A stretch of DNA of 64,000 nt from Pedobacter sp. (GTDB taxonomy: Bacteria > Bacteroidota > Bacteroidia > Sphingobacteriales > Sphingobacteriaceae). Shown here one piece after another: positions 1 to 64,000 of this stretch (position 1 is the first letter of the stretch; each line of letters begins with the position of its first letter). The position numbers and the translations under genes are program-made. Where the stretch lies: NCBI GenBank assembly GCA_045629525.1, contig JAZQRH010000012.1:24023-88022 (forward strand). The letters run 5' to 3'. Below the pieces are notes generated by a model, which was not told where the DNA came from, ran no database searches, and was given only the letters and a program-made list of their open reading frames with translations.

Positions 1-1954
1 TGTATTTGTTGTACTGCGCACTGAGCACCGTGGCATTAAATTGCGCATTCATCTTCTTTGCATCTAAGCCTTTACCTCTTACTTTAGCTTTTGCAGTCAC
101 CCTGCCCAATGTGGGCTGTTGCTTAAGTAGCCTGCCGACGTTAAAACTGTTTAAGGCTATATCAGCCGTATAACTTTCGGCACCTTTGGCACCGCTCATA
201 TTTGCAGCTACATTTGCGCTACCCATATCTGTAGCTACATTTAAATTCGTAGCAAAGCTCGTCATAGTACCTTTAAAAACACCTTTTGTATCAATAACAT
301 TAGGCAACTCAATGCTTGGTGGTATTGAGTTTTTTGGCACTAAACTGATGATGTCGCTCTTTGTAACATGGACTTTTTTGATGTTAAGATCTAAGTACGC
401 TTTATTAACATCAGTTACATTTTTTGCTCTGCCACTTATATCGATCGCTAAGTTTTTAAAGCCGCTTACTTGTAATTGCGGGACGTTTAGGTCGTTCAGT
501 GATCCGTTAAGTTGTGCATTTACTTTTAGTTTTTGATTTTCGTATGCCTTAGGCAGGGCATTACTAAAAAAAGAAGCGTCTTTTAAACCCACACTAGTAT
601 TTTTAAGTGCAAGCTTAATTTTAACCCTTTCGGGATGTTTAGTTAAATCGTCTATAGAACTATAAGTGATATCGGTGGCATTTTCAATATTGGTGTGCGG
701 TGTCTTCAAGATGAAATTAGAAAGTTTTATTTGCTTATCGCTGTAAATAGCATCTCCTTTAAGTGCATTCAGTTCAAATCCGCTCTTGTCCTTTAACGAT
801 CCGTTTTTAACATTTATCTTAATGCCTTCGTTGTTGAAAACCAGGTCGGTAGCACCTAGGTTTAGGCCAGTAACATCCAGATGGTTAAAGTCGATCCCTT
901 TGGCCAGAGGTTTTGCTGCTAAATTATCGTATTGCAAATGGTTATTTACCAAATCTACTTTCTTTAACAGTAAAGCTAACGACGATTTCTCCTGAATAAC
1001 GGTGTCTTTTACTTTATCTAAATCGTTGCTTGGAGATGGCTTATAGGCAAACTTGACGAACGAGTTGGCCAGCTCACCTTCATCTGTTTGATAGATGTTT
1101 TTGGTTAAATCTACCAGTAAGTTTTTGAAATTTAGCTTGTTGATATTTGCAATGACATTTGTGGTGGTCAACTGATCGTTGTAATTAACCTTCACATTCG
1201 AAAAATTGAAGCGGTTAAGCTCAATGGTTGGCAGTTTTCCTTGCTCTTTTTGCGCACTATCGACGCTGTTGTTTAGGTGTTGTACTAATTGTACAAGAGG
1301 CTTTTGTTGTAAATAACTTAAAGAAGTGTTTTTAACTTCAAAACGATCAATTACATAATGTTGATTGGGCAAATCAAAATCTTTAATATTAGTTTCTAAC
1401 TTACCTAGATGAAACTTTACATCATTTCCAGCCACATCGTCCCGATAGTTAATCCCGATATCCTCAAGCGAAATTTTTTCAACGGAGAATTTCAATGTAG
1501 AAGTAGTGTCTTTTTCTATCTCAGGTTCTGGTTTTTTTTGATCGCTCATAAAGGCATCAACCAAAAAAGAAAAATTGAAAGAAGTGTCAGGATTAATTCT
1601 GTTAATGTTTGCCCTGATGTTTTTCAGCTTCACCGAATTAATTTCTACAGTATTACTGAGTAATTTTAATAGACTAATATCAACCTGAAATTTCTCGGCG
1701 TAAAGTAAAGTGTCTTTTTTTAGATCTTCGAGATAGAGTTTATTCAAGACCACATCTTTGGGAAAAGCAATTTTGATACTCTCTAGACTTACCTCGGTAT
1801 TTGTTTTTTTCTTTAGATAGCCAATTGCCTGATCTTTAACCAAGTTTTGAACCGCAGGAATATTTAACGAAAATGCTAAAAGTATTACCAATAAAATAAG
1901 ACTGGCAATGATCCATAATATAATTTTAAGACTTTTTCTAAAAAACGTATTCAA
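1..1954 (-). CDS. tamB: Translocation/assembly module TamB / AsmA-like protein (5' part; runs off window start)
   Basis: Not in ORF track (no stop in window). Manual reading from TTG at 1954 gives MNTFFRKSLKIILWIIASLILLVILLAFSLNIPAVQNLVKDQAIGYLKKKTNTEVSLESIKIAFPKDVVLNKLYLEDLKKDTLLYAEK, the typical Bacteroidota TamB N-terminus (TM anchor, then P.VQ..DTLLY). Confidence 0.8.
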   Translation of the reverse strand, partial: MNTFFRKSLKIILWIIASLILLVILLAFSLNIPAVQNLVKDQAIGYLKKKTNTEVSLESIKIAFPKDVVLNKLYLEDLKKDTLLYAEKFQVDISLLKLLSNTVEINSVKLKNIRANINRINPDTSFNFSFLVDAFMSDQKKPEPEIEKDTTSTLKFSVEKISLEDIGINYRDDVAGNDVKFHLGKLETNIKDFDLPNQHYVIDRFEVKNTSLSYLQQKPLVQLVQHLNNSVDSAQKEQGKLPTIELNRFNFSNVKVNYNDQLTTTNVIANINKLNFKNLLVDLTKNIYQTDEGELANSFVKFAYKPSPSNDLDKVKDTVIQEKSSLALLLKKVDLVNNHLQYDNLAAKPLAKGIDFNHLDVTGLNLGATDLVFNNEGIKINVKNGSLKDKSGFELNALKGDAIYSDKQIKLSNFILKTPHTNIENATDITYSSIDDLTKHPERVKIKLALKNTSVGLKDASFFSNALPKAYENQKLKVNAQLNGSLNDLNVPQLQVSGFKNLAIDISGRAKNVTDVNKAYLDLNIKKVHVTKSDIISLVPKNSIPPSIELPNVIDTKGVFKGTMTSFATNLNVATDMGSANVAANMSGAKGAESYTADIALNSFNVGRLLKQQPTLGRVTAKAKVRGKGLDAKKMNAQFNATVLSAQYNKY

Positions 1955-2107
1955 GCGTATAGGTGGTTTGTGTTTGTATTCAATCGTTTATGTGCAATGT
2001 GCATATTGGTACACATTTTTAAACAAAATAGGTGGCTGAAAGTTTGTATGGTGAGAAACTTTTGTCGCAAGGCAATTTTTGTTATTTCAAATTAGTATGT
2101 TTAATTT

Positions 2108-2602
2108 ATGAATGTACTCAATTTTAGTATTACTTACGAAACTTATAACGATTTAACTGAGCTCTCGGAGGTGGATAAAAACCTTTGCCTGAGTGCGGCA
2201 GAGGCTTTAAAAACCTCTTATTCGCCTTATTCTAAATTTAGTGTAGGTACTGCAATTGCACTTAGTGATGGTGAAGTCGTTTTGGGAAGCAATCAAGAAA
2301 ACGTAGCGTATCCTTCCGGTCTGTGTGCAGAACGTGTTGCGCTATTTGCCATTGGCAGCCGTAAACCAGCCGCGGTAATTTCAACGATGGCTATCACAGC
2401 ACATACCGAAAATTTCGAAATTAAACACCCTGTTACATCTTGTGGAGCCTGTCTACAGGTAATGGCGGAATTTGAGCAAAAACAGAAAACGCCCATAGCC
2501 GTCATTTTCTATTGCTTAAACGGTCAAATTATTAAGGTGAATGGAGTAAAAAGCTTGCTTCCTTTTGTATTTGTGGAAGATAGATTAGCCAAAAGCATTT
2601 AA
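2108..2602 (+). CDS. cdd: Cytidine deaminase
   Basis: SYSPYSKFSVG, G.NQENVAYPSGLCAER and SCGAC zinc-deaminase motifs. Confidence 0.92.
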   Translation: MNVLNFSITYETYNDLTELSEVDKNLCLSAAEALKTSYSPYSKFSVGTAIALSDGEVVLGSNQENVAYPSGLCAERVALFAIGSRKPAAVISTMAITAHTENFEIKHPVTSCGACLQVMAEFEQKQKTPIAVIFYCLNGQIIKVNGVKSLLPFVFVEDRLAKSI

Positions 2603-2606
2603 AATA

Positions 2607-2638
2607 ATTAAACCTCTATAGTTTTATAGAGGTTTAAT
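2607..2638 (+). terminator. Perfect 14-bp hairpin after cdd (probable terminator)
   Basis: ATTAAACCTCTATA-gttt-TATAGAGGTTTAAT starting 5 nt after the cdd stop; no strong U-tract. Confidence 0.55.
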
Positions 2639-2848
2639 ATAGATAGAGGTAGGGTCTTCTCATCGCTGTGTTTAGCAATTTGCGTAGTTAACCTAATGAA
2701 AAGATGATGCCAAATGCCAACACAGCTCATTTTTAGTAAAATAGGTTTTGATTTAGATTCTTTATGTAGTGCTTTTTTCTCAGTTAATGGAAAATTTGAA
2801 ACGTTTTGATTTCAAACTTCATATATTTAAAACTTAAAAGTGTAAGCT

Positions 2849-4498
2849 ATGAAGTGTCTAGCGTATTGCGCCATATTAACTTTTTTTCTTTTTTGTTTTG
2901 GATGCAAATCCGATAAAATCGACTTGGTCATCTACAACGCAAAAATTTATACGGTAGATGATAAGTTTAGCATTGCAGAGGCCATTGCAATAAACGATGG
3001 GAAGATTGTTGCGATTGGTACTGATAATGAAATAAAGAAATTCAAAGCCGATAGTCTAGTAGACGCTGGGGGGAGAGCTGTTTACCCGGGCTTTATTGAT
3101 GCCCATGCTCATTTTTTTGGCTATGCAGAAAGTTTGAATAGTGCAAACCTCACCGATGCATATTCGTGGGATGAAGTGTTAAAAGTTGTGCAGGAATTTG
3201 CCAATACTAAAAAAGAAGGCTGGATATTGGGTAGAGGCTGGGATCAAAACGACTGGCCTTCTAAAGATTTTCCAACAAAGGAAAAACTTGATCAGCTATT
3301 TCCAGATCGTCCCGTTTTGCTTACCCGTATTGACGGACACGCCGCCATTGCTAATCAGAAAGCTTTGGATATTGCTGGTATTAAAAGCGCATTAAACTTA
3401 AAAGGCGGGGAATTAATTACGTTAAACGGCAAGCTTACAGGCGTATTAATTGATAATGCTATTGACCTAGTGGCTACAAAAGTACCAGCTTTAACAGGGG
3501 AGGAAATGACAAAACTCCTTTTGAAGGCGCAACAAGATTGTTTTTCTGTAGGTTTAACAACAATAGACGATTGCGGTTTGAGTTACATTGCCGTTCAAAA
3601 AGCTGAAGCGCTACATAAAAGTGGCGAGTTAAAAATGCGCTTGTACATCATGTTATCAGATAATGAAAAGAATTATAATTATTTAATAAAAAGAGGGGCG
3701 ATAAAAACAGATCGTTTGCACGTAAGAGGTTTTAAAGTATTTGCGGATGGTGCTTTGGGCTCTAGGGGAGCATGTTTATTGCACCCCTACAGTGATGAAC
3801 CCTCTAAAACTGGTTTTTTACTGAGTGACTTGGCACACTTTGAGAAGGTGGCTAAATTAATAGATAAGCATAATTTCCAAATGTGCACTCACGCCATAGG
3901 CGATTCGGCGAATAGAGCAATTTTGAAAATTTATAACAGAATTTTGCCAAAAGATAATGACAAACGCTGGCGTATAGAACATGCCCAAGTTGTTAATCAA
4001 AGTGATTTTAACCTTTTTGGTAGTGCTAATGTTGTGCCATCTGTGCAACCTACGCACGCCACTTCTGATATGTATTGGGCGAAAAATCGTTTAGGTGCTG
4101 AGCGAGTTAAGGGTGCTTATGCCTACAAGCAGTTGCTCGAACAAAATGGCTGGATTGCCTTAGGAACAGATTTTCCGGTTGAGCAGATTAATCCGATGTT
4201 AACCTATTATGCTGCAACTGCCAGAGAAGATAACAAAGGTTATCCAATTGGAGGTTTCCAAATGGAGAATGCGCTTACACCCGAAGAAACATTGCGGGGT
4301 ATGACCATTTGGGCTGCTACTGCTAACTTCGAAGAAAATGAAAAGGGAAGTCTAGAGCTTGGCAAATTAGCCGATTTAGTAATTATGGAAACCGACTTCC
4401 TCCATGCAAAGCCACAACAAATATTAGAGAATAAAGTATGGAGAACTTACGTTAATGGAGAAAAAGTTTTCGATCGTAGTCATCACAATAACAAATAA
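2849..4498 (+). CDS. YtcJ-like amidohydrolase (Amidohydro_3), probable lipoprotein
   Basis: PGFIDAHAH, GRGWDQNDW, FADGALGSRGA, HAIGD, RIEHAQ and GTDFPVE motifs; lipobox-like CFGC at the N-terminus. Confidence 0.9.
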   Translation: MKCLAYCAILTFFLFCFGCKSDKIDLVIYNAKIYTVDDKFSIAEAIAINDGKIVAIGTDNEIKKFKADSLVDAGGRAVYPGFIDAHAHFFGYAESLNSANLTDAYSWDEVLKVVQEFANTKKEGWILGRGWDQNDWPSKDFPTKEKLDQLFPDRPVLLTRIDGHAAIANQKALDIAGIKSALNLKGGELITLNGKLTGVLIDNAIDLVATKVPALTGEEMTKLLLKAQQDCFSVGLTTIDDCGLSYIAVQKAEALHKSGELKMRLYIMLSDNEKNYNYLIKRGAIKTDRLHVRGFKVFADGALGSRGACLLHPYSDEPSKTGFLLSDLAHFEKVAKLIDKHNFQMCTHAIGDSANRAILKIYNRILPKDNDKRWRIEHAQVVNQSDFNLFGSANVVPSVQPTHATSDMYWAKNRLGAERVKGAYAYKQLLEQNGWIALGTDFPVEQINPMLTYYAATAREDNKGYPIGGFQMENALTPEETLRGMTIWAATANFEENEKGSLELGKLADLVIMETDFLHAKPQQILENKVWRTYVNGEKVFDRSHHNNK

Positions 4499-4533
4499 AT
4501 AATCTTACGTTCTCTTCCAAAAGAGAAAAATAA

Positions 4534-6357
4534 ATGAAAATGAACAAAGGAAATATCAAAGGATTTTTCGTAGCCTGCTTAATTGCAGTTTTTAGCCTGT
4601 CGGCATGTGCGCAAGACCACAAAAAAAATCAAAATCGACTGCTTGCGATTGGCAAAGTAGTGGAAAATACGGTGTTGCTAAATAATCAAAACAACTTTAT
4701 TCCGATTACAGGGCTGAGTAGTAAAAAAATAGCTTCTGTTAATTTAGGTTTAAAAGACCAAATTGGCTTCGATAGTCTTCTCAATAAATATGCTCCGGTA
4801 ACAAGTGTGAACTCGTTAAAATATACGGACTCTGTCACCTTGAATGATTTAGAGGATGACCTAAAGTTTTTCAATGTTATAATTATTGCATTAGATGATA
4901 AAATGGCTGCGAATGGAAAAAATTTAAACTTCGTGACCAATTTAGCCAAGTCAAAACAAGTAGTTGTTGCCTTATTTGGTGATGGAGCAGCTTTAAAATC
5001 GTTCGACGCATTTAATGGTCCTTTGGTTTGGAGTTCGTCAAACAACGAAGAGACTGCTTTAGTAGTTCCTCAAATTATCTTTGGGGGCATTGCAGCCCAA
5101 CATTTCCTTACCAAAACCTATGGGGAGAAATATGCTATTGGCGCTGGCTACACCACACAAGTTATCCGTTTAAAATATACGGTTCCCGAAGATGCTGGTG
5201 TTAATAGCAATGATTTGAAAGAAATTGAGGATATCGTAAATGAAGGCATCGCAAAAAAAGCAGCTCCTGGCATGGTGGTACTTGTTGCCAAGGATGGGAA
5301 GGTAATTTATAACAAAGCATTTGGTTCGCACACTTACGAGAATGCGCAGGCTACAAAGGTTACAGATATTTTCGATTTGGCATCGGTTACTAAAACAACT
5401 GCAACCACGCCAGCGGTAATGCGTTTGGTAGAACAACAAAAATTGAAATTAGATACGAATGTTGGTTTTTACATAGCTAAAGCGCGTAATACTCCAATGA
5501 ATGGCATCAATGTACGTGAAGTTTTGCTGCATCAAGCAGGATTTATACCCTTTATTCCTTTCCATAACTTTGTGAGAGAAGGTGATTACAGTAGAGACTC
5601 TTCGGCAACGTATCCAACTAAAGTAGCTGATAACTACTATATCAAAAAAGGGTTTTTTAATGATTTTATGTGGCCAAGAATGTTAAATTCTCCAATAAAA
5701 ACCAGAGGGAAGTACGTTTACAGTGATATCAGTATGTATGTAATGCAAGACATCGTTGAGCATATCTCCGAAATGCCAGAAGATAAATATGTGCAGCAAA
5801 ATTTCTACGGGCCTTTAGGTATGCAAACTGCGGGGTATCTGCCAAGAAATCGCTTTCCAAAAAGTAGAATAGTTCCCACCGAAGATGATCAAGTATTTAG
5901 AAAGACCTTATTAGAAGGTTACGTACACGATCAAGGCGCAGCTCTGGCGGGCGGTGTTGCAGGTCATGCAGGTTTATTTGGTAACGCTAACGATTTGGCC
6001 ATCTATAATCAGATGTTATTGAATAAGGGTAGCTACGGCGGCGAACAATATTTTACGGCTGAAACGGTAGATTTATTTACTAAAAAACATACCGAAAATA
6101 GTCGAAGAGGCTTAGGTTTCGACAGATGGGATCCTGATTTAACGAAGAAATATCCATCAGAACTTGCTTCACCGCAAACTTTTGGGCATACCGGCTACAC
6201 CGGAATTGGCGTTTGGGTAGATCCTGCGAGAAACCTTGTCTACGTCTTCTTGTCAAATCGAGTCCATCCTGGCGTGAGCGAAATGCTAGGAAAACTTAAT
6301 ATTCGTCCACGTATCCAAGATGTGGTCAACAAAGCTATAGATAATGGAAAGAAATAA
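4534..6357 (+). CDS. Secreted serine hydrolase (beta-lactamase/AmiE family) with N-terminal GH3-C-like domain
   Basis: Signal peptide (LSAC/ACA-Q); FDLASVTK (SxxK), YVYSD, GHAGLF and FGHTGYTG motifs; N-terminal ~200 aa (VLLNN..FIP..) resembles the domain that follows GH3 in GH3/beta-lactamase fusions. Confidence 0.85.
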   Translation: MKMNKGNIKGFFVACLIAVFSLSACAQDHKKNQNRLLAIGKVVENTVLLNNQNNFIPITGLSSKKIASVNLGLKDQIGFDSLLNKYAPVTSVNSLKYTDSVTLNDLEDDLKFFNVIIIALDDKMAANGKNLNFVTNLAKSKQVVVALFGDGAALKSFDAFNGPLVWSSSNNEETALVVPQIIFGGIAAQHFLTKTYGEKYAIGAGYTTQVIRLKYTVPEDAGVNSNDLKEIEDIVNEGIAKKAAPGMVVLVAKDGKVIYNKAFGSHTYENAQATKVTDIFDLASVTKTTATTPAVMRLVEQQKLKLDTNVGFYIAKARNTPMNGINVREVLLHQAGFIPFIPFHNFVREGDYSRDSSATYPTKVADNYYIKKGFFNDFMWPRMLNSPIKTRGKYVYSDISMYVMQDIVEHISEMPEDKYVQQNFYGPLGMQTAGYLPRNRFPKSRIVPTEDDQVFRKTLLEGYVHDQGAALAGGVAGHAGLFGNANDLAIYNQMLLNKGSYGGEQYFTAETVDLFTKKHTENSRRGLGFDRWDPDLTKKYPSELASPQTFGHTGYTGIGVWVDPARNLVYVFLSNRVHPGVSEMLGKLNIRPRIQDVVNKAIDNGKK

Positions 6358-6364
6358 ATTTATA

Positions 6365-6754
6365 ATGTTTACACTAGCGCAAATTAATGCAGCTCATGCA
6401 AAGGTTAAATCGGGCGCCGATTTTCCAACTTATGTAAGAGACATGAAGACTCTCGGAGTTAAAAATTACACGGTGCAGGTGAGCGATGGTGCCACTGTTT
6501 ACATAGGTGCCGAAGGTTTTTTCATTTCATCTCCACCAAAGTACGCCGCATTAACGATCAACAAAATTTTGGATAAGCTGGGTTTTGAAGCTGACTTAAA
6601 ACTGCATCAAAATGGTGGTACAAACTATGTTCAATTTTGTGAGGACTGCGCAAAATCCGGTATAGCGGGCTGGGTAATGAGTTTGACAAAAAACACCTGC
6701 AGCTACTTTGATGAAAAAGGTACAACAATTTTAACCGAACTTATTCCTACTTAG
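6365..6754 (+). CDS. DUF1398 (YdfO-like) protein
   Basis: MFTLAQINAAHAKVKSGADFPTYVRDMKTLGV..Y.V.V.DG, HQNGGTNY..FC..CAKSGI; start set at ATG 6365 rather than the overlapping 6344. Confidence 0.8.
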   Translation: MFTLAQINAAHAKVKSGADFPTYVRDMKTLGVKNYTVQVSDGATVYIGAEGFFISSPPKYAALTINKILDKLGFEADLKLHQNGGTNYVQFCEDCAKSGIAGWVMSLTKNTCSYFDEKGTTILTELIPT

Positions 6755-6789
6755 ATATATGTATTAGCGGAAGATTTAAGTGTCTTCCG

Positions 6790-7365
6790 CTAATTTCCTT
6801 TGAGGAACGCTATCAATTTTTTCATTGCAATGGCTCTATGGCTAATTCTATTTTTTTCGGCCATGTCCATCTCCGCAAATGTAATATCGTAGCCATTGGG
6901 CTCAAATATGGGGTCATAGCCAAAACCATTTTCACCGCTCGATGTGGTGCGTATGGTTCCCTCAATAGTTCCTTCAAAAAGATGATTTTTGCCTTCTCTC
7001 ATTAGCGAAATTACCGTTCTAAATCGAGCCTTCCGGTTATTTTCACCTTCCATATTTTTTAACAAAAGTTGGAGATTAGTTGCGTCGTCTTTAATACCAC
7101 TATAGCGTGCCGAAAATATCCCAGGTGCGTTATTTAAGGCCTCTACTTCCAAACCACTGTCATCTGCAAAGCAATCTAATGCATAATTTTCGTAGACGTA
7201 TTTACTTTTCAGACTAGCATTTTCTGCAAAAGTATCTCCGGTTTCTGGAATATCTACCAAACACCCGATGTCTTTGAGGTTTAGAACTTCGTAAGTTCCA
7301 TCTAATATTTTTGCAACTTCTTCGGTTTTATGAGCGTTATTGGTTGCAAAGACTAATTTTTTCAT
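6790..7365 (-). CDS. rdgB: Non-canonical purine NTP pyrophosphatase (dITP/XTP)
   Basis: [34 protein letters not shown] and SHRA Ham1 motifs. Confidence 0.95.
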
Positions 7366-7371
7366 GTTGGC

Positions 7372-7977
7372 TTATAGATTTTTTAAAGTTCCCCATAACG
7401 CTTTTTTAGCAGGTATGTCTGTATCTAAATCATGCAGGTTGTGGGTAAATATGATCTTGGTTTCTTCAAAATTTCCGAGCTGATGTAGTGTTTGAAATGG
7501 TATGCCCAAATGCTCATTAGAAACACCGAAAGCAAAAACAGTTTTGCATTTAAAGAAGGCTTTAAAATGTTCAAATTTTGCAGAGCTATAAGCCGAATAG
7601 TTAACCAAGGCGAAATCGGCATTTTTTAAGTTAATAGATAGCACTAACTTTCTCAATAACTCTGTACCCTGCGGTGTGCTAACTGGATTTTCTTTATCGT
7701 TTACTAAAATTAAAATTGACTTTTCATTTTTCCCTAAGTACTTAAATTCTAAAGAAGCTTTGGGATAGTTTGCAGTCGGCTCTTCAAGTTTCGGCAATGT
7801 GGCAGTTTTTTCGGCGGCAATTGGCTCATTTTTTTGCGTTTCCTCTTTGCTAATGCCTTCTTTTAGAGGCTCAATTTTAGCCGAAGTTAAAGTCTGCGGG
7901 TCACCCACTAAATATATATCATCATTAAAAAATAAACGGAGCGCTTCGTCGTTATTAATAAGTTGGTTGCTATTCAT
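7372..7977 (-). CDS. Conserved hypothetical protein, possibly DNA polymerase III psi (HolD)-like
   Basis: Clean 201-aa ORF co-oriented with rdgB; short N-terminal motif, low-complexity linker, alpha/beta domain ending L..L......KKALW..L. Confidence 0.6.
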   Translation of the reverse strand: MNSNQLINNDEALRLFFNDDIYLVGDPQTLTSAKIEPLKEGISKEETQKNEPIAAEKTATLPKLEEPTANYPKASLEFKYLGKNEKSILILVNDKENPVSTPQGTELLRKLVLSINLKNADFALVNYSAYSSAKFEHFKAFFKCKTVFAFGVSNEHLGIPFQTLHQLGNFEETKIIFTHNLHDLDTDIPAKKALWGTLKNL

Positions 7978-8072
7978 TTTTTATGGAAAAATTTCTGTTA
8001 AAATTAGTTAAAAATCTTATTATAGCGCCTTAAATTGTTACTTTTATCCATTACTTAATAAACGCATCTTTT

Positions 8073-8654
8073 GTGAAAAAGGCCTGTTTTGTATTAGCTA
8101 TTGCATTATCTGGGGGTAATTTGTTTGCTCAAAACATTGCATCTATTAATGGAAATCCTATTAGTAGTGAAGAGTTTTTGTGGGTTTATCAGAAAAACAA
8201 TGGCAAAAATTCTGCTGTGAACTATAATGAGTTGGCTAACTATTTAAATTTGTATATCAATTTTAAATTGAAAGTGGCCGAAGCCAAATCTTTGGGATTA
8301 GATTTGGATAGTCTGTATAAGGAAGAAATTTCTGGATATGAGCAAGCACTGAAAGCTCAAAATAAAATTAGCGAAGGTAGCTCAGAATATCGCTACGTAA
8401 TGAACGAGTACAAAGAAGGCGTTTTGATGTTTAATGTGAGTGAGCAAAAGGTGTGGAATAAAATGCCTAATGACGATAAAGATTTTGCTGCTTTATTTGA
8501 TCAACCAAAGTACAAAGGGAAAGACTTTGAAGAGGTTAGAGGACAATTGGTTGCCGATTATCAACAAAGGATTGAGGCAGAATGGGTAAAGAATTTAAGA
8601 GCAAAATATAAAGTAAAAATTAACCAAGCGGAATTGAAGAAGTTAGCGAAGTAA
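8073..8654 (+). CDS. SurA-like chaperone lacking rotamase domains
   Basis: GTG start, signal peptide, IASINGNPISSEEF..Y.KNN..YL.LYINFKLKV.EA...GLD, and C-terminal FEEVRGQLVADYQ..IE..WVKNLRAKYKVKIN; no PPIase motif. Confidence 0.75.
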   Translation: MKKACFVLAIALSGGNLFAQNIASINGNPISSEEFLWVYQKNNGKNSAVNYNELANYLNLYINFKLKVAEAKSLGLDLDSLYKEEISGYEQALKAQNKISEGSSEYRYVMNEYKEGVLMFNVSEQKVWNKMPNDDKDFAALFDQPKYKGKDFEEVRGQLVADYQQRIEAEWVKNLRAKYKVKINQAELKKLAK

Positions 8655-8683
8655 TACAACAATCATTATTACACTAATAATTT

Positions 8684-8691
8684 TAACTTTG
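8684..8691 (+). promoter_or_regulatory. Bacteroidota sigma-A -7 element upstream of surA
   Basis: TAACTTTG matches TAnnTTTG, 29 nt before the ATG. Confidence 0.55.
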
Positions 8692-8720
8692 CAGAAAAAT
8701 ATTATAGAATAGTATAACGG

Positions 8721-10088
8721 ATGAAGAAATTTTTATCAATAGCAAGTGTACTTGTAGCCTTGTTTTTGAATGTTAACGCACAAAAAGCAAATTTAGATAA
8801 AGTTGTAGCAGTTGTTGGTAGCAACATCATCCTACTCTCTGATTTAAATCAACAATATGCAATTTACCTTAACCAAGGTAACCCTGCTGATGAAAACGCA
8901 AAATGTTATTTTTTGCAACAAATGTTGGTGCAAAAATTATTGAAACAGCAAGCAGAGATTGACTCTATTGTGGTAGAAGAAAACCAAGTGGACGAAGAGT
9001 TGGATAAACGTATGCGTTATCAAATTCAACGTATGGGCGGCCAAGAGCGCTTAGAACAATTCTTGCAAAAGTCCGTGCTGCAATATAAAGACGAAATGCG
9101 CCCGGATGTGAAGGAAGGGTTGATCGCCCAAAAAATGCAGCAAAAAATTACGGAAAATGTAGCGATCACCCCATTAGAGGTGAAAAAATATTTCGATAGC
9201 TATCCAAAAGATAGTTTGCCAGATATTGGTGCTGAAGTTGAAGTAGGTGAAATTGTGTTTAGCCCGAAATTAACCAAAGCCGAAAAGCAAAAATATTACG
9301 ATAAATTAGAGGCAATACGTTTACGTATAAAAAGTGGTGAAGATTTTGGTTTCTTAGCGAAAACTTACTCGGAAGATCCTGGTTCGGCATCGGAAGGTGG
9401 TGATTATGGTTTTATCGACAGACAAACCATGGTAAAAGAGTTTACCGCATGGGCGTTTAAATTAAAAGCAGGCGAAATGTCGCCCGTGTTTGAAACGGAA
9501 TACGGCTACCATATTTTGCAAGTGTTAGAGCGTAGAGGTGAACAATCTCACGTTCGTCACATATTGGTTCGTCCGCAAACTACGCTGCAAAGTTTAGAGC
9601 GTTCAAAAGGAAAAGCAGATAGCGTTTACAATGATTTAATTGCTAAAAAAATTCCGTTTGCTACGGCAGCTTCATTGTATTCTGACAACAAAGAAACGCA
9701 GTTTAATGGTGGTATGATGCTGTACGCTGACAACCAAACCGCAAGAACGACGTTTATGCCGGTAGAAAAATTAGACCCTGCGGTTTTCGTAGTGATTGAC
9801 ACGATGAAAGTGGGTAGTATTTCGCAACCTGTAGCTTTTAAAGATGACAGATCGGGCAAGGAAGGTTATAAAGTATTTTTCTTGAAGTCGAAAATTGCAC
9901 CTCATAAAGCCAGCTTAGAACAAGACTTTCCGAAATTTAAAGAACAAGCTCAGCGAGAGAAAGAATCAAAAATAATGAGCGAATGGTTTGAAAAACGTAA
10001 AGAAACTACTTATATTAGAATTGACGGTGAGTTTCAGACTTGTGATGAGTTGAAACTTTGGATAAAAAAAGATACTAATAGTAAATAG
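8721..10088 (+). CDS. surA: Periplasmic peptidyl-prolyl isomerase/chaperone SurA
   Basis: DKVVAVVG SurA N-domain; two rotamase domains (F..LAKTYSEDPGSASEGGDYG; HVRHILVRP..A.LYSD...NGG). Confidence 0.9.
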   Translation: MKKFLSIASVLVALFLNVNAQKANLDKVVAVVGSNIILLSDLNQQYAIYLNQGNPADENAKCYFLQQMLVQKLLKQQAEIDSIVVEENQVDEELDKRMRYQIQRMGGQERLEQFLQKSVLQYKDEMRPDVKEGLIAQKMQQKITENVAITPLEVKKYFDSYPKDSLPDIGAEVEVGEIVFSPKLTKAEKQKYYDKLEAIRLRIKSGEDFGFLAKTYSEDPGSASEGGDYGFIDRQTMVKEFTAWAFKLKAGEMSPVFETEYGYHILQVLERRGEQSHVRHILVRPQTTLQSLERSKGKADSVYNDLIAKKIPFATAASLYSDNKETQFNGGMMLYADNQTARTTFMPVEKLDPAVFVVIDTMKVGSISQPVAFKDDRSGKEGYKVFFLKSKIAPHKASLEQDFPKFKEQAQREKESKIMSEWFEKRKETTYIRIDGEFQTCDELKLWIKKDTNSK

Positions 10089-10091
10089 CCA

Positions 10092-11054
10092 ATGCAATTT
10101 AAGACTGAGGTAGAAGCTGTTGATGCCCTTCATCAATCATTTAAGAATATACAAGCCGAAATTGGCAAAGTTGTAGTTGGACAAGACGATATTATAAAAT
10201 CAGTGCTCATTGCTATTTTTAGCAATGGGCATTGTTTGCTTGTAGGGGTTCCTGGTTTGGCTAAAACCTTGTTGGTGCAAACAGTTGCCAGCGTTTTAGA
10301 TCTCAATTTCAATCGCGTTCAGTTTACGCCAGATTTAATGCCAAGTGATATTATTGGCGCTGAGATTTTAGGCGAAGACCGTCATTTTAAATTTATTAGA
10401 GGCCCAATATTCTCAAACATTATATTGGCTGATGAGATTAACCGTACGCCGCCAAAAACGCAAGCTGCATTGTTAGAGGCTATGCAAGAAAAGGCGGTTA
10501 CTGCTGCGGGGATTACTCACCTTTTGCCACAACCTTTTTTTGTGTTGGCCACGCAAAACCCGATAGAACAGGAAGGAACGTATCCTTTGCCAGAGGCACA
10601 GTTGGATAGGTTTATGTTTAATATTCAACTTAATTACCCAGCATTTGCTGATGAATTGACGATTGTTAAAAATACCACCAGCAATTACAAAGTTGATTTG
10701 AAAAAGATCATTTCTGGTGATGAAATTCAATACTTTCAAAAGCTTATTAGAAATATTCCCGTAACAGACAATGTGTTGGAATATGCGGTGAAGTTGGCTG
10801 CTAAAACACGCCCGAATACTGCATTAGCAACTCCAGAGATCAATAACTATGTTTCGTGGGGTGCAGGTCCAAGAGCCTCTCAATTTTTAGTGCTAGGTGC
10901 AAAATGTCATGCTGCAATTTCAGGTAAATATGCCCCCGATATTGAGGACGTGCAAGCGGTCGCTGAAGGAATTTTACGCCATAGAATTGTGCGTAACTAT
11001 CGTGCCGAAGCAGAGGGCTTAACCATTGAAAATATTATTAAAAACCTTTTTTAG
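10092..11054 (+). CDS. moxR: MoxR-family AAA+ ATPase
   Basis: GVPGLAKT Walker A, RVQFTPDLMPSDI, LADEINR, ATQNPIEQEGTYPLPEAQLDRF. Confidence 0.93.
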   Translation: MQFKTEVEAVDALHQSFKNIQAEIGKVVVGQDDIIKSVLIAIFSNGHCLLVGVPGLAKTLLVQTVASVLDLNFNRVQFTPDLMPSDIIGAEILGEDRHFKFIRGPIFSNIILADEINRTPPKTQAALLEAMQEKAVTAAGITHLLPQPFFVLATQNPIEQEGTYPLPEAQLDRFMFNIQLNYPAFADELTIVKNTTSNYKVDLKKIISGDEIQYFQKLIRNIPVTDNVLEYAVKLAAKTRPNTALATPEINNYVSWGAGPRASQFLVLGAKCHAAISGKYAPDIEDVQAVAEGILRHRIVRNYRAEAEGLTIENIIKNLF

Positions 11055-11056
11055 AA

Positions 11057-11557
11057 TTATTTGAGCATTTTCTCAAGTTCACCAATTTTCTTCAGTATCA
11101 AAGTTCTGTTTTTGCTCGCGGTCATCCACTTGGGTAGGCGGCTTGCTACGCTCTTGTTAAGGTTTTCTTGTCCATTGCGTTCTCTCAATTTGGCGTTAAT
11201 GTAGTCTTTTAAAAATTGTAGATGCTGTGTATTATATGCCCATAATGTATTTTCCTCCACGTTAATAGTTAGCCATAAGGGTAAATCAAAATAGGGATCG
11301 GTGCCGCCGCCAAGGCTGTAAAATCGAGCCTTAGTATTACTTTGGCTAATAATGGAGCTTGGTGTTTCCGAAAGGAGTTTGCTGTGACCACAATGAGTGC
11401 ACACGAGCTTTACCACAGTTTCCTCTATTTTTCCTTGTAATGATGATTGTGGTTTTACAAAAGCTTTTCTCGTGCAGCTTGGGCATTTTACTAATACATC
11501 AAATTGAATGAAATGATGTAGATGAGTTTGATAGCCCTCCGTGTTTCTTAAGTTCAT
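11057..11557 (-). CDS. Hypothetical zinc-ribbon protein
   Basis: CPSC and CTHC pairs; DPYFDLPLWL..LWAYN..HL..L..YI.AKLRER..SRLPKWM conserved-looking core; ATG at 11557 preferred over TTG at 11590. Confidence 0.7.
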   Translation of the reverse strand: MNLRNTEGYQTHLHHFIQFDVLVKCPSCTRKAFVKPQSSLQGKIEETVVKLVCTHCGHSKLLSETPSSIISQSNTKARFYSLGGGTDPYFDLPLWLTINVEENTLWAYNTQHLQFLKDYINAKLRERNGQENLNKSVASRLPKWMTASKNRTLILKKIGELEKMLK

Positions 11558-11636
11558 TTTGCGTTGGGATTGATACAGTTGTATTAGCAATTTAGTAAAA
11601 TTTTATTACTGATTTAAGCGGATGCCATTGTAATTT

Positions 11637-11700
11637 AAACCCGATAGGATGAATGCCCGCGGCCGCAATTTATTGGGCTGCGGCAGGAAGGAGAGCGGGG
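11637..11700. repeat. GC-rich palindromic REP-like element (copy 1)
   Basis: AAACCCGAT...AGCGGG ends enclosing an internal stem TGCC(C)GCGGCC(G)CAAT/ATTGGGCTGCGGCA; same ends as 36338-36381. Confidence 0.55.
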
Positions 11701-11853
11701 CAGATGTAGCTAGGATTTGATGCTGTTATTTTTCGGAGAAAAAAAGCTGGATTGTACTTTAGAACGGTATTTTTAACGTCATTGTTTAAAACTTCTGCGT
11801 AATAATTTGTTCTCAAATCTTATATTTACGCATCCCAAAATCCCTTTGAGCAC

Positions 11854-14724
11854 ATGAGTGAAGAATTAGACGGTTTTAACGAAACCAACTTGCCAGAAGA
11901 ACACGAAAATAAAAAGGCTGTAATACCTATTAATGGCCTGTACGAAAACTGGTTTCTTGATTATGCATCTTACGTAATTTTGGATAGGGCTGTGCCACAC
12001 ATTAACGATGGTTTTAAGCCTGTGCAGCGCCGCATTATGCACTCGCTAAAAGAAATGGATGATGGACGTTTTAATAAAGCGGCGAACGTTATTGGTAACA
12101 CCATGAAGTACCACCCGCATGGGGATGCCTCGATTGGGGATGCGATGGTGCAAATTGGACAAAAGGATTTATTGATTGATTGCCAAGGAAATTGGGGCGA
12201 CCCAATCACTGGCGATAGTGCTGCTGCACCCCGTTATATTGAGGCTCGCTTGTCGAAATTTGCAAACGAGGTTGTATTTAATGCGGATACCACGGTTTGG
12301 TCGCTAAGTTACGACGGTCGGAACAATGAACCACTAACTTTACCAGTTAAGTTTCCGTTGCTTTTAGCACAGGGAGCAGAAGGTATTGCAGTGGGTTTAG
12401 CAACCAAAATCATGCCCCACAACTTTAATGAGTTGTTAGACGCCTCGATAGAGGTGCTTAGAGGGGTTAGGCCGAATATCTTACCCGATTTCTTTACGGG
12501 AGGCATGGCCGATTTTACCAACTACAACGAAGGGCAGCGTGGTGGTAAAATTAGAGTTCGAGCTAAAATTACTGAGAAGGATAAGAAGACTTTAGTAATT
12601 ACTGAAGTTCCTTTCTCTACCACCACAGGTTCTTTAATTGATAGTATTTTGGCCGCCAATGATAAAGGCAAAATTAAAATCAAGAAAATTGAAGATAATA
12701 CTGCGGCAAATGTAGAAATTGTGGTGCATTTGGCGCCTGGCATTTCACCAGACGTAACCATTGATGCCCTTTATGCATTCACGGCGTGTGAGACTTCAAT
12801 ATCGCCAAATACTTGTATTATTAAGGATGATAAACCTCAGTTTTTAAGTGTTAATGATATTTTAGAGCAAAATACCAAGTTCACTAAATCCTTATTAAAA
12901 CAAGAGTTAGAAATTAGATTACACGAATTGCAAGAACGTATTTTCTTCAGTTCGTTATTAAAAATATTTATTCAACAAGGCATGTATAAAAACCCTGAAT
13001 ACGAAAATTCGGGCGATTTTGATACAGTGGTTACGGTATTGCACCGATTATTTGATCCATTTAAGCCTTTACTTTATCGAGAAATATTACCGGAAGATTT
13101 TAAGAAACTTATTGATAAGCCCATGAGTAGCATCACTCGTTTTGATGTGAAAAAAGCTGACGATCAGATGAAAGCATTGGAAGATGAGATTAAGGTGGTT
13201 AAAAATCACCTTCGTCATCTTACGGATTATACCATTGCTTGGTTTCAAAAAATTAAAGATAAATACGGAAAAGGTAGAGAGCGTAAAACGGAAATTAGGG
13301 TTTTTGATAAGGTAGAAGCTGCAAAAGTGGCTTTGGCTAACGTTAAACTCTATATGAACCGTGAAGATGGTTTTGTAGGTACTGCACTGCGTAAAGATGA
13401 ATTTGTTTGTGATTGCTCTGATATTGATGAAATTATTGTCTTTAGAGAAGACGGTAAGTTTATTGTAACCAAAGTTACCGACAAGATTTTTGTGGGCAAG
13501 CATATTATACATGCGCAAGTTTTCAAAAAGGGGGATGACCGTACCGTATACAACATGATTTATAAGGATGGAGCGAGCGGTATAAGTTACATCAAACGCT
13601 TCTCTGTTTTAGGCGTAACCCGAGATAAGGAATACGATTTAACGAAGGGTACAAAAGGCTCTAAGGTGTTGTATTTTACAGCAAATCCTAATGGAGAAGC
13701 CGAAATTATTACAGTACAATTGAAGCCGCATTCTAAGTTAAAAAAACTCGCCATAGATATCGACTTTGCAAATGTAGCCATTAAAGGCAGAGCATCCATG
13801 GGTAATATTGTGGTGAAGTTCCCGATTAAGAAAGTGCTTTTAAAAAGTAAGGGTGTTTCTACGCTTGCGGGGATCAAAATTTGGTACGACGATATTTTGA
13901 AACGCTTAAATGTTGATGGTAGAGGCAAGTATTTGGGAGAATTTGATGGCGACGATAAGATACTACAAGTGTATGCTAACGGAACTTATGAGCTCAGTAC
14001 TTTTGAACTCAATAATCACTTTGATGACGGCATTGTATTAATTCAAAAATTCAATCCAGAGCACGTATATGGTGTCGTGCACTACGATGGTAAGGCTAAA
14101 AATTACTTTGTAAAACGATTTATTTTTGAAACACAACCAATTGGCAAAGTTGTGAGCTTTATTAGTGAGGAAAATGGTTCTCGGATGATTTTTATTACTG
14201 GCAAGGCTGATGCACAGGTAAATGTAGATGTAGAGAAAGGCAAGTCGAAAACTCCTGAAACTTTGGAGCTAGACTTAGCAAGTTTGATTGATGTTAAGGG
14301 TTGGAAAGCCAATGGAAATCGCCTAACGGCACACGTAGTGAAAAAAGTAACTTTGCTTGATGCCGAACTAGAGATTGGCATACCTGAGCTTGTTGATTTA
14401 GACGAAACGGATGTTAATCAGGGAGGTGTTGATAATGATGCTGTGAATGAGATGGTAGTAGCTACGAGTATTGAAAGCGAATTTTCTGAAGATGTTGTGG
14501 AGGCGTCCGAAAGCAAAGAGGAGTTCGTTAAAGCTAAGCCTTCTTTTAAAACTACTGCAAAGCCCGCATCACCCGTAGCTTCTGATGCAGAAAAAATGGT
14601 CCCTAATAAGGAAGAAGCAAAGGGGGGCATAGAGCCCGCTGTTCAGAAAAAGAAAATATCATTTGAGATCACTAACCCCGGAGATATCAAGATAGATGAC
14701 AAAGGGCAGGGAAAGTTGTTTTAA
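11854..14724 (+). CDS. parC: DNA topoisomerase IV subunit A (GyrA/ParC family) with acidic C-terminal tail
   Basis: YASYVILDRAVP..DGFKPVQRR, KYHPHGD, AAAPRYIE (catalytic Tyr); Bacteroidota ParC-type N-terminus; no GyrA box seen. Confidence 0.88.
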   Translation: MSEELDGFNETNLPEEHENKKAVIPINGLYENWFLDYASYVILDRAVPHINDGFKPVQRRIMHSLKEMDDGRFNKAANVIGNTMKYHPHGDASIGDAMVQIGQKDLLIDCQGNWGDPITGDSAAAPRYIEARLSKFANEVVFNADTTVWSLSYDGRNNEPLTLPVKFPLLLAQGAEGIAVGLATKIMPHNFNELLDASIEVLRGVRPNILPDFFTGGMADFTNYNEGQRGGKIRVRAKITEKDKKTLVITEVPFSTTTGSLIDSILAANDKGKIKIKKIEDNTAANVEIVVHLAPGISPDVTIDALYAFTACETSISPNTCIIKDDKPQFLSVNDILEQNTKFTKSLLKQELEIRLHELQERIFFSSLLKIFIQQGMYKNPEYENSGDFDTVVTVLHRLFDPFKPLLYREILPEDFKKLIDKPMSSITRFDVKKADDQMKALEDEIKVVKNHLRHLTDYTIAWFQKIKDKYGKGRERKTEIRVFDKVEAAKVALANVKLYMNREDGFVGTALRKDEFVCDCSDIDEIIVFREDGKFIVTKVTDKIFVGKHIIHAQVFKKGDDRTVYNMIYKDGASGISYIKRFSVLGVTRDKEYDLTKGTKGSKVLYFTANPNGEAEIITVQLKPHSKLKKLAIDIDFANVAIKGRASMGNIVVKFPIKKVLLKSKGVSTLAGIKIWYDDILKRLNVDGRGKYLGEFDGDDKILQVYANGTYELSTFELNNHFDDGIVLIQKFNPEHVYGVVHYDGKAKNYFVKRFIFETQPIGKVVSFISEENGSRMIFITGKADAQVNVDVEKGKSKTPETLELDLASLIDVKGWKANGNRLTAHVVKKVTLLDAELEIGIPELVDLDETDVNQGGVDNDAVNEMVVATSIESEFSEDVVEASESKEEFVKAKPSFKTTAKPASPVASDAEKMVPNKEEAKGGIEPAVQKKKISFEITNPGDIKIDDKGQGKLF

Positions 14725-14729
14725 ATAGA

Positions 14730-14762
14730 AAATATGGAATACCATTTACGTATTCCATATTT
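14730..14762. terminator. Terminator hairpin between convergent parC and Trx-TPR gene
   Basis: AAATATGGAATAC-catttac-GTATTCCATATTT, 13-bp stem. Confidence 0.7.
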
Positions 14763-14846
14763 GTTATACTACATTGTTTACATGACATTATTAGGCAACC
14801 ACTGTTGCCAATGCTTATAGTAGGTGCAGTTGTTATCGTTATTTGA

Positions 14847-16304
14847 CTATAAGGTTTTGTTCTTCATTTTCTCTAGGTCTTTTTGCATATCCTCGTGCGG
14901 TGTTTTTTGAATTTTCGCTTTAGCTATCGCGTCTTTTTGTGTCTTAATGGCTTCCGTTTCGTATCCTAATCTATAAAGAAGATGGGCCAATGTATCGTAA
15001 TAAGCCGCTTTGGCACTCAGTTCAATGGATCGTCTGCTCCACAGTAAGGCCTTAGTTAAATAATTTACATTCGTAGTTCCTGTTTGATAAAACCCCCAAG
15101 CTGCGCTATTTAAAGTATTTGCATAGGCGTTATATTCGTAGCTATCTACTACAGCGTAGGTTTTTGTTTGGCTCACAGCTTCGGGATGTTGCTTTTTTAA
15201 CTGCTCCAATTCTGCATGGCTAACGTTTTTCTTTATATTCCCTTGGGTTTGATGTTTTTTTCGAATCTCATCGAACTGCGATTTTGTAACTACTTGAATG
15301 TTTCTATCTTCTTTATCGAATTTCTGTTCAGCAGACTCAATCCTTTGTTTTTCACTATACTTCTTTGTAGCCTCAGCATTTAGGGTCATATAATACCTGT
15401 CATAGTAGGGCACTGCTAGTTTAAGGTAACAAGATGTATCACCAACAGCCTTATAGTAGTTTATCATCTTGTTACTGTAGGCCCACTCACCATTTCTTGT
15501 ATCTTTACCATATACCGCCCTAGCGAAATAAGCTGCAAAGTATGCTTGTTTCGAATCTTTATATTTGATAGCATTTTTTAAAGTGTTTTCTATAATCTCT
15601 TGATTTATTGCAATCCTATCTTTTAAAGGCTCGTTATTATAAATACTATCGTAAATCTTTTTACTGTTCATCGCTAATTTATGCGCTTTACTATAAGCAT
15701 AGGGCGCACCTTTCAATATGTACAGTATAGTCTGATAATCGTTAAAATCTGCTGGCTCTAAATTTTTGGCAAATTCCTCTATTAATTCCGCATTGTCGGT
15801 TATGCCTTTCGCTTTTCGCGCTTCAATGTACCGCTTAAGTTTTTGGTTATTTAATTTATCCGATAGGTAACTATTTTCAAGATCATAAATACTCGAATCC
15901 TTGCTCTTAGATAAAGCTTGATCAATCATTCTAAAATATTTTTCTTTGAAAGTACTCGCTCCGCTTTCTGAATAAAACACCTCTTTAGTGGAGTGCATGA
16001 ATACAAATGCTGGAAGGTTCCGAATTTTATATAAGGATAGTATCGGTGCAATTGTTTTATCCGCTATAGTGGTCTCAAACACTAAAAACTCAGATTTAAA
16101 TTTTTTGATAACGTCGTTCTCCTGATGTGCGGATTTAATGTTGTGTTTGTGCTCTGCCGGAGGATAAACGATAACCAAGATTGGTTTTTTCTCTACTTCG
16201 GATTTTTTGATAGCACTTTCGAGTGAGGGGAACTCGGAAAGCTTCTGAGCTTTCAACTGGTGAAAGCAAACGATAAGCAGCATTGTAATTAATCGAGTTT
16301 TCAT
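14847..16304 (-). CDS. Secreted protein with thioredoxin-like N-domain (no CxxC) and C-terminal TPR
   Basis: Signal peptide; SLESAIKKSEVEKKPILV.. and PAFVFM Trx_7-like segment; LNSAAW.FY..KAL.WS.RSI..YYDTLAHLLYRLG..EA...Q TPR. Confidence 0.65.
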   Translation of the reverse strand: MKTRLITMLLIVCFHQLKAQKLSEFPSLESAIKKSEVEKKPILVIVYPPAEHKHNIKSAHQENDVIKKFKSEFLVFETTIADKTIAPILSLYKIRNLPAFVFMHSTKEVFYSESGASTFKEKYFRMIDQALSKSKDSSIYDLENSYLSDKLNNQKLKRYIEARKAKGITDNAELIEEFAKNLEPADFNDYQTILYILKGAPYAYSKAHKLAMNSKKIYDSIYNNEPLKDRIAINQEIIENTLKNAIKYKDSKQAYFAAYFARAVYGKDTRNGEWAYSNKMINYYKAVGDTSCYLKLAVPYYDRYYMTLNAEATKKYSEKQRIESAEQKFDKEDRNIQVVTKSQFDEIRKKHQTQGNIKKNVSHAELEQLKKQHPEAVSQTKTYAVVDSYEYNAYANTLNSAAWGFYQTGTTNVNYLTKALLWSRRSIELSAKAAYYDTLAHLLYRLGYETEAIKTQKDAIAKAKIQKTPHEDMQKDLEKMKNKTL

Positions 16305-16393
16305 AGTAGGTTTATTTAATGGAATAATGATGATCTAATTTAACAAAAAAAAGATGTCTACGCTTATTTCTGCAATACTCATTCACTTTATGT

Positions 16394-16401
16394 TATATTT
16401 G
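16394..16401 (+). promoter_or_regulatory. -7 promoter element driving the TPP riboswitch leader
   Basis: TATATTTG ending 6 nt upstream of the aptamer 5' end. Confidence 0.7.
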
Positions 16402-16407
16402 CACTAC

Positions 16408-16557
16408 TCAAAGGGGTGCTTACATTCTTATTGTAGGCTGAGATTACACCCAGTTTTTGAGTTAATAGTGAAATTTGAGTCTCCTGCGAATCGATTTGAA
16501 TTTTCACTTTTAACTTTAAAACGCACCTGATGCGGATAATACCGACGTAGGGAAGAG
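16408..16557 (+). promoter_or_regulatory. TPP (thiamine pyrophosphate) riboswitch aptamer with ~70-nt inserted helix
   Basis: GGGGTGC-P3(cttaca/tgtagg)-CTGAGA-ttac-ACCC ... ACCTGAT-gcgg-ATAAT-accg-ACGTAGGGA; all canonical TPP signature blocks are present. Confidence 0.93.
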
Positions 16558-16569
16558 GTTACCGATATG

Positions 16570-16602
16570 GCTGTTTCGCCCTGAAAGCAGTTTTCACTTT
16601 TT
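16570..16602 (+). terminator. Riboswitch expression-platform terminator
   Basis: GCTGTTTC-gccct-GAAAGCAG followed by TTTTCACTTTTT; the 5' arm could alternatively pair with AGGGAAGAG (16549-16557) as an antiterminator. Confidence 0.6.
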
Positions 16603-16631
16603 AACATCCCTTTGGGAATAATGAATTGAGA

Positions 16632-17261
16632 ATGGAAATTCAGGAAATACTGCGCATTTTTATGGAGCAGGTTAGATCTACGGGTTATTTAGAGTGGTTT
16701 GCAGTCAGCTTCGGCGTAGCAGAGGTGTTGTTAGCGAGACGTAATAATATTTTGCTCTATCCGGCTGGTATTGTGAGTATTGTTTTGGCTTTATACCTAA
16801 AGCTCACCTCAAAACTATATGCGGAAAGCTTACTTAGCATGTATTATTTGATAATGAGCGTTTACGGGTGGATGATTTGGTCTCAGCGAAAAAGAAACAA
16901 ACAAGCAGCATTACCTGTCAGTTGGACCACAAAAAGTGAACTTCAAATTGCGCTAACTATTTCCATCGGCGGATATTTTGTATTGTATGGCTTTTTGGTG
17001 CAGTTTACAAATTCAGATGTTCCGATCCTAGACGCTTTTGTATCGTCTACCGCTTGGGCTGGAATGTGGCTGTTGGCCCGCCGAAAAATCGAAAATTGGA
17101 TATTTCTGAACGTTTCTAATATTGTAGCCATCCCACTAATGTGGCATAAAGATTTTGTCATGTTTGCCTTCCTTACCATGTTCTTTTTTGTCGTTGCTAT
17201 TTTTGGTTATATCGATTGGAAGAAAATTTACAAATCACAACAACTTAACCCACTTAATTAA
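16632..17261 (+). CDS. pnuC: PnuC-family vitamin transporter, probably thiamine-specific (PnuT)
   Basis: Multi-TM protein with LEWFAV.FG....LLARR.NI..YP.GI, YGW.IW, DAF.S..A..GMWLLARRKIENW and FGYIDW; directly downstream of the TPP riboswitch. Confidence 0.88.
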   Translation: MEIQEILRIFMEQVRSTGYLEWFAVSFGVAEVLLARRNNILLYPAGIVSIVLALYLKLTSKLYAESLLSMYYLIMSVYGWMIWSQRKRNKQAALPVSWTTKSELQIALTISIGGYFVLYGFLVQFTNSDVPILDAFVSSTAWAGMWLLARRKIENWIFLNVSNIVAIPLMWHKDFVMFAFLTMFFFVVAIFGYIDWKKIYKSQQLNPLN

Positions 17262-18340
17262 TGAATACCCAAACAACTTGGCAACAGCGCATCTCTTCAT
17301 TAGCGGCTTCATCTGAGGAATTGGGCACTTTGCATCCCGACGTTTTGGAAATTGCTTATCAAGAGAATTGGTTTAAGCTATACGTTCCTGTCGCTTATGG
17401 TGGTCCAGGAAAAAAACTTCCAGAAATTTTAAGGATCGAAGAAGCGTTAGCCTATATTGATGGCAGTACTGCATGGACCGTCACTCTCTGTAGTGGTGCT
17501 GCATGGTTTGCCGGCTTTTTAGACCCTGCTCTTGTAACCGAAATATTTGTAGAGCGAGAGGTTTGTTTCGCAGGTAGTGGGTCCGTTGGAGGAACTGCTC
17601 AGCAAGTTGGCGAAGGTTACTTAATTAACGGTCACTGGAAGTATGCAAGTGGAGCGTTGCATGCAACCATCTTTACAGCTAACTGCATATTACAAAATGC
17701 ACAAGGGAAGGATTTTTTGGATGATGAAGGAAAACCTGTAGTGAAATCATTTATCCTAAAAAAGGACGAAGTAAATATTTTGCCAGGTTGGTCTTATTTT
17801 GGTTTGGTCGCTACAGGAAGTCACGCTTTCGAAGTTGAGAATTTGCTGGTACCCCAAAACCGCTCGTTCGAGATTAATTCTACGCCTAAAGTTGCTGATG
17901 AAGGTTTCGATTATCCTTTCTTGCAATTAGCAGAAACCACTTTGGCTGTAAACAGCTTAGGTATGGGCCAACGTTTCCTAGATTTAGTTCATAGCGCTTT
18001 TTACAGTCGATCTGGATTGCGACGATATAATGAAAACCAAACCGCTTTTTTCGAGTCAGAGTTTTTAAAGTGTAAGTCTGGTTTAATAACAGCAAAAGAT
18101 AATTTTTACCGTGCTTTTGATAATTCTTGGCAACAATTGCTGGAGAATGGTAGCATAAACGATGATCAATTACGGTTAGTAAGTAAAGCAAGTAGAGAAC
18201 TGGCGCATCAATCAAGAATTTCGGTTGATACCATGTATCCGTATGCTGGATTGGAGGCTGCAAAGAAAGAAACAGAACTTAATCGGGTTTGGCGAGACAT
18301 CCACACGGCGAGCCAGCACGCATTGTTAACTTTTAAGTAA
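17261..18340 (+). CDS. Acyl-CoA-dehydrogenase-fold flavin-dependent monooxygenase (HsaA/IacA-like, group D)
   Basis: LYVP..YGG, DGSTAW, GY.ING.WKYASG..HA, W...GL.ATGSH, and C-terminal RVWRDIHTASQH; TAATG overlap with pnuC. Confidence 0.85.
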   Translation: MNTQTTWQQRISSLAASSEELGTLHPDVLEIAYQENWFKLYVPVAYGGPGKKLPEILRIEEALAYIDGSTAWTVTLCSGAAWFAGFLDPALVTEIFVEREVCFAGSGSVGGTAQQVGEGYLINGHWKYASGALHATIFTANCILQNAQGKDFLDDEGKPVVKSFILKKDEVNILPGWSYFGLVATGSHAFEVENLLVPQNRSFEINSTPKVADEGFDYPFLQLAETTLAVNSLGMGQRFLDLVHSAFYSRSGLRRYNENQTAFFESEFLKCKSGLITAKDNFYRAFDNSWQQLLENGSINDDQLRLVSKASRELAHQSRISVDTMYPYAGLEAAKKETELNRVWRDIHTASQHALLTFK

Positions 18341-18375
18341 AAAAAAAGCCCTAATTTCTTAGGGCTTTTTTTTTT
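18339..18375. terminator. Bidirectional intrinsic terminator
   Basis: A9-GCCCTA-atttct-TAGGGC-T10 between convergent genes. Confidence 0.85.
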
Positions 18376-19426
18376 ATTGATACTGAATGTATATTGGTTT
18401 TGGTTTTAACTTAACCAATTCTTCTGGTGTCATTAAGCGATTAGGAGACTTCTTCAAATCGTTTTTATAAAATATTTTGAAGCCTGTAAATTGTACTGGT
18501 TCGCTATAAATAAAATGGCGATAAGTGCCTAACTTTAAATCCGGTTCACCCCAACCATCCATGTGCATTACCACTTGTACTTCTGGACGCAATTTGATGT
18601 TTTGTGAATTGCTTACCATTTTTCTTGTAAAACGATGGATCACAAAAACTTTTGGAGGCAAATTGTATTTCTTAACCAAGTTAGCAAGGTAACCAGAAAC
18701 GTAGTTAATTTCGCTGGCATCATAAGTGCCAATTTTTTTACCTGGCAATACGCCGCCTTTCATAGAGAACTCTGGGTCGATACCCAAATGAACATTAGGC
18801 AGTTTTAAATATTCTTCTAACAAGGGCAATTCTACTTGAATGGTACTTAGTGCTACTTGTATATCTAAAAATACAACCATGTTTTTACGCATTTTAGCAA
18901 TGTTCAATACAGAGTCGATATGTTTGAAAGGCATTCGGTTACGGTATTTACCGTCTTTACCAGGATCTCCAGCTGCAACAACTGCGATGTAATGCAACGC
19001 GGGTTGTACAGGCGTGCTTGGATCTGCTTTTTCCCAAGCCGCAACTTCTTTATCCAACATATTCAACATGGTTTTAGGCTCGTACTCGCCCAGTGCACCC
19101 ATCTTTTTGGAGTAAAGATTACCGTAATAGCACACAATTCTCTTGAATGGCAATATGGCGCCGTCTAACGGAATAGGCTGGTTTTTTACAGGCCACTTTC
19201 CAGTGGTATCTCCATTAGCATTTGCTTTGATAAGCTCATTATACTTGGCAGTATCAACAGGAGTCCTAAGATCTACCTCTTCTTCCTCTTGAGCTACTGA
19301 TGTACTGTCCGTAGTGTTTTTGGCTGCTTTCGGGTTTTTCTCGTTAGCACCGGTGGTGCAATAGGTAAATGTGCAAATGGTAGCTCCCGCCACCAAGATC
19401 ATGCTTGCGATCTTAGTTATTTTCAT
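18374..19426 (-). CDS. Conserved hypothetical exported (lipo)protein, possible TIM-barrel hydrolase fold
   Basis: ATG 19426 gives a signal peptide with Cys; conserved-looking core RIVCYYGN..MGALGEY, PALHYIA.VA, FLDIQV, HLGIDPEF, IHRF, MHMDGWG, TGFKIFYKND. Confidence 0.7.
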   Translation of the reverse strand: MKITKIASMILVAGATICTFTYCTTGANEKNPKAAKNTTDSTSVAQEEEEVDLRTPVDTAKYNELIKANANGDTTGKWPVKNQPIPLDGAILPFKRIVCYYGNLYSKKMGALGEYEPKTMLNMLDKEVAAWEKADPSTPVQPALHYIAVVAAGDPGKDGKYRNRMPFKHIDSVLNIAKMRKNMVVFLDIQVALSTIQVELPLLEEYLKLPNVHLGIDPEFSMKGGVLPGKKIGTYDASEINYVSGYLANLVKKYNLPPKVFVIHRFTRKMVSNSQNIKLRPEVQVVMHMDGWGEPDLKLGTYRHFIYSEPVQFTGFKIFYKNDLKKSPNRLMTPEELVKLKPKPIYIQYQ

Positions 19427-19609
19427 ATTGGATTTCTGGATTTCTAGCTTCAAAAGTAAGTCATTTGGTCTAACAAGCTCAATGAACTTATCAACATACA
19501 TACACTTGTAAACGTTTAATTTACCTTTATATCAGTGAGGTTAGATATAATTTTCGCATTCGAGATATAATATCTCTCTTGAGGTTGTCACTTTAAATAT
19601 TTTTTACGG

Positions 19610-20494
19610 TTAAGAGTCTGATCTAAACTTTCCGAATACACCCAAAGGCAATTTCACACCCGACGTCGCTTGTAAAAATAATTCTCCAGTTTCTAAATTC
19701 TTAACTTGAGGAAACGAGGTTCTAATTAAATTTTCGACAATTACTGATGAAAACCCCATCGAATAGGTGTTAAGGATTAAGAAGTGTTCTTCTGGATCTA
19801 ACAACTGTACAACATCTTGCATCATTTCCTGGATATGATCTTCCAATTTCCACTTTTCGCCATTTGGTCCATGGCCATAAGCCGGAGGATCCAAGATAAT
19901 ACCATTGTATTTTTTACCACGCTTTAATTCACGCTTTACAAATTTTAGCGCATCTTCAACCACCCAACGCACGTCTTTTAATTTAGATAACTCCTGATTT
20001 TCGTTAGCCCAATTGACTACTTGTTTTATCGAATCAACGTGCGTGGTATCGGCCCCTGCCGCTTTGGCAACTAAAGAAGCAGCACCTGTGTAGGCAAACA
20101 GGTTTAAAACCTTCGGTACTGGAGTTTTAAATTTTTTAATAGATGACGAAATATAATCCCAGTTTACGGCCTGCTCTGGGAATACCCCTACGTGTTTAAA
20201 AGACGTTAAGCCTAAACGTAAATTGATACTAATTTCATCATTTTGGTAATTTACGTTCCAACGGTCTGGTGCACTTTTATTGTACTTTACCCAATCGCCA
20301 CTTGTTGCAGAACGTCCTCTGAAAGAAATGTGAGTTTTTTTTCTCCATTCTTCTGGAGACAAAACTTTTTTCCAAACTGCCTGAGGTTCTGGTCTAGATA
20401 ATACTAAATTGCCGAAACGCTCTAATTTTTCGAAATCGCCGCAATCAATCAGTTCGTAGTCTTTCCAGTGCGTAGGGGTTAGCAGTTGTATCAT
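19610..20494 (-). CDS. Class I SAM-dependent methyltransferase (RlmI/YwbD-like, no PUA domain)
   Basis: DYELIDCG..EKLERFG, KHVGVFPEQ, VLNLFAYTG and ILDPPAYG motifs. Confidence 0.88.
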   Translation of the reverse strand: MIQLLTPTHWKDYELIDCGDFEKLERFGNLVLSRPEPQAVWKKVLSPEEWRKKTHISFRGRSATSGDWVKYNKSAPDRWNVNYQNDEISINLRLGLTSFKHVGVFPEQAVNWDYISSSIKKFKTPVPKVLNLFAYTGAASLVAKAAGADTTHVDSIKQVVNWANENQELSKLKDVRWVVEDALKFVKRELKRGKKYNGIILDPPAYGHGPNGEKWKLEDHIQEMMQDVVQLLDPEEHFLILNTYSMGFSSVIVENLIRTSFPQVKNLETGELFLQATSGVKLPLGVFGKFRSDS

Positions 20495-20619
20495 GTATAA
20501 TATGTTAATGGGTATTAGAAAACCATGGTGTTCTTGTTGTGCCTAATACTTATGCAAATAGCAAACAGTAGCCAATCAAATTGGCACTGGCGGTACAACA
20601 GATAGCAAATATATGAAAA

Positions 20620-21372
20620 TTAAAATTTGTCTTTGGCAGCTTTCATAAAGCGACTGGCAAACACGAAGTCGTTTAACTCTTCGATATCTGTTTTCGAAAT
20701 TTCTTTGTTAGATCCTTCCCAAAACTTTTTTCCTTGATGTAAAAACATAATGTAGTCACCAATACCCATTACCGAGTTCATATCGTGAGTCACGACTACC
20801 GTTGTGGTGTTGTATTCCTCTGTAATTTCTTTGATCAACTCATCGATAACAATTGATGTTCTTGGATCCAAACCTGAGTTGGGTTCATCCACAAAAAGGT
20901 ATTTAGGGTTCATGGCAATAGCCCGTGCAATACCTACACGTTTTTTCATCCCACCGGAAAGTTCTGCTGGAAATAATTTATTTTTCCCCTCAAGGTTTAC
21001 ACGGTCTAAACAGAAATTTACACGTTCTAGCTTTTCCTGGCGACTTTGATCGGTAAACATATTTAGTGGAAACATGATGTTTTCTTCTACCGTCATCGAA
21101 TCAAAAAGTGCAGAACCTTGAAACAGCATTCCAATTTCCTTCCTGATCTCAATCCTATCCTCGGTATTTAAAGAGGTAAAATCTCGTCCGTCATATTCTA
21201 CGTTACCTTGTTCTGGTTGGTGGAGACCGATCATGCACTTCAATAAGGTAGTTTTTCCAGAACCAGATCCGCCAATAATTAGATTGGTAATACCTGGCAT
21301 AAATTTGCCAGAAATTCCTTTTAAAACGTCGTTATCGCCAAACGACTTATGAATGTTTTTAATCTCGATCAT
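20620..21372 (-). CDS. mlaF: MlaF/Ttg2A-type ABC ATP-binding protein
   Basis: GGSGSGKT, FQGSALFDSMTVEEN, ELSGGMKKRV.IARA, DEPNSGLDP. Confidence 0.88.
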   Translation of the reverse strand: MIEIKNIHKSFGDNDVLKGISGKFMPGITNLIIGGSGSGKTTLLKCMIGLHQPEQGNVEYDGRDFTSLNTEDRIEIRKEIGMLFQGSALFDSMTVEENIMFPLNMFTDQSRQEKLERVNFCLDRVNLEGKNKLFPAELSGGMKKRVGIARAIAMNPKYLFVDEPNSGLDPRTSIVIDELIKEITEEYNTTTVVVTHDMNSVMGIGDYIMFLHQGKKFWEGSNKEISKTDIEELNDFVFASRFMKAAKDKF

Positions 21373-22103
21373 AACATCAATTGGGTTACAATATAATCAC
21401 AAGCCAAAATACTGATACAGCTCACAACAACAGCTCTGGTGCTAGCTTGCGCAACTTCTAATGCTCCGCCTTTAACATAAAAACCTTCGTAAGCCGGTAC
21501 AGATGTAATGATGAAACCAAAAACAAATGCTTTAACTAAAGCTACAGCTACAGTAAACGGATTAAAATCGGTAGTGATACCTTGTATATATTCTGCTGGA
21601 GAAACCGCCCCCGACAAAGTGCCACCTAAATATCCGCCAGTAATCGATAAAACCATGGAGATGATAACCAAGATAGGTACCATGGTAATTCCTGCTATAA
21701 TTTTTGGTAAGATTAAGTACCCTGGCGCATTAATACCCATAATTTCTAGCGCATCAATTTGTTCGGTCACACGCATGGTACCAATTTCCGAAGAAATTGC
21801 TGAACCGATTTTACCCGCCAATACAATAGCCGTTATAGTGGGACTTAACTCTAAAATAGAAGAGTCTCTGTTAACTGATCCAATTATGGTTTTAGGGATA
21901 AAATCGCTCACCAATTGGAAAGCAATTTGGAGTGTCATAACTGCACCAATAAAAGTGGAGATGATACTGATTAGTCCTAGGGAGCCAACACCAATAAAAT
22001 CCATCTGCTGGAAAATGGCTTTGAGGTATATTTTTAGTTTTTCAGGCCTCTTAAATGCTGCTTTAAGCAACAAGATATATCGACCAAAATTGGTAAAGTT
22101 CAT
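21369..22103 (-). CDS. mlaE: MlaE-type ABC permease
   Basis: ELSP..TAIVLAGKIGS..SEIGTMRVTEQIDALEIMG; ATGA overlap with mlaF. Confidence 0.9.
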   Translation of the reverse strand: MNFTNFGRYILLLKAAFKRPEKLKIYLKAIFQQMDFIGVGSLGLISIISTFIGAVMTLQIAFQLVSDFIPKTIIGSVNRDSSILELSPTITAIVLAGKIGSAISSEIGTMRVTEQIDALEIMGINAPGYLILPKIIAGITMVPILVIISMVLSITGGYLGGTLSGAVSPAEYIQGITTDFNPFTVAVALVKAFVFGFIITSVPAYEGFYVKGGALEVAQASTRAVVVSCISILACDYIVTQLML

Positions 22104-22238
22104 TTATAAACAATTTGTTTAATTTAACTCAATATTATACAAAGAAACGATAAAATTGTTCTGGCTCGGTGTATTTATTAAAAAAATATTATACTCTGAG
22201 TTTTTATTGGCTTTTTTGCAAAACAAATTAAGAGTAAC

Positions 22239-22928
22239 ATGAATGCTTTAATAACTGGTGCTACAAAGGGTATAGGGCGAGCAATCGCGATTGAATTGGC
22301 TAAAAATGGCTATAACATCGTGGCTTGTGCTAGAAATGAGGAAGATTTGTCAACCTTAAAAAAAGATTTGTTGCTTTTCGGGGTGGATGTTTTTACGTTT
22401 AAGGTGGAGTGCGCTATTAAAGCTGAACTTTTGAGTTTTCTGGAAAGTGCCCTAGCTGTTGCCAAAAATTTCGATGTGCTAGTTAACAACGTTGGGATGT
22501 ATATGCCCGGAAATTTATTGACAGAAGACGATGAAAATTTTGAACTTCAGCAATTGGTAAATACAAATGCTGCCTACTATCTCTCGAAAACAGTGGGCAG
22601 ATTGATGGTTGAGCGAAATAAAGGGCATATTTTCAACATCTGCTCGGTAGCCAGTAAAGCCCCAGTTGACCATGCCGGAAGTTATAGTGTAACAAAAGCG
22701 GCAATGCTCAGTCTTAATCATGTATTGAGAAAGGAATTAGCTCCTCATCAAGTTAAGGTGACGGCTTTTGTGCCAGGCTCTACATATACAGCATCATGGG
22801 AAGGAACTGAATTGGAACAATCCAAATTTGTGCAGCCAGAAGATATCGCAAAGCTTGTAAATGTAATCCTGAATTTAAGTGCGGGCGCTAACGTTGACGA
22901 AGTTGAGATAAGTCCGTTAAATTTTTAA
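22239..22928 (+). CDS. Short-chain dehydrogenase/reductase
   Basis: TGATKGIG, LVNNVG and YSVTK (YxxxK) motifs. Confidence 0.9.
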   Translation: MNALITGATKGIGRAIAIELAKNGYNIVACARNEEDLSTLKKDLLLFGVDVFTFKVECAIKAELLSFLESALAVAKNFDVLVNNVGMYMPGNLLTEDDENFELQQLVNTNAAYYLSKTVGRLMVERNKGHIFNICSVASKAPVDHAGSYSVTKAAMLSLNHVLRKELAPHQVKVTAFVPGSTYTASWEGTELEQSKFVQPEDIAKLVNVILNLSAGANVDEVEISPLNF

Positions 22929-22941
22929 TGAAAGGGAAAAA

Positions 22942-23604
22942 ATGGAAAAGAAATTATATAGAAACGAACACGACAAAGGTATAGCAGGTGTGGCTTCTGG
23001 CTTAGCCGATTATTTAGCAATAGATGTAACCATTGTTAGAGTACTATTTGTGTTAGCTGCCGTATTTTTAGGTGGAAGCGGTATCATTGCGTATGTTATT
23101 TTATGGATTGTTGCACCGGTAAATAACGATCCTTCTGTGCGCTTTAAGGCTTTCAATGACTATTATAATCAAAATCCAAAAGGCGGATCAATATTTAATT
23201 CTCCAGAGGCATTTAACAGTCCTAGTCACCAGACTGAACAAACGAAATGGAATACGCCGAATGCTGATGCATTTGGAACTTTCGACCAGAAATTCGTGCC
23301 AAAATCTAACAATACAGGCAGAACCATTGCCGGCGTTATTCTATTGCTATTAGGGGTATATTTTCTGCTAAGCGAGCTGAATATCTTCCCGTATTGGTTT
23401 AGCATTTGGAGTTTGTATAAACTCTGGCCGCTGGCAATTGTGGCTTTAGGCGTGAGCTTAATTATAAAGAATAAGCGTAAACACGAATGGGATGATTTTA
23501 AAAAACAAAACGAAGTGCCAAAGGCTACAGCAGAACAAGATCCCAACGTGGTGATTAAGACCGAAGACGAAAATGCTTCGGAAGACAAAACTCAATCGTA
23601 TTAG
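22942..23604 (+). CDS. pspC: PspC-domain protein with C-terminal LiaF-TM/DUF5668-like helices
   Basis: KKLYRN..DK.IAGVASGLADYL.ID.TIVRVLFV..YVILWI PspC signature; second hydrophobic block G..L.L.G..FLL..LWP. Confidence 0.85.
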   Translation: MEKKLYRNEHDKGIAGVASGLADYLAIDVTIVRVLFVLAAVFLGGSGIIAYVILWIVAPVNNDPSVRFKAFNDYYNQNPKGGSIFNSPEAFNSPSHQTEQTKWNTPNADAFGTFDQKFVPKSNNTGRTIAGVILLLLGVYFLLSELNIFPYWFSIWSLYKLWPLAIVALGVSLIIKNKRKHEWDDFKKQNEVPKATAEQDPNVVIKTEDENASEDKTQSY

Positions 23605-23623
23605 TAACCAAAAAGAATTAGAG

Positions 23624-24598
23624 ATGAAATTTGAGAGAATTATATGGGGCGTACTGCTGCTTTTTATAGGTGGCGTATTGCTGTTAGAGAATTTAGGTGT
23701 CATTCAGTTTTACTGGAGAAACGTATGGGGTTTTTGGCCAGTATTTTTAATCATCGCAGGTATCAATTTGTTGCTGAATAGAAATGGCTCGCAAACAGGT
23801 AGTATGATATCTTTATGTATTTTGGTAATAGCACTAGGGTTTTTATTTGTAAAGGGTCAACAGAAGCCGATAAATGGTGGTTTCTGGTCGGCTTGGAAAG
23901 ATAGAAAAATAGAACGCTTCCAAGACATTGAAGATGTTATTGAAGAGAATGAAGGCGTTGGAGGGATGCATTTTGCAGAAACTTATTTGCCTTCAGATTC
24001 TACAAAAAAAGCAGTTTTAAATATCTCTGGCGGTGGTGTGAGTTTTGATTTGGACAATTCAACCGACAGTTTATTTGAGGCTAACGTGGATCGTAAAAAA
24101 GGTTTATTTTCTTTAACTAAAAATTCTACTGATAGTGTTAATACACTAACTTTTAAAATGGGTGATAACAAAAAGGGGAAAAATAGTTGGAAATTTAACA
24201 GCGCAGGCAATAATGTTAAAATAAGCTTAAACCGTAATCCAGAATGGGCTCTAAATTTAAGTGTGGGTGCAGGTGAATTAGACTTTGATTTGAAAGATTA
24301 TAAAGTTAGAACCTTGAATTTTGATGGCGGCGCCGCCGATGTGAAACTCGTGATTGGCGATTCATTGCCTATAGCTGATGTTAACGTTAAAACTGGAGTG
24401 GCTAACGTCGAAATTAAAGTTCCTTCTGCTTCTGGATGTAGAATAAGCACCCATACCGGCTTAGCGGCAAAAGACTTTAAAGGTTTTACTAAAATTTCTG
24501 ACGGTATTTACGAAACACCTAATTACAAAAGTTCAAAAAACAAGGTGTTTATTAAGTTAGATGGAGGTTTATCTAATTTTGATGTAGATACCTATTAA
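23624..24598 (+). CDS. LiaF-like membrane protein (DUF5668 TMs plus toast-rack beta-domain)
   Basis: IIWGVLLLFIGGVLLLENLG..WPVFLII.G TM region; C-terminal repeats such as L.LSVGAGELDFDL..L.FDGGAADV.L. Confidence 0.75.
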   Translation: MKFERIIWGVLLLFIGGVLLLENLGVIQFYWRNVWGFWPVFLIIAGINLLLNRNGSQTGSMISLCILVIALGFLFVKGQQKPINGGFWSAWKDRKIERFQDIEDVIEENEGVGGMHFAETYLPSDSTKKAVLNISGGGVSFDLDNSTDSLFEANVDRKKGLFSLTKNSTDSVNTLTFKMGDNKKGKNSWKFNSAGNNVKISLNRNPEWALNLSVGAGELDFDLKDYKVRTLNFDGGAADVKLVIGDSLPIADVNVKTGVANVEIKVPSASGCRISTHTGLAAKDFKGFTKISDGIYETPNYKSSKNKVFIKLDGGLSNFDVDTY

Positions 24599-24612
24599 TT
24601 TTTTGTACCTTA

Positions 24613-25230
24613 ATGGTTCAAAATAATATTGATTTGTATACCATAATCGTTAACGGAAAACCCCAAGGACCCTACACCTTTACCGAATTAACGCAGCTTA
24701 ACATCACTCCGAGTACTTTTATTAAAAGGGCAGGGATGGATGATTATAAAGAAGCTCACGAGTTGGAAGAAATTCGTGAGCTTCTTGGTTTGGAGATCTT
24801 AAAGGTTAGCCCGCAGTACTACGCTTCGCTAGAACGTAGGTTTATGGCTAATCTCTTTGATTTATTTACCGTCTTTCTGCTTCACGCCTTAATTGTTTAC
24901 GTGCTGTTGCTATTTGTAAATCGTAGCGAAGGTCTATCCATAGTATTGTATGTATATCCATCGGCGGTTGTCACTTTCTATCTCTACAACATTGTAGCCG
25001 AGGCCTCAAAAATGCAAGGCACTTTCGGGAAAAAGCTTTTGGGTATTATGGTTTCAGATCTTAATGGCGACCGTATCTCTGTAAAAACATCCATCACTAG
25101 AAATTTTGGAAAATTAATTTGTAACCTCACCTTAGGTATAGGTTATTTAGTGGTCATTTTTAGTAAGCGAAACCAGGGGCTACACGACATGATGGCTGAT
25201 ACCTTGGTGATAAAAAGTCGATTATTCTAA
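24613..25230 (+). CDS. RDD family protein with N-terminal GYF_2 (DUF4339) domain
   Basis: Y....NGKPQGPYT..EL..(GYF_2); YASLERRFMANLFD, QGTFGKKLLGI.V and QGLHDMMADTLV (RDD). Confidence 0.85.
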   Translation: MVQNNIDLYTIIVNGKPQGPYTFTELTQLNITPSTFIKRAGMDDYKEAHELEEIRELLGLEILKVSPQYYASLERRFMANLFDLFTVFLLHALIVYVLLLFVNRSEGLSIVLYVYPSAVVTFYLYNIVAEASKMQGTFGKKLLGIMVSDLNGDRISVKTSITRNFGKLICNLTLGIGYLVVIFSKRNQGLHDMMADTLVIKSRLF

Positions 25231-25281
25231 ATATCGAACTAAATTTGACAAGCGTCTAATTCATCAATCTAACATTTCATG

Positions 25282-25289
25282 TATCTTTG
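25282..25289 (+). promoter_or_regulatory. -7 element immediately upstream of ispG (a second one lies at 25240-25247)
   Basis: TATCTTTG then 6 nt (tacacc) then ATG 25296; TAAATTTG further upstream. Confidence 0.55.
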
Positions 25290-25295
25290 TACACC

Positions 25296-27254
25296 ATGCA
25301 TAAAGAAGCAATTTTGTTAAATGGCGGTTATTGCAACAGCCTTACTCAGTATTCTAAGTTTATAACTCGTGAAGTAAAAATAGGCGATGTGCCCATGGGC
25401 GCTCATCATCCCATCCGGATACAGTCTATGACTACCACCGATACCATGGATACTTTCGGTACTGTTGAGCAAACAATTCGTATGGTAGAAAGCGGTTGCG
25501 AGTACGTTCGTATCACTGCTCCAAGCATTAAGGAAGCTGAGAATTTAGCAAATATTAAAAAAGAATTACGTTACAGAGGGTATAATGTTCCTTTAGTGGC
25601 TGATATTCATTTTACGCCAAATGCGGCCGAGGTTGCTGCTCGTATTGTAGAGAAAGTGCGTGTTAACCCAGGAAATTACGCCGATAAAAAGAAGTTCGAA
25701 AATATAGACTATACAGATGCCGAATATGAGGCGGAGCTGGAACGCATCTACTCCAAGTTTTCTCCCCTCGTAAATATTTGCAAAGAAAATGGCACTGCCA
25801 TGCGCATTGGCACCAATCACGGCTCTTTATCAGATCGTATCATGAGCCGCTACGGTGATACCCCAAAGGGGATGGTGGAGTCGGCAATGGAGTTTATCCG
25901 TATTTGCGAAGATTTGAATTTTTATAACCTGGTGATTTCCATGAAATCGAGTAATACGCAAGTAATGGTGCAGGCCTACCGCTTGTTAGTGCAAACTATG
26001 GTGGCCGAGGGGATGAACTATCCTTTGCATTTAGGGGTTACCGAAGCAGGAGATGGTGAAGATGGTCGAATTAAGTCTGCGGTGGGCATTGGCACTTTGC
26101 TAGCCGATGGTTTGGGTGATACGATTAGAGTTTCCCTCACAGAAGATCCAGAATTTGAAGCGCCTGTTGCTAAAGCTTTAGCGGCTCGCTTCGAAAAACA
26201 ACGCGGAAAAGAAGTGCCTGAAGATGATATGATGCGTTTGGTACAACGCCAAGCGTTAAGTCTATATCATCCATTTCAATATCAACGTAGGGCAAGTCAA
26301 GAAGCAAATAGCTTTGGTGGGCATCAAGTACCTCGTGTACTTATAGATCTTAGTCACCAAAATTTGAAAGATCCCGCAATTTTAGGCAAAGTAGGATATG
26401 ATTATTCTTTGATGTTGGATAAATACAATTTGTCTGACCAAGCCTGTGATATGGTTTACCTAGGTGATAATTTGCCCTCGTTTAATTTGCCTGGCGGATT
26501 GAAGCAGTTGTACAATGCTAATACTTGGAGCCAAGTTGCTCGTTTAGAAAATTGCTATCCGCTGTTTGATGGGGTAATGAACTATAAAAATGTGTCATCA
26601 ACTCATCAAAAGCTTAATTTTATAAAGATTTTAGCCGAAGATTTGGATGCCGAGCAGTTAAATGGGTTGCAAAATGTAGTTTTAGTTTTACATACCGAAG
26701 CCGAAAATGCAATGCAAATTTTGCGCTATGCTTTTATCCAATTGCTAGCAGCAGATATTAAATTGCCCGTAGTGGTTAAAAGCGATTATCCTAATGTTAA
26801 TTTGGAGGATTTTCAATTATACACCTCCACAGATCTGGGTGGCTTGCTTATTGATGGTTTTGGTGATGGCGTATGGATTTCATCAAACACGATAGATTTG
26901 GCAGATGTAAACTCTGTTTCTTTTGGTGTTTTGCAAGCTACACGTACGCGTATTTCTAAAACGGAATATATTTCGTGTCCTAGCTGCGGTCGTACCTTGT
27001 TCGATTTGCAAGAAACTACCCAAGCCATTCGTTCACGTACTTCGCATTTAAAGGGCATCAAAATTGGGATTATGGGTTGCATTGTTAACGGTCCCGGAGA
27101 AATGGCTGATGCGGACTACGGATATGTGGGTGCCGGCGTTGACAGAATTACGCTGTACAGAGGACAACAAGTGGTGAAAAAAAACGTGAAAACAGCTGAC
27201 GCCATTGATGAGTTAATTGGCATTATACGAGAAGACGGTAATTGGGTAGAGTAA
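25296..27254 (+). CDS. ispG: HMBPP synthase IspG/GcpE (long form with insertion domain)
   Basis: IRIQSMT, VADIHF, RVNPGN, RIGTNHGSL, HLGVTEAG, DTIRVSLT, CPSCGR and MGCIVNGPGE motifs. Confidence 0.96.
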   Translation: MHKEAILLNGGYCNSLTQYSKFITREVKIGDVPMGAHHPIRIQSMTTTDTMDTFGTVEQTIRMVESGCEYVRITAPSIKEAENLANIKKELRYRGYNVPLVADIHFTPNAAEVAARIVEKVRVNPGNYADKKKFENIDYTDAEYEAELERIYSKFSPLVNICKENGTAMRIGTNHGSLSDRIMSRYGDTPKGMVESAMEFIRICEDLNFYNLVISMKSSNTQVMVQAYRLLVQTMVAEGMNYPLHLGVTEAGDGEDGRIKSAVGIGTLLADGLGDTIRVSLTEDPEFEAPVAKALAARFEKQRGKEVPEDDMMRLVQRQALSLYHPFQYQRRASQEANSFGGHQVPRVLIDLSHQNLKDPAILGKVGYDYSLMLDKYNLSDQACDMVYLGDNLPSFNLPGGLKQLYNANTWSQVARLENCYPLFDGVMNYKNVSSTHQKLNFIKILAEDLDAEQLNGLQNVVLVLHTEAENAMQILRYAFIQLLAADIKLPVVVKSDYPNVNLEDFQLYTSTDLGGLLIDGFGDGVWISSNTIDLADVNSVSFGVLQATRTRISKTEYISCPSCGRTLFDLQETTQAIRSRTSHLKGIKIGIMGCIVNGPGEMADADYGYVGAGVDRITLYRGQQVVKKNVKTADAIDELIGIIREDGNWVE

Positions 27255-27291
27255 ATGATTTGCTCTGCAATCTGATGTAGTTCGCTTCTGC

Positions 27292-27714
27292 TTAGCTACC
27301 CCAGGCGGTTATCACTATGTTTCTACCGCCTCCGTAGTTGCGGTGTTCGCAAAGATATATGCCTTGCCAAGTGCCTAAATTCAAAGCTCCATTGGTGATT
27401 GGTATACTTACCGAACAACCCATTAACGACGATTTAATATGCGCCGGCATGTCATCGTCTCCTTCATAATCATGTTCGTAATCTGGGTCGCCTTCGGGCA
27501 CAGCTTTATTCATCCAAGTTTCAAAATCTAATCTCACCGTTGGGTCTGCATTTTCGTTAATGGTGAGAGATGCAGAGGTATGTTTGATAAACACTTGCAA
27601 CATACCTGTGCTAATGAATTTAATATCAGGGAGGGCATTAATAACTTCTTTTGTAATTAAGTGAAATCCTCTTGTTCTCTCTGGTAAACGTAACTCTGTT
27701 TGTAAAAACTGCAT
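27292..27714 (-). CDS. yjbQ: YjbQ/UPF0047 protein (secondary thiamine-phosphate synthase family)
   Basis: HTSASLTINENADP.V, DDMPAHIK and LGTWQGIYLCEH motifs. Confidence 0.92.
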   Translation of the reverse strand: MQFLQTELRLPERTRGFHLITKEVINALPDIKFISTGMLQVFIKHTSASLTINENADPTVRLDFETWMNKAVPEGDPDYEHDYEGDDDMPAHIKSSLMGCSVSIPITNGALNLGTWQGIYLCEHRNYGGGRNIVITAWGS

Positions 27715-27717
27715 GGA

Positions 27718-28548
27718 TTATAATTCTACTGCATTTAAAAATTTTAGACTTTTTTCGCAAACTTCAAAAAGCTGCGGGGGTAAACTGTCGCCAGGGTAGG
27801 GATGCACGGCACCATATACATGGTTTGCTCCTTCAATTTTCACTAACTTACATGAGGGGTTGGAGTTTGCTAATTTCTCTGCGGTTGAGTATGGAACGTT
27901 CACATCGTCATCACCTTGTATAATTAACCAAGGAATATTGATTTTTTTCGCTGCGGACAAAATATTGAGTAAATCCGCATTTTCTTCGAAATCTTCTAAT
28001 AAAGTAAGGTTTAATGGGAGCTTCTCTTTTGTTCTGGCGTTTATTACTTCAATACGACCAGTTTTTCGCCAATCTTTTTCTTGCTCTTTCTTCCATAAGG
28101 AATTGAAGGCCGCTATCGAACTCCAAGTAACAAGCCCTTTCACATACGGATTATTGGCTGCTTGCAAAATACTCAACCCTCCGCCACGGCTGTGACCGAT
28201 CAAGGAAACATCCTTTACACCTAAATAATTATTAGCGTGATTTATAATGATGTTTATATCAAACAATTCCTTGCTAAACGTATTCGAGGCAAAATCTTCA
28301 ATGTTGGTTACATCTCTAAAGTTTTTATAGGTAACTCCGCTATGTGAAACATTAAATTTTAAATAGCGAAATCCGTTTTGCGCAAAATACCTAGCCACAA
28401 GATGGTGAGCACCCCAATCTTTAAATCCTTTAAAGCCGTGTATAAAAACAATGACAGGTGTAAATGTGTTTTTATCGTCGTAAGTTAAATCGCCAAATAG
28501 CGGCTTATTGTTGGCGCCCATTAATGAGAATTGTTCCGTTTGTATCAT
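27718..28548 (-). CDS. Alpha/beta hydrolase
   Basis: HGFKGFKDWG, GHSRGG nucleophile motif, IQGDDD and GANH. Confidence 0.85.
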   Translation of the reverse strand: MIQTEQFSLMGANNKPLFGDLTYDDKNTFTPVIVFIHGFKGFKDWGAHHLVARYFAQNGFRYLKFNVSHSGVTYKNFRDVTNIEDFASNTFSKELFDINIIINHANNYLGVKDVSLIGHSRGGGLSILQAANNPYVKGLVTWSSIAAFNSLWKKEQEKDWRKTGRIEVINARTKEKLPLNLTLLEDFEENADLLNILSAAKKINIPWLIIQGDDDVNVPYSTAEKLANSNPSCKLVKIEGANHVYGAVHPYPGDSLPPQLFEVCEKSLKFLNAVEL

Positions 28549-28575
28549 GGTTAAAAAATCTGTATCAATAATAAC

Positions 28576-28609
28576 AAAAAAAGGCCTTTTTAGATTTTAA
28601 AAAGGCCTT
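28576..28609 (-). terminator. Terminator of the T9SS cargo gene
   Basis: AAGGCCTTTTTA/TAAAAAGGCCTT stem with an A7 tract on its left (U-tract on minus strand). Confidence 0.7.
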
Positions 28610-28627
28610 AGATATTTTAACGCATTA

Positions 28628-30595
28628 CTATTTTGTTATTTTGAGAACTTTCTCAACGTGTTTTCCAGTTATTTTTAATAAATACATTCCTGATTTTAAA
28701 TCCGAAACATCAATACTTTCTTTATCTGTTTCTTTAAAAGTAAGAGATTTAACTAATCTGCCATCTAAGTCATAAATCTTTAAAGTGTTGAAATTGTGTT
28801 CTTTACTCACGATGTTTATAACATTAACTACAGGATTTGGATAAACTTCAATATTAGCTTCGTTTAAATTAGCTATTCTTAATGATTTGGTTCCAAGATC
28901 GGTACGGTTCCCATCCAAATCATACTGTATTAGCTTGTAGTAGTTTATTCCAATAGTTGGATAGCTGTCTGTGATATGGTAAGTACTATTACTCCCTTTA
29001 GCGTTGACTTTGGTTAATTCGCTAAAATTTATCCCGTCCGTACTCTTTTGTAACTCGAAATGACTGTTGTTTTTCTCGATGGCTGTTTCCCAGGAAATTG
29101 AAGCTCTTTCATTTGTTTTTTTCACTGAGAAATTTACCAAATCAACCGGAAGTGTATGGTCAAAAGTGAAGTATTCGATGGCGCCTCCATTGCTAACAGT
29201 TGCATTTGCCAGATTAAGCTTACCAACAAATAAATTTCTTTGCGTTGGTGAAAAAGCAATAGATGAACCAAATTTTGCACCCTGACTCGGTTCATTAGAA
29301 ACTAAATGTTTAATATTAGCTGGTAATACGTCAGCTATTTCTATACCATTTTCTATTTTGGTTTTGTAAAAGTGTACAGCTCCAGCATTGGTTATTGAAT
29401 TTACGGTTGCTTCCGGATTTCCAACTGCAATGATGTTGCCATTTTTAACTATTGAGGTGCTAAATTTGCCATGACTAAAAGCTGGAGTAGAAAACGATTG
29501 AATTGAGCCTACCTCTTTACCACTATAGTTTTGTGGAGTTGTGTCATAATTATCTGGTGTTAATTCCCTTTTGAAACAGTGTACTCTATTGTTTTCTGGA
29601 TAATTGATAAAAAATGATGTTGGAGTTGTTATAATTCTACTACCAAATAGTGGGCTAGAGCCATTTTGTGCTGAGTACGATTGTATACCTTTCCATCTTC
29701 CTGTGCTGGCTAAATTATTGTTGTTGTCTACAGTTCTAAATCTTATTACATATCCTTTGCCACTACTAACAACTCTGGTTGATACGAATAAATCATCACC
29801 ATCAAAATGAATATTTTCTCCAAAGTAAGGCTCATTAGGAAAAGAATATACTAAATCATTTGAAGTGGGCGTAGAAAATGTTCCATCAGCATTTAATGTA
29901 TATATTAACACAAAGCCATAATTGGAGTAATCAGTAGTGTAAATGCTGTGTCGGTAGTAAACGTTTCCCGAAATTGCTATTTTATTTCCGTTAACAGCTA
30001 TTTTTTTTCCGAAGATTTTGGATAAAATCACAAGATTATCTTTTGCAAAGAAGCTGTCGTTTGGTATATTTATAACCCCTGTTGTACTAGAAAGAACATT
30101 GATAGGATCTGCGCTTAAACTCTGTGTAAACGCACTAGTAGAAAAGTAACTTATTTGGTTATTTTGCTGTGCAGCAGATAGTAAATATTCATGTTGCCCA
30201 TTTTTTATGATCGAAATGTCTCGTCCAGGAGCTTGTTTTTCGGAAAAGGCTGCGGATAAATCAGTATTATTAACATTAGGTAATGCTACTTGGGCCGATA
30301 GCGCTAATGTTTTGCTACTGTTATCAATATTTATTTTATTTAAAATGCCTAAATACTGAGTTCCCGAGGTACTGTAAGCATTCTTTATAGATGTATAAAG
30401 CGTATGGTCGGTAGCCAGCAATGTATTGCCAAATAAACCATCAGCTGTCAAATAGGCGCTGTTAGTTGTGGTAGTGTAAGTGTTGGTTGCTGCTGCATTC
30501 AGGGTGGCTCTATAGCTGAAATCTGGTGACGAAGTTTGAGCATAGGTTAGTGTGGCAGCATTAGAAAGTAAAAATAAGAGTAAAATTCTTTTCAT
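28628..30595 (-). CDS. T9SS type-A sorting-domain protein with FG-GAP-like repeats
   Basis: Signal peptide; repeated FG..I...G...(I/F)V(G/S) blades; TLPVDLVNF..W.T..E.NNSHF Ig-like module; C-terminal VYPNP..IYDLDG..SGMYLLKI. Confidence 0.85.
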   Translation of the reverse strand: MKRILLLFLLSNAATLTYAQTSSPDFSYRATLNAAATNTYTTTTNSAYLTADGLFGNTLLATDHTLYTSIKNAYSTSGTQYLGILNKINIDNSSKTLALSAQVALPNVNNTDLSAAFSEKQAPGRDISIIKNGQHEYLLSAAQQNNQISYFSTSAFTQSLSADPINVLSSTTGVINIPNDSFFAKDNLVILSKIFGKKIAVNGNKIAISGNVYYRHSIYTTDYSNYGFVLIYTLNADGTFSTPTSNDLVYSFPNEPYFGENIHFDGDDLFVSTRVVSSGKGYVIRFRTVDNNNNLASTGRWKGIQSYSAQNGSSPLFGSRIITTPTSFFINYPENNRVHCFKRELTPDNYDTTPQNYSGKEVGSIQSFSTPAFSHGKFSTSIVKNGNIIAVGNPEATVNSITNAGAVHFYKTKIENGIEIADVLPANIKHLVSNEPSQGAKFGSSIAFSPTQRNLFVGKLNLANATVSNGGAIEYFTFDHTLPVDLVNFSVKKTNERASISWETAIEKNNSHFELQKSTDGINFSELTKVNAKGSNSTYHITDSYPTIGINYYKLIQYDLDGNRTDLGTKSLRIANLNEANIEVYPNPVVNVINIVSKEHNFNTLKIYDLDGRLVKSLTFKETDKESIDVSDLKSGMYLLKITGKHVEKVLKITK

Positions 30596-30760
30596 ATTAT
30601 ATCGATTAGTTTCCTCAAATATTCAAAGATGAAAGGTTATAAAATAGGTGGAGTTTATGAACCTCCATAATTTTGCTATGAAACAGTATTTTAAGTTTAT
30701 GAGTATCCTATAATACGGTTTAAGAATTCAGGTAATTAATTGATTAAATGTAGCTTATTA

Positions 30761-30779
30761 GTTTAAAATCATTCTAAAT
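30761..30779. promoter_or_regulatory. Palindromic Fur-like box upstream of hemA
   Basis: GTTTAAAATCATTCTAAAT, an 8-1-8 inverted repeat with one mismatch (TTTAaAAT-n-ATTCTAAA). Confidence 0.5.
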
Positions 30780-30824
30780 TAACCTTATTTACAGCTTAAT
30801 GACAGACAAAATGCTTTGCGTTGT

Positions 30825-30832
30825 TACTTTTG
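30825..30832 (+). promoter_or_regulatory. -7 element of hemA promoter
   Basis: TACTTTTG, 27 nt before the TTG start. Confidence 0.6.
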
Positions 30833-30859
30833 TGGCACTAAAATTAAGGACTACCCATT

Positions 30860-32086
30860 TTGGAATATTTAAAAGTAATTGCTTTTACTCATAAACACAT
30901 AGACCTGAAAGCGCTAGGCAAACTGGTAATATGTGAGCAAACTTTGGATGATCGTTTACGTAACATCCAGCGTGAGTTAAATGTAAACGAAATATTCTAC
31001 GTTGGTACCTGCAACAGGGTAGAGTTCATATTTACTTCCGAAGAACAGTTAGATAAAGCATTCATCACTAAATTTTTAAGAGTACTTGATATGGGTTTAC
31101 CCGAAGAGTATATCGAGAATTTTGTGAACAATGTAACAAGTTTTGAAAAACTGGAAGCCTTCAATCACCTGTTGCGTACTTCTTGCTCTCTAGAGAGTTT
31201 GGTGGTTGGGGAGAAAGAGATTTTAGCTCAAATCCGTAAAGCTTATGATGCGTGTAAGGAAGCTGGTTTTACTGGCGATTATATGCGTATGATTATGGAT
31301 AGAGTGGTTAAAACAGCGAAAGAAGTTTATACGCATACCAATATTTCTAGAAATCCAGTTTCTGTGGTTTCGCTTGCCTACAGAAAGTTGCGTGAGTTAA
31401 ATATGTGTGGTAGCTCTCGGTTACTGATTATTGGTGCTGGAGAAACCAATCTCAATATTGCGCAATATTTAAAGAAACATACCTTTTCCAACTTTGCGGT
31501 GTTTAATAGAACTTTGGAGAAAGCAGAAGTGCTCGCTAAGGAATTAAATGGCAAAGCATATCCTTTAAGTGCATTATCGAGTTATAAGGAAGGTTTCGAT
31601 GTAATTATTACTTGTACTGGTTCAACAGAACCGGTAATTACCAAGGAGATTTACCAGTCGTTGTTAAATGGCCAAACCGATAAAAAGGTTATTGTAGACT
31701 TAGCCGTTCCTAACGATGTGGCTGCCGATGTTAGAGCAGAGTTTCCTTTGCACTACATAGAGGTAGAATCACTTAAAGAAGTAGCTCGTAAGAATATTCA
31801 AGAACGTTATGATGAGTTGGTAAACGCCGAGCACATTATTGACGAAAACATCAAAGATTTCGATTCGGTATTGCGTCAACGTAGAATTGAAATTGCGATG
31901 GGTGATGTGCCTAAGAAAATCAAAGAAATTAAGCAAACGGCTATTAACGGTGTGTTTGCCCAAGAAATTGAAGGCTTAGATGAACACTCTAGAGCGGTGT
32001 TGGAGCGTGTGATCAACTACATGGAAAAGAAATATATCAGCGTGCCCATGGTAATGGCTAAAGAAATTTTGGTCAAAAACAGCTAG
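30860..32086 (+). CDS. hemA: Glutamyl-tRNA reductase
   Basis: TCNRVE, SLESLVVGEKEILAQ, SVVSLA, IIGAGE and DLAVP.D motifs; TTG start. Confidence 0.96.
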   Translation: MEYLKVIAFTHKHIDLKALGKLVICEQTLDDRLRNIQRELNVNEIFYVGTCNRVEFIFTSEEQLDKAFITKFLRVLDMGLPEEYIENFVNNVTSFEKLEAFNHLLRTSCSLESLVVGEKEILAQIRKAYDACKEAGFTGDYMRMIMDRVVKTAKEVYTHTNISRNPVSVVSLAYRKLRELNMCGSSRLLIIGAGETNLNIAQYLKKHTFSNFAVFNRTLEKAEVLAKELNGKAYPLSALSSYKEGFDVIITCTGSTEPVITKEIYQSLLNGQTDKKVIVDLAVPNDVAADVRAEFPLHYIEVESLKEVARKNIQERYDELVNAEHIIDENIKDFDSVLRQRRIEIAMGDVPKKIKEIKQTAINGVFAQEIEGLDEHSRAVLERVINYMEKKYISVPMVMAKEILVKNS

Positions 32087-32200
32087 TCGCTTCCTTCTAC
32101 TCATTCAAAACATTTCTGACTATTGCCTTGTCTTTTTATAGTAATATTATAGATGGCGATATTTTTACGCTCCAATGCCTATATCCCTCATAAAAATTAA

Positions 32201-32208
32201 TAAATTTG
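32201..32208 (+). promoter_or_regulatory. -7 element upstream of hemC-D
   Basis: TAAATTTG, 22 nt before the GTG start. Confidence 0.5.
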
Positions 32209-32230
32209 CTAAAAAACTTACGTAAATAAA

Positions 32231-33808
32231 GTGAAGAAAGTAATTATTGGTACTCGTGGTAGTGATTTGGCGTTGTGGCAAGCAAACTACACCAAAGATA
32301 GATTAGCCAGCATTGGGATAGAGGCAGAACTAAAAATCATTAAAACGCAGGGCGATAAAATCCTGAACCTCAGGTTGGATAAGCTAGAAGGTAAGGGTTT
32401 TTTCACTAAGGAGTTAGAGGAAGAGTTGCTAGCTGGTACGATTGATATGGCCGTTCATTCTCATAAAGATTTACCAACAACCAATCCTCCTGGTTTAATC
32501 ATCGCTGCAGTACCAGAGCGTGAAGACTCTGCAGAATTGTTGTTAATACTGAAAGATTGCGTAGATGTAACTCAAAAATTGTCGCTTAAGAAGGGCGCAA
32601 TGGTGGGTACGTCTTCCAACAGACGTAAAGCACAACTTCTGGCTGCTCGCCCAGATTTAAATATAGAAGATTTACGAGGTAACGTACCTACACGTATCCA
32701 AAAACTACGCGACGAAAATTACGATGCCATTGTACTTGCAAAGGCAGGCGTTAGTCGTCTGGGCTTAGACCTCAGTGAATTTCACGTAGAGGTTGTAGAT
32801 ACTACAGAGTTAGTGCCAGCACCCGCTCAAGGAGCTTTAGCCATTCAAATTAGAGAAAGCGATACTGAGCTTTTTAACGAGCTTCAAAAAATACACAATC
32901 CGGCAATTGCCGAAGCTATTGCGGTAGAGCGTAAGGTGTTAAACCTGTTTGAAGGTGGCTGCCATATGCCTCTGGGTTGTTACTGCAAAAAGGAAAACGA
33001 TCAGTTCGAAGTTTGGACCTCGAAGGCTGAAAGCGATGAGCATTTTCCAGATCGTTTTTACATTAAATCGGCTACTTCCGCAGGCTTAGCTGAACAGATT
33101 GTTGCGAAGTTCAATACAGAAAGAAAATTCCCTGCGCAGGTTTTTATAACCAGAGAAGTAGGAGAGCATAGCTATTTCGGCAAAGCTTTAGCTAAACACA
33201 ATATGCAAATTGATGGACGTTCATTAATTCGAACTTTTCCTATCGTTACCGTTATAGATGATTTCTTCCTCAAAAATGCTGATTGGATTATGTTTAGCAG
33301 TAGAAATGCTGTTGAATACTTCTTCAAACTAAATCCGGTATTACCGAAAAAGGTAAAATTTGCTGTTGTAGGAAGAGGCTCTGAAGATTCCCTTCGCAAA
33401 GTTGGTCACTTGGCTGATTTTGTAGGTGAAGGAGGAGATATTCTAGAAGTTGCCGAAGAATTTGCGAAAATAGTAGCCGGAACAACTGTGGTATTTCCTA
33501 GGGCACAGGATTCTTTACTGACCATGCAGAAATTCTTAACGCCAGATACTAAAATTATAGACTTGCCTATCTACGAAACGGTTCAAGAAGAAAATGTAGC
33601 GGGTTCTTCTGCAGAGGTGCTTATCTTCACTAGCCCAAGCAACGTCGAGGCTTATTTTGTAGATAACTTGCTAGAATCAGGTCAAAAAGTTATAGCGATT
33701 GGAAGCTCTACAGGCAAAAAGTTTGATGATATGGGCGTGCCTTATGCATTGCCTTATTCGCCAGATGAGATTGGCTTGGCTGAAGCTGTTTTCGGCATCG
33801 AGTTATAA
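32231..33808 (+). CDS. hemC: Hydroxymethylbilane synthase / uroporphyrinogen-III synthase fusion (HemC-HemD)
   Basis: GTRGSDLALWQA, KGFFTKELE, AVHSHKD, GTSSNRR, RGNV.TR, LFEGGC; C-terminal HemD-like domain (FSSRNAV..F, AVVG.GS, FTSPSNV..Y, AIG.STG). Confidence 0.95.
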   Translation: MKKVIIGTRGSDLALWQANYTKDRLASIGIEAELKIIKTQGDKILNLRLDKLEGKGFFTKELEEELLAGTIDMAVHSHKDLPTTNPPGLIIAAVPEREDSAELLLILKDCVDVTQKLSLKKGAMVGTSSNRRKAQLLAARPDLNIEDLRGNVPTRIQKLRDENYDAIVLAKAGVSRLGLDLSEFHVEVVDTTELVPAPAQGALAIQIRESDTELFNELQKIHNPAIAEAIAVERKVLNLFEGGCHMPLGCYCKKENDQFEVWTSKAESDEHFPDRFYIKSATSAGLAEQIVAKFNTERKFPAQVFITREVGEHSYFGKALAKHNMQIDGRSLIRTFPIVTVIDDFFLKNADWIMFSSRNAVEYFFKLNPVLPKKVKFAVVGRGSEDSLRKVGHLADFVGEGGDILEVAEEFAKIVAGTTVVFPRAQDSLLTMQKFLTPDTKIIDLPIYETVQEENVAGSSAEVLIFTSPSNVEAYFVDNLLESGQKVIAIGSSTGKKFDDMGVPYALPYSPDEIGLAEAVFGIEL

Positions 33809-33944
33809 ATACCGTAATATGTAAAACTTAGGTAAAGTATCTACAAATGACAGTTTCCTAAGAATTTAGATAAATAAGATTTGCATTTTTGTAACGCTAA
33901 CAAGGTCGATTTAGATTGTGTTGGAGTTTCAATTTATACGCTGT

Positions 33945-34916
33945 ATGATGTTACATAGACCACGTAGGTTAAGAAAAAATCCTGTTGTAAGAGAGATGAT
34001 CGCAGAAACTAAACTATCGAAAGATATGTTTGTGTATCCTTATTTCGTAGTGCCAGGAAATAATATTACTCACGCTATTGATGCTATGCCTGGTATCAAC
34101 CATTTTTCAACCAATACTTTAATAAAAGATGTAGAGAAGGGTTTAAAATTAGGTGTAAATAAAATTATGCTTTTTGGCGTTGGCGATGAGAAAAGCGAAG
34201 ATGCGCACAGTGCATTCGATCCCAATTCTTTAGTGCCGGTTGCTGTACGCGAGTTGAAAAAGCAATTTGGTGATGATTTGTATGTAGTTACCGACGTTTG
34301 TGTTTGTTCATACACTAATCACGGTCATTGCGGCATTATGCATAACGATTATGTTCAAAATGATCTTACTGTTGATTTGATTGCAAAGATGGCTTTGACA
34401 CATGCCGAAGCAGGGGCCGATATGTTAGCGCCTTCAGATATGATGGATGGTCGGGTCCGCAACATGCGAGAAAAACTTGACGCAGCTCATTTTGAAAATG
34501 TTGCCATCATGAGTCACGCTACTAAATTTGCATCGGCGTATTACGGACCGTTTAGAGAAGCAGCTGATTGTGCACCAAATAAAGGCGATAGAAAGGCTTA
34601 CCAGATGGATTTTCGTAATCCGGAAGAAGCATTACGCGAAGCTTTGCTAGACCAAGAAGAAGGTGCTGATATTTTAATGGTTAAGCCTGGTTTGGCTTAT
34701 TTAGATATCATTGCCAAGTTAAAGCAAAATACAAATTTGCCTTTGGCAGTTTACAATGTATCTGGAGAATACTCTATGATAAAAGCTGCAGCAGAAAAAG
34801 GTTGGATTGACGAACAAAAAGTAGTGATGGAAACCATGTACGCTTTCGCAAGAGCTGGAGCAAGCGTTATTACTACCTACCACATTAGAGATATTGTAGA
34901 AAATAATTGGATGTAA
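33945..34916 (+). CDS. hemB: Porphobilinogen synthase (Zn-type)
   Basis: RPRRLR, DVCVCSYTNHGHCG, APSDMMDGRV, ASAYYGPFREA, MVKPG and YNVSGEY; start at ATG 33945 or 33948. Confidence 0.96.
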   Translation: MMLHRPRRLRKNPVVREMIAETKLSKDMFVYPYFVVPGNNITHAIDAMPGINHFSTNTLIKDVEKGLKLGVNKIMLFGVGDEKSEDAHSAFDPNSLVPVAVRELKKQFGDDLYVVTDVCVCSYTNHGHCGIMHNDYVQNDLTVDLIAKMALTHAEAGADMLAPSDMMDGRVRNMREKLDAAHFENVAIMSHATKFASAYYGPFREAADCAPNKGDRKAYQMDFRNPEEALREALLDQEEGADILMVKPGLAYLDIIAKLKQNTNLPLAVYNVSGEYSMIKAAAEKGWIDEQKVVMETMYAFARAGASVITTYHIRDIVENNWM

Positions 34917-35003
34917 AAGTAGTAGGTTATAAGTTTTACTTAACAAGTTGACTTCGCATTCCCTAAACGTAAAATCTATAACTTATTACCTATAATTTAA
35001 CAA

Positions 35004-36302
35004 ATGCAAGACATATCAAGAGCCAAGTCGGCCGAATTATACGAGAAATCGAAAACCTATTTTCCTGGAGGCGTAAACTCGCCAGTAAGGGCATTTAAGT
35101 CTGTTTACGGTACGCCATTGTTTATCGAAAAAGGAGATGGGCCCTATATTTGGGATGCCGATGGTAATAAATTTATCGACTTTTGTGCGAGCTGGGGCCC
35201 ACTAATTTTAGGGCACAACAACGCTAAAATTAGAGAGAAGGTTACAAAGGTAATGCAAAACGGAATGAGTTTCGGCGCACCAACGGCTTTAGAAAATGAA
35301 TTGGCCGAGCTCATCATCGAAAATAATCGTTTTGTAGATAAAATACGTTTCACCAGTTCTGGTACAGAAGCGGTGATGTCTGCTATACGTTTGGCCCGAG
35401 GCTTTACACGGCGCAATAAAATCATCAAGTTTGAAGGCTGTTACCACGGTCACAGCGATTCGCTTTTAGTGAAGGCGGGTTCTGGTTTGGTTACTTTCGG
35501 AGAAACCTCATCGGCGGGTGTGCCAAAAGCTTTTGCAGATGAAACCATAGTAATTGCTTTGAACGACAAAAATGCGGTGACTGAAGCGTTCTCACAATTT
35601 AAGGATGATGTTGCTGCGGTAATTATTGAGGGTATTCCTGCAAACAACGGCTTGCTTATTCAAGATAAAGATTACGTAGAATTTTTAAGTGCTAAATGTA
35701 AGGAAAATGGTGCGTTACTAATTTTCGACGAAGTAATTACCGGCTTTAGAGTAGGTTTTGAAGGTGCTGCCGCTTATTATGGCATTACACCTGATATTGT
35801 AACTTACGGAAAAATTATTGGCGGTGGTTTACCAGTAGGCATGTATGGTGCAAGTAACGCTATTATGGCGCACGTTTCGCCAGATGGTGGCGTTTATCAA
35901 GCAGGTACACTATCGGGTAATCCGGTGGCTATGGCCGCAGGTATTGCTGCGTTGAGTATTTTGAATACTCCAGGTTTTTATGAGAACTTAAACGCTACTA
36001 CAAAAGCGTTTGTAAACGATATTGAGGCTCATATTGCCGAGAAAAACTATCAACTAAAAATTTTTACTGTAGGTTCTATTTTTTGGTTCGCATTTACTGA
36101 TAAGGAAATAAAAACAGCCGAAGATATTGATCCGGCAAGTATGGATAAGTTTAAAGTAATGCACCGTGAATGTTTAAACAGAGGGGTTTATTTTGGCCCA
36201 TCGGGTTATGAAGTTGGCTTTATTAGTGCTGCCCATACACAAGCGGAGCTAAATAGGGCCAAGGAAGTTATTTTCGAAGCTTTGGCTGTAGTGTTTGCGT
36301 AA
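35004..36302 (+). CDS. hemL: Glutamate-1-semialdehyde 2,1-aminomutase
   Basis: PGGVNSPVR, SSGTEA.MSA.RLAR, GCYHGH, FDEVITGFR, GKIIGGGLP and AGTLSGNP. Confidence 0.97.
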   Translation: MQDISRAKSAELYEKSKTYFPGGVNSPVRAFKSVYGTPLFIEKGDGPYIWDADGNKFIDFCASWGPLILGHNNAKIREKVTKVMQNGMSFGAPTALENELAELIIENNRFVDKIRFTSSGTEAVMSAIRLARGFTRRNKIIKFEGCYHGHSDSLLVKAGSGLVTFGETSSAGVPKAFADETIVIALNDKNAVTEAFSQFKDDVAAVIIEGIPANNGLLIQDKDYVEFLSAKCKENGALLIFDEVITGFRVGFEGAAAYYGITPDIVTYGKIIGGGLPVGMYGASNAIMAHVSPDGGVYQAGTLSGNPVAMAAGIAALSILNTPGFYENLNATTKAFVNDIEAHIAEKNYQLKIFTVGSIFWFAFTDKEIKTAEDIDPASMDKFKVMHRECLNRGVYFGPSGYEVGFISAAHTQAELNRAKEVIFEALAVVFA

Positions 36303-36337
36303 AACGAAGTTTGTATTGTGTACAGGAGGAGTTTTTT

Positions 36338-36381
36338 AAACCCGATTGAAGTGAGCACGAAGTAAAACGGAAAGCGGGACT
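36338..36381. repeat. REP-like element (copy 2, short)
   Basis: AAACCCGATTGAAGTG...AAAACGGAAAGCGGGACT; shares CCCGAT/AGCGGG ends with 11637-11700. Confidence 0.5.
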
Positions 36382-36459
36382 GAAGATACCTAGTATTACA
36401 GGATTTTGTTTTTTCGAAAAAAAATAATGGTTAAATTAAGCCAAGCATATAGGTAAAGG

Positions 36460-37326
36460 ATGAAAAAGTCTATCATTATATTTTATATCTTGTTGTTTTA
36501 CGCCTTAGGCCAGTTGGTAAGCTGGGGTATTTTGGTGGTAAAAATTGATGAAGATAAATTGCCCATGATTATGGGTGAGGGCGCTGTTTTCCTTTTTCTA
36601 TTGGGTATTGGTGCTTATTTTATTCATGCCTCGATTAAAAAGGAAGGCAAGCTGCAGGAAAATCAGCAAAACTTCTTGATGTCGGTTACGCACGAGCTAA
36701 AATCGCCTTTGGCTGCTATCAAACTATCGTTGCAAACTATTGTTAGAAGAGAGTTGGATAAGGAACAGCGAGATGTTTTAATTAAAAACTCGCTGAAGGA
36801 TGTAGAGCGCTTGGATGATTTAGTAGAAAACATGTTGTTGGCCACCAAGATCGAAAGTAAGACTTATTCGTTTCCTAAAGAGGTGTTTGATTTTTCGGAT
36901 CTGGTTAATAAAGTGTCGGATAGATTGCAGGTGCACTCTTGTGGATGCGAACAAATTGTAACGACTAAAATCGAACCTAACATTAAAATTGAGGGCGATA
37001 AATTTGCATTATCTTCGGTAGTGAATAACTTGGTAGAAAACGCCATTAAATATTCGGGACCATGTGCCGAAATTACAGTAGAGCTCTGTCAAATTGACGG
37101 TAAACCTAAATTGGTGGTCTCTGACAAGGGTTTAGGCATTCCTGACGAGGAAAAGATGCATATTTTCGACAAATTTTATCGCGTGGGCGATGAAAACGTT
37201 CGAAAATCGAAAGGTACGGGACTTGGCTTGTTTATTGTTAAGGAAGTATTACAGAAACACGACGCTGATATTAGCGTGAAAGATAACGTACCACACGGTG
37301 CAATTTTTGAAGTAACATTTAGTTAG
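36460..37326 (+). CDS. Sensor histidine kinase with two closely spaced TMs and no extracytoplasmic domain
   Basis: H-box SVTHELKSPL, N-box NNLVENAIKY, DKGLGI, FDKFYR and GTGLGL. Confidence 0.93.
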   Translation: MKKSIIIFYILLFYALGQLVSWGILVVKIDEDKLPMIMGEGAVFLFLLGIGAYFIHASIKKEGKLQENQQNFLMSVTHELKSPLAAIKLSLQTIVRRELDKEQRDVLIKNSLKDVERLDDLVENMLLATKIESKTYSFPKEVFDFSDLVNKVSDRLQVHSCGCEQIVTTKIEPNIKIEGDKFALSSVVNNLVENAIKYSGPCAEITVELCQIDGKPKLVVSDKGLGIPDEEKMHIFDKFYRVGDENVRKSKGTGLGLFIVKEVLQKHDADISVKDNVPHGAIFEVTFS

Positions 37327-37329
37327 CAT

Positions 37330-38034
37330 ATGTCACAAAAACTAAGAATTTTGTTGGTTGAAGACGAGGATCACTTGTTAGATGCCATTAAGTTGAACCT
37401 CGAACTTGAGGGATATAAAGTACACGCCGTTAAAGATGGCAAAACAGCACTTAAAGTTTTCAAAGAAGAACGCTTTAATTTGATAATATTAGATGTAATG
37501 TTGCCAGAGATGGATGGTTTCCAGGTTTGCGAAACTATTCGTTTAGAGAATTCGGACGTGCCAATTTTATTTTTAACTGCTAAAAATACAAGCGAAGATA
37601 GAGTGATGGGGCTTAAAAAGGGAGCTGATGATTATTTGGTGAAACCTTTTAACCTAGAGGAACTTATTTTACGTGTTGGCATTTTGGTAAAACGTAGTTT
37701 AAAACCAGACGACTTGAAAGAGCTAAACTCTTACAAAATTGGTGATAAAACAATTTATTTCAACTCTTTTGAATTGAAACATGATGATGGCACTGTAGTA
37801 CCTTTAACCAAAAAGGAAACGATGTTGTTAAAGCTTCTAATTGAGCGTAAAAACGAAGCAGTTTCGCGTGAGCAAATTCTAGAAACGGTTTGGAATTATG
37901 ATGTTTATCCGTCTACAAGAACAATTGATAACTTTATTTTAACTTTCCGTAAATATTTCGAGCCTGATCAGAAAAATCCGGTTTACTTTCATTCAATTAG
38001 AGGGGTAGGTTATAAGTTTACAGACGTTAGCTAA
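37330..38034 (+). CDS. OmpR-family response regulator
   Basis: ILLVEDE, ILDVMLP, FLTAK, GADDYLVKPF; winged helix SREQIL..VW..RTIDNFI..SIRGVGY. Confidence 0.95.
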   Translation: MSQKLRILLVEDEDHLLDAIKLNLELEGYKVHAVKDGKTALKVFKEERFNLIILDVMLPEMDGFQVCETIRLENSDVPILFLTAKNTSEDRVMGLKKGADDYLVKPFNLEELILRVGILVKRSLKPDDLKELNSYKIGDKTIYFNSFELKHDDGTVVPLTKKETMLLKLLIERKNEAVSREQILETVWNYDVYPSTRTIDNFILTFRKYFEPDQKNPVYFHSIRGVGYKFTDVS

Positions 38035-38555
38035 TGTATAATAAGGTAGCTAGATATTGCTATATAACCTTGCTTATATTAGCTACGGGATGTTTTGTAT
38101 GGGCAAAGGAGTACGAAATCGCGGTGATCTCATTCTTCCTTTTGAGTTTGGTGATTTGGAGCCATTTTAAGCACAGTTCTGTTTTAGAAGCCTCCAAACA
38201 TTTTAAAAACTCAAACTACGAAAAAGCCGAAAAATTTTTGAACGAAGTTGATAAACCCGAACTGCTTGCAAAAAACAGAAGAGGGTTTTACGAGTTTATG
38301 AGGGCTAACATTGCACTAAAACGCGAAGATTTTGAAACCGCTGAACATCATTTTCAATTATCCAGTAGATATCCGTTAGGTGGACCAAATGATAAAGCCT
38401 ATGTATTGATTCATTTGGCTAATTTAGCACTCCGAAAAAAGGATGGAACCAGAGCTTTGGCATACGTAGAGAAAGCGAAGGAGTTAACAACATCAAGTAA
38501 AGCAAAAGAAATTATTAAAGTTATAGAGAAACAAGCCAAACCTTTGGCAAATTAA
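38034..38555 (+). CDS. Membrane-anchored TPR-like protein
   Basis: Two N-terminal TMs followed by helical TPR-like repeats (A...F..NYEKA..L; ANIAL...DF..AE.HF); TAATG coupling to the regulator. Confidence 0.75.
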   Translation: MYNKVARYCYITLLILATGCFVWAKEYEIAVISFFLLSLVIWSHFKHSSVLEASKHFKNSNYEKAEKFLNEVDKPELLAKNRRGFYEFMRANIALKREDFETAEHHFQLSSRYPLGGPNDKAYVLIHLANLALRKKDGTRALAYVEKAKELTTSSKAKEIIKVIEKQAKPLAN

Positions 38556-38558
38556 GAC

Positions 38559-39584
38559 ATGGAGAACAATTTATTTTTAGACGCAGCATTTTCTAAACAA
38601 ACAGAACGTCCACCGGTATGGATGATGAGACAGGCGGGGCGCTTTATGCCGCAGTACTGGGAAATTAAAAACAAGTATTCTTTCCTAGAAATGTGCAAAA
38701 CACCAGAAATTGCCGCGGATGTAACCATGTTGCCTGTAGATTTGTTAGGTATAGATGCCGCTATTTTATTCTCCGATATTTTAGTAACTGGAGAGGCTAT
38801 GGGTGGTGACTTGAGCTTTACACAGGGCGTTGGTCCTAAGTTTGCAAATCCGGTGCGCAACGAGGCAGATATTGATGATTTGGCTACAGATTGTTTGGAC
38901 CGTTTGCAGTATGTTGCAGATGCGATTAAGGTTATTCAGCAACGTTTAAATGGTAAAATTCCTTTAATTGGTTTTGCGGGTGCGCCTTTCACTGTAATGA
39001 GTTATCTGGTAGAAGGTGGTTCTTCTAAAGATTTTAAGTTAACCAAGCTGCTAATTCATAATCACCCTGCATTAGCGCACAAGTTGTTGTCAAAGATTGC
39101 AAAGGTAACTATCGATTATTTAAATCTTCAAATTGACGCTGGCGTGAATGCTTTGCAATTGTTTGATAGTTGGGCATTGGCTTTATCATGGGATGATTAT
39201 CAGGAATTCTCGCACAGATACAATGCAGAAATCATTGCTGGTTTAAATAGGACTAATATTCCGGTAATTTCTTTCTGTAAAGGTAGTTCAGTTTTTGCAC
39301 CAATTATGGCTACCGCTAAGCCAGATGTTGTTTCTATTGACTGGAATGCTGATTTATTAAACATTAAACAAGTTTTACCAGCAGGAATTGCTGTTCAAGG
39401 TAATTTAGATCCACATATTTTGTATGCAGATAAACCAGTAATCAAAGCACATATTCACAAGTTGTTTGAGCGCATGCGTGGCGAAAATGGCTTTATCTTC
39501 AACTTAGGTCATGGTATTATGCCAGATATTCCTTTCGACAATGTGAAATACGCCATTGATGTGGTAAAAGAATTTAAGTATTAA
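38559..39584 (+). CDS. hemE: Uroporphyrinogen decarboxylase
   Basis: PVWMMRQAGR, DAAILFSDIL, GFAGAPFT, FDSW, QGNLDP and FNLGHG. Confidence 0.97.
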   Translation: MENNLFLDAAFSKQTERPPVWMMRQAGRFMPQYWEIKNKYSFLEMCKTPEIAADVTMLPVDLLGIDAAILFSDILVTGEAMGGDLSFTQGVGPKFANPVRNEADIDDLATDCLDRLQYVADAIKVIQQRLNGKIPLIGFAGAPFTVMSYLVEGGSSKDFKLTKLLIHNHPALAHKLLSKIAKVTIDYLNLQIDAGVNALQLFDSWALALSWDDYQEFSHRYNAEIIAGLNRTNIPVISFCKGSSVFAPIMATAKPDVVSIDWNADLLNIKQVLPAGIAVQGNLDPHILYADKPVIKAHIHKLFERMRGENGFIFNLGHGIMPDIPFDNVKYAIDVVKEFKY

Positions 39585-39592
39585 CTATCTTT

Positions 39593-39616
39593 AATCCCCG
39601 ATAAGGGGATTTTTTT
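39593..39616 (+). terminator. Intrinsic terminator-like hairpin abutting the hemJ start codon
   Basis: AATCCCC-gataa-GGGGATT followed by TTTTT and then ATG at 39617. Confidence 0.6.
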
Positions 39617-40165
39617 ATGGAAGCATATTATCAGTATATATTAGCCGTACACATCGTTTTTATGGTAAGCTGGATGGCCGGTTTATTTTATAGCGTTCGT
39701 TTATTTATTTATCATACCGAAGCCGAAACTAAAACTGAGCCAGAGCGTAGCATTTTAAAGAGAGAGTACGCAAAAATTACCGCTCGTTTGTGGAGTATCA
39801 TCACTACACCTGCCATGATCTTAACCGTTGCAGCTGGCTGTTTAATGGTTGCCACTAGACCTTGGCTGTTGCAAATGCCTTGGTTTCATGTTAAATTAGG
39901 TTTCGTTGTGGCTCTATTGGCCTATCATTTCATTTGTCAAAGCATTATGAAGAAGTTGCGAAATGGAATTTTCAAAAACACTTCTACGCAATTACGTCTT
40001 TGGAATGAGGTAGCTACAGTTATTTTGGTGGCTATTGTATTTACGGTAATTTTAAAAACAGCTATCGATTGGTTGTACGGACTGATCGGATTATTAGTGT
40101 TTTCGGGAGTAATTATGTTTGCAGTAAAACTTTATAAGCGCTATCGCGAAAAAAATAATCTTTAA
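39617..40165 (+). CDS. hemJ: Protoporphyrinogen IX oxidase HemJ (CopD/UPF0093 family)
   Basis: A.HI.FMVSWMAGLFY..RLFIYH, I.TPAM, W.HVKL..V and NEV motifs. Confidence 0.92.
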   Translation: MEAYYQYILAVHIVFMVSWMAGLFYSVRLFIYHTEAETKTEPERSILKREYAKITARLWSIITTPAMILTVAAGCLMVATRPWLLQMPWFHVKLGFVVALLAYHFICQSIMKKLRNGIFKNTSTQLRLWNEVATVILVAIVFTVILKTAIDWLYGLIGLLVFSGVIMFAVKLYKRYREKNNL

Positions 40166-40180
40166 GTTGTGAAATGTCTT

Positions 40181-40188
40181 TACATTTG
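40181..40188 (+). promoter_or_regulatory. -7 element upstream of the outer-membrane protein gene
   Basis: TACATTTG, 38 nt before ATG 40227. Confidence 0.5.
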
Positions 40189-40226
40189 AAGAACAGCTGC
40201 CAAATATATAAGCCTTGCCATATTTG

Positions 40227-41363
40227 ATGAGAAGAAACTTTATTTTTCTGATATTATTTTTTGCCCTAATAATTGATGCGAAAGCACAGCTGGATAACGA
40301 CTATTTATTTCAAAAAATTCGACCAGCGGATAGTTTAACTAAACACGTGCAATTTGATATTGCCAGCTTCAACTATGTTAGAAATTATGAGTACACCAAC
40401 TGGTTTCATGACGGTTATACGCTTTATGGCACGCAACTAGAGCCAACTTTAACCTACTATGCACATCCAAACTTATCGATTACTGCGGGTGCAAATTTGC
40501 GTAAGGATTTTGGAGACCACCTTGGTATACGGGATAGTAAATTGTTGTTTAACATTAAGTACAGTAAAGAAGATTTAACCTTAGTATTTGGAAGCTTAGA
40601 GGGTAATATTCAACATCGTTATATCGAACCCATCTACAATTTTGAACGCAAAATTACCACGCCAATTGAGTATGGTACGCAGTTAATTATAGATAAAGAG
40701 GATTTTGACTTGGATGCCTGGATTGCTTGGCAGAAGATGATTTACAAGGGCGACGCCGCTAAAGAGGAAATTATTGGCGGCATGCATGGCGATGCGGTAT
40801 TTCTTGAAAATGATAGCTGGAGATTGTCTATTCCTGCGCAAATGTTAATGTATCACCAAGGGGGGCAAATAGACGTGCTGAACAATATCGGCGTAAGTAC
40901 TTTGTTTAATGGTGCCGTTGGTTTTGATTTAAGCAAGAACATTGGCGGTGCAGTTAAAAAAGTTTATACCAAAAATTATATGGTAGGATACAAGGACATG
41001 TCGCCTACAAAATTGCGACCTTATAATGGTGGATTTGGCGTATGGCTAAATGCCGGTTTAGATACAAAATGGGGCAACCTATCTGCATCTTACTGGAAGG
41101 CTAATCAGTTTATAACCATTAAAGGAATGCCTTTATATCAGTCGATCTCAGAAAATGTAAACCATATCGGTTATCAAGAAGATAAACGTAATTTATTGAT
41201 GCTGCGTTATCAATATCTGAGACAGTTGTTGCCGAACTTGTACCTCGACGTAAGGTTTGAGCCGCATTTCGACTTACACAAAGCCGACAAGCAATTACAA
41301 TTTAATCACTCGTTTTTCCTTACTTACAAAGAAAGCTTTAAGTTATTTAAGGTGAAAAAATAG
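40227..41363 (+). CDS. Hypothetical outer-membrane beta-barrel protein
   Basis: Signal peptide (AKA-Q), alternating aromatic beta-strand pattern, aromatic-rich C-terminal strand (FNHSFFLTY). Confidence 0.7.
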   Translation: MRRNFIFLILFFALIIDAKAQLDNDYLFQKIRPADSLTKHVQFDIASFNYVRNYEYTNWFHDGYTLYGTQLEPTLTYYAHPNLSITAGANLRKDFGDHLGIRDSKLLFNIKYSKEDLTLVFGSLEGNIQHRYIEPIYNFERKITTPIEYGTQLIIDKEDFDLDAWIAWQKMIYKGDAAKEEIIGGMHGDAVFLENDSWRLSIPAQMLMYHQGGQIDVLNNIGVSTLFNGAVGFDLSKNIGGAVKKVYTKNYMVGYKDMSPTKLRPYNGGFGVWLNAGLDTKWGNLSASYWKANQFITIKGMPLYQSISENVNHIGYQEDKRNLLMLRYQYLRQLLPNLYLDVRFEPHFDLHKADKQLQFNHSFFLTYKESFKLFKVKK

Positions 41364-41367
41364 TCCG

Positions 41368-42450
41368 CTACAATTTCGCTACGCCTATTTTTTCTGCCAA
41401 CGCGTTCAAATCATTAACCACAACATCAATGAGTGGAATACCTGCATTTTTACGTTCTTGTTCAAAGTTGTATTCAGGCTCTCCAGGGATAATTACATTT
41501 TGATCTGGGTTTACGGTTTTTGCGTTTTTAAAACGTTCTATCCAGTTATCCAGATGATCTTTGAACTCTTCAGTAGGGCGGAAGCCATCTACACGCATAG
41601 CGCCTAAAAAGTGCCCAATGCCTTCACCAACTGGATTCGGATCGGGCTCTAGAAAGGCCACGAATGGTGGCACCCATGGTCCATAATTTGCACCTGATAA
41701 AACAGCCGACAAAATATCAACTGTTGCTCCTAAACCGTAACCCTTGTGGCTACCGTGTTCTTTGTCACTGCCAAGCGGCAGTAACGAACCGCCAGTTTTT
41801 AACTCGTTGGGGTTATTAGAAGCCTTACCGTCTTTGGTTTGCACCCACCCCTCCGGAATTTCTTTTTCTGCTCTTTGCGCTATTTCTAACTTGCCATTAG
41901 CTGCCGCTGCAGTAGCCATATCCACAATTACTGGTGGATATTTTCCCGCCGGAAATGCATAACACATTGGGTTGGTACCTAACAATCGCTCGTTGGCGTA
42001 GGTTGGTGCAACCAATGGACTCGCATTGGTCATACTCACGCCGATCATGTCTTTTTCTACGGCCATTAAGGCATGGTAGCCCGCAATTCCGAAATGATTT
42101 GAGTTTTTTACGGAAACCCATCCGCTACCATATTTTTCTGCTTTTTCAATAGCAATCTTCATGGCGAATGGCGCTACCACCAAGCCCAAGCCTGCATCGC
42201 CATCAACAGTTGCGGTGGTGGGTGTTTCGTGCACTATCCTAATATCTGGCTTGGCATTTATTCTTTTTTTCTCCCAAAGGCGATAGTAGCCGCTTAAACG
42301 AGCAACACCATGCGAATCAATCCCACGTAGGTCAGATCTAATCAAAACATCAGTAGCTAAATTTGCATGTTCATCAGAACACCCCATCTTTTTAAAAACC
42401 GAAAAAGTAAAGGCGCTAAGTTTCTCTTCTGTAAACGTGATAAAGTTCAT
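41368..42450 (-). CDS. Type-2 malate/L-lactate dehydrogenase family (Ldh_2) oxidoreductase
   Basis: DLRGIDSHG..RL..Y, NSNHFG.AG.H, GTNP..AFP, DMAT, LLPLG..GSHKGYGL and IPGE. Confidence 0.92.
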   Translation of the reverse strand: MNFITFTEEKLSAFTFSVFKKMGCSDEHANLATDVLIRSDLRGIDSHGVARLSGYYRLWEKKRINAKPDIRIVHETPTTATVDGDAGLGLVVAPFAMKIAIEKAEKYGSGWVSVKNSNHFGIAGYHALMAVEKDMIGVSMTNASPLVAPTYANERLLGTNPMCYAFPAGKYPPVIVDMATAAAANGKLEIAQRAEKEIPEGWVQTKDGKASNNPNELKTGGSLLPLGSDKEHGSHKGYGLGATVDILSAVLSGANYGPWVPPFVAFLEPDPNPVGEGIGHFLGAMRVDGFRPTEEFKDHLDNWIERFKNAKTVNPDQNVIIPGEPEYNFEQERKNAGIPLIDVVVNDLNALAEKIGVAKL

Positions 42451-42488
42451 GACGTAATGTTAAGAATTGATAAGGTGTTTTAAATTAT

Positions 42489-44075
42489 TTATGCTAAAAT
42501 AAGGGTGAATTCTCCACCTAATGGTTGAAAATTTTCGATAAGCGAGGAGATAAAGTCGTCGCCATAATTTACATACATGGGGGCTAAATTCGTAACTCTT
42601 TCTTGTAAAGTACCACCAGGAAATAATCTGTTTTTTAAGTGTTCGATTTGAACAAGAGATACTTCGTGATTGCGTTTTTCGGCTCGGTAAAACTTCTTCT
42701 CCAAGTTCCGCAACAGTTTTTCGGTTTTTGTTAGTGCACCGTTTGTAGAAGCTTCTAGTGTCTTATCGATTTTGAAAGCATTCAGTTTTACCTTGTCAAA
42801 AATAGATTTAATATTGGCGATCTCGTCGGTTAGATGAGTTTCTGCTGTACTGTTATTCGCAATCCATTGATCTTGAAGCATCTGCGTAGATAAGAACATA
42901 TCTTCGAAAGAAAATCCTAATTTATTAAGGTTAATAAAACTACGTTGATCAATCACCAAAGCGGAGTTTCTAAGTAAAAGTACCGGGAAGCTTACCTTAT
43001 AATGGTCGAAATTTGCCTTTAATTGCATCCAATACGAAACTTCCGCACCACCACCGATATAGGCGATGTTAGGCAAGATAATTTCTTGGTAAAGCGGGCG
43101 CATAATTACATTCGGGCTAAACCTATCCGGATGTTGCCGAATTTCGTTGACTAACTCCTCTTCAGAGAAACGAAGTTCGGTGTGGTTAACGGCAAATACT
43201 TCGCCATCTTTTATAATTCGTTCACGAATATTATCCTTTAAGTAAAAGAAATTAATTTCTCTACCATTTACCTGCGATTTGTAGCCATTCTCTTCCAACA
43301 TTGTACTCGTCTGCTCGGTAAGTTTGGCACTATGTTGCGCTGTAATATCACTTTGGACATAAGGAGCAAATAAGGTTTTTAAGGATTTATCGTCGGCATT
43401 GATAATCACTAAGCCATACTGTTCAAATAAGCTGTTTACTAAAACCCTAGTGGCATCGGCTAAATTATCGTTTTCTAAATAGGCTTTCTCCACCAATTTA
43501 GCTAACTTTTTGCCGTTTTTACTGATCCCTAAATATCCTTTGTATGCCTGTACTGCTGCAGCAACAGTTTTGGTATTTAGACGCCCAGTAGCGCCATTAG
43601 TTTGTTGTATCCAGCTAATGTTTTTCTCATCAACGTTTACATGGTTAATCTCCTCAAAATCGTGATCTTCTGTAGCCATCCAATAGATAGGCACGAAGTT
43701 TTTTTCTGGGTAAGCAATTTTTAATTCGATAGCCAGATTAATGGTCGTTACAATCTTATAGATAAAATACAGAGGGCCGGTAAAGAGATTAAGTTGGTGT
43801 CCAGTGGTTACCGTGAAGGTGTTTTCTTGCGCTAGTAAATCAATATTTGAGGCAACAGCTTTATGTGTATTGATATAGCTGTATTGATCTTTTAAGGCTT
43901 GAACTAAAATCTTTCTATCACCTACAAAATTATGATTATCGATAGCTTGTTTCAAACCATTTAAATCGGGTCTGTAGCTGTAGAAAGATTTTAGAAACTC
44001 CTGATCATTTACATAGTCTAAAACCAGTTTAGAAAAGGAGTGAGTATCTTGATATGAGATGTATTTAGCCTTCAT
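42489..44075 (-). CDS. bshC: Bacillithiol biosynthesis cysteine ligase BshC
   Basis: TVTTGHQLNLFTGPLY.IYK, YWMATEDHDFEEI, FSPNV..RPLYQE, YIGGGAE..YW and LQER motifs. Confidence 0.95.
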   Translation of the reverse strand: MKAKYISYQDTHSFSKLVLDYVNDQEFLKSFYSYRPDLNGLKQAIDNHNFVGDRKILVQALKDQYSYINTHKAVASNIDLLAQENTFTVTTGHQLNLFTGPLYFIYKIVTTINLAIELKIAYPEKNFVPIYWMATEDHDFEEINHVNVDEKNISWIQQTNGATGRLNTKTVAAAVQAYKGYLGISKNGKKLAKLVEKAYLENDNLADATRVLVNSLFEQYGLVIINADDKSLKTLFAPYVQSDITAQHSAKLTEQTSTMLEENGYKSQVNGREINFFYLKDNIRERIIKDGEVFAVNHTELRFSEEELVNEIRQHPDRFSPNVIMRPLYQEIILPNIAYIGGGAEVSYWMQLKANFDHYKVSFPVLLLRNSALVIDQRSFINLNKLGFSFEDMFLSTQMLQDQWIANNSTAETHLTDEIANIKSIFDKVKLNAFKIDKTLEASTNGALTKTEKLLRNLEKKFYRAEKRNHEVSLVQIEHLKNRLFPGGTLQERVTNLAPMYVNYGDDFISSLIENFQPLGGEFTLILA

Positions 44076-44124
44076 GTTTTACGAATTTAAGTGAATTTGT
44101 TCAACATATTAAAGGCTGGTAAGG

Positions 44125-45456
44125 TTATTTTACAATTTGTCCATAAAGGTCGAAATCTTCGGCTCTGTCTACTTTTACGTTTACAAAGCTACCAACAGCA
44201 GCATAACCTGAGTTAGCATCAATTAATACTTCGTTGTCCACTTCTGGGCTATCGAACTCAGTACGTCCAATAAAAAAGTCGCCTTCTTTTCTATCGACTA
44301 ATACTTTGTAGGTTTTACCAACTTTTTCCTGATTAATGTCGTAAGATATGCCCTGTTGTAATTCCATGATCGCATCAACGCGTTCTTGTTTTACTTCTTC
44401 AGGTACATCATCCACTAAATCGTAAGCATGTGTTTTTTCCTCGTGAGAATAAGTAAAACAACCTAAGCGATCAAAACGAGTATCTTCTACCCATTGATAC
44501 ATTTCTTCGAAATCTTGTTGTGTTTCGCCTGGATAACCACAAATTAGTGTAGTACGCATAGCGATATTTGGCACTTTCGCTCTAATTTCGTTTACAATAT
44601 CAATGGTTTTTTGTTTAGTGATACCACGACGCATTGATTTTAGCATGCTATCCGTGATATGTTGCAAAGGCATATCTAAGTACTTGCAGATGTTTTCACG
44701 TTCGTTCATGGCATCTAAAATTTCCATTGGAAAACCAGAAGGGTAGGCGTATTGTAACCTGATCCACTCTATGCCTTTTACATCAGAAAGTCTACGGAGC
44801 AATTCATCTAAATTGCGTTTGCCGTATAAATCTAAACCGTAATAGGTTAAATCTTGTGCAATTAAAATTAACTCTTTAGTACCGTTAGCCGCTAAAATTT
44901 TTGCTTCGTTTACCAACTCGTTCATATCTCTAGAAACGTGTTTACCACGCATCAACGGAATGGCACAAAAAGAACATGGACGGTTACAACCTTCCGCAAT
45001 TTTGAAGTAAGCAAAGTGCGATGGCGTGGTCAACAAACGTTCGCCAATCAGCTCATGTTTATAATTTGCGCCAAGGGTTTGCAGTAAGTTCTGCAAATCA
45101 TTGGTGCCAAAAAAAGCATCAACGTTTGTGATTTCAGCTTCTAGATCTGGCTTATAGCGCTCGGAAAGGCAACCAGTAACAATTACTTTTCCAACTCGCC
45201 CTTGTTCCTTTAACTCGCTATATTGTAAAATGGTATCTATCGATTCTTGCTTAGCATTGTCAATAAAACCACAGGTATTAATTACTACAATATCATCTTT
45301 CCCTAACTTATTCGATTCATGCTCAACTTTAAGATTGTTGCCTTTTAATTGTCCCATGAGCACTTCACTGTCGTAAGTGTTTTTAGAACAACCTAGGGTA
45401 ATTACGTTAATCTTTGGCTGAACCAACTTTGTAGTATTTTTGTTTTTTGTAATCAT
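44125..45456 (-). CDS. rimO: Ribosomal protein S12 methylthiotransferase
   Basis: TLGCSKN..DSE, NTCGFI, KIAEGCNRPCSFC radical-SAM motif; C-terminal TRAM domain. Confidence 0.95.
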   Translation of the reverse strand: MITKNKNTTKLVQPKINVITLGCSKNTYDSEVLMGQLKGNNLKVEHESNKLGKDDIVVINTCGFIDNAKQESIDTILQYSELKEQGRVGKVIVTGCLSERYKPDLEAEITNVDAFFGTNDLQNLLQTLGANYKHELIGERLLTTPSHFAYFKIAEGCNRPCSFCAIPLMRGKHVSRDMNELVNEAKILAANGTKELILIAQDLTYYGLDLYGKRNLDELLRRLSDVKGIEWIRLQYAYPSGFPMEILDAMNERENICKYLDMPLQHITDSMLKSMRRGITKQKTIDIVNEIRAKVPNIAMRTTLICGYPGETQQDFEEMYQWVEDTRFDRLGCFTYSHEEKTHAYDLVDDVPEEVKQERVDAIMELQQGISYDINQEKVGKTYKVLVDRKEGDFFIGRTEFDSPEVDNEVLIDANSGYAAVGSFVNVKVDRAEDFDLYGQIVK

Positions 45457-45459
45457 TTG

Positions 45460-46422
45460 TTATTTGAACAGAGAGTTCACGAATTCCTTTTTATCGAACA
45501 ACTGTAAGTCGTCCATACTTTCTCCAACACCTATATATTTTACAGGAATTTTAAATTGATCAGAGATGCCAATCACCACGCCACCTTTAGCAGTACCATC
45601 TAATTTTGTGATGGCTAAAGCGTTTACGTCAGTAGCTTCGGTAAATTGCTTACATTGCTCAAAAGCGTTTTGGCCAGTAGAGCCATCTAATACGAGTAAA
45701 ATTTCATGAGGTGCATTAGGTACCACCTTTTGCATAACATTTTTAATTTTACCTAGCTCATTCATTAATCCTACTTTGTTATGCAAACGCCCCGCAGTGT
45801 CAATAATCACCACATCTTCTTTATTGGCAACGGCCGATTGGAGTGTGTCGAATGCTACCGAAGCTGGGTCTGAACCCATTGCTTGCGCTACTACCCGTAC
45901 ACCCACACGCTCGCCCCAAAGTTTAATTTGGTCTACAGCAGCGGCTCGGAAAGTATCGGCCGCACCAAGTACAACATTTAAACCTTCTTTTCGCAGTTTG
46001 TGCGCCAGTTTTCCAATGGTTGTAGTTTTACCAACGCCATTTACACCCACCACCATAATTACATAAGGTTTATGGTCGCCGTATTCAAAATTTCTAAAAT
46101 CATTGCTATTGTTCTCCGCTAATAAAAGTTGAATTTCTTCTTTTAATAGTTGATTAAGTTCTGAAGTTGAAAGGTATTTGTCTTTGGCAACACGCTCCTG
46201 AATTCTGTCGATGATTTTTAAGGTAGTGGTAACACCCACATCAGAAGTGACTAGCACTTCTTCTAAGTTATCTAAAACATCATCATCAATCGTAGATTTT
46301 CCAGCTACAGCTTTAGTTAATTTGCTAAAGAAACCCTCTTTGGTTTTTTCTAAGCCTTTGTCTAACGCTTCCTGAGCTTCAGGTGCGGTTTCTTTCTTTT
46401 TAAAAAAATCGAATAAACCCAT
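45460..46422 (-). CDS. ftsY: SRP receptor FtsY
   Basis: GVNGVGKTTTIGKLA, DTFRAAA, DTAGRLH and TKLDGTAKGG. Confidence 0.97.
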   Translation of the reverse strand: MGLFDFFKKKETAPEAQEALDKGLEKTKEGFFSKLTKAVAGKSTIDDDVLDNLEEVLVTSDVGVTTTLKIIDRIQERVAKDKYLSTSELNQLLKEEIQLLLAENNSNDFRNFEYGDHKPYVIMVVGVNGVGKTTTIGKLAHKLRKEGLNVVLGAADTFRAAAVDQIKLWGERVGVRVVAQAMGSDPASVAFDTLQSAVANKEDVVIIDTAGRLHNKVGLMNELGKIKNVMQKVVPNAPHEILLVLDGSTGQNAFEQCKQFTEATDVNALAITKLDGTAKGGVVIGISDQFKIPVKYIGVGESMDDLQLFDKKEFVNSLFK

Positions 46423-46492
46423 ATTTCATCTATTAATTATTGCTTTTTAAGGCTGATGAGAACTTTCCCAGAATAAATTGGGATCGGTTTTT

Positions 46493-46528
46493 AAAATAAA
46501 AAAAGCCCTTCCGTTAGTACGGAACGGC
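46493..46528 (-). terminator. Terminator after the r-protein genes (upstream of ftsY)
   Basis: GCCCTTCCGT/ACGGAACGGC stem with an A-tract on its left. Confidence 0.6.
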
Positions 46529-46551
46529 TCTTAAGCTATTCTTAAATATTG

Positions 46552-46716
46552 TTATTTGCTGTTTGCAGCAGCAATAGCATCTTTTACGTGATCGTTGTGA
46601 ACGATAGCTTCTTTAAATGAATAAGCACCAGTTTTTGGAGACTTAACCATCGTAATTACTTTTGAATATTCTTTGCCTGTACCTGTTTTAAGGGTTGCAA
46701 CTACTTTTTTTGCCAT
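46552..46716 (-). CDS. DUF4295 protein = Bacteroidota-specific ribosomal protein bL38 (54 aa; missing from ORF track)
   Basis: Manual translation MAKKVVATLKTGTGKEYSKVITMVKSPKTGAYSFKEAIVHNDHVKDAIAAANSK; located after rpmG as in the Bacteroidota rpmB-rpmG operon. Confidence 0.9.
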   Translation of the reverse strand: MAKKVVATLKTGTGKEYSKVITMVKSPKTGAYSFKEAIVHNDHVKDAIAAANSK

Positions 46717-46794
46717 GTTTGTATAAATTTAACGACTGACTGATGATTTTTTACTTGAATTCACATCCAACAACCCAATCAATCTACCTTCAAC

Positions 46795-46977
46795 TTATTT
46801 TATCTCTTTGTGTACGGTTACTTTCTTTAAAACCGGGTTGTATTTTTTCAACTCTAAACGCTCTGTAGTGTTTTTACGGTTTTTTGTAGAGATATATCTA
46901 GACATACCAGGCATACCACTAGTTTTATGCTCTGTGCACTCTAAAATAACTTGTACTCTGTTACCTTTTTTTGCCAT
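46795..46977 (-). CDS. rpmG: 50S ribosomal protein L33
   Basis: [35 protein letters not shown]. Confidence 0.97.
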
Positions 46978-47016
46978 TTCTTTATTCTTTTTATACCGAT
47001 TAGGTAATTCCTTCTA

Positions 47017-47250
47017 TTACAAATATCCTTTTTTCATGAAACGATTGATCGCTTCAGTAACACCAATTTTATTGATAGTTTTGATAGCCGAAGTAGATAC
47101 TTTTAGCGTAATCCAACGATCTTCTTCAGGGATATAAAATTTCTGAAGTTGTAGGTTTGGATAAAACTTACGTTTAGTTTTAACGTTTGAGTGAGAAACG
47201 TTATGTCCCTTCATCGCAGTTTTTCCAGTTAAATCACAAATTCTTGACAT
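47017..47250 (-). CDS. rpmB: 50S ribosomal protein L28
   Basis: [10 protein letters not shown]....[18 protein letters not shown]. Confidence 0.97.
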
Positions 47251-47625
47251 GACTTTATTTTGTTATTTGTTATTCGTCGCTTAATTCTTTTTAAGAGCCT
47301 GCAAATATCTGAAAAAAAAATCAAAACATCAAGAGTAGTTGTAGAAATATTTTGAGATATTTTATCTGTCAATATTCTAAACAATACTGAGCTTATTTTT
47401 CTTCTGCAGCTTGCTTGCTTGGCAAAGGTATATAAAATTAGCCATTTAAAAGCCATAATACCACGATTTTAATTCTGTTTTGATTTACTATAAATCTTAA
47501 AGAAATGTGTGTGTATAAGTTGAATTTATATATATATTCTTGGTAACATTGATGCAACTAGGATTCAAAAATCATATTTATTTGCTTAAATTAGCCTCAA
47601 CTTAAACAATAACCGATTATAAAAT

Positions 47626-49518
47626 ATGATGCAAATCACGTCTTTTGAGCAGTATGAAGAAAGCTATAAAAAAAGTGTAGAGAACCCAGAACAATTTTGG
47701 GGAGAGATTGCTCAAAACTTTCAATGGCGTAAACCATGGTACAAAGTTTTATCATGGAATTTCGAAGAGCCTTCGATAAAATGGTTTGAAGGCGCTAAAT
47801 TGAATATCACAGAAAACTGCTTAGATAGGCATTTAGTGCATAATGCTGATAAGCCAGCAATTATTTGGGAGCCAAATAACCCAGACGAGGATACCGTAAC
47901 CTTAACCTATAAAATGCTGCACGAACGTGTTTGTCGTTTCGCTAATGTTTTAAAACGTAACGGAGCAAAAAAAGGCGATCGTATTTGTATATATATGCCG
48001 ATGGTACCTGAACTGGCTGTAGCTGTACTTGCGTGTGCCCGTATTGGAGCTGTTCATTCGGTAATATTTGGCGGGTTTTCTGCTAAATCTATTGCCGATC
48101 GAATTAACGACTCTGCCTGTAAATTAGTGGTAACGGCTGATGGTGTTTATCGTGGTGCTAAGCCCATTCCTTTGAAAGACGTCATTGACGATGCTTTAAT
48201 CGGATGTCCAACGGTTGAACGTGTTATCGTGCTCACACACGTACGTACGCCCGTAAGTATGTTAAAAGGTCGCGATGTATGGTGGGAAGATGAAGTAAAG
48301 CATGTTAACGCAGTTTGTGAGGCTGAAGAAATGGATGCAGAAGATTTGCTGTTTATTCTGTACACTTCGGGCTCCACAGGCAAACCTAAGGGCGTAGTAC
48401 ATACGTGTGGCGGTTATATGGTTTATGCGGGGTATACCTTTTCAAATGTATTCAATTACCAACCAGACGAGGTTTATTTTTGTACGGCAGATATCGGTTG
48501 GATTACCGGACATTCCTACATTGTATACGGCCCACTCTCTCAAGGTGCTACCTCGTTAATGTTCGAGGGCGTACCCACTTATCCAACGCCATCACGTTTT
48601 TGGGATATTGTAGAAAAACACAAAGTGAACATTTTATATACGGCGCCAACGGCAATCAGGTCACTGATGGGCTTTGGCGAAGAGCCGTTAGTGGGTAAGG
48701 ATTTAAGTTCTATCCGTGTATTAGGCTCGGTAGGTGAGCCGATAAATGAGGAAGCTTGGCATTGGTTCGATGAAAAAATAGGAGGCGGGAAGGCTCCGAT
48801 TGTTGATACTTGGTGGCAAACAGAAACCGGAGGGATCATGATCTCGCCCATTGCAACGGTTACCAAAACCAAACCTAGCTTTGCAACCTTGCCTTTACCA
48901 GGTATCCAACCCGTTTTAGTTGATGAGAATGGAGTAGAAATAGAAGGAAATGGCGTAGGTGGAAACCTCTGCATCAAGTTTCCTTGGCCTGGCATGTTAC
49001 GTACTACTTATGGAGATCATGAGCGTTGTCGCCAAACCTATTTTTCGACATACCCAGGCATGTATTTTACTGGCGATGGTTGTTTAAGAGATGAAGACGG
49101 CTATTATAGAATAACCGGTAGGGTAGATGACGTATTAAATGTATCAGGACATCGTATTGGTACTGCTGAGGTAGAAAATGCCATCAATATGCATGCGGGT
49201 GTGGTAGAAAGTGCTGTGGTGGGCTACCCTCATGATGTTAAGGGACAAGGTATTTATGCCTTCATTATTTATCCAAACCATCATCAAGATGCAGATTTAA
49301 CCAAGAAAGATATTTTGCAAACAGTTACCCGAGTGATTGGTGCTATCGCAAAACCTGATAAGATTTTATTTGTTTCAGGTTTGCCGAAAACCAGATCTGG
49401 TAAAATTATGAGGCGTATTTTAAGGAAAATTGCCGAGGGCGATGTTTCTAACTTAGGAGACACTTCTACTTTGTTAGATCCGACTGTAGTAGACGAAATT
49501 ATCGCGGCAATTAAATAG
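47626..49518 (+). CDS. acs: Acetyl-CoA synthetase
   Basis: YTSGSTGKPKG, DTWWQTETG, YFTGDG, GRVDDV.NVSGHR and PKTRSGKIMRR. Confidence 0.97.
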   Translation: MMQITSFEQYEESYKKSVENPEQFWGEIAQNFQWRKPWYKVLSWNFEEPSIKWFEGAKLNITENCLDRHLVHNADKPAIIWEPNNPDEDTVTLTYKMLHERVCRFANVLKRNGAKKGDRICIYMPMVPELAVAVLACARIGAVHSVIFGGFSAKSIADRINDSACKLVVTADGVYRGAKPIPLKDVIDDALIGCPTVERVIVLTHVRTPVSMLKGRDVWWEDEVKHVNAVCEAEEMDAEDLLFILYTSGSTGKPKGVVHTCGGYMVYAGYTFSNVFNYQPDEVYFCTADIGWITGHSYIVYGPLSQGATSLMFEGVPTYPTPSRFWDIVEKHKVNILYTAPTAIRSLMGFGEEPLVGKDLSSIRVLGSVGEPINEEAWHWFDEKIGGGKAPIVDTWWQTETGGIMISPIATVTKTKPSFATLPLPGIQPVLVDENGVEIEGNGVGGNLCIKFPWPGMLRTTYGDHERCRQTYFSTYPGMYFTGDGCLRDEDGYYRITGRVDDVLNVSGHRIGTAEVENAINMHAGVVESAVVGYPHDVKGQGIYAFIIYPNHHQDADLTKKDILQTVTRVIGAIAKPDKILFVSGLPKTRSGKIMRRILRKIAEGDVSNLGDTSTLLDPTVVDEIIAAIK

Positions 49519-49532
49519 TAATCCCCAAATGG

Positions 49533-49568
49533 AAAGGGTCAGTATAATTACTATACTGACCCTTTTTT
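49533..49568. terminator. Terminator between convergent acs and large exported protein gene
   Basis: AAAGGGTCAGTATA/TATACTGACCCTTT 14-bp stem plus T-tract. Confidence 0.85.
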
Positions 49569-49589
49569 ATGAAGGCAAATAATCTCAGG

Positions 49590-51956
49590 TTATTTTCTTT
49601 TAACCTCGAAAAATTTCTCTCCGTAAACTACATGTTTATCTGTTAAACCTTGTACCACCACTCTAAATTTCCCCATAATATCGGTAGTGTAAAAGTCAAC
49701 GCTTACTTCTTTTTCTTTGTTTATGCGTAAGCCGTAATCCCAAAATATAGTGCTTAAGTAAGCTGGCTCTTGTGGGTCTTTGTAACTATCCACATAAAAT
49801 TCCTTATGCAAGTGTATGCCCTCGGTTTTGAAATAGATGTTTTCGTCAGTAATATTACAGCCTGGATAAGCTCTATTAATACCGTTAATTCTGTAAATTT
49901 TACCCGGAATGGGTTGTGTAATGTTGGGATCACCATAATGGTTAACGCAATTGAATACATTGAACGGACACACAAAATCTCCACAAGCATTTCTTCCTCT
50001 AAGTCCTTTCCCTGAGGTATTCTTTCCCGAAATTGTCACCTCTTGTAGCCGAATAGATTTTTCACTCGATTTTACGAACAAATCTGCATTGTTTTCTAAA
50101 GGTGCTGGGATCTCTCTTTGAGTAGCGTTCGGATTTAATGCTAATTGTTTAGTTGTAGTTAAAAGTTGGTTGTCTACACCAAACTTAAGAGACGCTTCTT
50201 CTCCTTTGGTTAAGAAGAAAAACAGTTTTTTTCCTGCAGTTGTGAAAAGTTCGCGAGTGTTGTAATCAAAAATACCTTGTTCGTCGGTAGTTACTAGCTG
50301 AATCCTGTCGTTCCCCATGGCACCAATAGAAACGGATTTCTTTGGCGGCTTGTTGGCTTTTGTTAATCGACCAATAATTTGTAGGTTGCTGAGGTGTTGA
50401 ACGGTGTCAGTTGGCTTAATGTTAGTAAAGTCACTCCAAGTATATCTTCTCCATCCTTTCACCAAAAGGAGTTGTTCCAAATAGTTTTGGTTATCAATTA
50501 CGCTGCCTTTCTCGTTATTCGGGAAATTGGCAAGTATGTTGCTTAAAAAAGTATAACTTTCTATGTCGGTCATTTTACTCGGCTCAATTCTCGCATCTTG
50601 TACCACCGCTACAGAAACTAATCCTTCATTACCTCCGCTCGCCAGTTTAAGTTTCAAATTAACTTTCTCTCTGAGGCCATAGGAAGCTTTATCTGTTGCT
50701 ATATTTATTTTTTCAGCGTTATCGTAATGCGCAAAGAATACACGTTCCGCTAAAGGTCGTTCTTCAGCATCGGTAATGGTAATACTTGCCAAACCTTTAG
50801 GTAATTCAGCCAAGGGGATTTTGAAAGTGCGCAGGCCAGGTTGTAGCGTCAGTTTAGTGTACAAAAAGCCAGTGCTGTAGTTGTGAATGCGCAAGTTTAC
50901 CTCTTGAGCTGCCTTTGCTCTGATATTTATGGCTAGTGTATCTTTTGCGATCGCTTTTGGGATGTTTAACACCAAACCTGTTGCTTTAGCTTTCGGAAGC
51001 GCAAAAACAGTATCTTTCAAGTTTGTTCCTTTAACTTTGAAAGTATATGTAGCGCCATCCTCAACAAAAAACTTAAATGAGCCTAAGCCATATGTATTTG
51101 TTGAAATGGCTGAGTCTACAGGCACATCATTTTTTAACAGGTAAGCTTTGGTGGCAATTGCGGTGTGCTGATGATTTCGAACCTCTAAACCTACGTTATT
51201 GATGATGCCCGTGACTAAATTCCCACCTTCTGGATAAAATTTAACCGAAGGAGTGCCTTTTGGTTGTGGGACAGACATGTTTAGAGATGTGCTTTCTTTT
51301 TCGTTGTTTAACGTTACATAAACTCTAGGATCTGCTAGACTGGCACCCGCGGGAAGTGAAAGAATGGCTTGTCCTGAATTATCTGTTTTTACTACGTTCT
51401 TGATATTGCCGTATCTGTAGGTAACGTCTAATGGTTTAGGTAAAAATCTGTTATCGGCGGTGGTGGCTATTACCAACACTTTAGTACCTTTTGCGTTGTT
51501 TTCCAATATTTTCAAGCTAGCTTTAAAAGCGGGTTCTAATACCGATTTAACACTTATGTTTTGCGTGAAAGTAACTTCGGGTTTGCCGTTAATCTGGAAA
51601 TCAGTGATGGCTTGCAATCTGTATTGCCCTGGCTGTATCGAATCCGGTAGGATTAAGCTGCCATATGAGAAACCACTTTGCATTACAAAACGATCTTCGA
51701 GCAGCGTTTCATTGTTGCTGTTATTAATTAACGCCACCGACATTAGTTTGTGTCGATTAATATTCGACGAACTAATTAAATAACCGGTAAACCAAATCGT
51801 CTCATTACTGGAATACACGTTTTTATCGAAATGTACAAATAGGTTGGTGGTATTTTTTGCCTTCGCATACAATACGAATCGATCGGTTAACGGATCCTGT
51901 GCCAAAACATTTAGCGCAACAATGCCTAAAATAAATGAAAATAGTAGTTTATTCAT
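49590..51956 (-). CDS. Large exported protein of the Bacteroidota MG2/macroglobulin-like hypothetical family
   Basis: Signal peptide; LFVHFDK.VY...ETIWFTGY, F.PEGG.LV, LAERVFF, I.TDK.SY..REKV, LLL.KGWRRY.W, and C-terminal TIFW..V.FYTTDI.GKFRVVVQG. Confidence 0.7.
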   Translation of the reverse strand: MNKLLFSFILGIVALNVLAQDPLTDRFVLYAKAKNTTNLFVHFDKNVYSSNETIWFTGYLISSSNINRHKLMSVALINNSNNETLLEDRFVMQSGFSYGSLILPDSIQPGQYRLQAITDFQINGKPEVTFTQNISVKSVLEPAFKASLKILENNAKGTKVLVIATTADNRFLPKPLDVTYRYGNIKNVVKTDNSGQAILSLPAGASLADPRVYVTLNNEKESTSLNMSVPQPKGTPSVKFYPEGGNLVTGIINNVGLEVRNHQHTAIATKAYLLKNDVPVDSAISTNTYGLGSFKFFVEDGATYTFKVKGTNLKDTVFALPKAKATGLVLNIPKAIAKDTLAINIRAKAAQEVNLRIHNYSTGFLYTKLTLQPGLRTFKIPLAELPKGLASITITDAEERPLAERVFFAHYDNAEKINIATDKASYGLREKVNLKLKLASGGNEGLVSVAVVQDARIEPSKMTDIESYTFLSNILANFPNNEKGSVIDNQNYLEQLLLVKGWRRYTWSDFTNIKPTDTVQHLSNLQIIGRLTKANKPPKKSVSIGAMGNDRIQLVTTDEQGIFDYNTRELFTTAGKKLFFFLTKGEEASLKFGVDNQLLTTTKQLALNPNATQREIPAPLENNADLFVKSSEKSIRLQEVTISGKNTSGKGLRGRNACGDFVCPFNVFNCVNHYGDPNITQPIPGKIYRINGINRAYPGCNITDENIYFKTEGIHLHKEFYVDSYKDPQEPAYLSTIFWDYGLRINKEKEVSVDFYTTDIMGKFRVVVQGLTDKHVVYGEKFFEVKRK

Positions 51957-52110
51957 GAGTTTGGTTCCAAGTATTATAACATATAGACTGTTACAATCGC
52001 TTAAAGGGTTACAAGCAGTCTGTATTTTTTTAAAACTAAATGGAATAGTTGGAAAAAGCTAATTAGAGGATACTGTTTTATAAGATTAATAAATGACAGC
52101 TTGCAAGTAT

Positions 52111-52137
52111 AAAAAAAAAGACCCGTAATGGGTCTTT
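52111..52137 (-). terminator. Terminator after M16 peptidase
   Basis: AAAGACCC-gtaat-GGGTCTTT with an A9 tract. Confidence 0.75.
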
Positions 52138-52158
52138 CTCAAAATATATTTAGCGGTT

Positions 52159-55098
52159 TTAATAGCCAAAAATTTCTTCTAAACTTAAGTTGGTCACTTC
52201 TCCAAACTTAGCCATATCCTCTTGTTTCACTTTTTTATCAGAAGCAACAATTAGATACGTGTAAGGCTTACTAGCTAATTTTTCTTGATGAAATTTGTTA
52301 ATATCGTCTAAGGTTAGATTTTTCGCTTCCTTGTATACATCAATTCTAGAGTCATAATCGTAACCTAGCTTTCTATCAGCAAAGTAATTATAGAAGATCC
52401 TGTCTTTCACTATCCTTTCGGAATCGTAATTGCTAATGATGTTGTTTTTAGCCACTTCAAATCCTTTTTCGCTTTTAGGCAAGACGTTGAGCAATTCATT
52501 CATTGCTGCCACTGCATCATTCATTTTGTCAGCCTGGCTACCCACATAAGCTATTACACTGTACTGCTTGCTATCCTTATCAGGTGACACATAGCTGGCA
52601 AAAGTACTGTAAGCTAATGCCTTAGATTCTCTAATAGTTTGAAAAACAACCGAGCCCATCCCAGCGCCAAAATAATTATTAAAGCCCTCTATCAGAGCGC
52701 TCTCTTTTTTATTATAAAGTCCGGTATTTCTCAACCAACGTATTTCCGATTGTACCATATCGTAGTTGGCGAAATACACCTTGTTGCTATCTTGCGTTGC
52801 ATATTTGTAATCTACAATAGGTGCCGCTGGGGTAAATTCTTTCGGAAGGCGGTGGTATTTCTGTACATTCGCGGTAAAGTCACCTATATCTTGAGGACCA
52901 AAGTAGGTAATCACGTGTTCGTAATTAGATAAGTTTTTAATTAAGGCAATTAGGTCTTCTGCTTTAATGTTTTTGATGTCTTCATTGCTTAACACATTGT
53001 TAAATGGATTCACTTTGCCGTACTGCGCATAAGACGTTAGGCCGTTCATGATACTACCTTTGTTCAATTTTGCATTTTCACGGCCTTTTAAAATGGAGCT
53101 TTTCAATTCTGCCAAGGCCTTCTCATTAACCACTACGTTCGAGAAAATATGCTCGACCAATGAAGTAGCTTGATCAAAGTTCTCCTGTAAGCCGCTAATA
53201 CTTAAGGTGGTGGTTTCGCTGCCAACGTTTAAGGTGTAGGTACAAGCAATGTTATAAAATTGTTTGCTTAATTCTTCCGTACTGTACTTATCTGTCCCTA
53301 AAAAGGTTAAATAGCTTGCGGCGTAAGGCAAAAGTTTATAATTGTTACTTCCTAAATCTTTAAATCTATAAGTCATTCTGAAGATAGGATTTTCGGTGTT
53401 TTTGATACTTAACACTTCTGCAATCCCAGCTTTTCCGAAGGTGATATCTTTTTTATAATCTAAGAATTTTGGGGTTAGTGGTTTTACTGGGGATTCGATG
53501 ATGTTCTTTGCGAATGGAGAAGTTGATCCAGCATTTGGATTAATTGGAGTGATGGTTGGTTTCTCTACTTTCACCACATTTTTGTCTTCTCCTTTTCTTT
53601 TGTAACCCACTATGTAGTTGTCATTGAAGAAATTTTTTGCGAAGGCAACAACTTGCGCTTTTGTTACTTTTGCTAACTCATCATTTTCGTTCAACTCCCT
53701 ATCCCAACCGGTTCCTCTATTCATTACAAAGACATTAGAAAGATATTCAACTCTGTTAAAGTTTTCATCAAATGTTTGTAAAAAGCTTAATTTCTTATTC
53801 GCAACAATAGCTTTAATCAAGGTGTCATCAAATTTTCCTTGTTTAAGTAATGCTATCTGTTCAAGAAGAAGTTTTTCTACATCTTCTAAGCTTTGTCCCT
53901 GTTTTGGTTGGCCAGACAAAATGAAAACACCATAATCTTTCATCTGTCTTACGTAGGCTGCACCACGCAAAAGCTTTTGTTGCTTATTGATGTTGATATC
54001 GATCAAGCCGGCTTTTCCATTACTCAAAATACTGCTTATTAATGATAGCAGTAAAGCATCTTTACTGTTTTCGGCAAATCCGCGATAGTAGATGTTAAGC
54101 GACTCGGCATTCGGGCCTAAAACCTCCACTTTTTGAGTTTTAGTTAAAGCCTTTTCTGGTGCAGGTTGATAAACAGTAAGCGGTTTGTTTACCATAAAAC
54201 CAAAAGCTTTGTCTATCTTCTTTATCATTTCATCAGGATTCAGATCGCCTGCCAAAATTAATGCCATATTGTTTGGCACATAATATTTGTTGTAGTAATT
54301 TCTAATTTCTACTAGTGATGGATTTTTAAGGTGTTCAATCTCTCCAATAGTGGTTTGCTGTCCGTAATTATGGGTTGGAAACAACAACTTCATCATTGCT
54401 TCATCCAGCTTTCCACCATCGTTATCTAAACTTCTATTTTTTTCTTCGTATACCGCCTCTAGTTCTGTATGGAAAATACGGAATATTGGATTGCGAAAAC
54501 GTTCTGCTTGTATGGCTAAGAATTTGTCGGTAGCATTTGATGGGAAATCTTCCTTATAAACGGTTTCCTCATACCAAGTGTGTGCATTTGTACTGTTACT
54601 CCCAATACTTTGCATCATTTTGTCGTACTCGTTGGCAATAGAGTGATTGGAAGCTTCTCCTGAAACCTTATCAATTTCTTTGTAAATTTCCTTACGCTGA
54701 GCAGGGTCGGTAGTTTTATTGTACTTCTCGTAAAGCGCATCAATTTTTGCCAGCAAAGGTTTTTCCATCTCCCAATTTTGCGTGCCAAATTTATCTGTGC
54801 CTTTAAATAAAACGTGCTCCAAGTAGTGGGCCAAACCTGTAGCGTGTTTAGGGTCGGTATTACTTCCCGCTCTAACGGTCATTCTATACTCCACCTTAGG
54901 TTCCTTGGTATTAGGAGAGAGTATTACAGTTAATCCATTTTTCAACGTGTAAAATCTGGATTTTGATGGATCGTTATTTACATACTTGTACGTATAGCCT
55001 CCCGAAGTAGCAGTTTTCCATTGGTAAGTTGGAGTTTGCGCCACTAAAATCGAACTCGCAAATAGCAGGCAAGTCAGAAAAAATAATTTTGTTTTCAT
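52159..55098 (-). CDS. M16 (pitrilysin/insulinase) zinc peptidase, exported
   Basis: TGLAHYLEH (inverted HxxEH), NAHT..E.T.Y, V.EE; tandem M16 domains; start at ATG 55098 supported by a -7 element at 55120-55127. Confidence 0.93.
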   Translation of the reverse strand: MKTKLFFLTCLLFASSILVAQTPTYQWKTATSGGYTYKYVNNDPSKSRFYTLKNGLTVILSPNTKEPKVEYRMTVRAGSNTDPKHATGLAHYLEHVLFKGTDKFGTQNWEMEKPLLAKIDALYEKYNKTTDPAQRKEIYKEIDKVSGEASNHSIANEYDKMMQSIGSNSTNAHTWYEETVYKEDFPSNATDKFLAIQAERFRNPIFRIFHTELEAVYEEKNRSLDNDGGKLDEAMMKLLFPTHNYGQQTTIGEIEHLKNPSLVEIRNYYNKYYVPNNMALILAGDLNPDEMIKKIDKAFGFMVNKPLTVYQPAPEKALTKTQKVEVLGPNAESLNIYYRGFAENSKDALLLSLISSILSNGKAGLIDININKQQKLLRGAAYVRQMKDYGVFILSGQPKQGQSLEDVEKLLLEQIALLKQGKFDDTLIKAIVANKKLSFLQTFDENFNRVEYLSNVFVMNRGTGWDRELNENDELAKVTKAQVVAFAKNFFNDNYIVGYKRKGEDKNVVKVEKPTITPINPNAGSTSPFAKNIIESPVKPLTPKFLDYKKDITFGKAGIAEVLSIKNTENPIFRMTYRFKDLGSNNYKLLPYAASYLTFLGTDKYSTEELSKQFYNIACTYTLNVGSETTTLSISGLQENFDQATSLVEHIFSNVVVNEKALAELKSSILKGRENAKLNKGSIMNGLTSYAQYGKVNPFNNVLSNEDIKNIKAEDLIALIKNLSNYEHVITYFGPQDIGDFTANVQKYHRLPKEFTPAAPIVDYKYATQDSNKVYFANYDMVQSEIRWLRNTGLYNKKESALIEGFNNYFGAGMGSVVFQTIRESKALAYSTFASYVSPDKDSKQYSVIAYVGSQADKMNDAVAAMNELLNVLPKSEKGFEVAKNNIISNYDSERIVKDRIFYNYFADRKLGYDYDSRIDVYKEAKNLTLDDINKFHQEKLASKPYTYLIVASDKKVKQEDMAKFGEVTNLSLEEIFGY

Positions 55099-55119
55099 AA
55101 AATAATGAGTTATATATTT

Positions 55120-55127
55120 CAAATATA
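55120..55127 (-). promoter_or_regulatory. -7 element of M16 peptidase promoter
   Basis: TATATTTG on the minus strand, 21 nt upstream of ATG 55098. Confidence 0.6.
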
Positions 55128-55210
55128 CATAGTTAGATGTATTAAAACTATAGTCGCCAGTAATTAAGTCAATACTTGAGTACTACTATAATTTCTCGTA
55201 TTTTTATACC

Positions 55211-56038
55211 ATGAAACAACAGCAAAAGCCAACTATCTTAGTCGTTAACGACGACGGAATTACTGCTCCAGGAATTAAAGCTTTAATTGAGGTAATGCAA
55301 GAACTAGGAGATGTTACTGTAGTGGCACCCGATGGACCACAATCTGGTATGGGGCATGCCATTACCATCGGTAAGCCGCTGCGCTTCGACAAGGTGCAGC
55401 TCTATCCAAATGTAGAGATGTACAAATGTTCGGGTACTCCGGTTGATTGTGTTAAATTAGCCGTAAACAAGGTTTTTAAAGGCAAAAAACCTGATTTATG
55501 TGTTTCAGGCATTAACCACGGTTTAAATAACTCTATCAATGTGATTTATTCGGGTACCATGTCGGCTGCCGTTGAAGGCGCTATTGAGAAAATTCCTTCT
55601 ATCGGGTTCTCTTTAGATGATTTTTCGCACGATGCTGATTTCTCACATTGCAAGAAATTCATCAAGCAAATAGCACTTCAGGTATTGGCAAACGGTTTGC
55701 CAGAGGCGACTTTGTTAAACGTTAATTTTCCTAAAGGAGATGGAATTAAGGGTATTAAGATTTGCAGACAAGCTAACGCTAAATGGGCGGAAGAGTTTGA
55801 TGAGCGCAAAGATCCATACAGCAGACCGTATTATTGGTTAACTGGCGTATTTGAAAATCATGATAATGGTCACGATACCGATGTTTGGGCCTTGGAAAAT
55901 GGTTATGCCTCTATCGTTCCTGTTCAGTTTGATTTGACTGCACACCACGCCATACAACTTTTAAATTCTTGGAACTTTGATGGGGCGAAACCGGAAGCCG
56001 GAAAAGCGATTGCAGCAGACGGAACAAACTTAGGATAG
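55211..56038 (+). CDS. surE: 5'/3'-nucleotidase SurE
   Basis: ILVVNDDGI.APGI, QSGMGHAIT, GTPVDCV, SGINHG.N and YSGT..AA.EG. Confidence 0.96.
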   Translation: MKQQQKPTILVVNDDGITAPGIKALIEVMQELGDVTVVAPDGPQSGMGHAITIGKPLRFDKVQLYPNVEMYKCSGTPVDCVKLAVNKVFKGKKPDLCVSGINHGLNNSINVIYSGTMSAAVEGAIEKIPSIGFSLDDFSHDADFSHCKKFIKQIALQVLANGLPEATLLNVNFPKGDGIKGIKICRQANAKWAEEFDERKDPYSRPYYWLTGVFENHDNGHDTDVWALENGYASIVPVQFDLTAHHAIQLLNSWNFDGAKPEAGKAIAADGTNLG

Positions 56039-56041
56039 TAC

Positions 56042-56320
56042 ATGGCGCCTTTTTCTAAGATCGAAGATCGAATGTTGTATGGATTGGCTATTGGGTTAAT
56101 CACACCAGGGGTATTGGGACTGCTAGCTTGGTATATTATGCATAACGTTGCCGCATTAAAAGAAGCAGACTTGTTGCTTATTGCCTGTGTGGCTGCTAAT
56201 TTTCTTTGGGTAAAGTACTTCTTTAAAATCAGCAAAGAGAATATCGGAAGAGGAATTGTAAGTGCAACTTTTTTATACGCTTTTTCTTTTTTCTTTTACA
56301 AAGTGATGCAGGAAATTTAA
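56042..56320 (+). CDS. Small membrane protein (three TMs)
   Basis: 92-aa hydrophobic ORF tightly packed between surE and lpxB. Confidence 0.7.
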   Translation: MAPFSKIEDRMLYGLAIGLITPGVLGLLAWYIMHNVAALKEADLLLIACVAANFLWVKYFFKISKENIGRGIVSATFLYAFSFFFYKVMQEI

Positions 56321-56336
56321 ACCAAATTAATTTTAG

Positions 56337-57440
56337 ATGAAGTTTTATTTAGTAGCAGGCGAAGCATCAGGCGATTTACACGGTGCCAATTTAATGAAGG
56401 CGCTAAAATCCAAAAGCCCAGACCTCGATTTTAGGTATTTTGGTGGCGATAAAATGCAGGCCGAGGGTGGAACTTTGGTTAAACACTATGCCGATATGGC
56501 ATTTATGGGTTTTACCGAAGTAGTGATGAATTTGCGCACAATTTTCAAAAATATGTCGGCATGCAAGGCTGATATATTAGCTTTTAAACCCGATGCTTTG
56601 ATTTTGATTGATTTTCCGGGTTTTAACATGAAGATTGCAGAATTTGCGAAAAAAAACGGGATTAAGGTTTTTTACTATATTTCTCCTAAAGTTTGGGCAT
56701 GGAACCAAAAGCGGGTGCTTAAAATCAAGAAGGTTGTAGATCACATGTTTTGCATTTTACCTTTTGAAGTCTCTTTTTATAAAGAATGGGGTATGGATGT
56801 AGACTATATCGGAAACCCACTGTTAGACGCTGTAGCCGCATACGCTCCAAATCCGGATTTTAGAGCTACACTGGGCTTAAGTTCGCAAAAAATCATCGCC
56901 CTTTTACCTGGAAGTAGAAAGCAAGAAATAGAAAGATTGCTTCCTGAAATGTTAAAGGTTCTCCCGTTTTTTGCTGATTATCAATTTGTAATTGCTGCGG
57001 CACCTACTTTTTCGGAAGGGTTTTACCATCAGTTTACTGCAGGAAGAAATATCCCATTGGTGTTTAACGCCACCTACGATTTGTTGAATGTTGCTCATAC
57101 CGCTGTGGTTGCCTCTGGCACTGCCACGTTAGAGACGGCATTGTTCAAAGTGCCGCAAGTAGTGGTTTATAAAGGCGGTGCAATATCTATCACTATTGCC
57201 AAACTACTCGTTAAAATTCGTTTTATTTCGCTGGTAAACCTCATTGTAAACAGAAAGGTTGTTACCGAATTGATTCAGGAAGATTGTAATTCGAATAACA
57301 TTACTCAGGAGCTCGCTGCGATCAATGCAGGCGAGGGCCGAGAAAACATGCTCAGAGATTATAACGAACTGTTAAAAATAATGGGCGAGCCCGGAGCTTC
57401 CAATTTTGCAGCTAACTTGATGCTTAAATACGTAAAGTGA
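56337..57440 (+). CDS. lpxB: Lipid-A-disaccharide synthase
   Basis: AGEASGDLHG, IDFPGFN, YYISPKVWAW, LPFE, LLPGSRKQE and SGTATLE. Confidence 0.96.
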   Translation: MKFYLVAGEASGDLHGANLMKALKSKSPDLDFRYFGGDKMQAEGGTLVKHYADMAFMGFTEVVMNLRTIFKNMSACKADILAFKPDALILIDFPGFNMKIAEFAKKNGIKVFYYISPKVWAWNQKRVLKIKKVVDHMFCILPFEVSFYKEWGMDVDYIGNPLLDAVAAYAPNPDFRATLGLSSQKIIALLPGSRKQEIERLLPEMLKVLPFFADYQFVIAAAPTFSEGFYHQFTAGRNIPLVFNATYDLLNVAHTAVVASGTATLETALFKVPQVVVYKGGAISITIAKLLVKIRFISLVNLIVNRKVVTELIQEDCNSNNITQELAAINAGEGRENMLRDYNELLKIMGEPGASNFAANLMLKYVK

Positions 57441-57552
57441 TATACCTAAGTGTAGGTATTGTTAGCCTGCTTAAGCTTAATTATTTTTGTCGCACTAGAA
57501 TAAGTTCAAAAAGTAATTTTTATTATTTTACTTAGGCTATGTTATTGTGTTT

Positions 57553-57580
57553 GGGAAGACTGGATGGTCTTCCCTTTTTT
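57553..57580 (+). terminator. Terminator after lpxB
   Basis: GGGAAGAC-tggatg-GTCTTCCC-TTTTTT. Confidence 0.8.
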
Positions 57581-57629
57581 ATTTTATACTTGCAGAATAA
57601 TTAAAAATAGCTATTTTTGAAAACCATTA

Positions 57630-57703
57630 GGGGGATTAGCTCATTTGGCTAGAGCGCTTCGCTGGCAGTGAAGAGGTGATCGGTTCGAATCCGATATTCT
57701 CCA
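57630..57703 (+). tRNA. tRNA-Ala(GGC)
   Basis: Acceptor GGGGGAT/ATTCTCC with G3:U70 Ala identity pair; anticodon arm CTTCG-cTGGCag-TGAAG; T-loop GGTTCGAATCC; CCA not encoded. Confidence 0.96.
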
Positions 57704-57707
57704 CAAT

Positions 57708-57740
57708 AAAAAAGCAACCGAAAAGGTTGCTTTTTTTGTT
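57708..57740. terminator. Bidirectional terminator between tRNA-Ala and desaturase
   Basis: AAAAAAGCAACC-gaaaa-GGTTGCTTTTTTT. Confidence 0.85.
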
Positions 57741-57771
57741 TGATAAACTTTTTTGTGTTTGGTTCAATGGG

Positions 57772-58788
57772 CTAGGCTTTTGTACAGTGCTTTGCGTAAA
57801 AATGCTTTTTAAAATCCTTGTACTGCTTGATTGCGCCTATTTTGTGCATCATTTTTATATAGTACCAAGCTAAGTCAATTTGGTGAGGCTTAAAGCCACT
57901 TCTCGCACTTTTAGGGTACAAATGATGATTGTTGTGCCATTCTCCAGCTACAAATCCTGGCCAAAGTTGATTGATTGAATTATCCTTGAGGTTATAGTCA
58001 ACGCCATTTCGCTTCTTATCTTCTCCCTTACCATGTCCTTCATAGTTGAAAGTACGAACACCAATACCCCAAAATCCAGCAGCGCCAAACAAAGTACATG
58101 CCAATGCATGTCCACCCATTAAGTAAAATGCAGCATACCAGAATGCCCAGTTTCCCAACCAAGCTAAAATTGCTCCTTTTGGATTTACATACGAGCCCCA
58201 TCTTAAATATTGAGTGTAGGTGTTTGATTTAACACCAGTATGTTCCATTAATTTTTGCACCCGAATAAACTCTGCCTCACTCAGGTTTTTTGCTATAGGT
58301 TGATGATTGACATCCGCTAGGAAGCAATACAAGAATCCAGCTTGCGCATTATAAGGGTCGCCCGGTTTATCTGAAAGTGAGTGGTGCACATGGTGAGAGA
58401 TCACGTAAATTTCTTCAGGGATCACATTTATGGTTAAATTTTGTGTAAAAAAACGCCAAAATTTATTGCTAAACGTGTAGGCTCCATGAGTACAATAGCG
58501 ATGGTGCCAAATGGTTCCATGTGTACCCATTATAATCATGCTGTACACGAAAGCTGCAGCAACGGTCCACCACTCTAAGTAATAAATAATGAAAATAAAG
58601 AAAAAGGGTATTAAACATAGGATTTTAACCCAGCTAAAAAGAGGTAGCCAGTTTCGTTTATCCTTAATGATATTTAACCGTGAAAAAAATTCTTTTAAGA
58701 TTTGAGTGCTGGTAGGTTTAATGAGGTTACTGTTTTCATCCTTCCACCCATACGCAGGCGGTTGCAGGACTTTTTCGAAGAAGTGCAT
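57772..58788 (-). CDS. Membrane fatty acid desaturase (delta-9-like)
   Basis: Three His boxes: HHRYCTH, HHVHH and WHNNHH; TM segments. Confidence 0.9.
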   Translation of the reverse strand: MHFFEKVLQPPAYGWKDENSNLIKPTSTQILKEFFSRLNIIKDKRNWLPLFSWVKILCLIPFFFIFIIYYLEWWTVAAAFVYSMIIMGTHGTIWHHRYCTHGAYTFSNKFWRFFTQNLTINVIPEEIYVISHHVHHSLSDKPGDPYNAQAGFLYCFLADVNHQPIAKNLSEAEFIRVQKLMEHTGVKSNTYTQYLRWGSYVNPKGAILAWLGNWAFWYAAFYLMGGHALACTLFGAAGFWGIGVRTFNYEGHGKGEDKKRNGVDYNLKDNSINQLWPGFVAGEWHNNHHLYPKSARSGFKPHQIDLAWYYIKMMHKIGAIKQYKDFKKHFYAKHCTKA

Positions 58789-59109
58789 TAATTCAGAAAT
58801 GTTGGTTTAGTTAAATTTAGATGTGCCACGAAATTTAATGCAAGATAGGAAATAAAACACAAGGCGCCGAGAAATGTAGTGCAAAAGCATTTCTGGTCTT
58901 TTGGTTCAAATCCAAGGTCTTTGTTAATTAAGGTGTTAGCATAGTTTTCATGAAAGTTGCTTTAGTGGCGGACAGATTTCGGAAAAATTGTTAAGCTTTT
59001 TATTTGTAAGAAGCTTTGATCTTTTCTTTGGAAATGTTTAAAAATATTGCATTTTGCTAATTTAATCTTGAACTTTATTTACTTCATATAGCTATATTAG
59101 AGGACACCA

Positions 59110-59691
59110 ATGAGTAGCCTAAAATTTACGTTTAGTAGTTTTCGAGAAGGAAATTACAGTGCATTTAGCTATATAATGGCCAAGCATATTCATGCGCTTA
59201 CTTTTCATGCTTATAAGTATTGTAAAAGTAAAGAGGTTGCAGAGGAAATTGTAGCAGATAGCTTTACGAAACTTTGGGAACGGAGAGAAAATTTCGAAAG
59301 CGAATTAAATGTAAAGGCATTTCTCTACTTGACTACGCGAAATGCATGTTTAGATTACTTAAAATCTCAATTAGCAGCGAAAAGTAAGCTGTATTTACCA
59401 TTAGAAGACAATTTGCTACATGATGCAGTGGACCCACTCACGCACTTGATTCACGCCGAATTAATAAAAGAGCTCCATGAGGAAATTAAGAATTTACCGC
59501 AACGCCAGGCTCAAGTGTTTACCATGAGCTATCTTGAGGGAGCCAGTTCTACTGAGATTTGTGAAAAGCTAAATATTACTCCCAACGCTTTTTACATAGC
59601 GAAAAAGAAAGCAACAGACGCGATTAAGAAGGTTTTTTCAGAAGAAATGCTATTGATTCTCATCGCTATTGGTCGCTTTTTTCAGCCTTAA
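59110..59691 (+). CDS. ECF sigma factor (Bacteroidota expansion family)
   Basis: AEEIVADSF.KLW, FLYLTTRNACLDYL and LP.RQAQVF.MSYLEG.S..EI...L.I. Confidence 0.92.
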   Translation: MSSLKFTFSSFREGNYSAFSYIMAKHIHALTFHAYKYCKSKEVAEEIVADSFTKLWERRENFESELNVKAFLYLTTRNACLDYLKSQLAAKSKLYLPLEDNLLHDAVDPLTHLIHAELIKELHEEIKNLPQRQAQVFTMSYLEGASSTEICEKLNITPNAFYIAKKKATDAIKKVFSEEMLLILIAIGRFFQP

Positions 59692-59758
59692 TAAAAAATG
59701 TCTTTTTTTTTTGGAAAGATTTACTCTTGAATATCGTTTCTATTAAAAAAATAAACGT

Positions 59759-60964
59759 GTGAAAGACTTTTCAAGAATTATTTATCTTTTTAAAAGAGAA
59801 ATTAACAACACTATTACTTCGTCAGAACTTGAGGAGTTGTTGCTTTGGGCAAAGGAAAGTGCAGATAACCAAAAATTATTCGACCACCTTATGGAGAGAA
59901 ATAATCTGTTGGGTGATATTCGACTATATCAAGAACTTTGGAATGAGGAAGAAACAAATGACAGGACAAAGCGCATTTTAGCAACAGTAAAAAGTAGCGT
60001 TCAGCCTTCTTCATTAAAGTTAAGACCTTGGCTACTATATGCGGCTGCGGTACTGGTCATTGGTTTTGTTGCAGTGTACTGGAATTCGAGCAGAAATTTG
60101 ATGGAGCAATCTCCCTTGGTTAGCCAAGAAGATGTTTTGCCTGGAGGCAATCGAGCGATTTTAAAATTATCTGGAAATAGAGTAGTAAGGCTAAATGAAG
60201 ATCAGTCGGGGATTACAATGGGCGCTCATATTACCTACCTAGACGGGACGGCGATTATCGAAAACTCTAATGTACCAGAGACGATAACTTTGGAGACGCC
60301 TTCGGGAGGAAATTATCAGGTTGTACTGCCAGACGGTTCTAAAGTTTGGTTGAATGCTAATAGTTCTATTTCTTATCCTTCGGTATTTCCATCCAATGAG
60401 CGTGAAGTTCAACTAAATGGAGAGGCATATTTTGAAATAAAATCAAAACTTGCTAATGGAAGAAAAATACCTTTCACTGTAAAAACTAAAGAGCAGTTAA
60501 TTTGGGTAACGGGCACGGAGTTTAATGTTAATGCCTACGCCGAGGGAGAGCATACAAAAACTACTTTAATTCAGGGTGCGGTTACGGTTGAAAATACAAG
60601 ATCGAAATATAGAAAAGTAATTTCGCCTACCGAGCAGGCTATTAATAACGGCAACGGTATCAACGTTGCGCCGGTGGAGATAAATAATGTTCTAGCATGG
60701 AAAAAAGGTCAATTCTCATTTGACAACAAATCATTTGAGGAAATTATCAAAGAGATGGCACGATGGTATAACCTTAAGGTGGAGTACATCGGCGGCATCC
60801 CAAATGACAGGTTTATGGGCAACGCCTACAAAACCGACAAACTTAAAACCGTTTTGAATTTCCTTGAAAACAGTACTATCGGATATCAGATAAGAACGTA
60901 TAAGACTGGGCAAACTAAACTTATTATTAAAAACAAATCATCAGAAAGGAGGAAAGAAAAATAA
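59759..60964 (+). CDS. FecR-family anti-sigma factor
   Basis: TM, then PGGNRAIL, TP.GG.YQVVLPDGSKVWLNANSSISYP, V.L.GEAYFE, V.GTEFNVNAY and LAWK.G.F.F. Confidence 0.93.
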   Translation: MKDFSRIIYLFKREINNTITSSELEELLLWAKESADNQKLFDHLMERNNLLGDIRLYQELWNEEETNDRTKRILATVKSSVQPSSLKLRPWLLYAAAVLVIGFVAVYWNSSRNLMEQSPLVSQEDVLPGGNRAILKLSGNRVVRLNEDQSGITMGAHITYLDGTAIIENSNVPETITLETPSGGNYQVVLPDGSKVWLNANSSISYPSVFPSNEREVQLNGEAYFEIKSKLANGRKIPFTVKTKEQLIWVTGTEFNVNAYAEGEHTKTTLIQGAVTVENTRSKYRKVISPTEQAINNGNGINVAPVEINNVLAWKKGQFSFDNKSFEEIIKEMARWYNLKVEYIGGIPNDRFMGNAYKTDKLKTVLNFLENSTIGYQIRTYKTGQTKLIIKNKSSERRKEK

Positions 60965-61067
60965 AAATTTTAAAATAAATGCGAGAAGAGCATTGGAAAA
61001 ACTGTATCGACTAAATTCAGTTGATGCAGTAGAATCACTATAATATTTACAACAACCAAAACCGATA

Positions 61068-64000
61068 ATGAAGAAAAATTATTTACCAAGCTTCTTAAAG
61101 TTACTCGTGGTGTTTTTAATATCGAGTTCACTTTATGCAAGTGCAGCTGGCTATTCACAAACCATTACTTTAAAAGCGCATAACTTGTCTCTTATTAAAG
61201 CGTTAGATGCAATTAGACAACAAACCGATTATGCAGTATACGTTAACTTAAGCTACCTTTCGGAGGCGAAACCAGTAACATTAAATGCTACCAACATGCC
61301 GTTAGAAGAGTATTTGAATAAAGTGTTGTCCAATCAACCTTTAAAGGCGATTATTGAGGACAAGACAATTATCCTTTCAAAGAAAAATCCGACCGATTTT
61401 AACGTCGAGCGTGCTGTTGAGACTGCTCGTCCAATTGCTCAAATAACAGTAACCGGACAAGTAACTTCACTAGAAGACGGTAATCCAGTAACTGCAAGTA
61501 TTTCTATAAAGGGAACAACAAAAGGCGTTTCTACAGATTTAGAGGGGAATTATAAATTAACTGGTGTAAAACCTGATGATGTTCTTATTTTTTCCTCTGT
61601 AGGGTACGAAAACAAAGAAATTAGTGTTGGAGGGCGTAGCCAAATTAGCGTTAAAATGGCGCTTCAGCTCGAGACCTTAAACCAAGTGATGGTAGTTGCC
61701 TACGGTACAGCTAAGAAAAGCACGTTTACCGGTTCGGCAGCGGTTATTGGAGAAGAAACCTTCAAAAACAGACCATCTACAGAGATTTCACAAGCGCTAA
61801 CTGGCTCAACACCAGGCTTGCAAATAGGTACATCTAATGGTCAGCCAGGTTCTGAGCCGACGATAAGAATTCGTGGTATTGGTTCTTTCAATGCAAGTAA
61901 CGATCCATTAATCATTTTAGATGGAGTGCCTTATGATAATGCTTTGAGTAGTATCAACCCAAATGATATTGAGAGTGTTACTGTGTTGAAAGATGCATCT
62001 TCGGCAGCTCTATATGGTTCAAGAGGTGCTAATGGTGTTTTATTAATTAACACAAAAAAGGGCAAAGCTGGAAAACCTAAAGTAGATGCAAAATATAATT
62101 TCGGCTTAACTTCTCGTCAAAGTTCTGATTATGAGCGCTTAAATGACCGAGATTATATGGAGTTGTATTGGGAAGCTACCCGTAACTCTTATGTGTTAAA
62201 CGGACAAGATGTTGCTAGTGCAAACGCACAAGCTGGGTCAGCTTTATTAGCTGGTTTAGGATACAATCCTTATTTAATGCCCGCTTCAACCTTGTTTGAT
62301 AGCAACGGAAAATTAAACCCGGCTGCGGTAAACCATTGGGCAGAAGATACCGATTGGTATGGCGGGATTACAAGAACTGGTCGTAGACATGATGCCAATT
62401 TCTCTATTAGTGGAGGTGGCGAAAAGGGCGATTACTACACCTCTTTAGGTTATGTACAAGAAGAAGGTTTTATCAAAGGTTCTGTTTATGACAGACTTTC
62501 AGCAAAGGGAAATGTAAATTCGCAAATTACAAAGTGGTTAAAAATTGGTTCAAATTTAACTTACGCTTATGCTAAGTCTAATGGAGAACAATCTGAAACC
62601 AGTGGTGCTATTTCCAATCCGTTTAGAGCAACCCGTTATTTAGGAAATATTTTTCCAATCCATTTGCACGATCCAAATACTGGAGAATATATTTTAGATG
62701 TTAATGGGGATAAGATCCCAGATTTTGGAAGTGGCTGGACTTCTAACGATGGTACTATAGTGATCGGTGGTCGTGATGGTTTTGCAGGAAGTAATCATCC
62801 ATTTGAAGTAAACAATACTTACAGAGGAGGATTACGCCACACAGTTAACCTAAAAGGATACGCTGATGTAACCTTAGCTAAGGGATTAAAATTCACTGCT
62901 AATGGATCTTTAGGTGCCAACGTTTTTCGTAGTTGGAGTGGTGATTTTATATATCCTCAAAAAGGAAATGCTGGTGCAGCTACACAAAATACATCAAATA
63001 CCACTACTTGGAACTTTCAACAATTACTAACTTATGCTAAGGATTTTGGTAAGCATCATTTTGATGTTTTAGCAGGCCATGAAAGCTACAAATTTCAATA
63101 TTGGTATATGTCAACTTCCATGAAAACTCAAACTATTGCTGGCAATAATTATGAGTATGCCAATTTTAACGAAATTAATGCAAACCCAAATTCCTACACC
63201 CATAATCTTAGAATAGAAGGTTATTTATCTAGGTTAAATTACGATTATAATGAGAAATATTTCGCTTCTGCCTCTTATAGAAAGGATGCTTCATCAAGAT
63301 TTAGTCCCAGTACAAGATGGGGTGATTTTTGGTCGGCAGGTGCTGGATGGGCTATCGATAAAGAATCATTTATGGATAACATTAAGTTTGTAAATCAGTT
63401 AAAATTAAGAGTTTCTTATGGTGTTGTTGGTAATGATGGTTTAGACAACTATTATCCTTGGAGAGCTACCTATGCACCAAGTAATAATGGTGAGCCCGGA
63501 TACGTTCAAGCAAGTTTAGGAAATAGAGCATTAACTTGGGAAACATCAAAAAACTTTGATGCAGGTATTGATTTTGCCCTACTAAAAAATAGATTGACAG
63601 GTACTGTTGAGGTTTTCAATAGACAATCAAGCGATTTATTGTTTAATGTTCCGCAACCAATTTCATCTGGTATTGGAAGTATTGTTCAAAATGCTGGAAC
63701 CATGTATAATAAAGGTATCGAGTTAAGTTTAGATGGGAAAATTCTTAAATCCAACGATTGGTCCATCAGTTTAAATGCAAACTCAACCTTCTTAAAGAAC
63801 AAACTTACATCTTTACCAGTCGATCCGTATAGTTCCTCAATTTACAAAATTCAAGCAGGCCATTCGAGATATGATTATTGGTTAAGAGAGTGGTATGGCG
63901 TAAACCCTGCAACTGGTTTTAACTTATACCGAGCAGATTTAGATCAGTTTACTTTTACACCCGCTGAAATTGTAGAAATTGATGGGGTATCTTATACCGA
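61068..64000 (+). CDS. susC: SusC/RagA TonB-dependent transporter with N-terminal STN signalling domain (3' truncated)
   Basis: Manual translation from ATG 61068: MKKNYLPSFLKLLVVFLISSSLYASAAGYSQTITLK...; VVAYGTAKK..FTGS, IRIRGIGS and LKDASSAALYGSRGANGVLLINTKKG signature. Confidence 0.95.
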   Translation, partial: MKKNYLPSFLKLLVVFLISSSLYASAAGYSQTITLKAHNLSLIKALDAIRQQTDYAVYVNLSYLSEAKPVTLNATNMPLEEYLNKVLSNQPLKAIIEDKTIILSKKNPTDFNVERAVETARPIAQITVTGQVTSLEDGNPVTASISIKGTTKGVSTDLEGNYKLTGVKPDDVLIFSSVGYENKEISVGGRSQISVKMALQLETLNQVMVVAYGTAKKSTFTGSAAVIGEETFKNRPSTEISQALTGSTPGLQIGTSNGQPGSEPTIRIRGIGSFNASNDPLIILDGVPYDNALSSINPNDIESVTVLKDASSAALYGSRGANGVLLINTKKGKAGKPKVDAKYNFGLTSRQSSDYERLNDRDYMELYWEATRNSYVLNGQDVASANAQAGSALLAGLGYNPYLMPASTLFDSNGKLNPAAVNHWAEDTDWYGGITRTGRRHDANFSISGGGEKGDYYTSLGYVQEEGFIKGSVYDRLSAKGNVNSQITKWLKIGSNLTYAYAKSNGEQSETSGAISNPFRATRYLGNIFPIHLHDPNTGEYILDVNGDKIPDFGSGWTSNDGTIVIGGRDGFAGSNHPFEVNNTYRGGLRHTVNLKGYADVTLAKGLKFTANGSLGANVFRSWSGDFIYPQKGNAGAATQNTSNTTTWNFQQLLTYAKDFGKHHFDVLAGHESYKFQYWYMSTSMKTQTIAGNNYEYANFNEINANPNSYTHNLRIEGYLSRLNYDYNEKYFASASYRKDASSRFSPSTRWGDFWSAGAGWAIDKESFMDNIKFVNQLKLRVSYGVVGNDGLDNYYPWRATYAPSNNGEPGYVQASLGNRALTWETSKNFDAGIDFALLKNRLTGTVEVFNRQSSDLLFNVPQPISSGIGSIVQNAGTMYNKGIELSLDGKILKSNDWSISLNANSTFLKNKLTSLPVDPYSSSIYKIQAGHSRYDYWLREWYGVNPATGFNLYRADLDQFTFTPAEIVEIDGVSYT

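What the first reader, a model, noticed from the sequence alone, without database searches (positions are those of the whole stretch)
36460..38555. Three-component regulator embedded in the heme biosynthesis cluster
A histidine kinase, an OmpR-type regulator and a translationally coupled two-TM TPR protein sit between hemL and hemE with gaps of 3 nt or less. The kinase has two TMs joined by only about 6 residues, so it has no periplasmic sensor. This resembles intramembrane-sensing kinases that rely on an accessory membrane protein. Inference: an uncharacterised system senses membrane heme/porphyrin or redox state, with the TPR protein as co-sensor, and forces co-expression of hemE.
Basis: partly seen in the sequence, partly recalled or inferred. 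Interest (0 to 1): 0.65.

Follow-up and report, generated by a model that had tools for sequence, protein, structure and literature searches.

The report
HemKR-type haem regulator plus TPR partner
A Pedobacter-like soil bacterium carries, inside its haem-synthesis operon, a sensor/regulator pair of the kind already studied in Leptospira (HemKR), with the same DNA target in front of hemA; the only new part is a small membrane-anchored TPR protein always encoded with it.

Summary
On the + strand lie hemA, hemCD, hemB, hemL, a minimal two-TM histidine kinase (36460-37326), an OmpR/PhoB-type regulator (37330-38034), a 2-TM/3-TPR protein (38034-38555), hemE and hemJ. Junctions inside the trio and to hemE are 3, -1 and 3 nt. 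The hemL-kinase gap is 157 nt, not 3 nt or less.

The system is not an unknown kind. It matches the Leptospira HemKR (Hklep/Rrlep) system in four ways: the same slot between hemL and hemE, the same minimal two-TM kinase, the same regulator family, and a conserved hem-box. The box (T[T/G]ACA-N6-TGACA) sits 19 nt upstream of the hemA -7 promoter element, in the -33 position.

Gene order is kept in all 79 of 80 Pedobacter-like species loci that my colinearity test could score, and in Mucilaginibacter. Two lineages keep only kinase-regulator-TPR-hemE. RNA contigs from a related Pedobacter start just after that promoter, and one of them runs unbroken to the end of hemJ.

The TPR protein is specific to this lineage. 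Its start overlaps the regulator's stop in nearly every locus. One lineage lacks it, and distant relatives sit in unrelated contexts. Its proposed co-sensor role is untested.

Verdict: a new variant of a known kind, of moderate interest.

The parts
30760..30780 (+). Imperfect palindrome (consensus ATTTAAAAC-C-TTTCTAAAT) upstream of the hem-box. It is a candidate site for a second, dimeric regulator.
   Evidence: Conserved in hemA upstream regions of Pedobacter, Mucilaginibacter and more distant loci. Sequence read.
30789..30805 (+). hem-box-like direct repeat TTACAG-N5-TGACAG with an 11-bp period. It is the candidate binding site of the embedded regulator.
   Evidence: It is the only match to TKACA-N6-TGACA in 64 kb. 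It is present 19-20 nt upstream of the -7 box in 72 of 73 loci. It matches the Leptospira HemR hem-box (PMC11426443).
30825..30832 (+). Bacteroidota-type -7 promoter element TACTTTTG of the hemA operon.
   Evidence: Invariant block. RNA contigs of a related strain begin about 18 nt downstream of the homologous element, and none cover the promoter region.
30860..32086 (+). hemA, glutamyl-tRNA reductase.
   Evidence: TIGR01035 256 bits, above its cut-off.
32231..33808 (+). hemC-hemD fusion.
   Evidence: Porphobil_deam plus HEM4.
33918..34916 (+). hemB, porphobilinogen synthase.
   Evidence: ALAD E 3e-138.
35004..36302 (+). hemL, glutamate-1-semialdehyde aminomutase.
   Evidence: TIGR00713 545.6 bits.
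36334..36385 (+). Flavo-1-like RNA/repeat element in the 157-nt hemL-kinase spacer. It is not part of the system in most relatives.
   Evidence: Rfam RF01705 33.1 bits, below the gathering score of 42. Homologous elements with variable inserts occur in the closest Pedobacter clade only. The fold is not unusual, z = -0.04.
36460..37326 (+). HemK-like minimal histidine kinase. It has a two-TM hairpin, with TM2 continuous with the DHp helix, His78, and N, G1, F and G2 boxes.
37330..38034 (+). HemR-like OmpR/PhoB-family response regulator (Asp55). It is the most conserved protein of the operon.
38034..38555 (+). 2-TM, three-TPR membrane protein. Its ATG overlaps the regulator's TAA stop.
38559..39584 (+). 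hemE, uroporphyrinogen decarboxylase.
   Evidence: TIGR01464 409.8 bits.
39593..39611 (+). GC hairpin plus U-tract directly before the hemJ start.
39617..40165 (+). hemJ, protoporphyrinogen oxidase (UPF0093).
   Evidence: PF03653 E 4e-41. TIGR00701 scores 129.5 bits, just under its cut-off of 138.

Best explanation
The kinase and regulator are a HemKR-type two-component system that controls the promoter of the haem operon in which they sit.

Proposed mechanism:
- Inferred by analogy with Leptospira HemR: the phosphorylated regulator binds the direct repeat TTACAG-N5-TGACAG.
- Shown in the sequence: this repeat occupies the -33 position of the hemA promoter, 19 nt upstream of the -7 box TACTTTTG.
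- Inferred from that position: binding there activates transcription of hemA-hemCD-hemB-hemL-kinase-regulator-TPR-hemE-hemJ as one unit.
- Shown in the sequence: the kinase has no sensor domain other than its two-TM hairpin, which is fused directly to the DHp helix.
- Inferred by analogy with Leptospira HemK: it is switched from kinase to phosphatase by a pathway-derived signal (5-aminolevulinic acid or a later tetrapyrrole intermediate) perceived at or in the membrane. This would give negative feedback on ALA formation.
- Inferred: because the pair is inside the regulated operon, the loop also autoregulates.

The 2-TM TPR protein is a Sphingobacteriales-specific addition. It is translationally coupled to the regulator. 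I consider it most likely an accessory that modulates or scaffolds the kinase or regulator at the membrane. This step is the least supported.
For: Anatomy.

Synteny:
- All 79 of the 80 Pedobacter-like species loci that the colinearity test could score are colinear, 68 of them with all nine genes.
- The same order occurs in Mucilaginibacter and in metagenome loci whose TPR protein is only 35-43% identical.
- In Albibacterium and in L098 the hemA-hemL part is elsewhere, but kinase-regulator-TPR-hemE stays together.

hem-box:
- It is found once in the 64-kb window, exactly upstream of hemA.
- 72 of 73 loci keep the box with 19-20 nt spacing to TAnnTTTG, including Mucilaginibacter and L011.
- The motif equals the published HemR hem-box TGACA[N6]TGACA (PMC11426443).

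Precedent: in L. interrogans hklep/rrlep lie between hemL and hemE and are co-transcribed with them. Hklep has two TMs with a dispensable loop. Mutants need haem or ALA (PMC2266917). ALA triggers HemK phosphatase, and the truncated kinase is locked in the kinase state.

Transcription: in three RNA runs, contigs of a P. panaciterrae-like strain begin at L068:2181, 12 nt before the hemA start codon and downstream of the -7 box. None cover the promoter region. One 8,931-nt contig runs to 11055, the end of hemJ.

Catalytic and phospho-acceptor residues are invariant.
Against: - No Leptospira HemK or full-length HemR sequence could be obtained, so orthology is not shown. PDB chain 4q7e is, from my memory only, the HemR receiver domain. 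It scores 80.5 bits against the regulator, lower than many unrelated OmpR-family receivers at about 105 bits.
- No additional hem-boxes were found in the 1.4 Mb of flanks searched, nor upstream of the kinase where the module is detached from hemA. The regulon is therefore known from one site only.
- The regulator is 95-98% identical across the genus, far more conserved than the enzymes. This hints at wider duties than one promoter.
- RNA contigs show continuity, not quantity, and come from a relative, not from this organism.
- Nothing tested here shows what the signal is or what the TPR protein binds.
Confidence: 0.72

Rival explanations
1. An intramembrane-sensing kinase is blind on its own and depends on the 2-TM TPR protein as the real sensor of membrane haem, porphyrin or redox state. 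This would be a three-component system like LiaFSR, SaePQRS or BceS-BceAB.
For: The kinase meets the architectural definition of an intramembrane-sensing kinase. The regulator-TPR junction is a 1-nt overlap in almost every locus from Pedobacter to Albibacterium. The trio stays together when the rest of the operon is lost.
Against: A sizeable lineage (L096 and the 231-aa regulator group) keeps kinase-regulator-hemE without the TPR gene. Its kinase retains the same conserved TM motifs: FY, Y, WG and M..GEG. Leptospira HemKR works without such a partner (PMC2266917, PMC11426443). The TPR transmembrane helices are poorly conserved, and the protein is the least conserved of the operon at a median 60% identity. 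Distant family members have no kinase nearby.
Confidence: 0.3
2. The TPR protein is not part of signalling. It acts on the pathway itself. It could be a membrane-anchored TPR regulator or scaffold of a haem enzyme, for example GluTR (as plant FLU does) or HemE/HemJ. It would then be functionally comparable to Bacillus HemX or E. coli HemY.
For: It is a membrane anchor plus a cytoplasmic three-TPR peptide-binding module. It is always followed by hemE. Some sources label relatives 'HemY'. The knowledge of FLU, HemX and HemY is from memory.
Against: There is no specific similarity to FLU or HemY. HemY_N scores E 1.2. FLU is absent from the best 60 sequence hits and the best 50 fold hits, which are all generic TPR. 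The tightest coupling is to the regulator (-1 nt), while the TPR-hemE gap varies from -8 to 190 nt. Distant relatives are not next to hem genes.
Confidence: 0.15
3. The pair is a broadly acting, near-essential regulator comparable to WalRK, MtrAB or RpaB. Its position in the hem operon would be a lineage habit, and the repeat upstream of hemA would belong to another factor.
For: The regulator is 95-98% identical across Pedobacter and 82-90% identical in distant Sphingobacteriales. This is more conserved than hemE at 88%. It scores about equally against the RpaB, YycF, MtrA and PhoB models, all below their cut-offs.
Against: The same slot is used in Leptospira and, by report, in Bdellovibrio (PMC2266917). 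The motif at hemA is exactly the published HemR box, with the geometry expected of an OmpR/PhoB-type activator. Linkage to hemE survives rearrangements.
Confidence: 0.07
4. It is a PhoR/PhoB phosphate system, and the repeat is a pho box.
For: The best NCBIfam kinase hit is PhoR and a top regulator hit is Bacteroidota PhoB. JGI labels relatives 'PhoP'. The reverse complement of the repeat, CTGTCAT-N4-CTGTAA, resembles the E. coli pho box (from memory).
Against: Scores are far below the curated cut-offs: 184 against 334 for PhoR, 122.7 against 500 for Bacteroidota PhoR, and 181.5 against 270 for Bacteroidota PhoB. There is no PAS domain and the kinase is only 288 aa. No pst or pho genes lie nearby, and the linkage is to hem genes throughout.
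Confidence: 0.02

Closest known systems
Leptospira HemKR (Hklep/Rrlep; L. interrogans LB014/LB015, L. biflexa LEPBIa1423/1422) with its hem-box
   Same: A small histidine kinase whose only N-terminal part is two TM helices with a dispensable loop. An OmpR/PhoB-type regulator. A position between hemL and hemE in a hemA-hemC/D-hemB-hemL ... hemE cluster, with co-transcription. A TGACA-N6-TGACA repeat upstream of hemA (PMC2266917, PMC11426443).
   Different: A different phylum. The kinase is even shorter here (His78 against His98, loop of about 8 residues). A third, translationally coupled 2-TM TPR gene is present that is not described for Leptospira. Downstream genes are hemE-hemJ rather than hemE-hemN-hemY/G. 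Sequence orthology was not demonstrated here.
Intramembrane-sensing histidine kinases with accessory membrane proteins (LiaFSR, SaePQRS, BceRS-AB of Bacillota; from memory)
   Same: A two-TM kinase with a minimal extracytoplasmic linker and no cytoplasmic sensor domain. A small membrane protein is encoded in the same operon.
   Different: The accessory proteins are unrelated to this TPR protein. Those systems respond to envelope stress, not to a biosynthetic pathway. No evidence exists here that the accessory is required.
Haem-responsive two-component systems HssRS, ChrSA and HrrSA of Gram-positive bacteria (review PMC11442138, listed but not read; the content is from memory)
   Same: Two-component control of haem homeostasis, in part by intramembrane perception.
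   Different: Different kinase and regulator families (NarL-type for ChrSA and HrrSA). Different targets (efflux, haem oxygenase). They are not embedded in the hem operon.
Plant FLU, Bacillus HemX and E. coli HemY: membrane proteins encoded with or acting on early tetrapyrrole enzymes (from memory)
   Same: A membrane-anchored protein associated with hem genes. FLU and HemY combine a membrane anchor with TPR repeats.
   Different: No specific sequence or fold similarity beyond generic TPR. The coupling here is to a response regulator gene.

Membership tests
HemKR-type haem two-component system | Histidine kinase whose only N-terminal part is two TM helices, with no dedicated sensor domain | tested here: met
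   Hydropathy. AlphaFold helix 2-29, then helix 31-96 through His78. Only HisKA and HATPase_c in Pfam.
HemKR-type haem two-component system | OmpR/PhoB-family regulator with a phospho-acceptor Asp | tested here: met
   Response_reg plus Trans_reg_C. Asp55, Thr83 and Lys105 are invariant.
HemKR-type haem two-component system | Genes located between hemL and hemE and co-transcribed with them (as in L. interrogans) | tested here: met
   RNA contig spanning hemA to hemJ in a related Pedobacter. Precedent in PMC2266917.
HemKR-type haem two-component system | hem-box TGACA-N6-TGACA upstream of hemA | tested here: met
   TTACAG-N5-TGACAG at 30789-30805. Conserved in 72 of 73 loci at a fixed distance from the -7 box. 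Mucilaginibacter, L011 and L096 have TGACA in both halves.
HemKR-type haem two-component system | Sequence orthology to Leptospira HemK and HemR | tested here: inconclusive
   No Leptospira sequences were reachable. PDB 4q7e (HemR receiver domain by my recollection only) scores 80.5 bits, below many other OmpR-family receivers.
HemKR-type haem two-component system | Regulator binds the box; ALA or a tetrapyrrole switches the kinase to phosphatase; mutants are altered in haem synthesis | not testable with these tools
   Needs EMSA or footprinting, Phos-tag and genetics.
Intramembrane-sensing histidine kinase (architectural class) | Two TM helices joined by a very short extracytoplasmic linker, a short N-terminal part and no other input domain | tested here: met
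   Linker of about 8 residues. TM region within the first 58 residues.
Intramembrane-sensing histidine kinase (architectural class) | Dependence on an accessory membrane protein for signal perception | not testable with these tools
   Only genetic linkage is available: the regulator-TPR overlap is conserved. A TPR-less lineage exists.
PhoR/PhoB phosphate system | Scores above the curated NCBIfam cut-offs; PAS-containing PhoR | tested here: not met
   PhoR 184.1 bits against 334. Bacteroidota PhoR 122.7 against 500. Bacteroidota PhoB 181.5 against 270. No PAS domain.
E. coli-type HemY | HemY_N domain (PF07219) | tested here: not met
   E = 1.2, 9.7 bits, against a cut-off of 31.
FLU-like TPR regulator of GluTR | Specific similarity to the FLU TPR domain | tested here: not met
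   Only consensus or generic TPR proteins appear among the best 60 sequence hits and best 50 fold hits.
2-TM plus TPR small-protein family of about 170 aa (Bacteroidota) | Full-length similarity, the same length and the same two N-terminal TM helices | tested here: met
   291 clusters at 50% identity with E <= 1e-3, nearly all 165-190 aa and aligned end to end. The model has pLDDT 95.9.

The most novel reading that the evidence does not exclude
The 2-TM TPR protein is an obligate third component of a HemKR-type circuit in Sphingobacteriales. Its cytoplasmic TPR groove would bind the regulator, the kinase or GluTR. It would convert a tetrapyrrole-intermediate signal at the membrane into the kinase/phosphatase switch. 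That would make it a bacterial counterpart of the membrane-anchored TPR brake FLU of plants, wired into a two-component system.
Probability: 0.2. Interest if true: 0.6.

Novelty: new variant of a known kind. Interest (0 to 1): 0.38.

Why it matters
HemKR has been studied experimentally only in Leptospira. This case shows that the same circuit is fixed in a large group of soil Bacteroidota. At least 376 species genomes carry the TPR marker. The shared features are position in the operon, a minimal kinase and a hem-box at the -33 position of hemA. This supports the view that HemKR is a widespread, ancient feedback device on ALA formation.

It also offers genetically more tractable, non-pathogenic hosts (Pedobacter, Mucilaginibacter) for two open questions: what the two-TM kinase actually perceives, and whether a small membrane TPR protein takes part. 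Beyond that it is an extension of known biology rather than a new mechanism.

Tried and rejected
I could therefore run no genome-wide hem-box regulon search, no survey of other Bacteroidota classes and no retrieval of Leptospira genes.
The narrower A3 returned only close relatives, Pedobacter and the like.
- A tblastn of hemE against the plasmid collection, meant to reach Leptospira chromosome II, found no Leptospira.
- No RNA run holds the window's own organism; only DNA metagenomes do. I used a related Pedobacter instead.
- A PWM scan for further hem-boxes in all loci, and upstream of the kinase in detached modules, gave nothing consistent.
- The Flavo-1-like element in the hemL-kinase spacer scores below the Rfam threshold, has no unusual fold and is clade-specific. 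I rejected it as part of the system.
- The HemY, FLU and Rap-phosphatase ideas for the TPR protein rest on generic TPR similarity only.
- The PhoBR reading was rejected on curated cut-offs.
Full report
**1. What is there**

The + strand of the window carries the following genes:
- hemA, 30860-32086
- a hemC-hemD fusion, 32231-33808
- hemB, 33918-34916
- hemL, 35004-36302
- a 288-aa histidine kinase, 36460-37326
- a 234-aa OmpR/PhoB-type response regulator, 37330-38034
- a 173-aa protein with TPR hits, 38034-38555
- hemE, 38559-39584
- hemJ, 39617-40165
- an LpxZ-family gene

The junctions are kinase-regulator 3 nt, regulator-TPR -1 nt (TAATG) and TPR-hemE 3 nt.

The kinase has canonical H, N, G1, F and G2 boxes. 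Its only other part is a two-TM hairpin. Hydropathy places the TMs at about residues 5-27 and 36-57. An AlphaFold model (pLDDT 78.5) shows helix 2-29, a single-residue break and one continuous helix 31-96 that runs from TM2 through His78. There is no HAMP, PAS or periplasmic domain.

The third protein is modelled with pLDDT 95.9 as two TM helices followed by three TPR units. Its N-terminus is basic, so the TPR domain should face the cytoplasm.

**2. Conservation**

The TPR protein belongs to a broad family. It has 291 clusters at 50% identity with E <= 1e-3. Nearly all are 165-190 aa and align end to end.

A scan of species-representative genomes found 376 with a relative, and the best 80 were returned, mostly Pedobacter. 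Of these, 79 are colinear, and the one remaining locus failed my colinearity test for a reason I did not resolve. Sixty-eight hold all nine genes hemA-hemCD-hemB-hemL-kinase-regulator-TPR-hemE-hemJ in order. The other 11 are truncated contigs.

The same order holds in three further places:
- Mucilaginibacter sp. X4EP1
- metagenome loci whose TPR protein is only 35-43% identical
- a MAG

In Albibacterium indicum and in locus L098 the hemA-hemL block is elsewhere. Kinase-regulator-TPR-hemE (-hemJ in Albibacterium) remains one unit.

One lineage, L096 with its group of 231-aa regulators, has hemL-kinase-regulator-112 nt-hemE with no TPR gene.

More distant TPR-family members (24-32% identity) lie after a photolyase gene or alone, with no kinase or hem gene nearby.

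Across loci the regulator-TPR junction is a 1-nt overlap almost without exception. The hemL-kinase gap ranges from -11 to 1217 nt and the TPR-hemE gap from -8 to 190 nt.

Median identity to the window over the 80 loci:

| Protein | Median identity (%) |
|---|---|
| regulator | 96 |
| hemE | 88.5 |
| hemB | 82 |
| hemA | 80 |
| hemL | 79.5 |
| hemCD | 78.6 |
| kinase | 75 |
| hemJ | 68.5 |
| TPR | 60 |

**3. The promoter**

The 100 nt upstream of hemA are almost invariant across these genera. They hold three elements:
- an imperfect palindrome (ATTTAAAAC-C-TTTCTAAAT)
- a direct repeat T[T/G]ACAG-N5-TGACAG with an 11-bp period (window 30789-30805)
- the Bacteroidota -7 element TACTTTTG (30825-30832), exactly 19 nt further on

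The proximal half-site therefore occupies the place of the -33 element. This is the geometry of a PhoB-type class II activator; that reading is my inference.

The pattern occurs once in the 64-kb window. The box plus -7 element at 19-20 nt spacing is present in 72 of 73 loci. No second consistent site was found in about 1.4 Mb of flanks, nor upstream of detached kinase genes.

**4. Transcription**

No RNA data exist for this organism. Metatranscriptome runs do contain a strain about 98% identical to P. panaciterrae locus L068.

In three runs, contigs start at L068:2181. That is 12 nt before the hemA start codon and about 18 nt after the -7 box. The upstream neighbour's contigs end at or before 2029, so the promoter region itself is not covered. 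This argues against DNA contamination.

One 8,931-nt contig runs from 2181 to 11055, the end of hemJ. Another continues further. This supports one transcript from the hem-box promoter through the kinase, regulator and TPR genes to hemJ. The limits are that contigs show continuity only and come from a relative.

**5. Comparison with what is known**

After working out the anatomy I recognised the Leptospira HemKR system and checked it in the literature.

Louvel et al. 2008 (PMC2266917) report:
- Hklep/Rrlep mutants of L. biflexa need haem or ALA.
- In L. interrogans the orthologues lie between hemL and hemE within hemACDBLENYH and are co-transcribed with them.
- The same linkage exists in Bdellovibrio.
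- The kinase has two TMs, and its loop is dispensable.

Imelio et al. 2024 (PMC11426443) report:
- Phospho-HemR binds the hem-box TGACA[N6]TGACA upstream of hemA and hmuO.
- The kinase lacking its first 80 residues is locked in the kinase state.
- ALA, or a derived metabolite, triggers HemK phosphatase activity and shuts the system down.
- Control of the hemA operon is composite.

Four of the defining features are met here: kinase architecture, regulator family, gene position with co-transcription, and the hem-box at hemA. Sequence orthology could not be tested. The only possibly relevant solved chain, 4q7e (HemR receiver by my memory only), scores lower than many unrelated receivers.

PhoBR membership fails the curated cut-offs. 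HemY_N is not matched. Sequence and fold searches with the TPR protein return only generic TPR proteins.

**6. Mechanism**

*Shown:*
- the gene set and its conservation
- the promoter architecture
- the minimal kinase
- co-transcription in a relative

*Inferred by analogy:*
- The phosphorylated regulator activates the hemA promoter at the hem-box.
- A pathway-derived signal perceived through the TM hairpin flips the kinase to phosphatase.
- The embedded position adds autoregulation.

*Open:*
- The conserved palindrome upstream may serve a second regulator. This is consistent with the composite control seen in Leptospira.
- The TPR protein's role is unknown. The invariant overlap with the regulator gene argues for matched synthesis and a role in the signalling module.
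- Three facts argue against the TPR protein being an indispensable sensor: a lineage lacks it, the protein is poorly conserved, and family members occur in unrelated contexts.

**7. Earlier notes of this scan**

I consulted these only after reaching the HemKR reading. They report the same interpretation for another Bacteroidota genome (e1-4321307) and for hem-embedded pairs in other phyla. They are not independent evidence, but they indicate that this arrangement is common.

**8. Verdict**

Noticed in passing
window 37330-38034; loci L015-L094: The response regulator is 95-98% identical across 80 Pedobacter-like species and 82-90% identical in other Sphingobacteriales genera. This is far above the haem enzymes of the same operon (hemE 88%, hemL 79%). 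A single promoter target does not obviously explain such constraint.
   Followed up: partly
window 30760-30780: An imperfect palindrome ATTTAAAAC-C-TTTCTAAAT lies directly upstream of the hem-box and is conserved across genera. It probably binds a second regulator. Another first-stage note calls it Fur-like.
   Followed up: partly
window 36334-36385; L019-L027, L041, L059, L084, L092 upstream of the kinase gene: A Flavo-1-like element (33.1 bits, below the Rfam gathering score of 42) sits in the hemL-kinase spacer. In the closest Pedobacter clade the same CCCGATTGAAG...GAAAAGCGGGA frame encloses variable inserts with REP-like repeats, expanding the spacer to 300-1200 nt. It looks like a mobile or repeat element rather than a regulator of this operon.
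   Followed up: partly
window 39593-39616: A GC hairpin plus T-tract ends at the hemJ ATG. In many relatives the hemE-hemJ gap is only -1 to 10 nt and lacks this feature, and RNA contigs of a relative run through the junction.
   Followed up: partly
L035 10842-11582 (also L019, L044, L047, L049, L071, L076, L093): Several Pedobacter species have a roughly 1-kb insertion between hemE and hemJ. It encodes a 246-aa P-loop protein (GPNGSGKTT) that looks like a zeta-toxin/AAA-type ATPase.
   Followed up: no
L001-L003, gene at 8001-8531: Distant members of the 2-TM TPR family sit 12-18 nt downstream of a DNA photolyase gene in unrelated Bacteroidota. This hints at a family role not tied to haem or to kinases.
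   Followed up: no
L097 10835-10850: In Albibacterium a perfect-looking hem-box (TTACAGATTTTTGACA) lies inside the 3' part of hemE, about 460 nt upstream of hemJ. It may be chance or an internal promoter site.
   Followed up: no
window 36460-36630 (kinase residues 1-57): The TM hairpin of the kinase carries invariant Tyr9, Tyr14, Trp22, Met36, Gly39-Glu40, Phe44 and Gly51, and nearly invariant Tyr53 and His56. These include a membrane-embedded Glu. They are candidate ligand-contact or signalling residues.
   Followed up: partly
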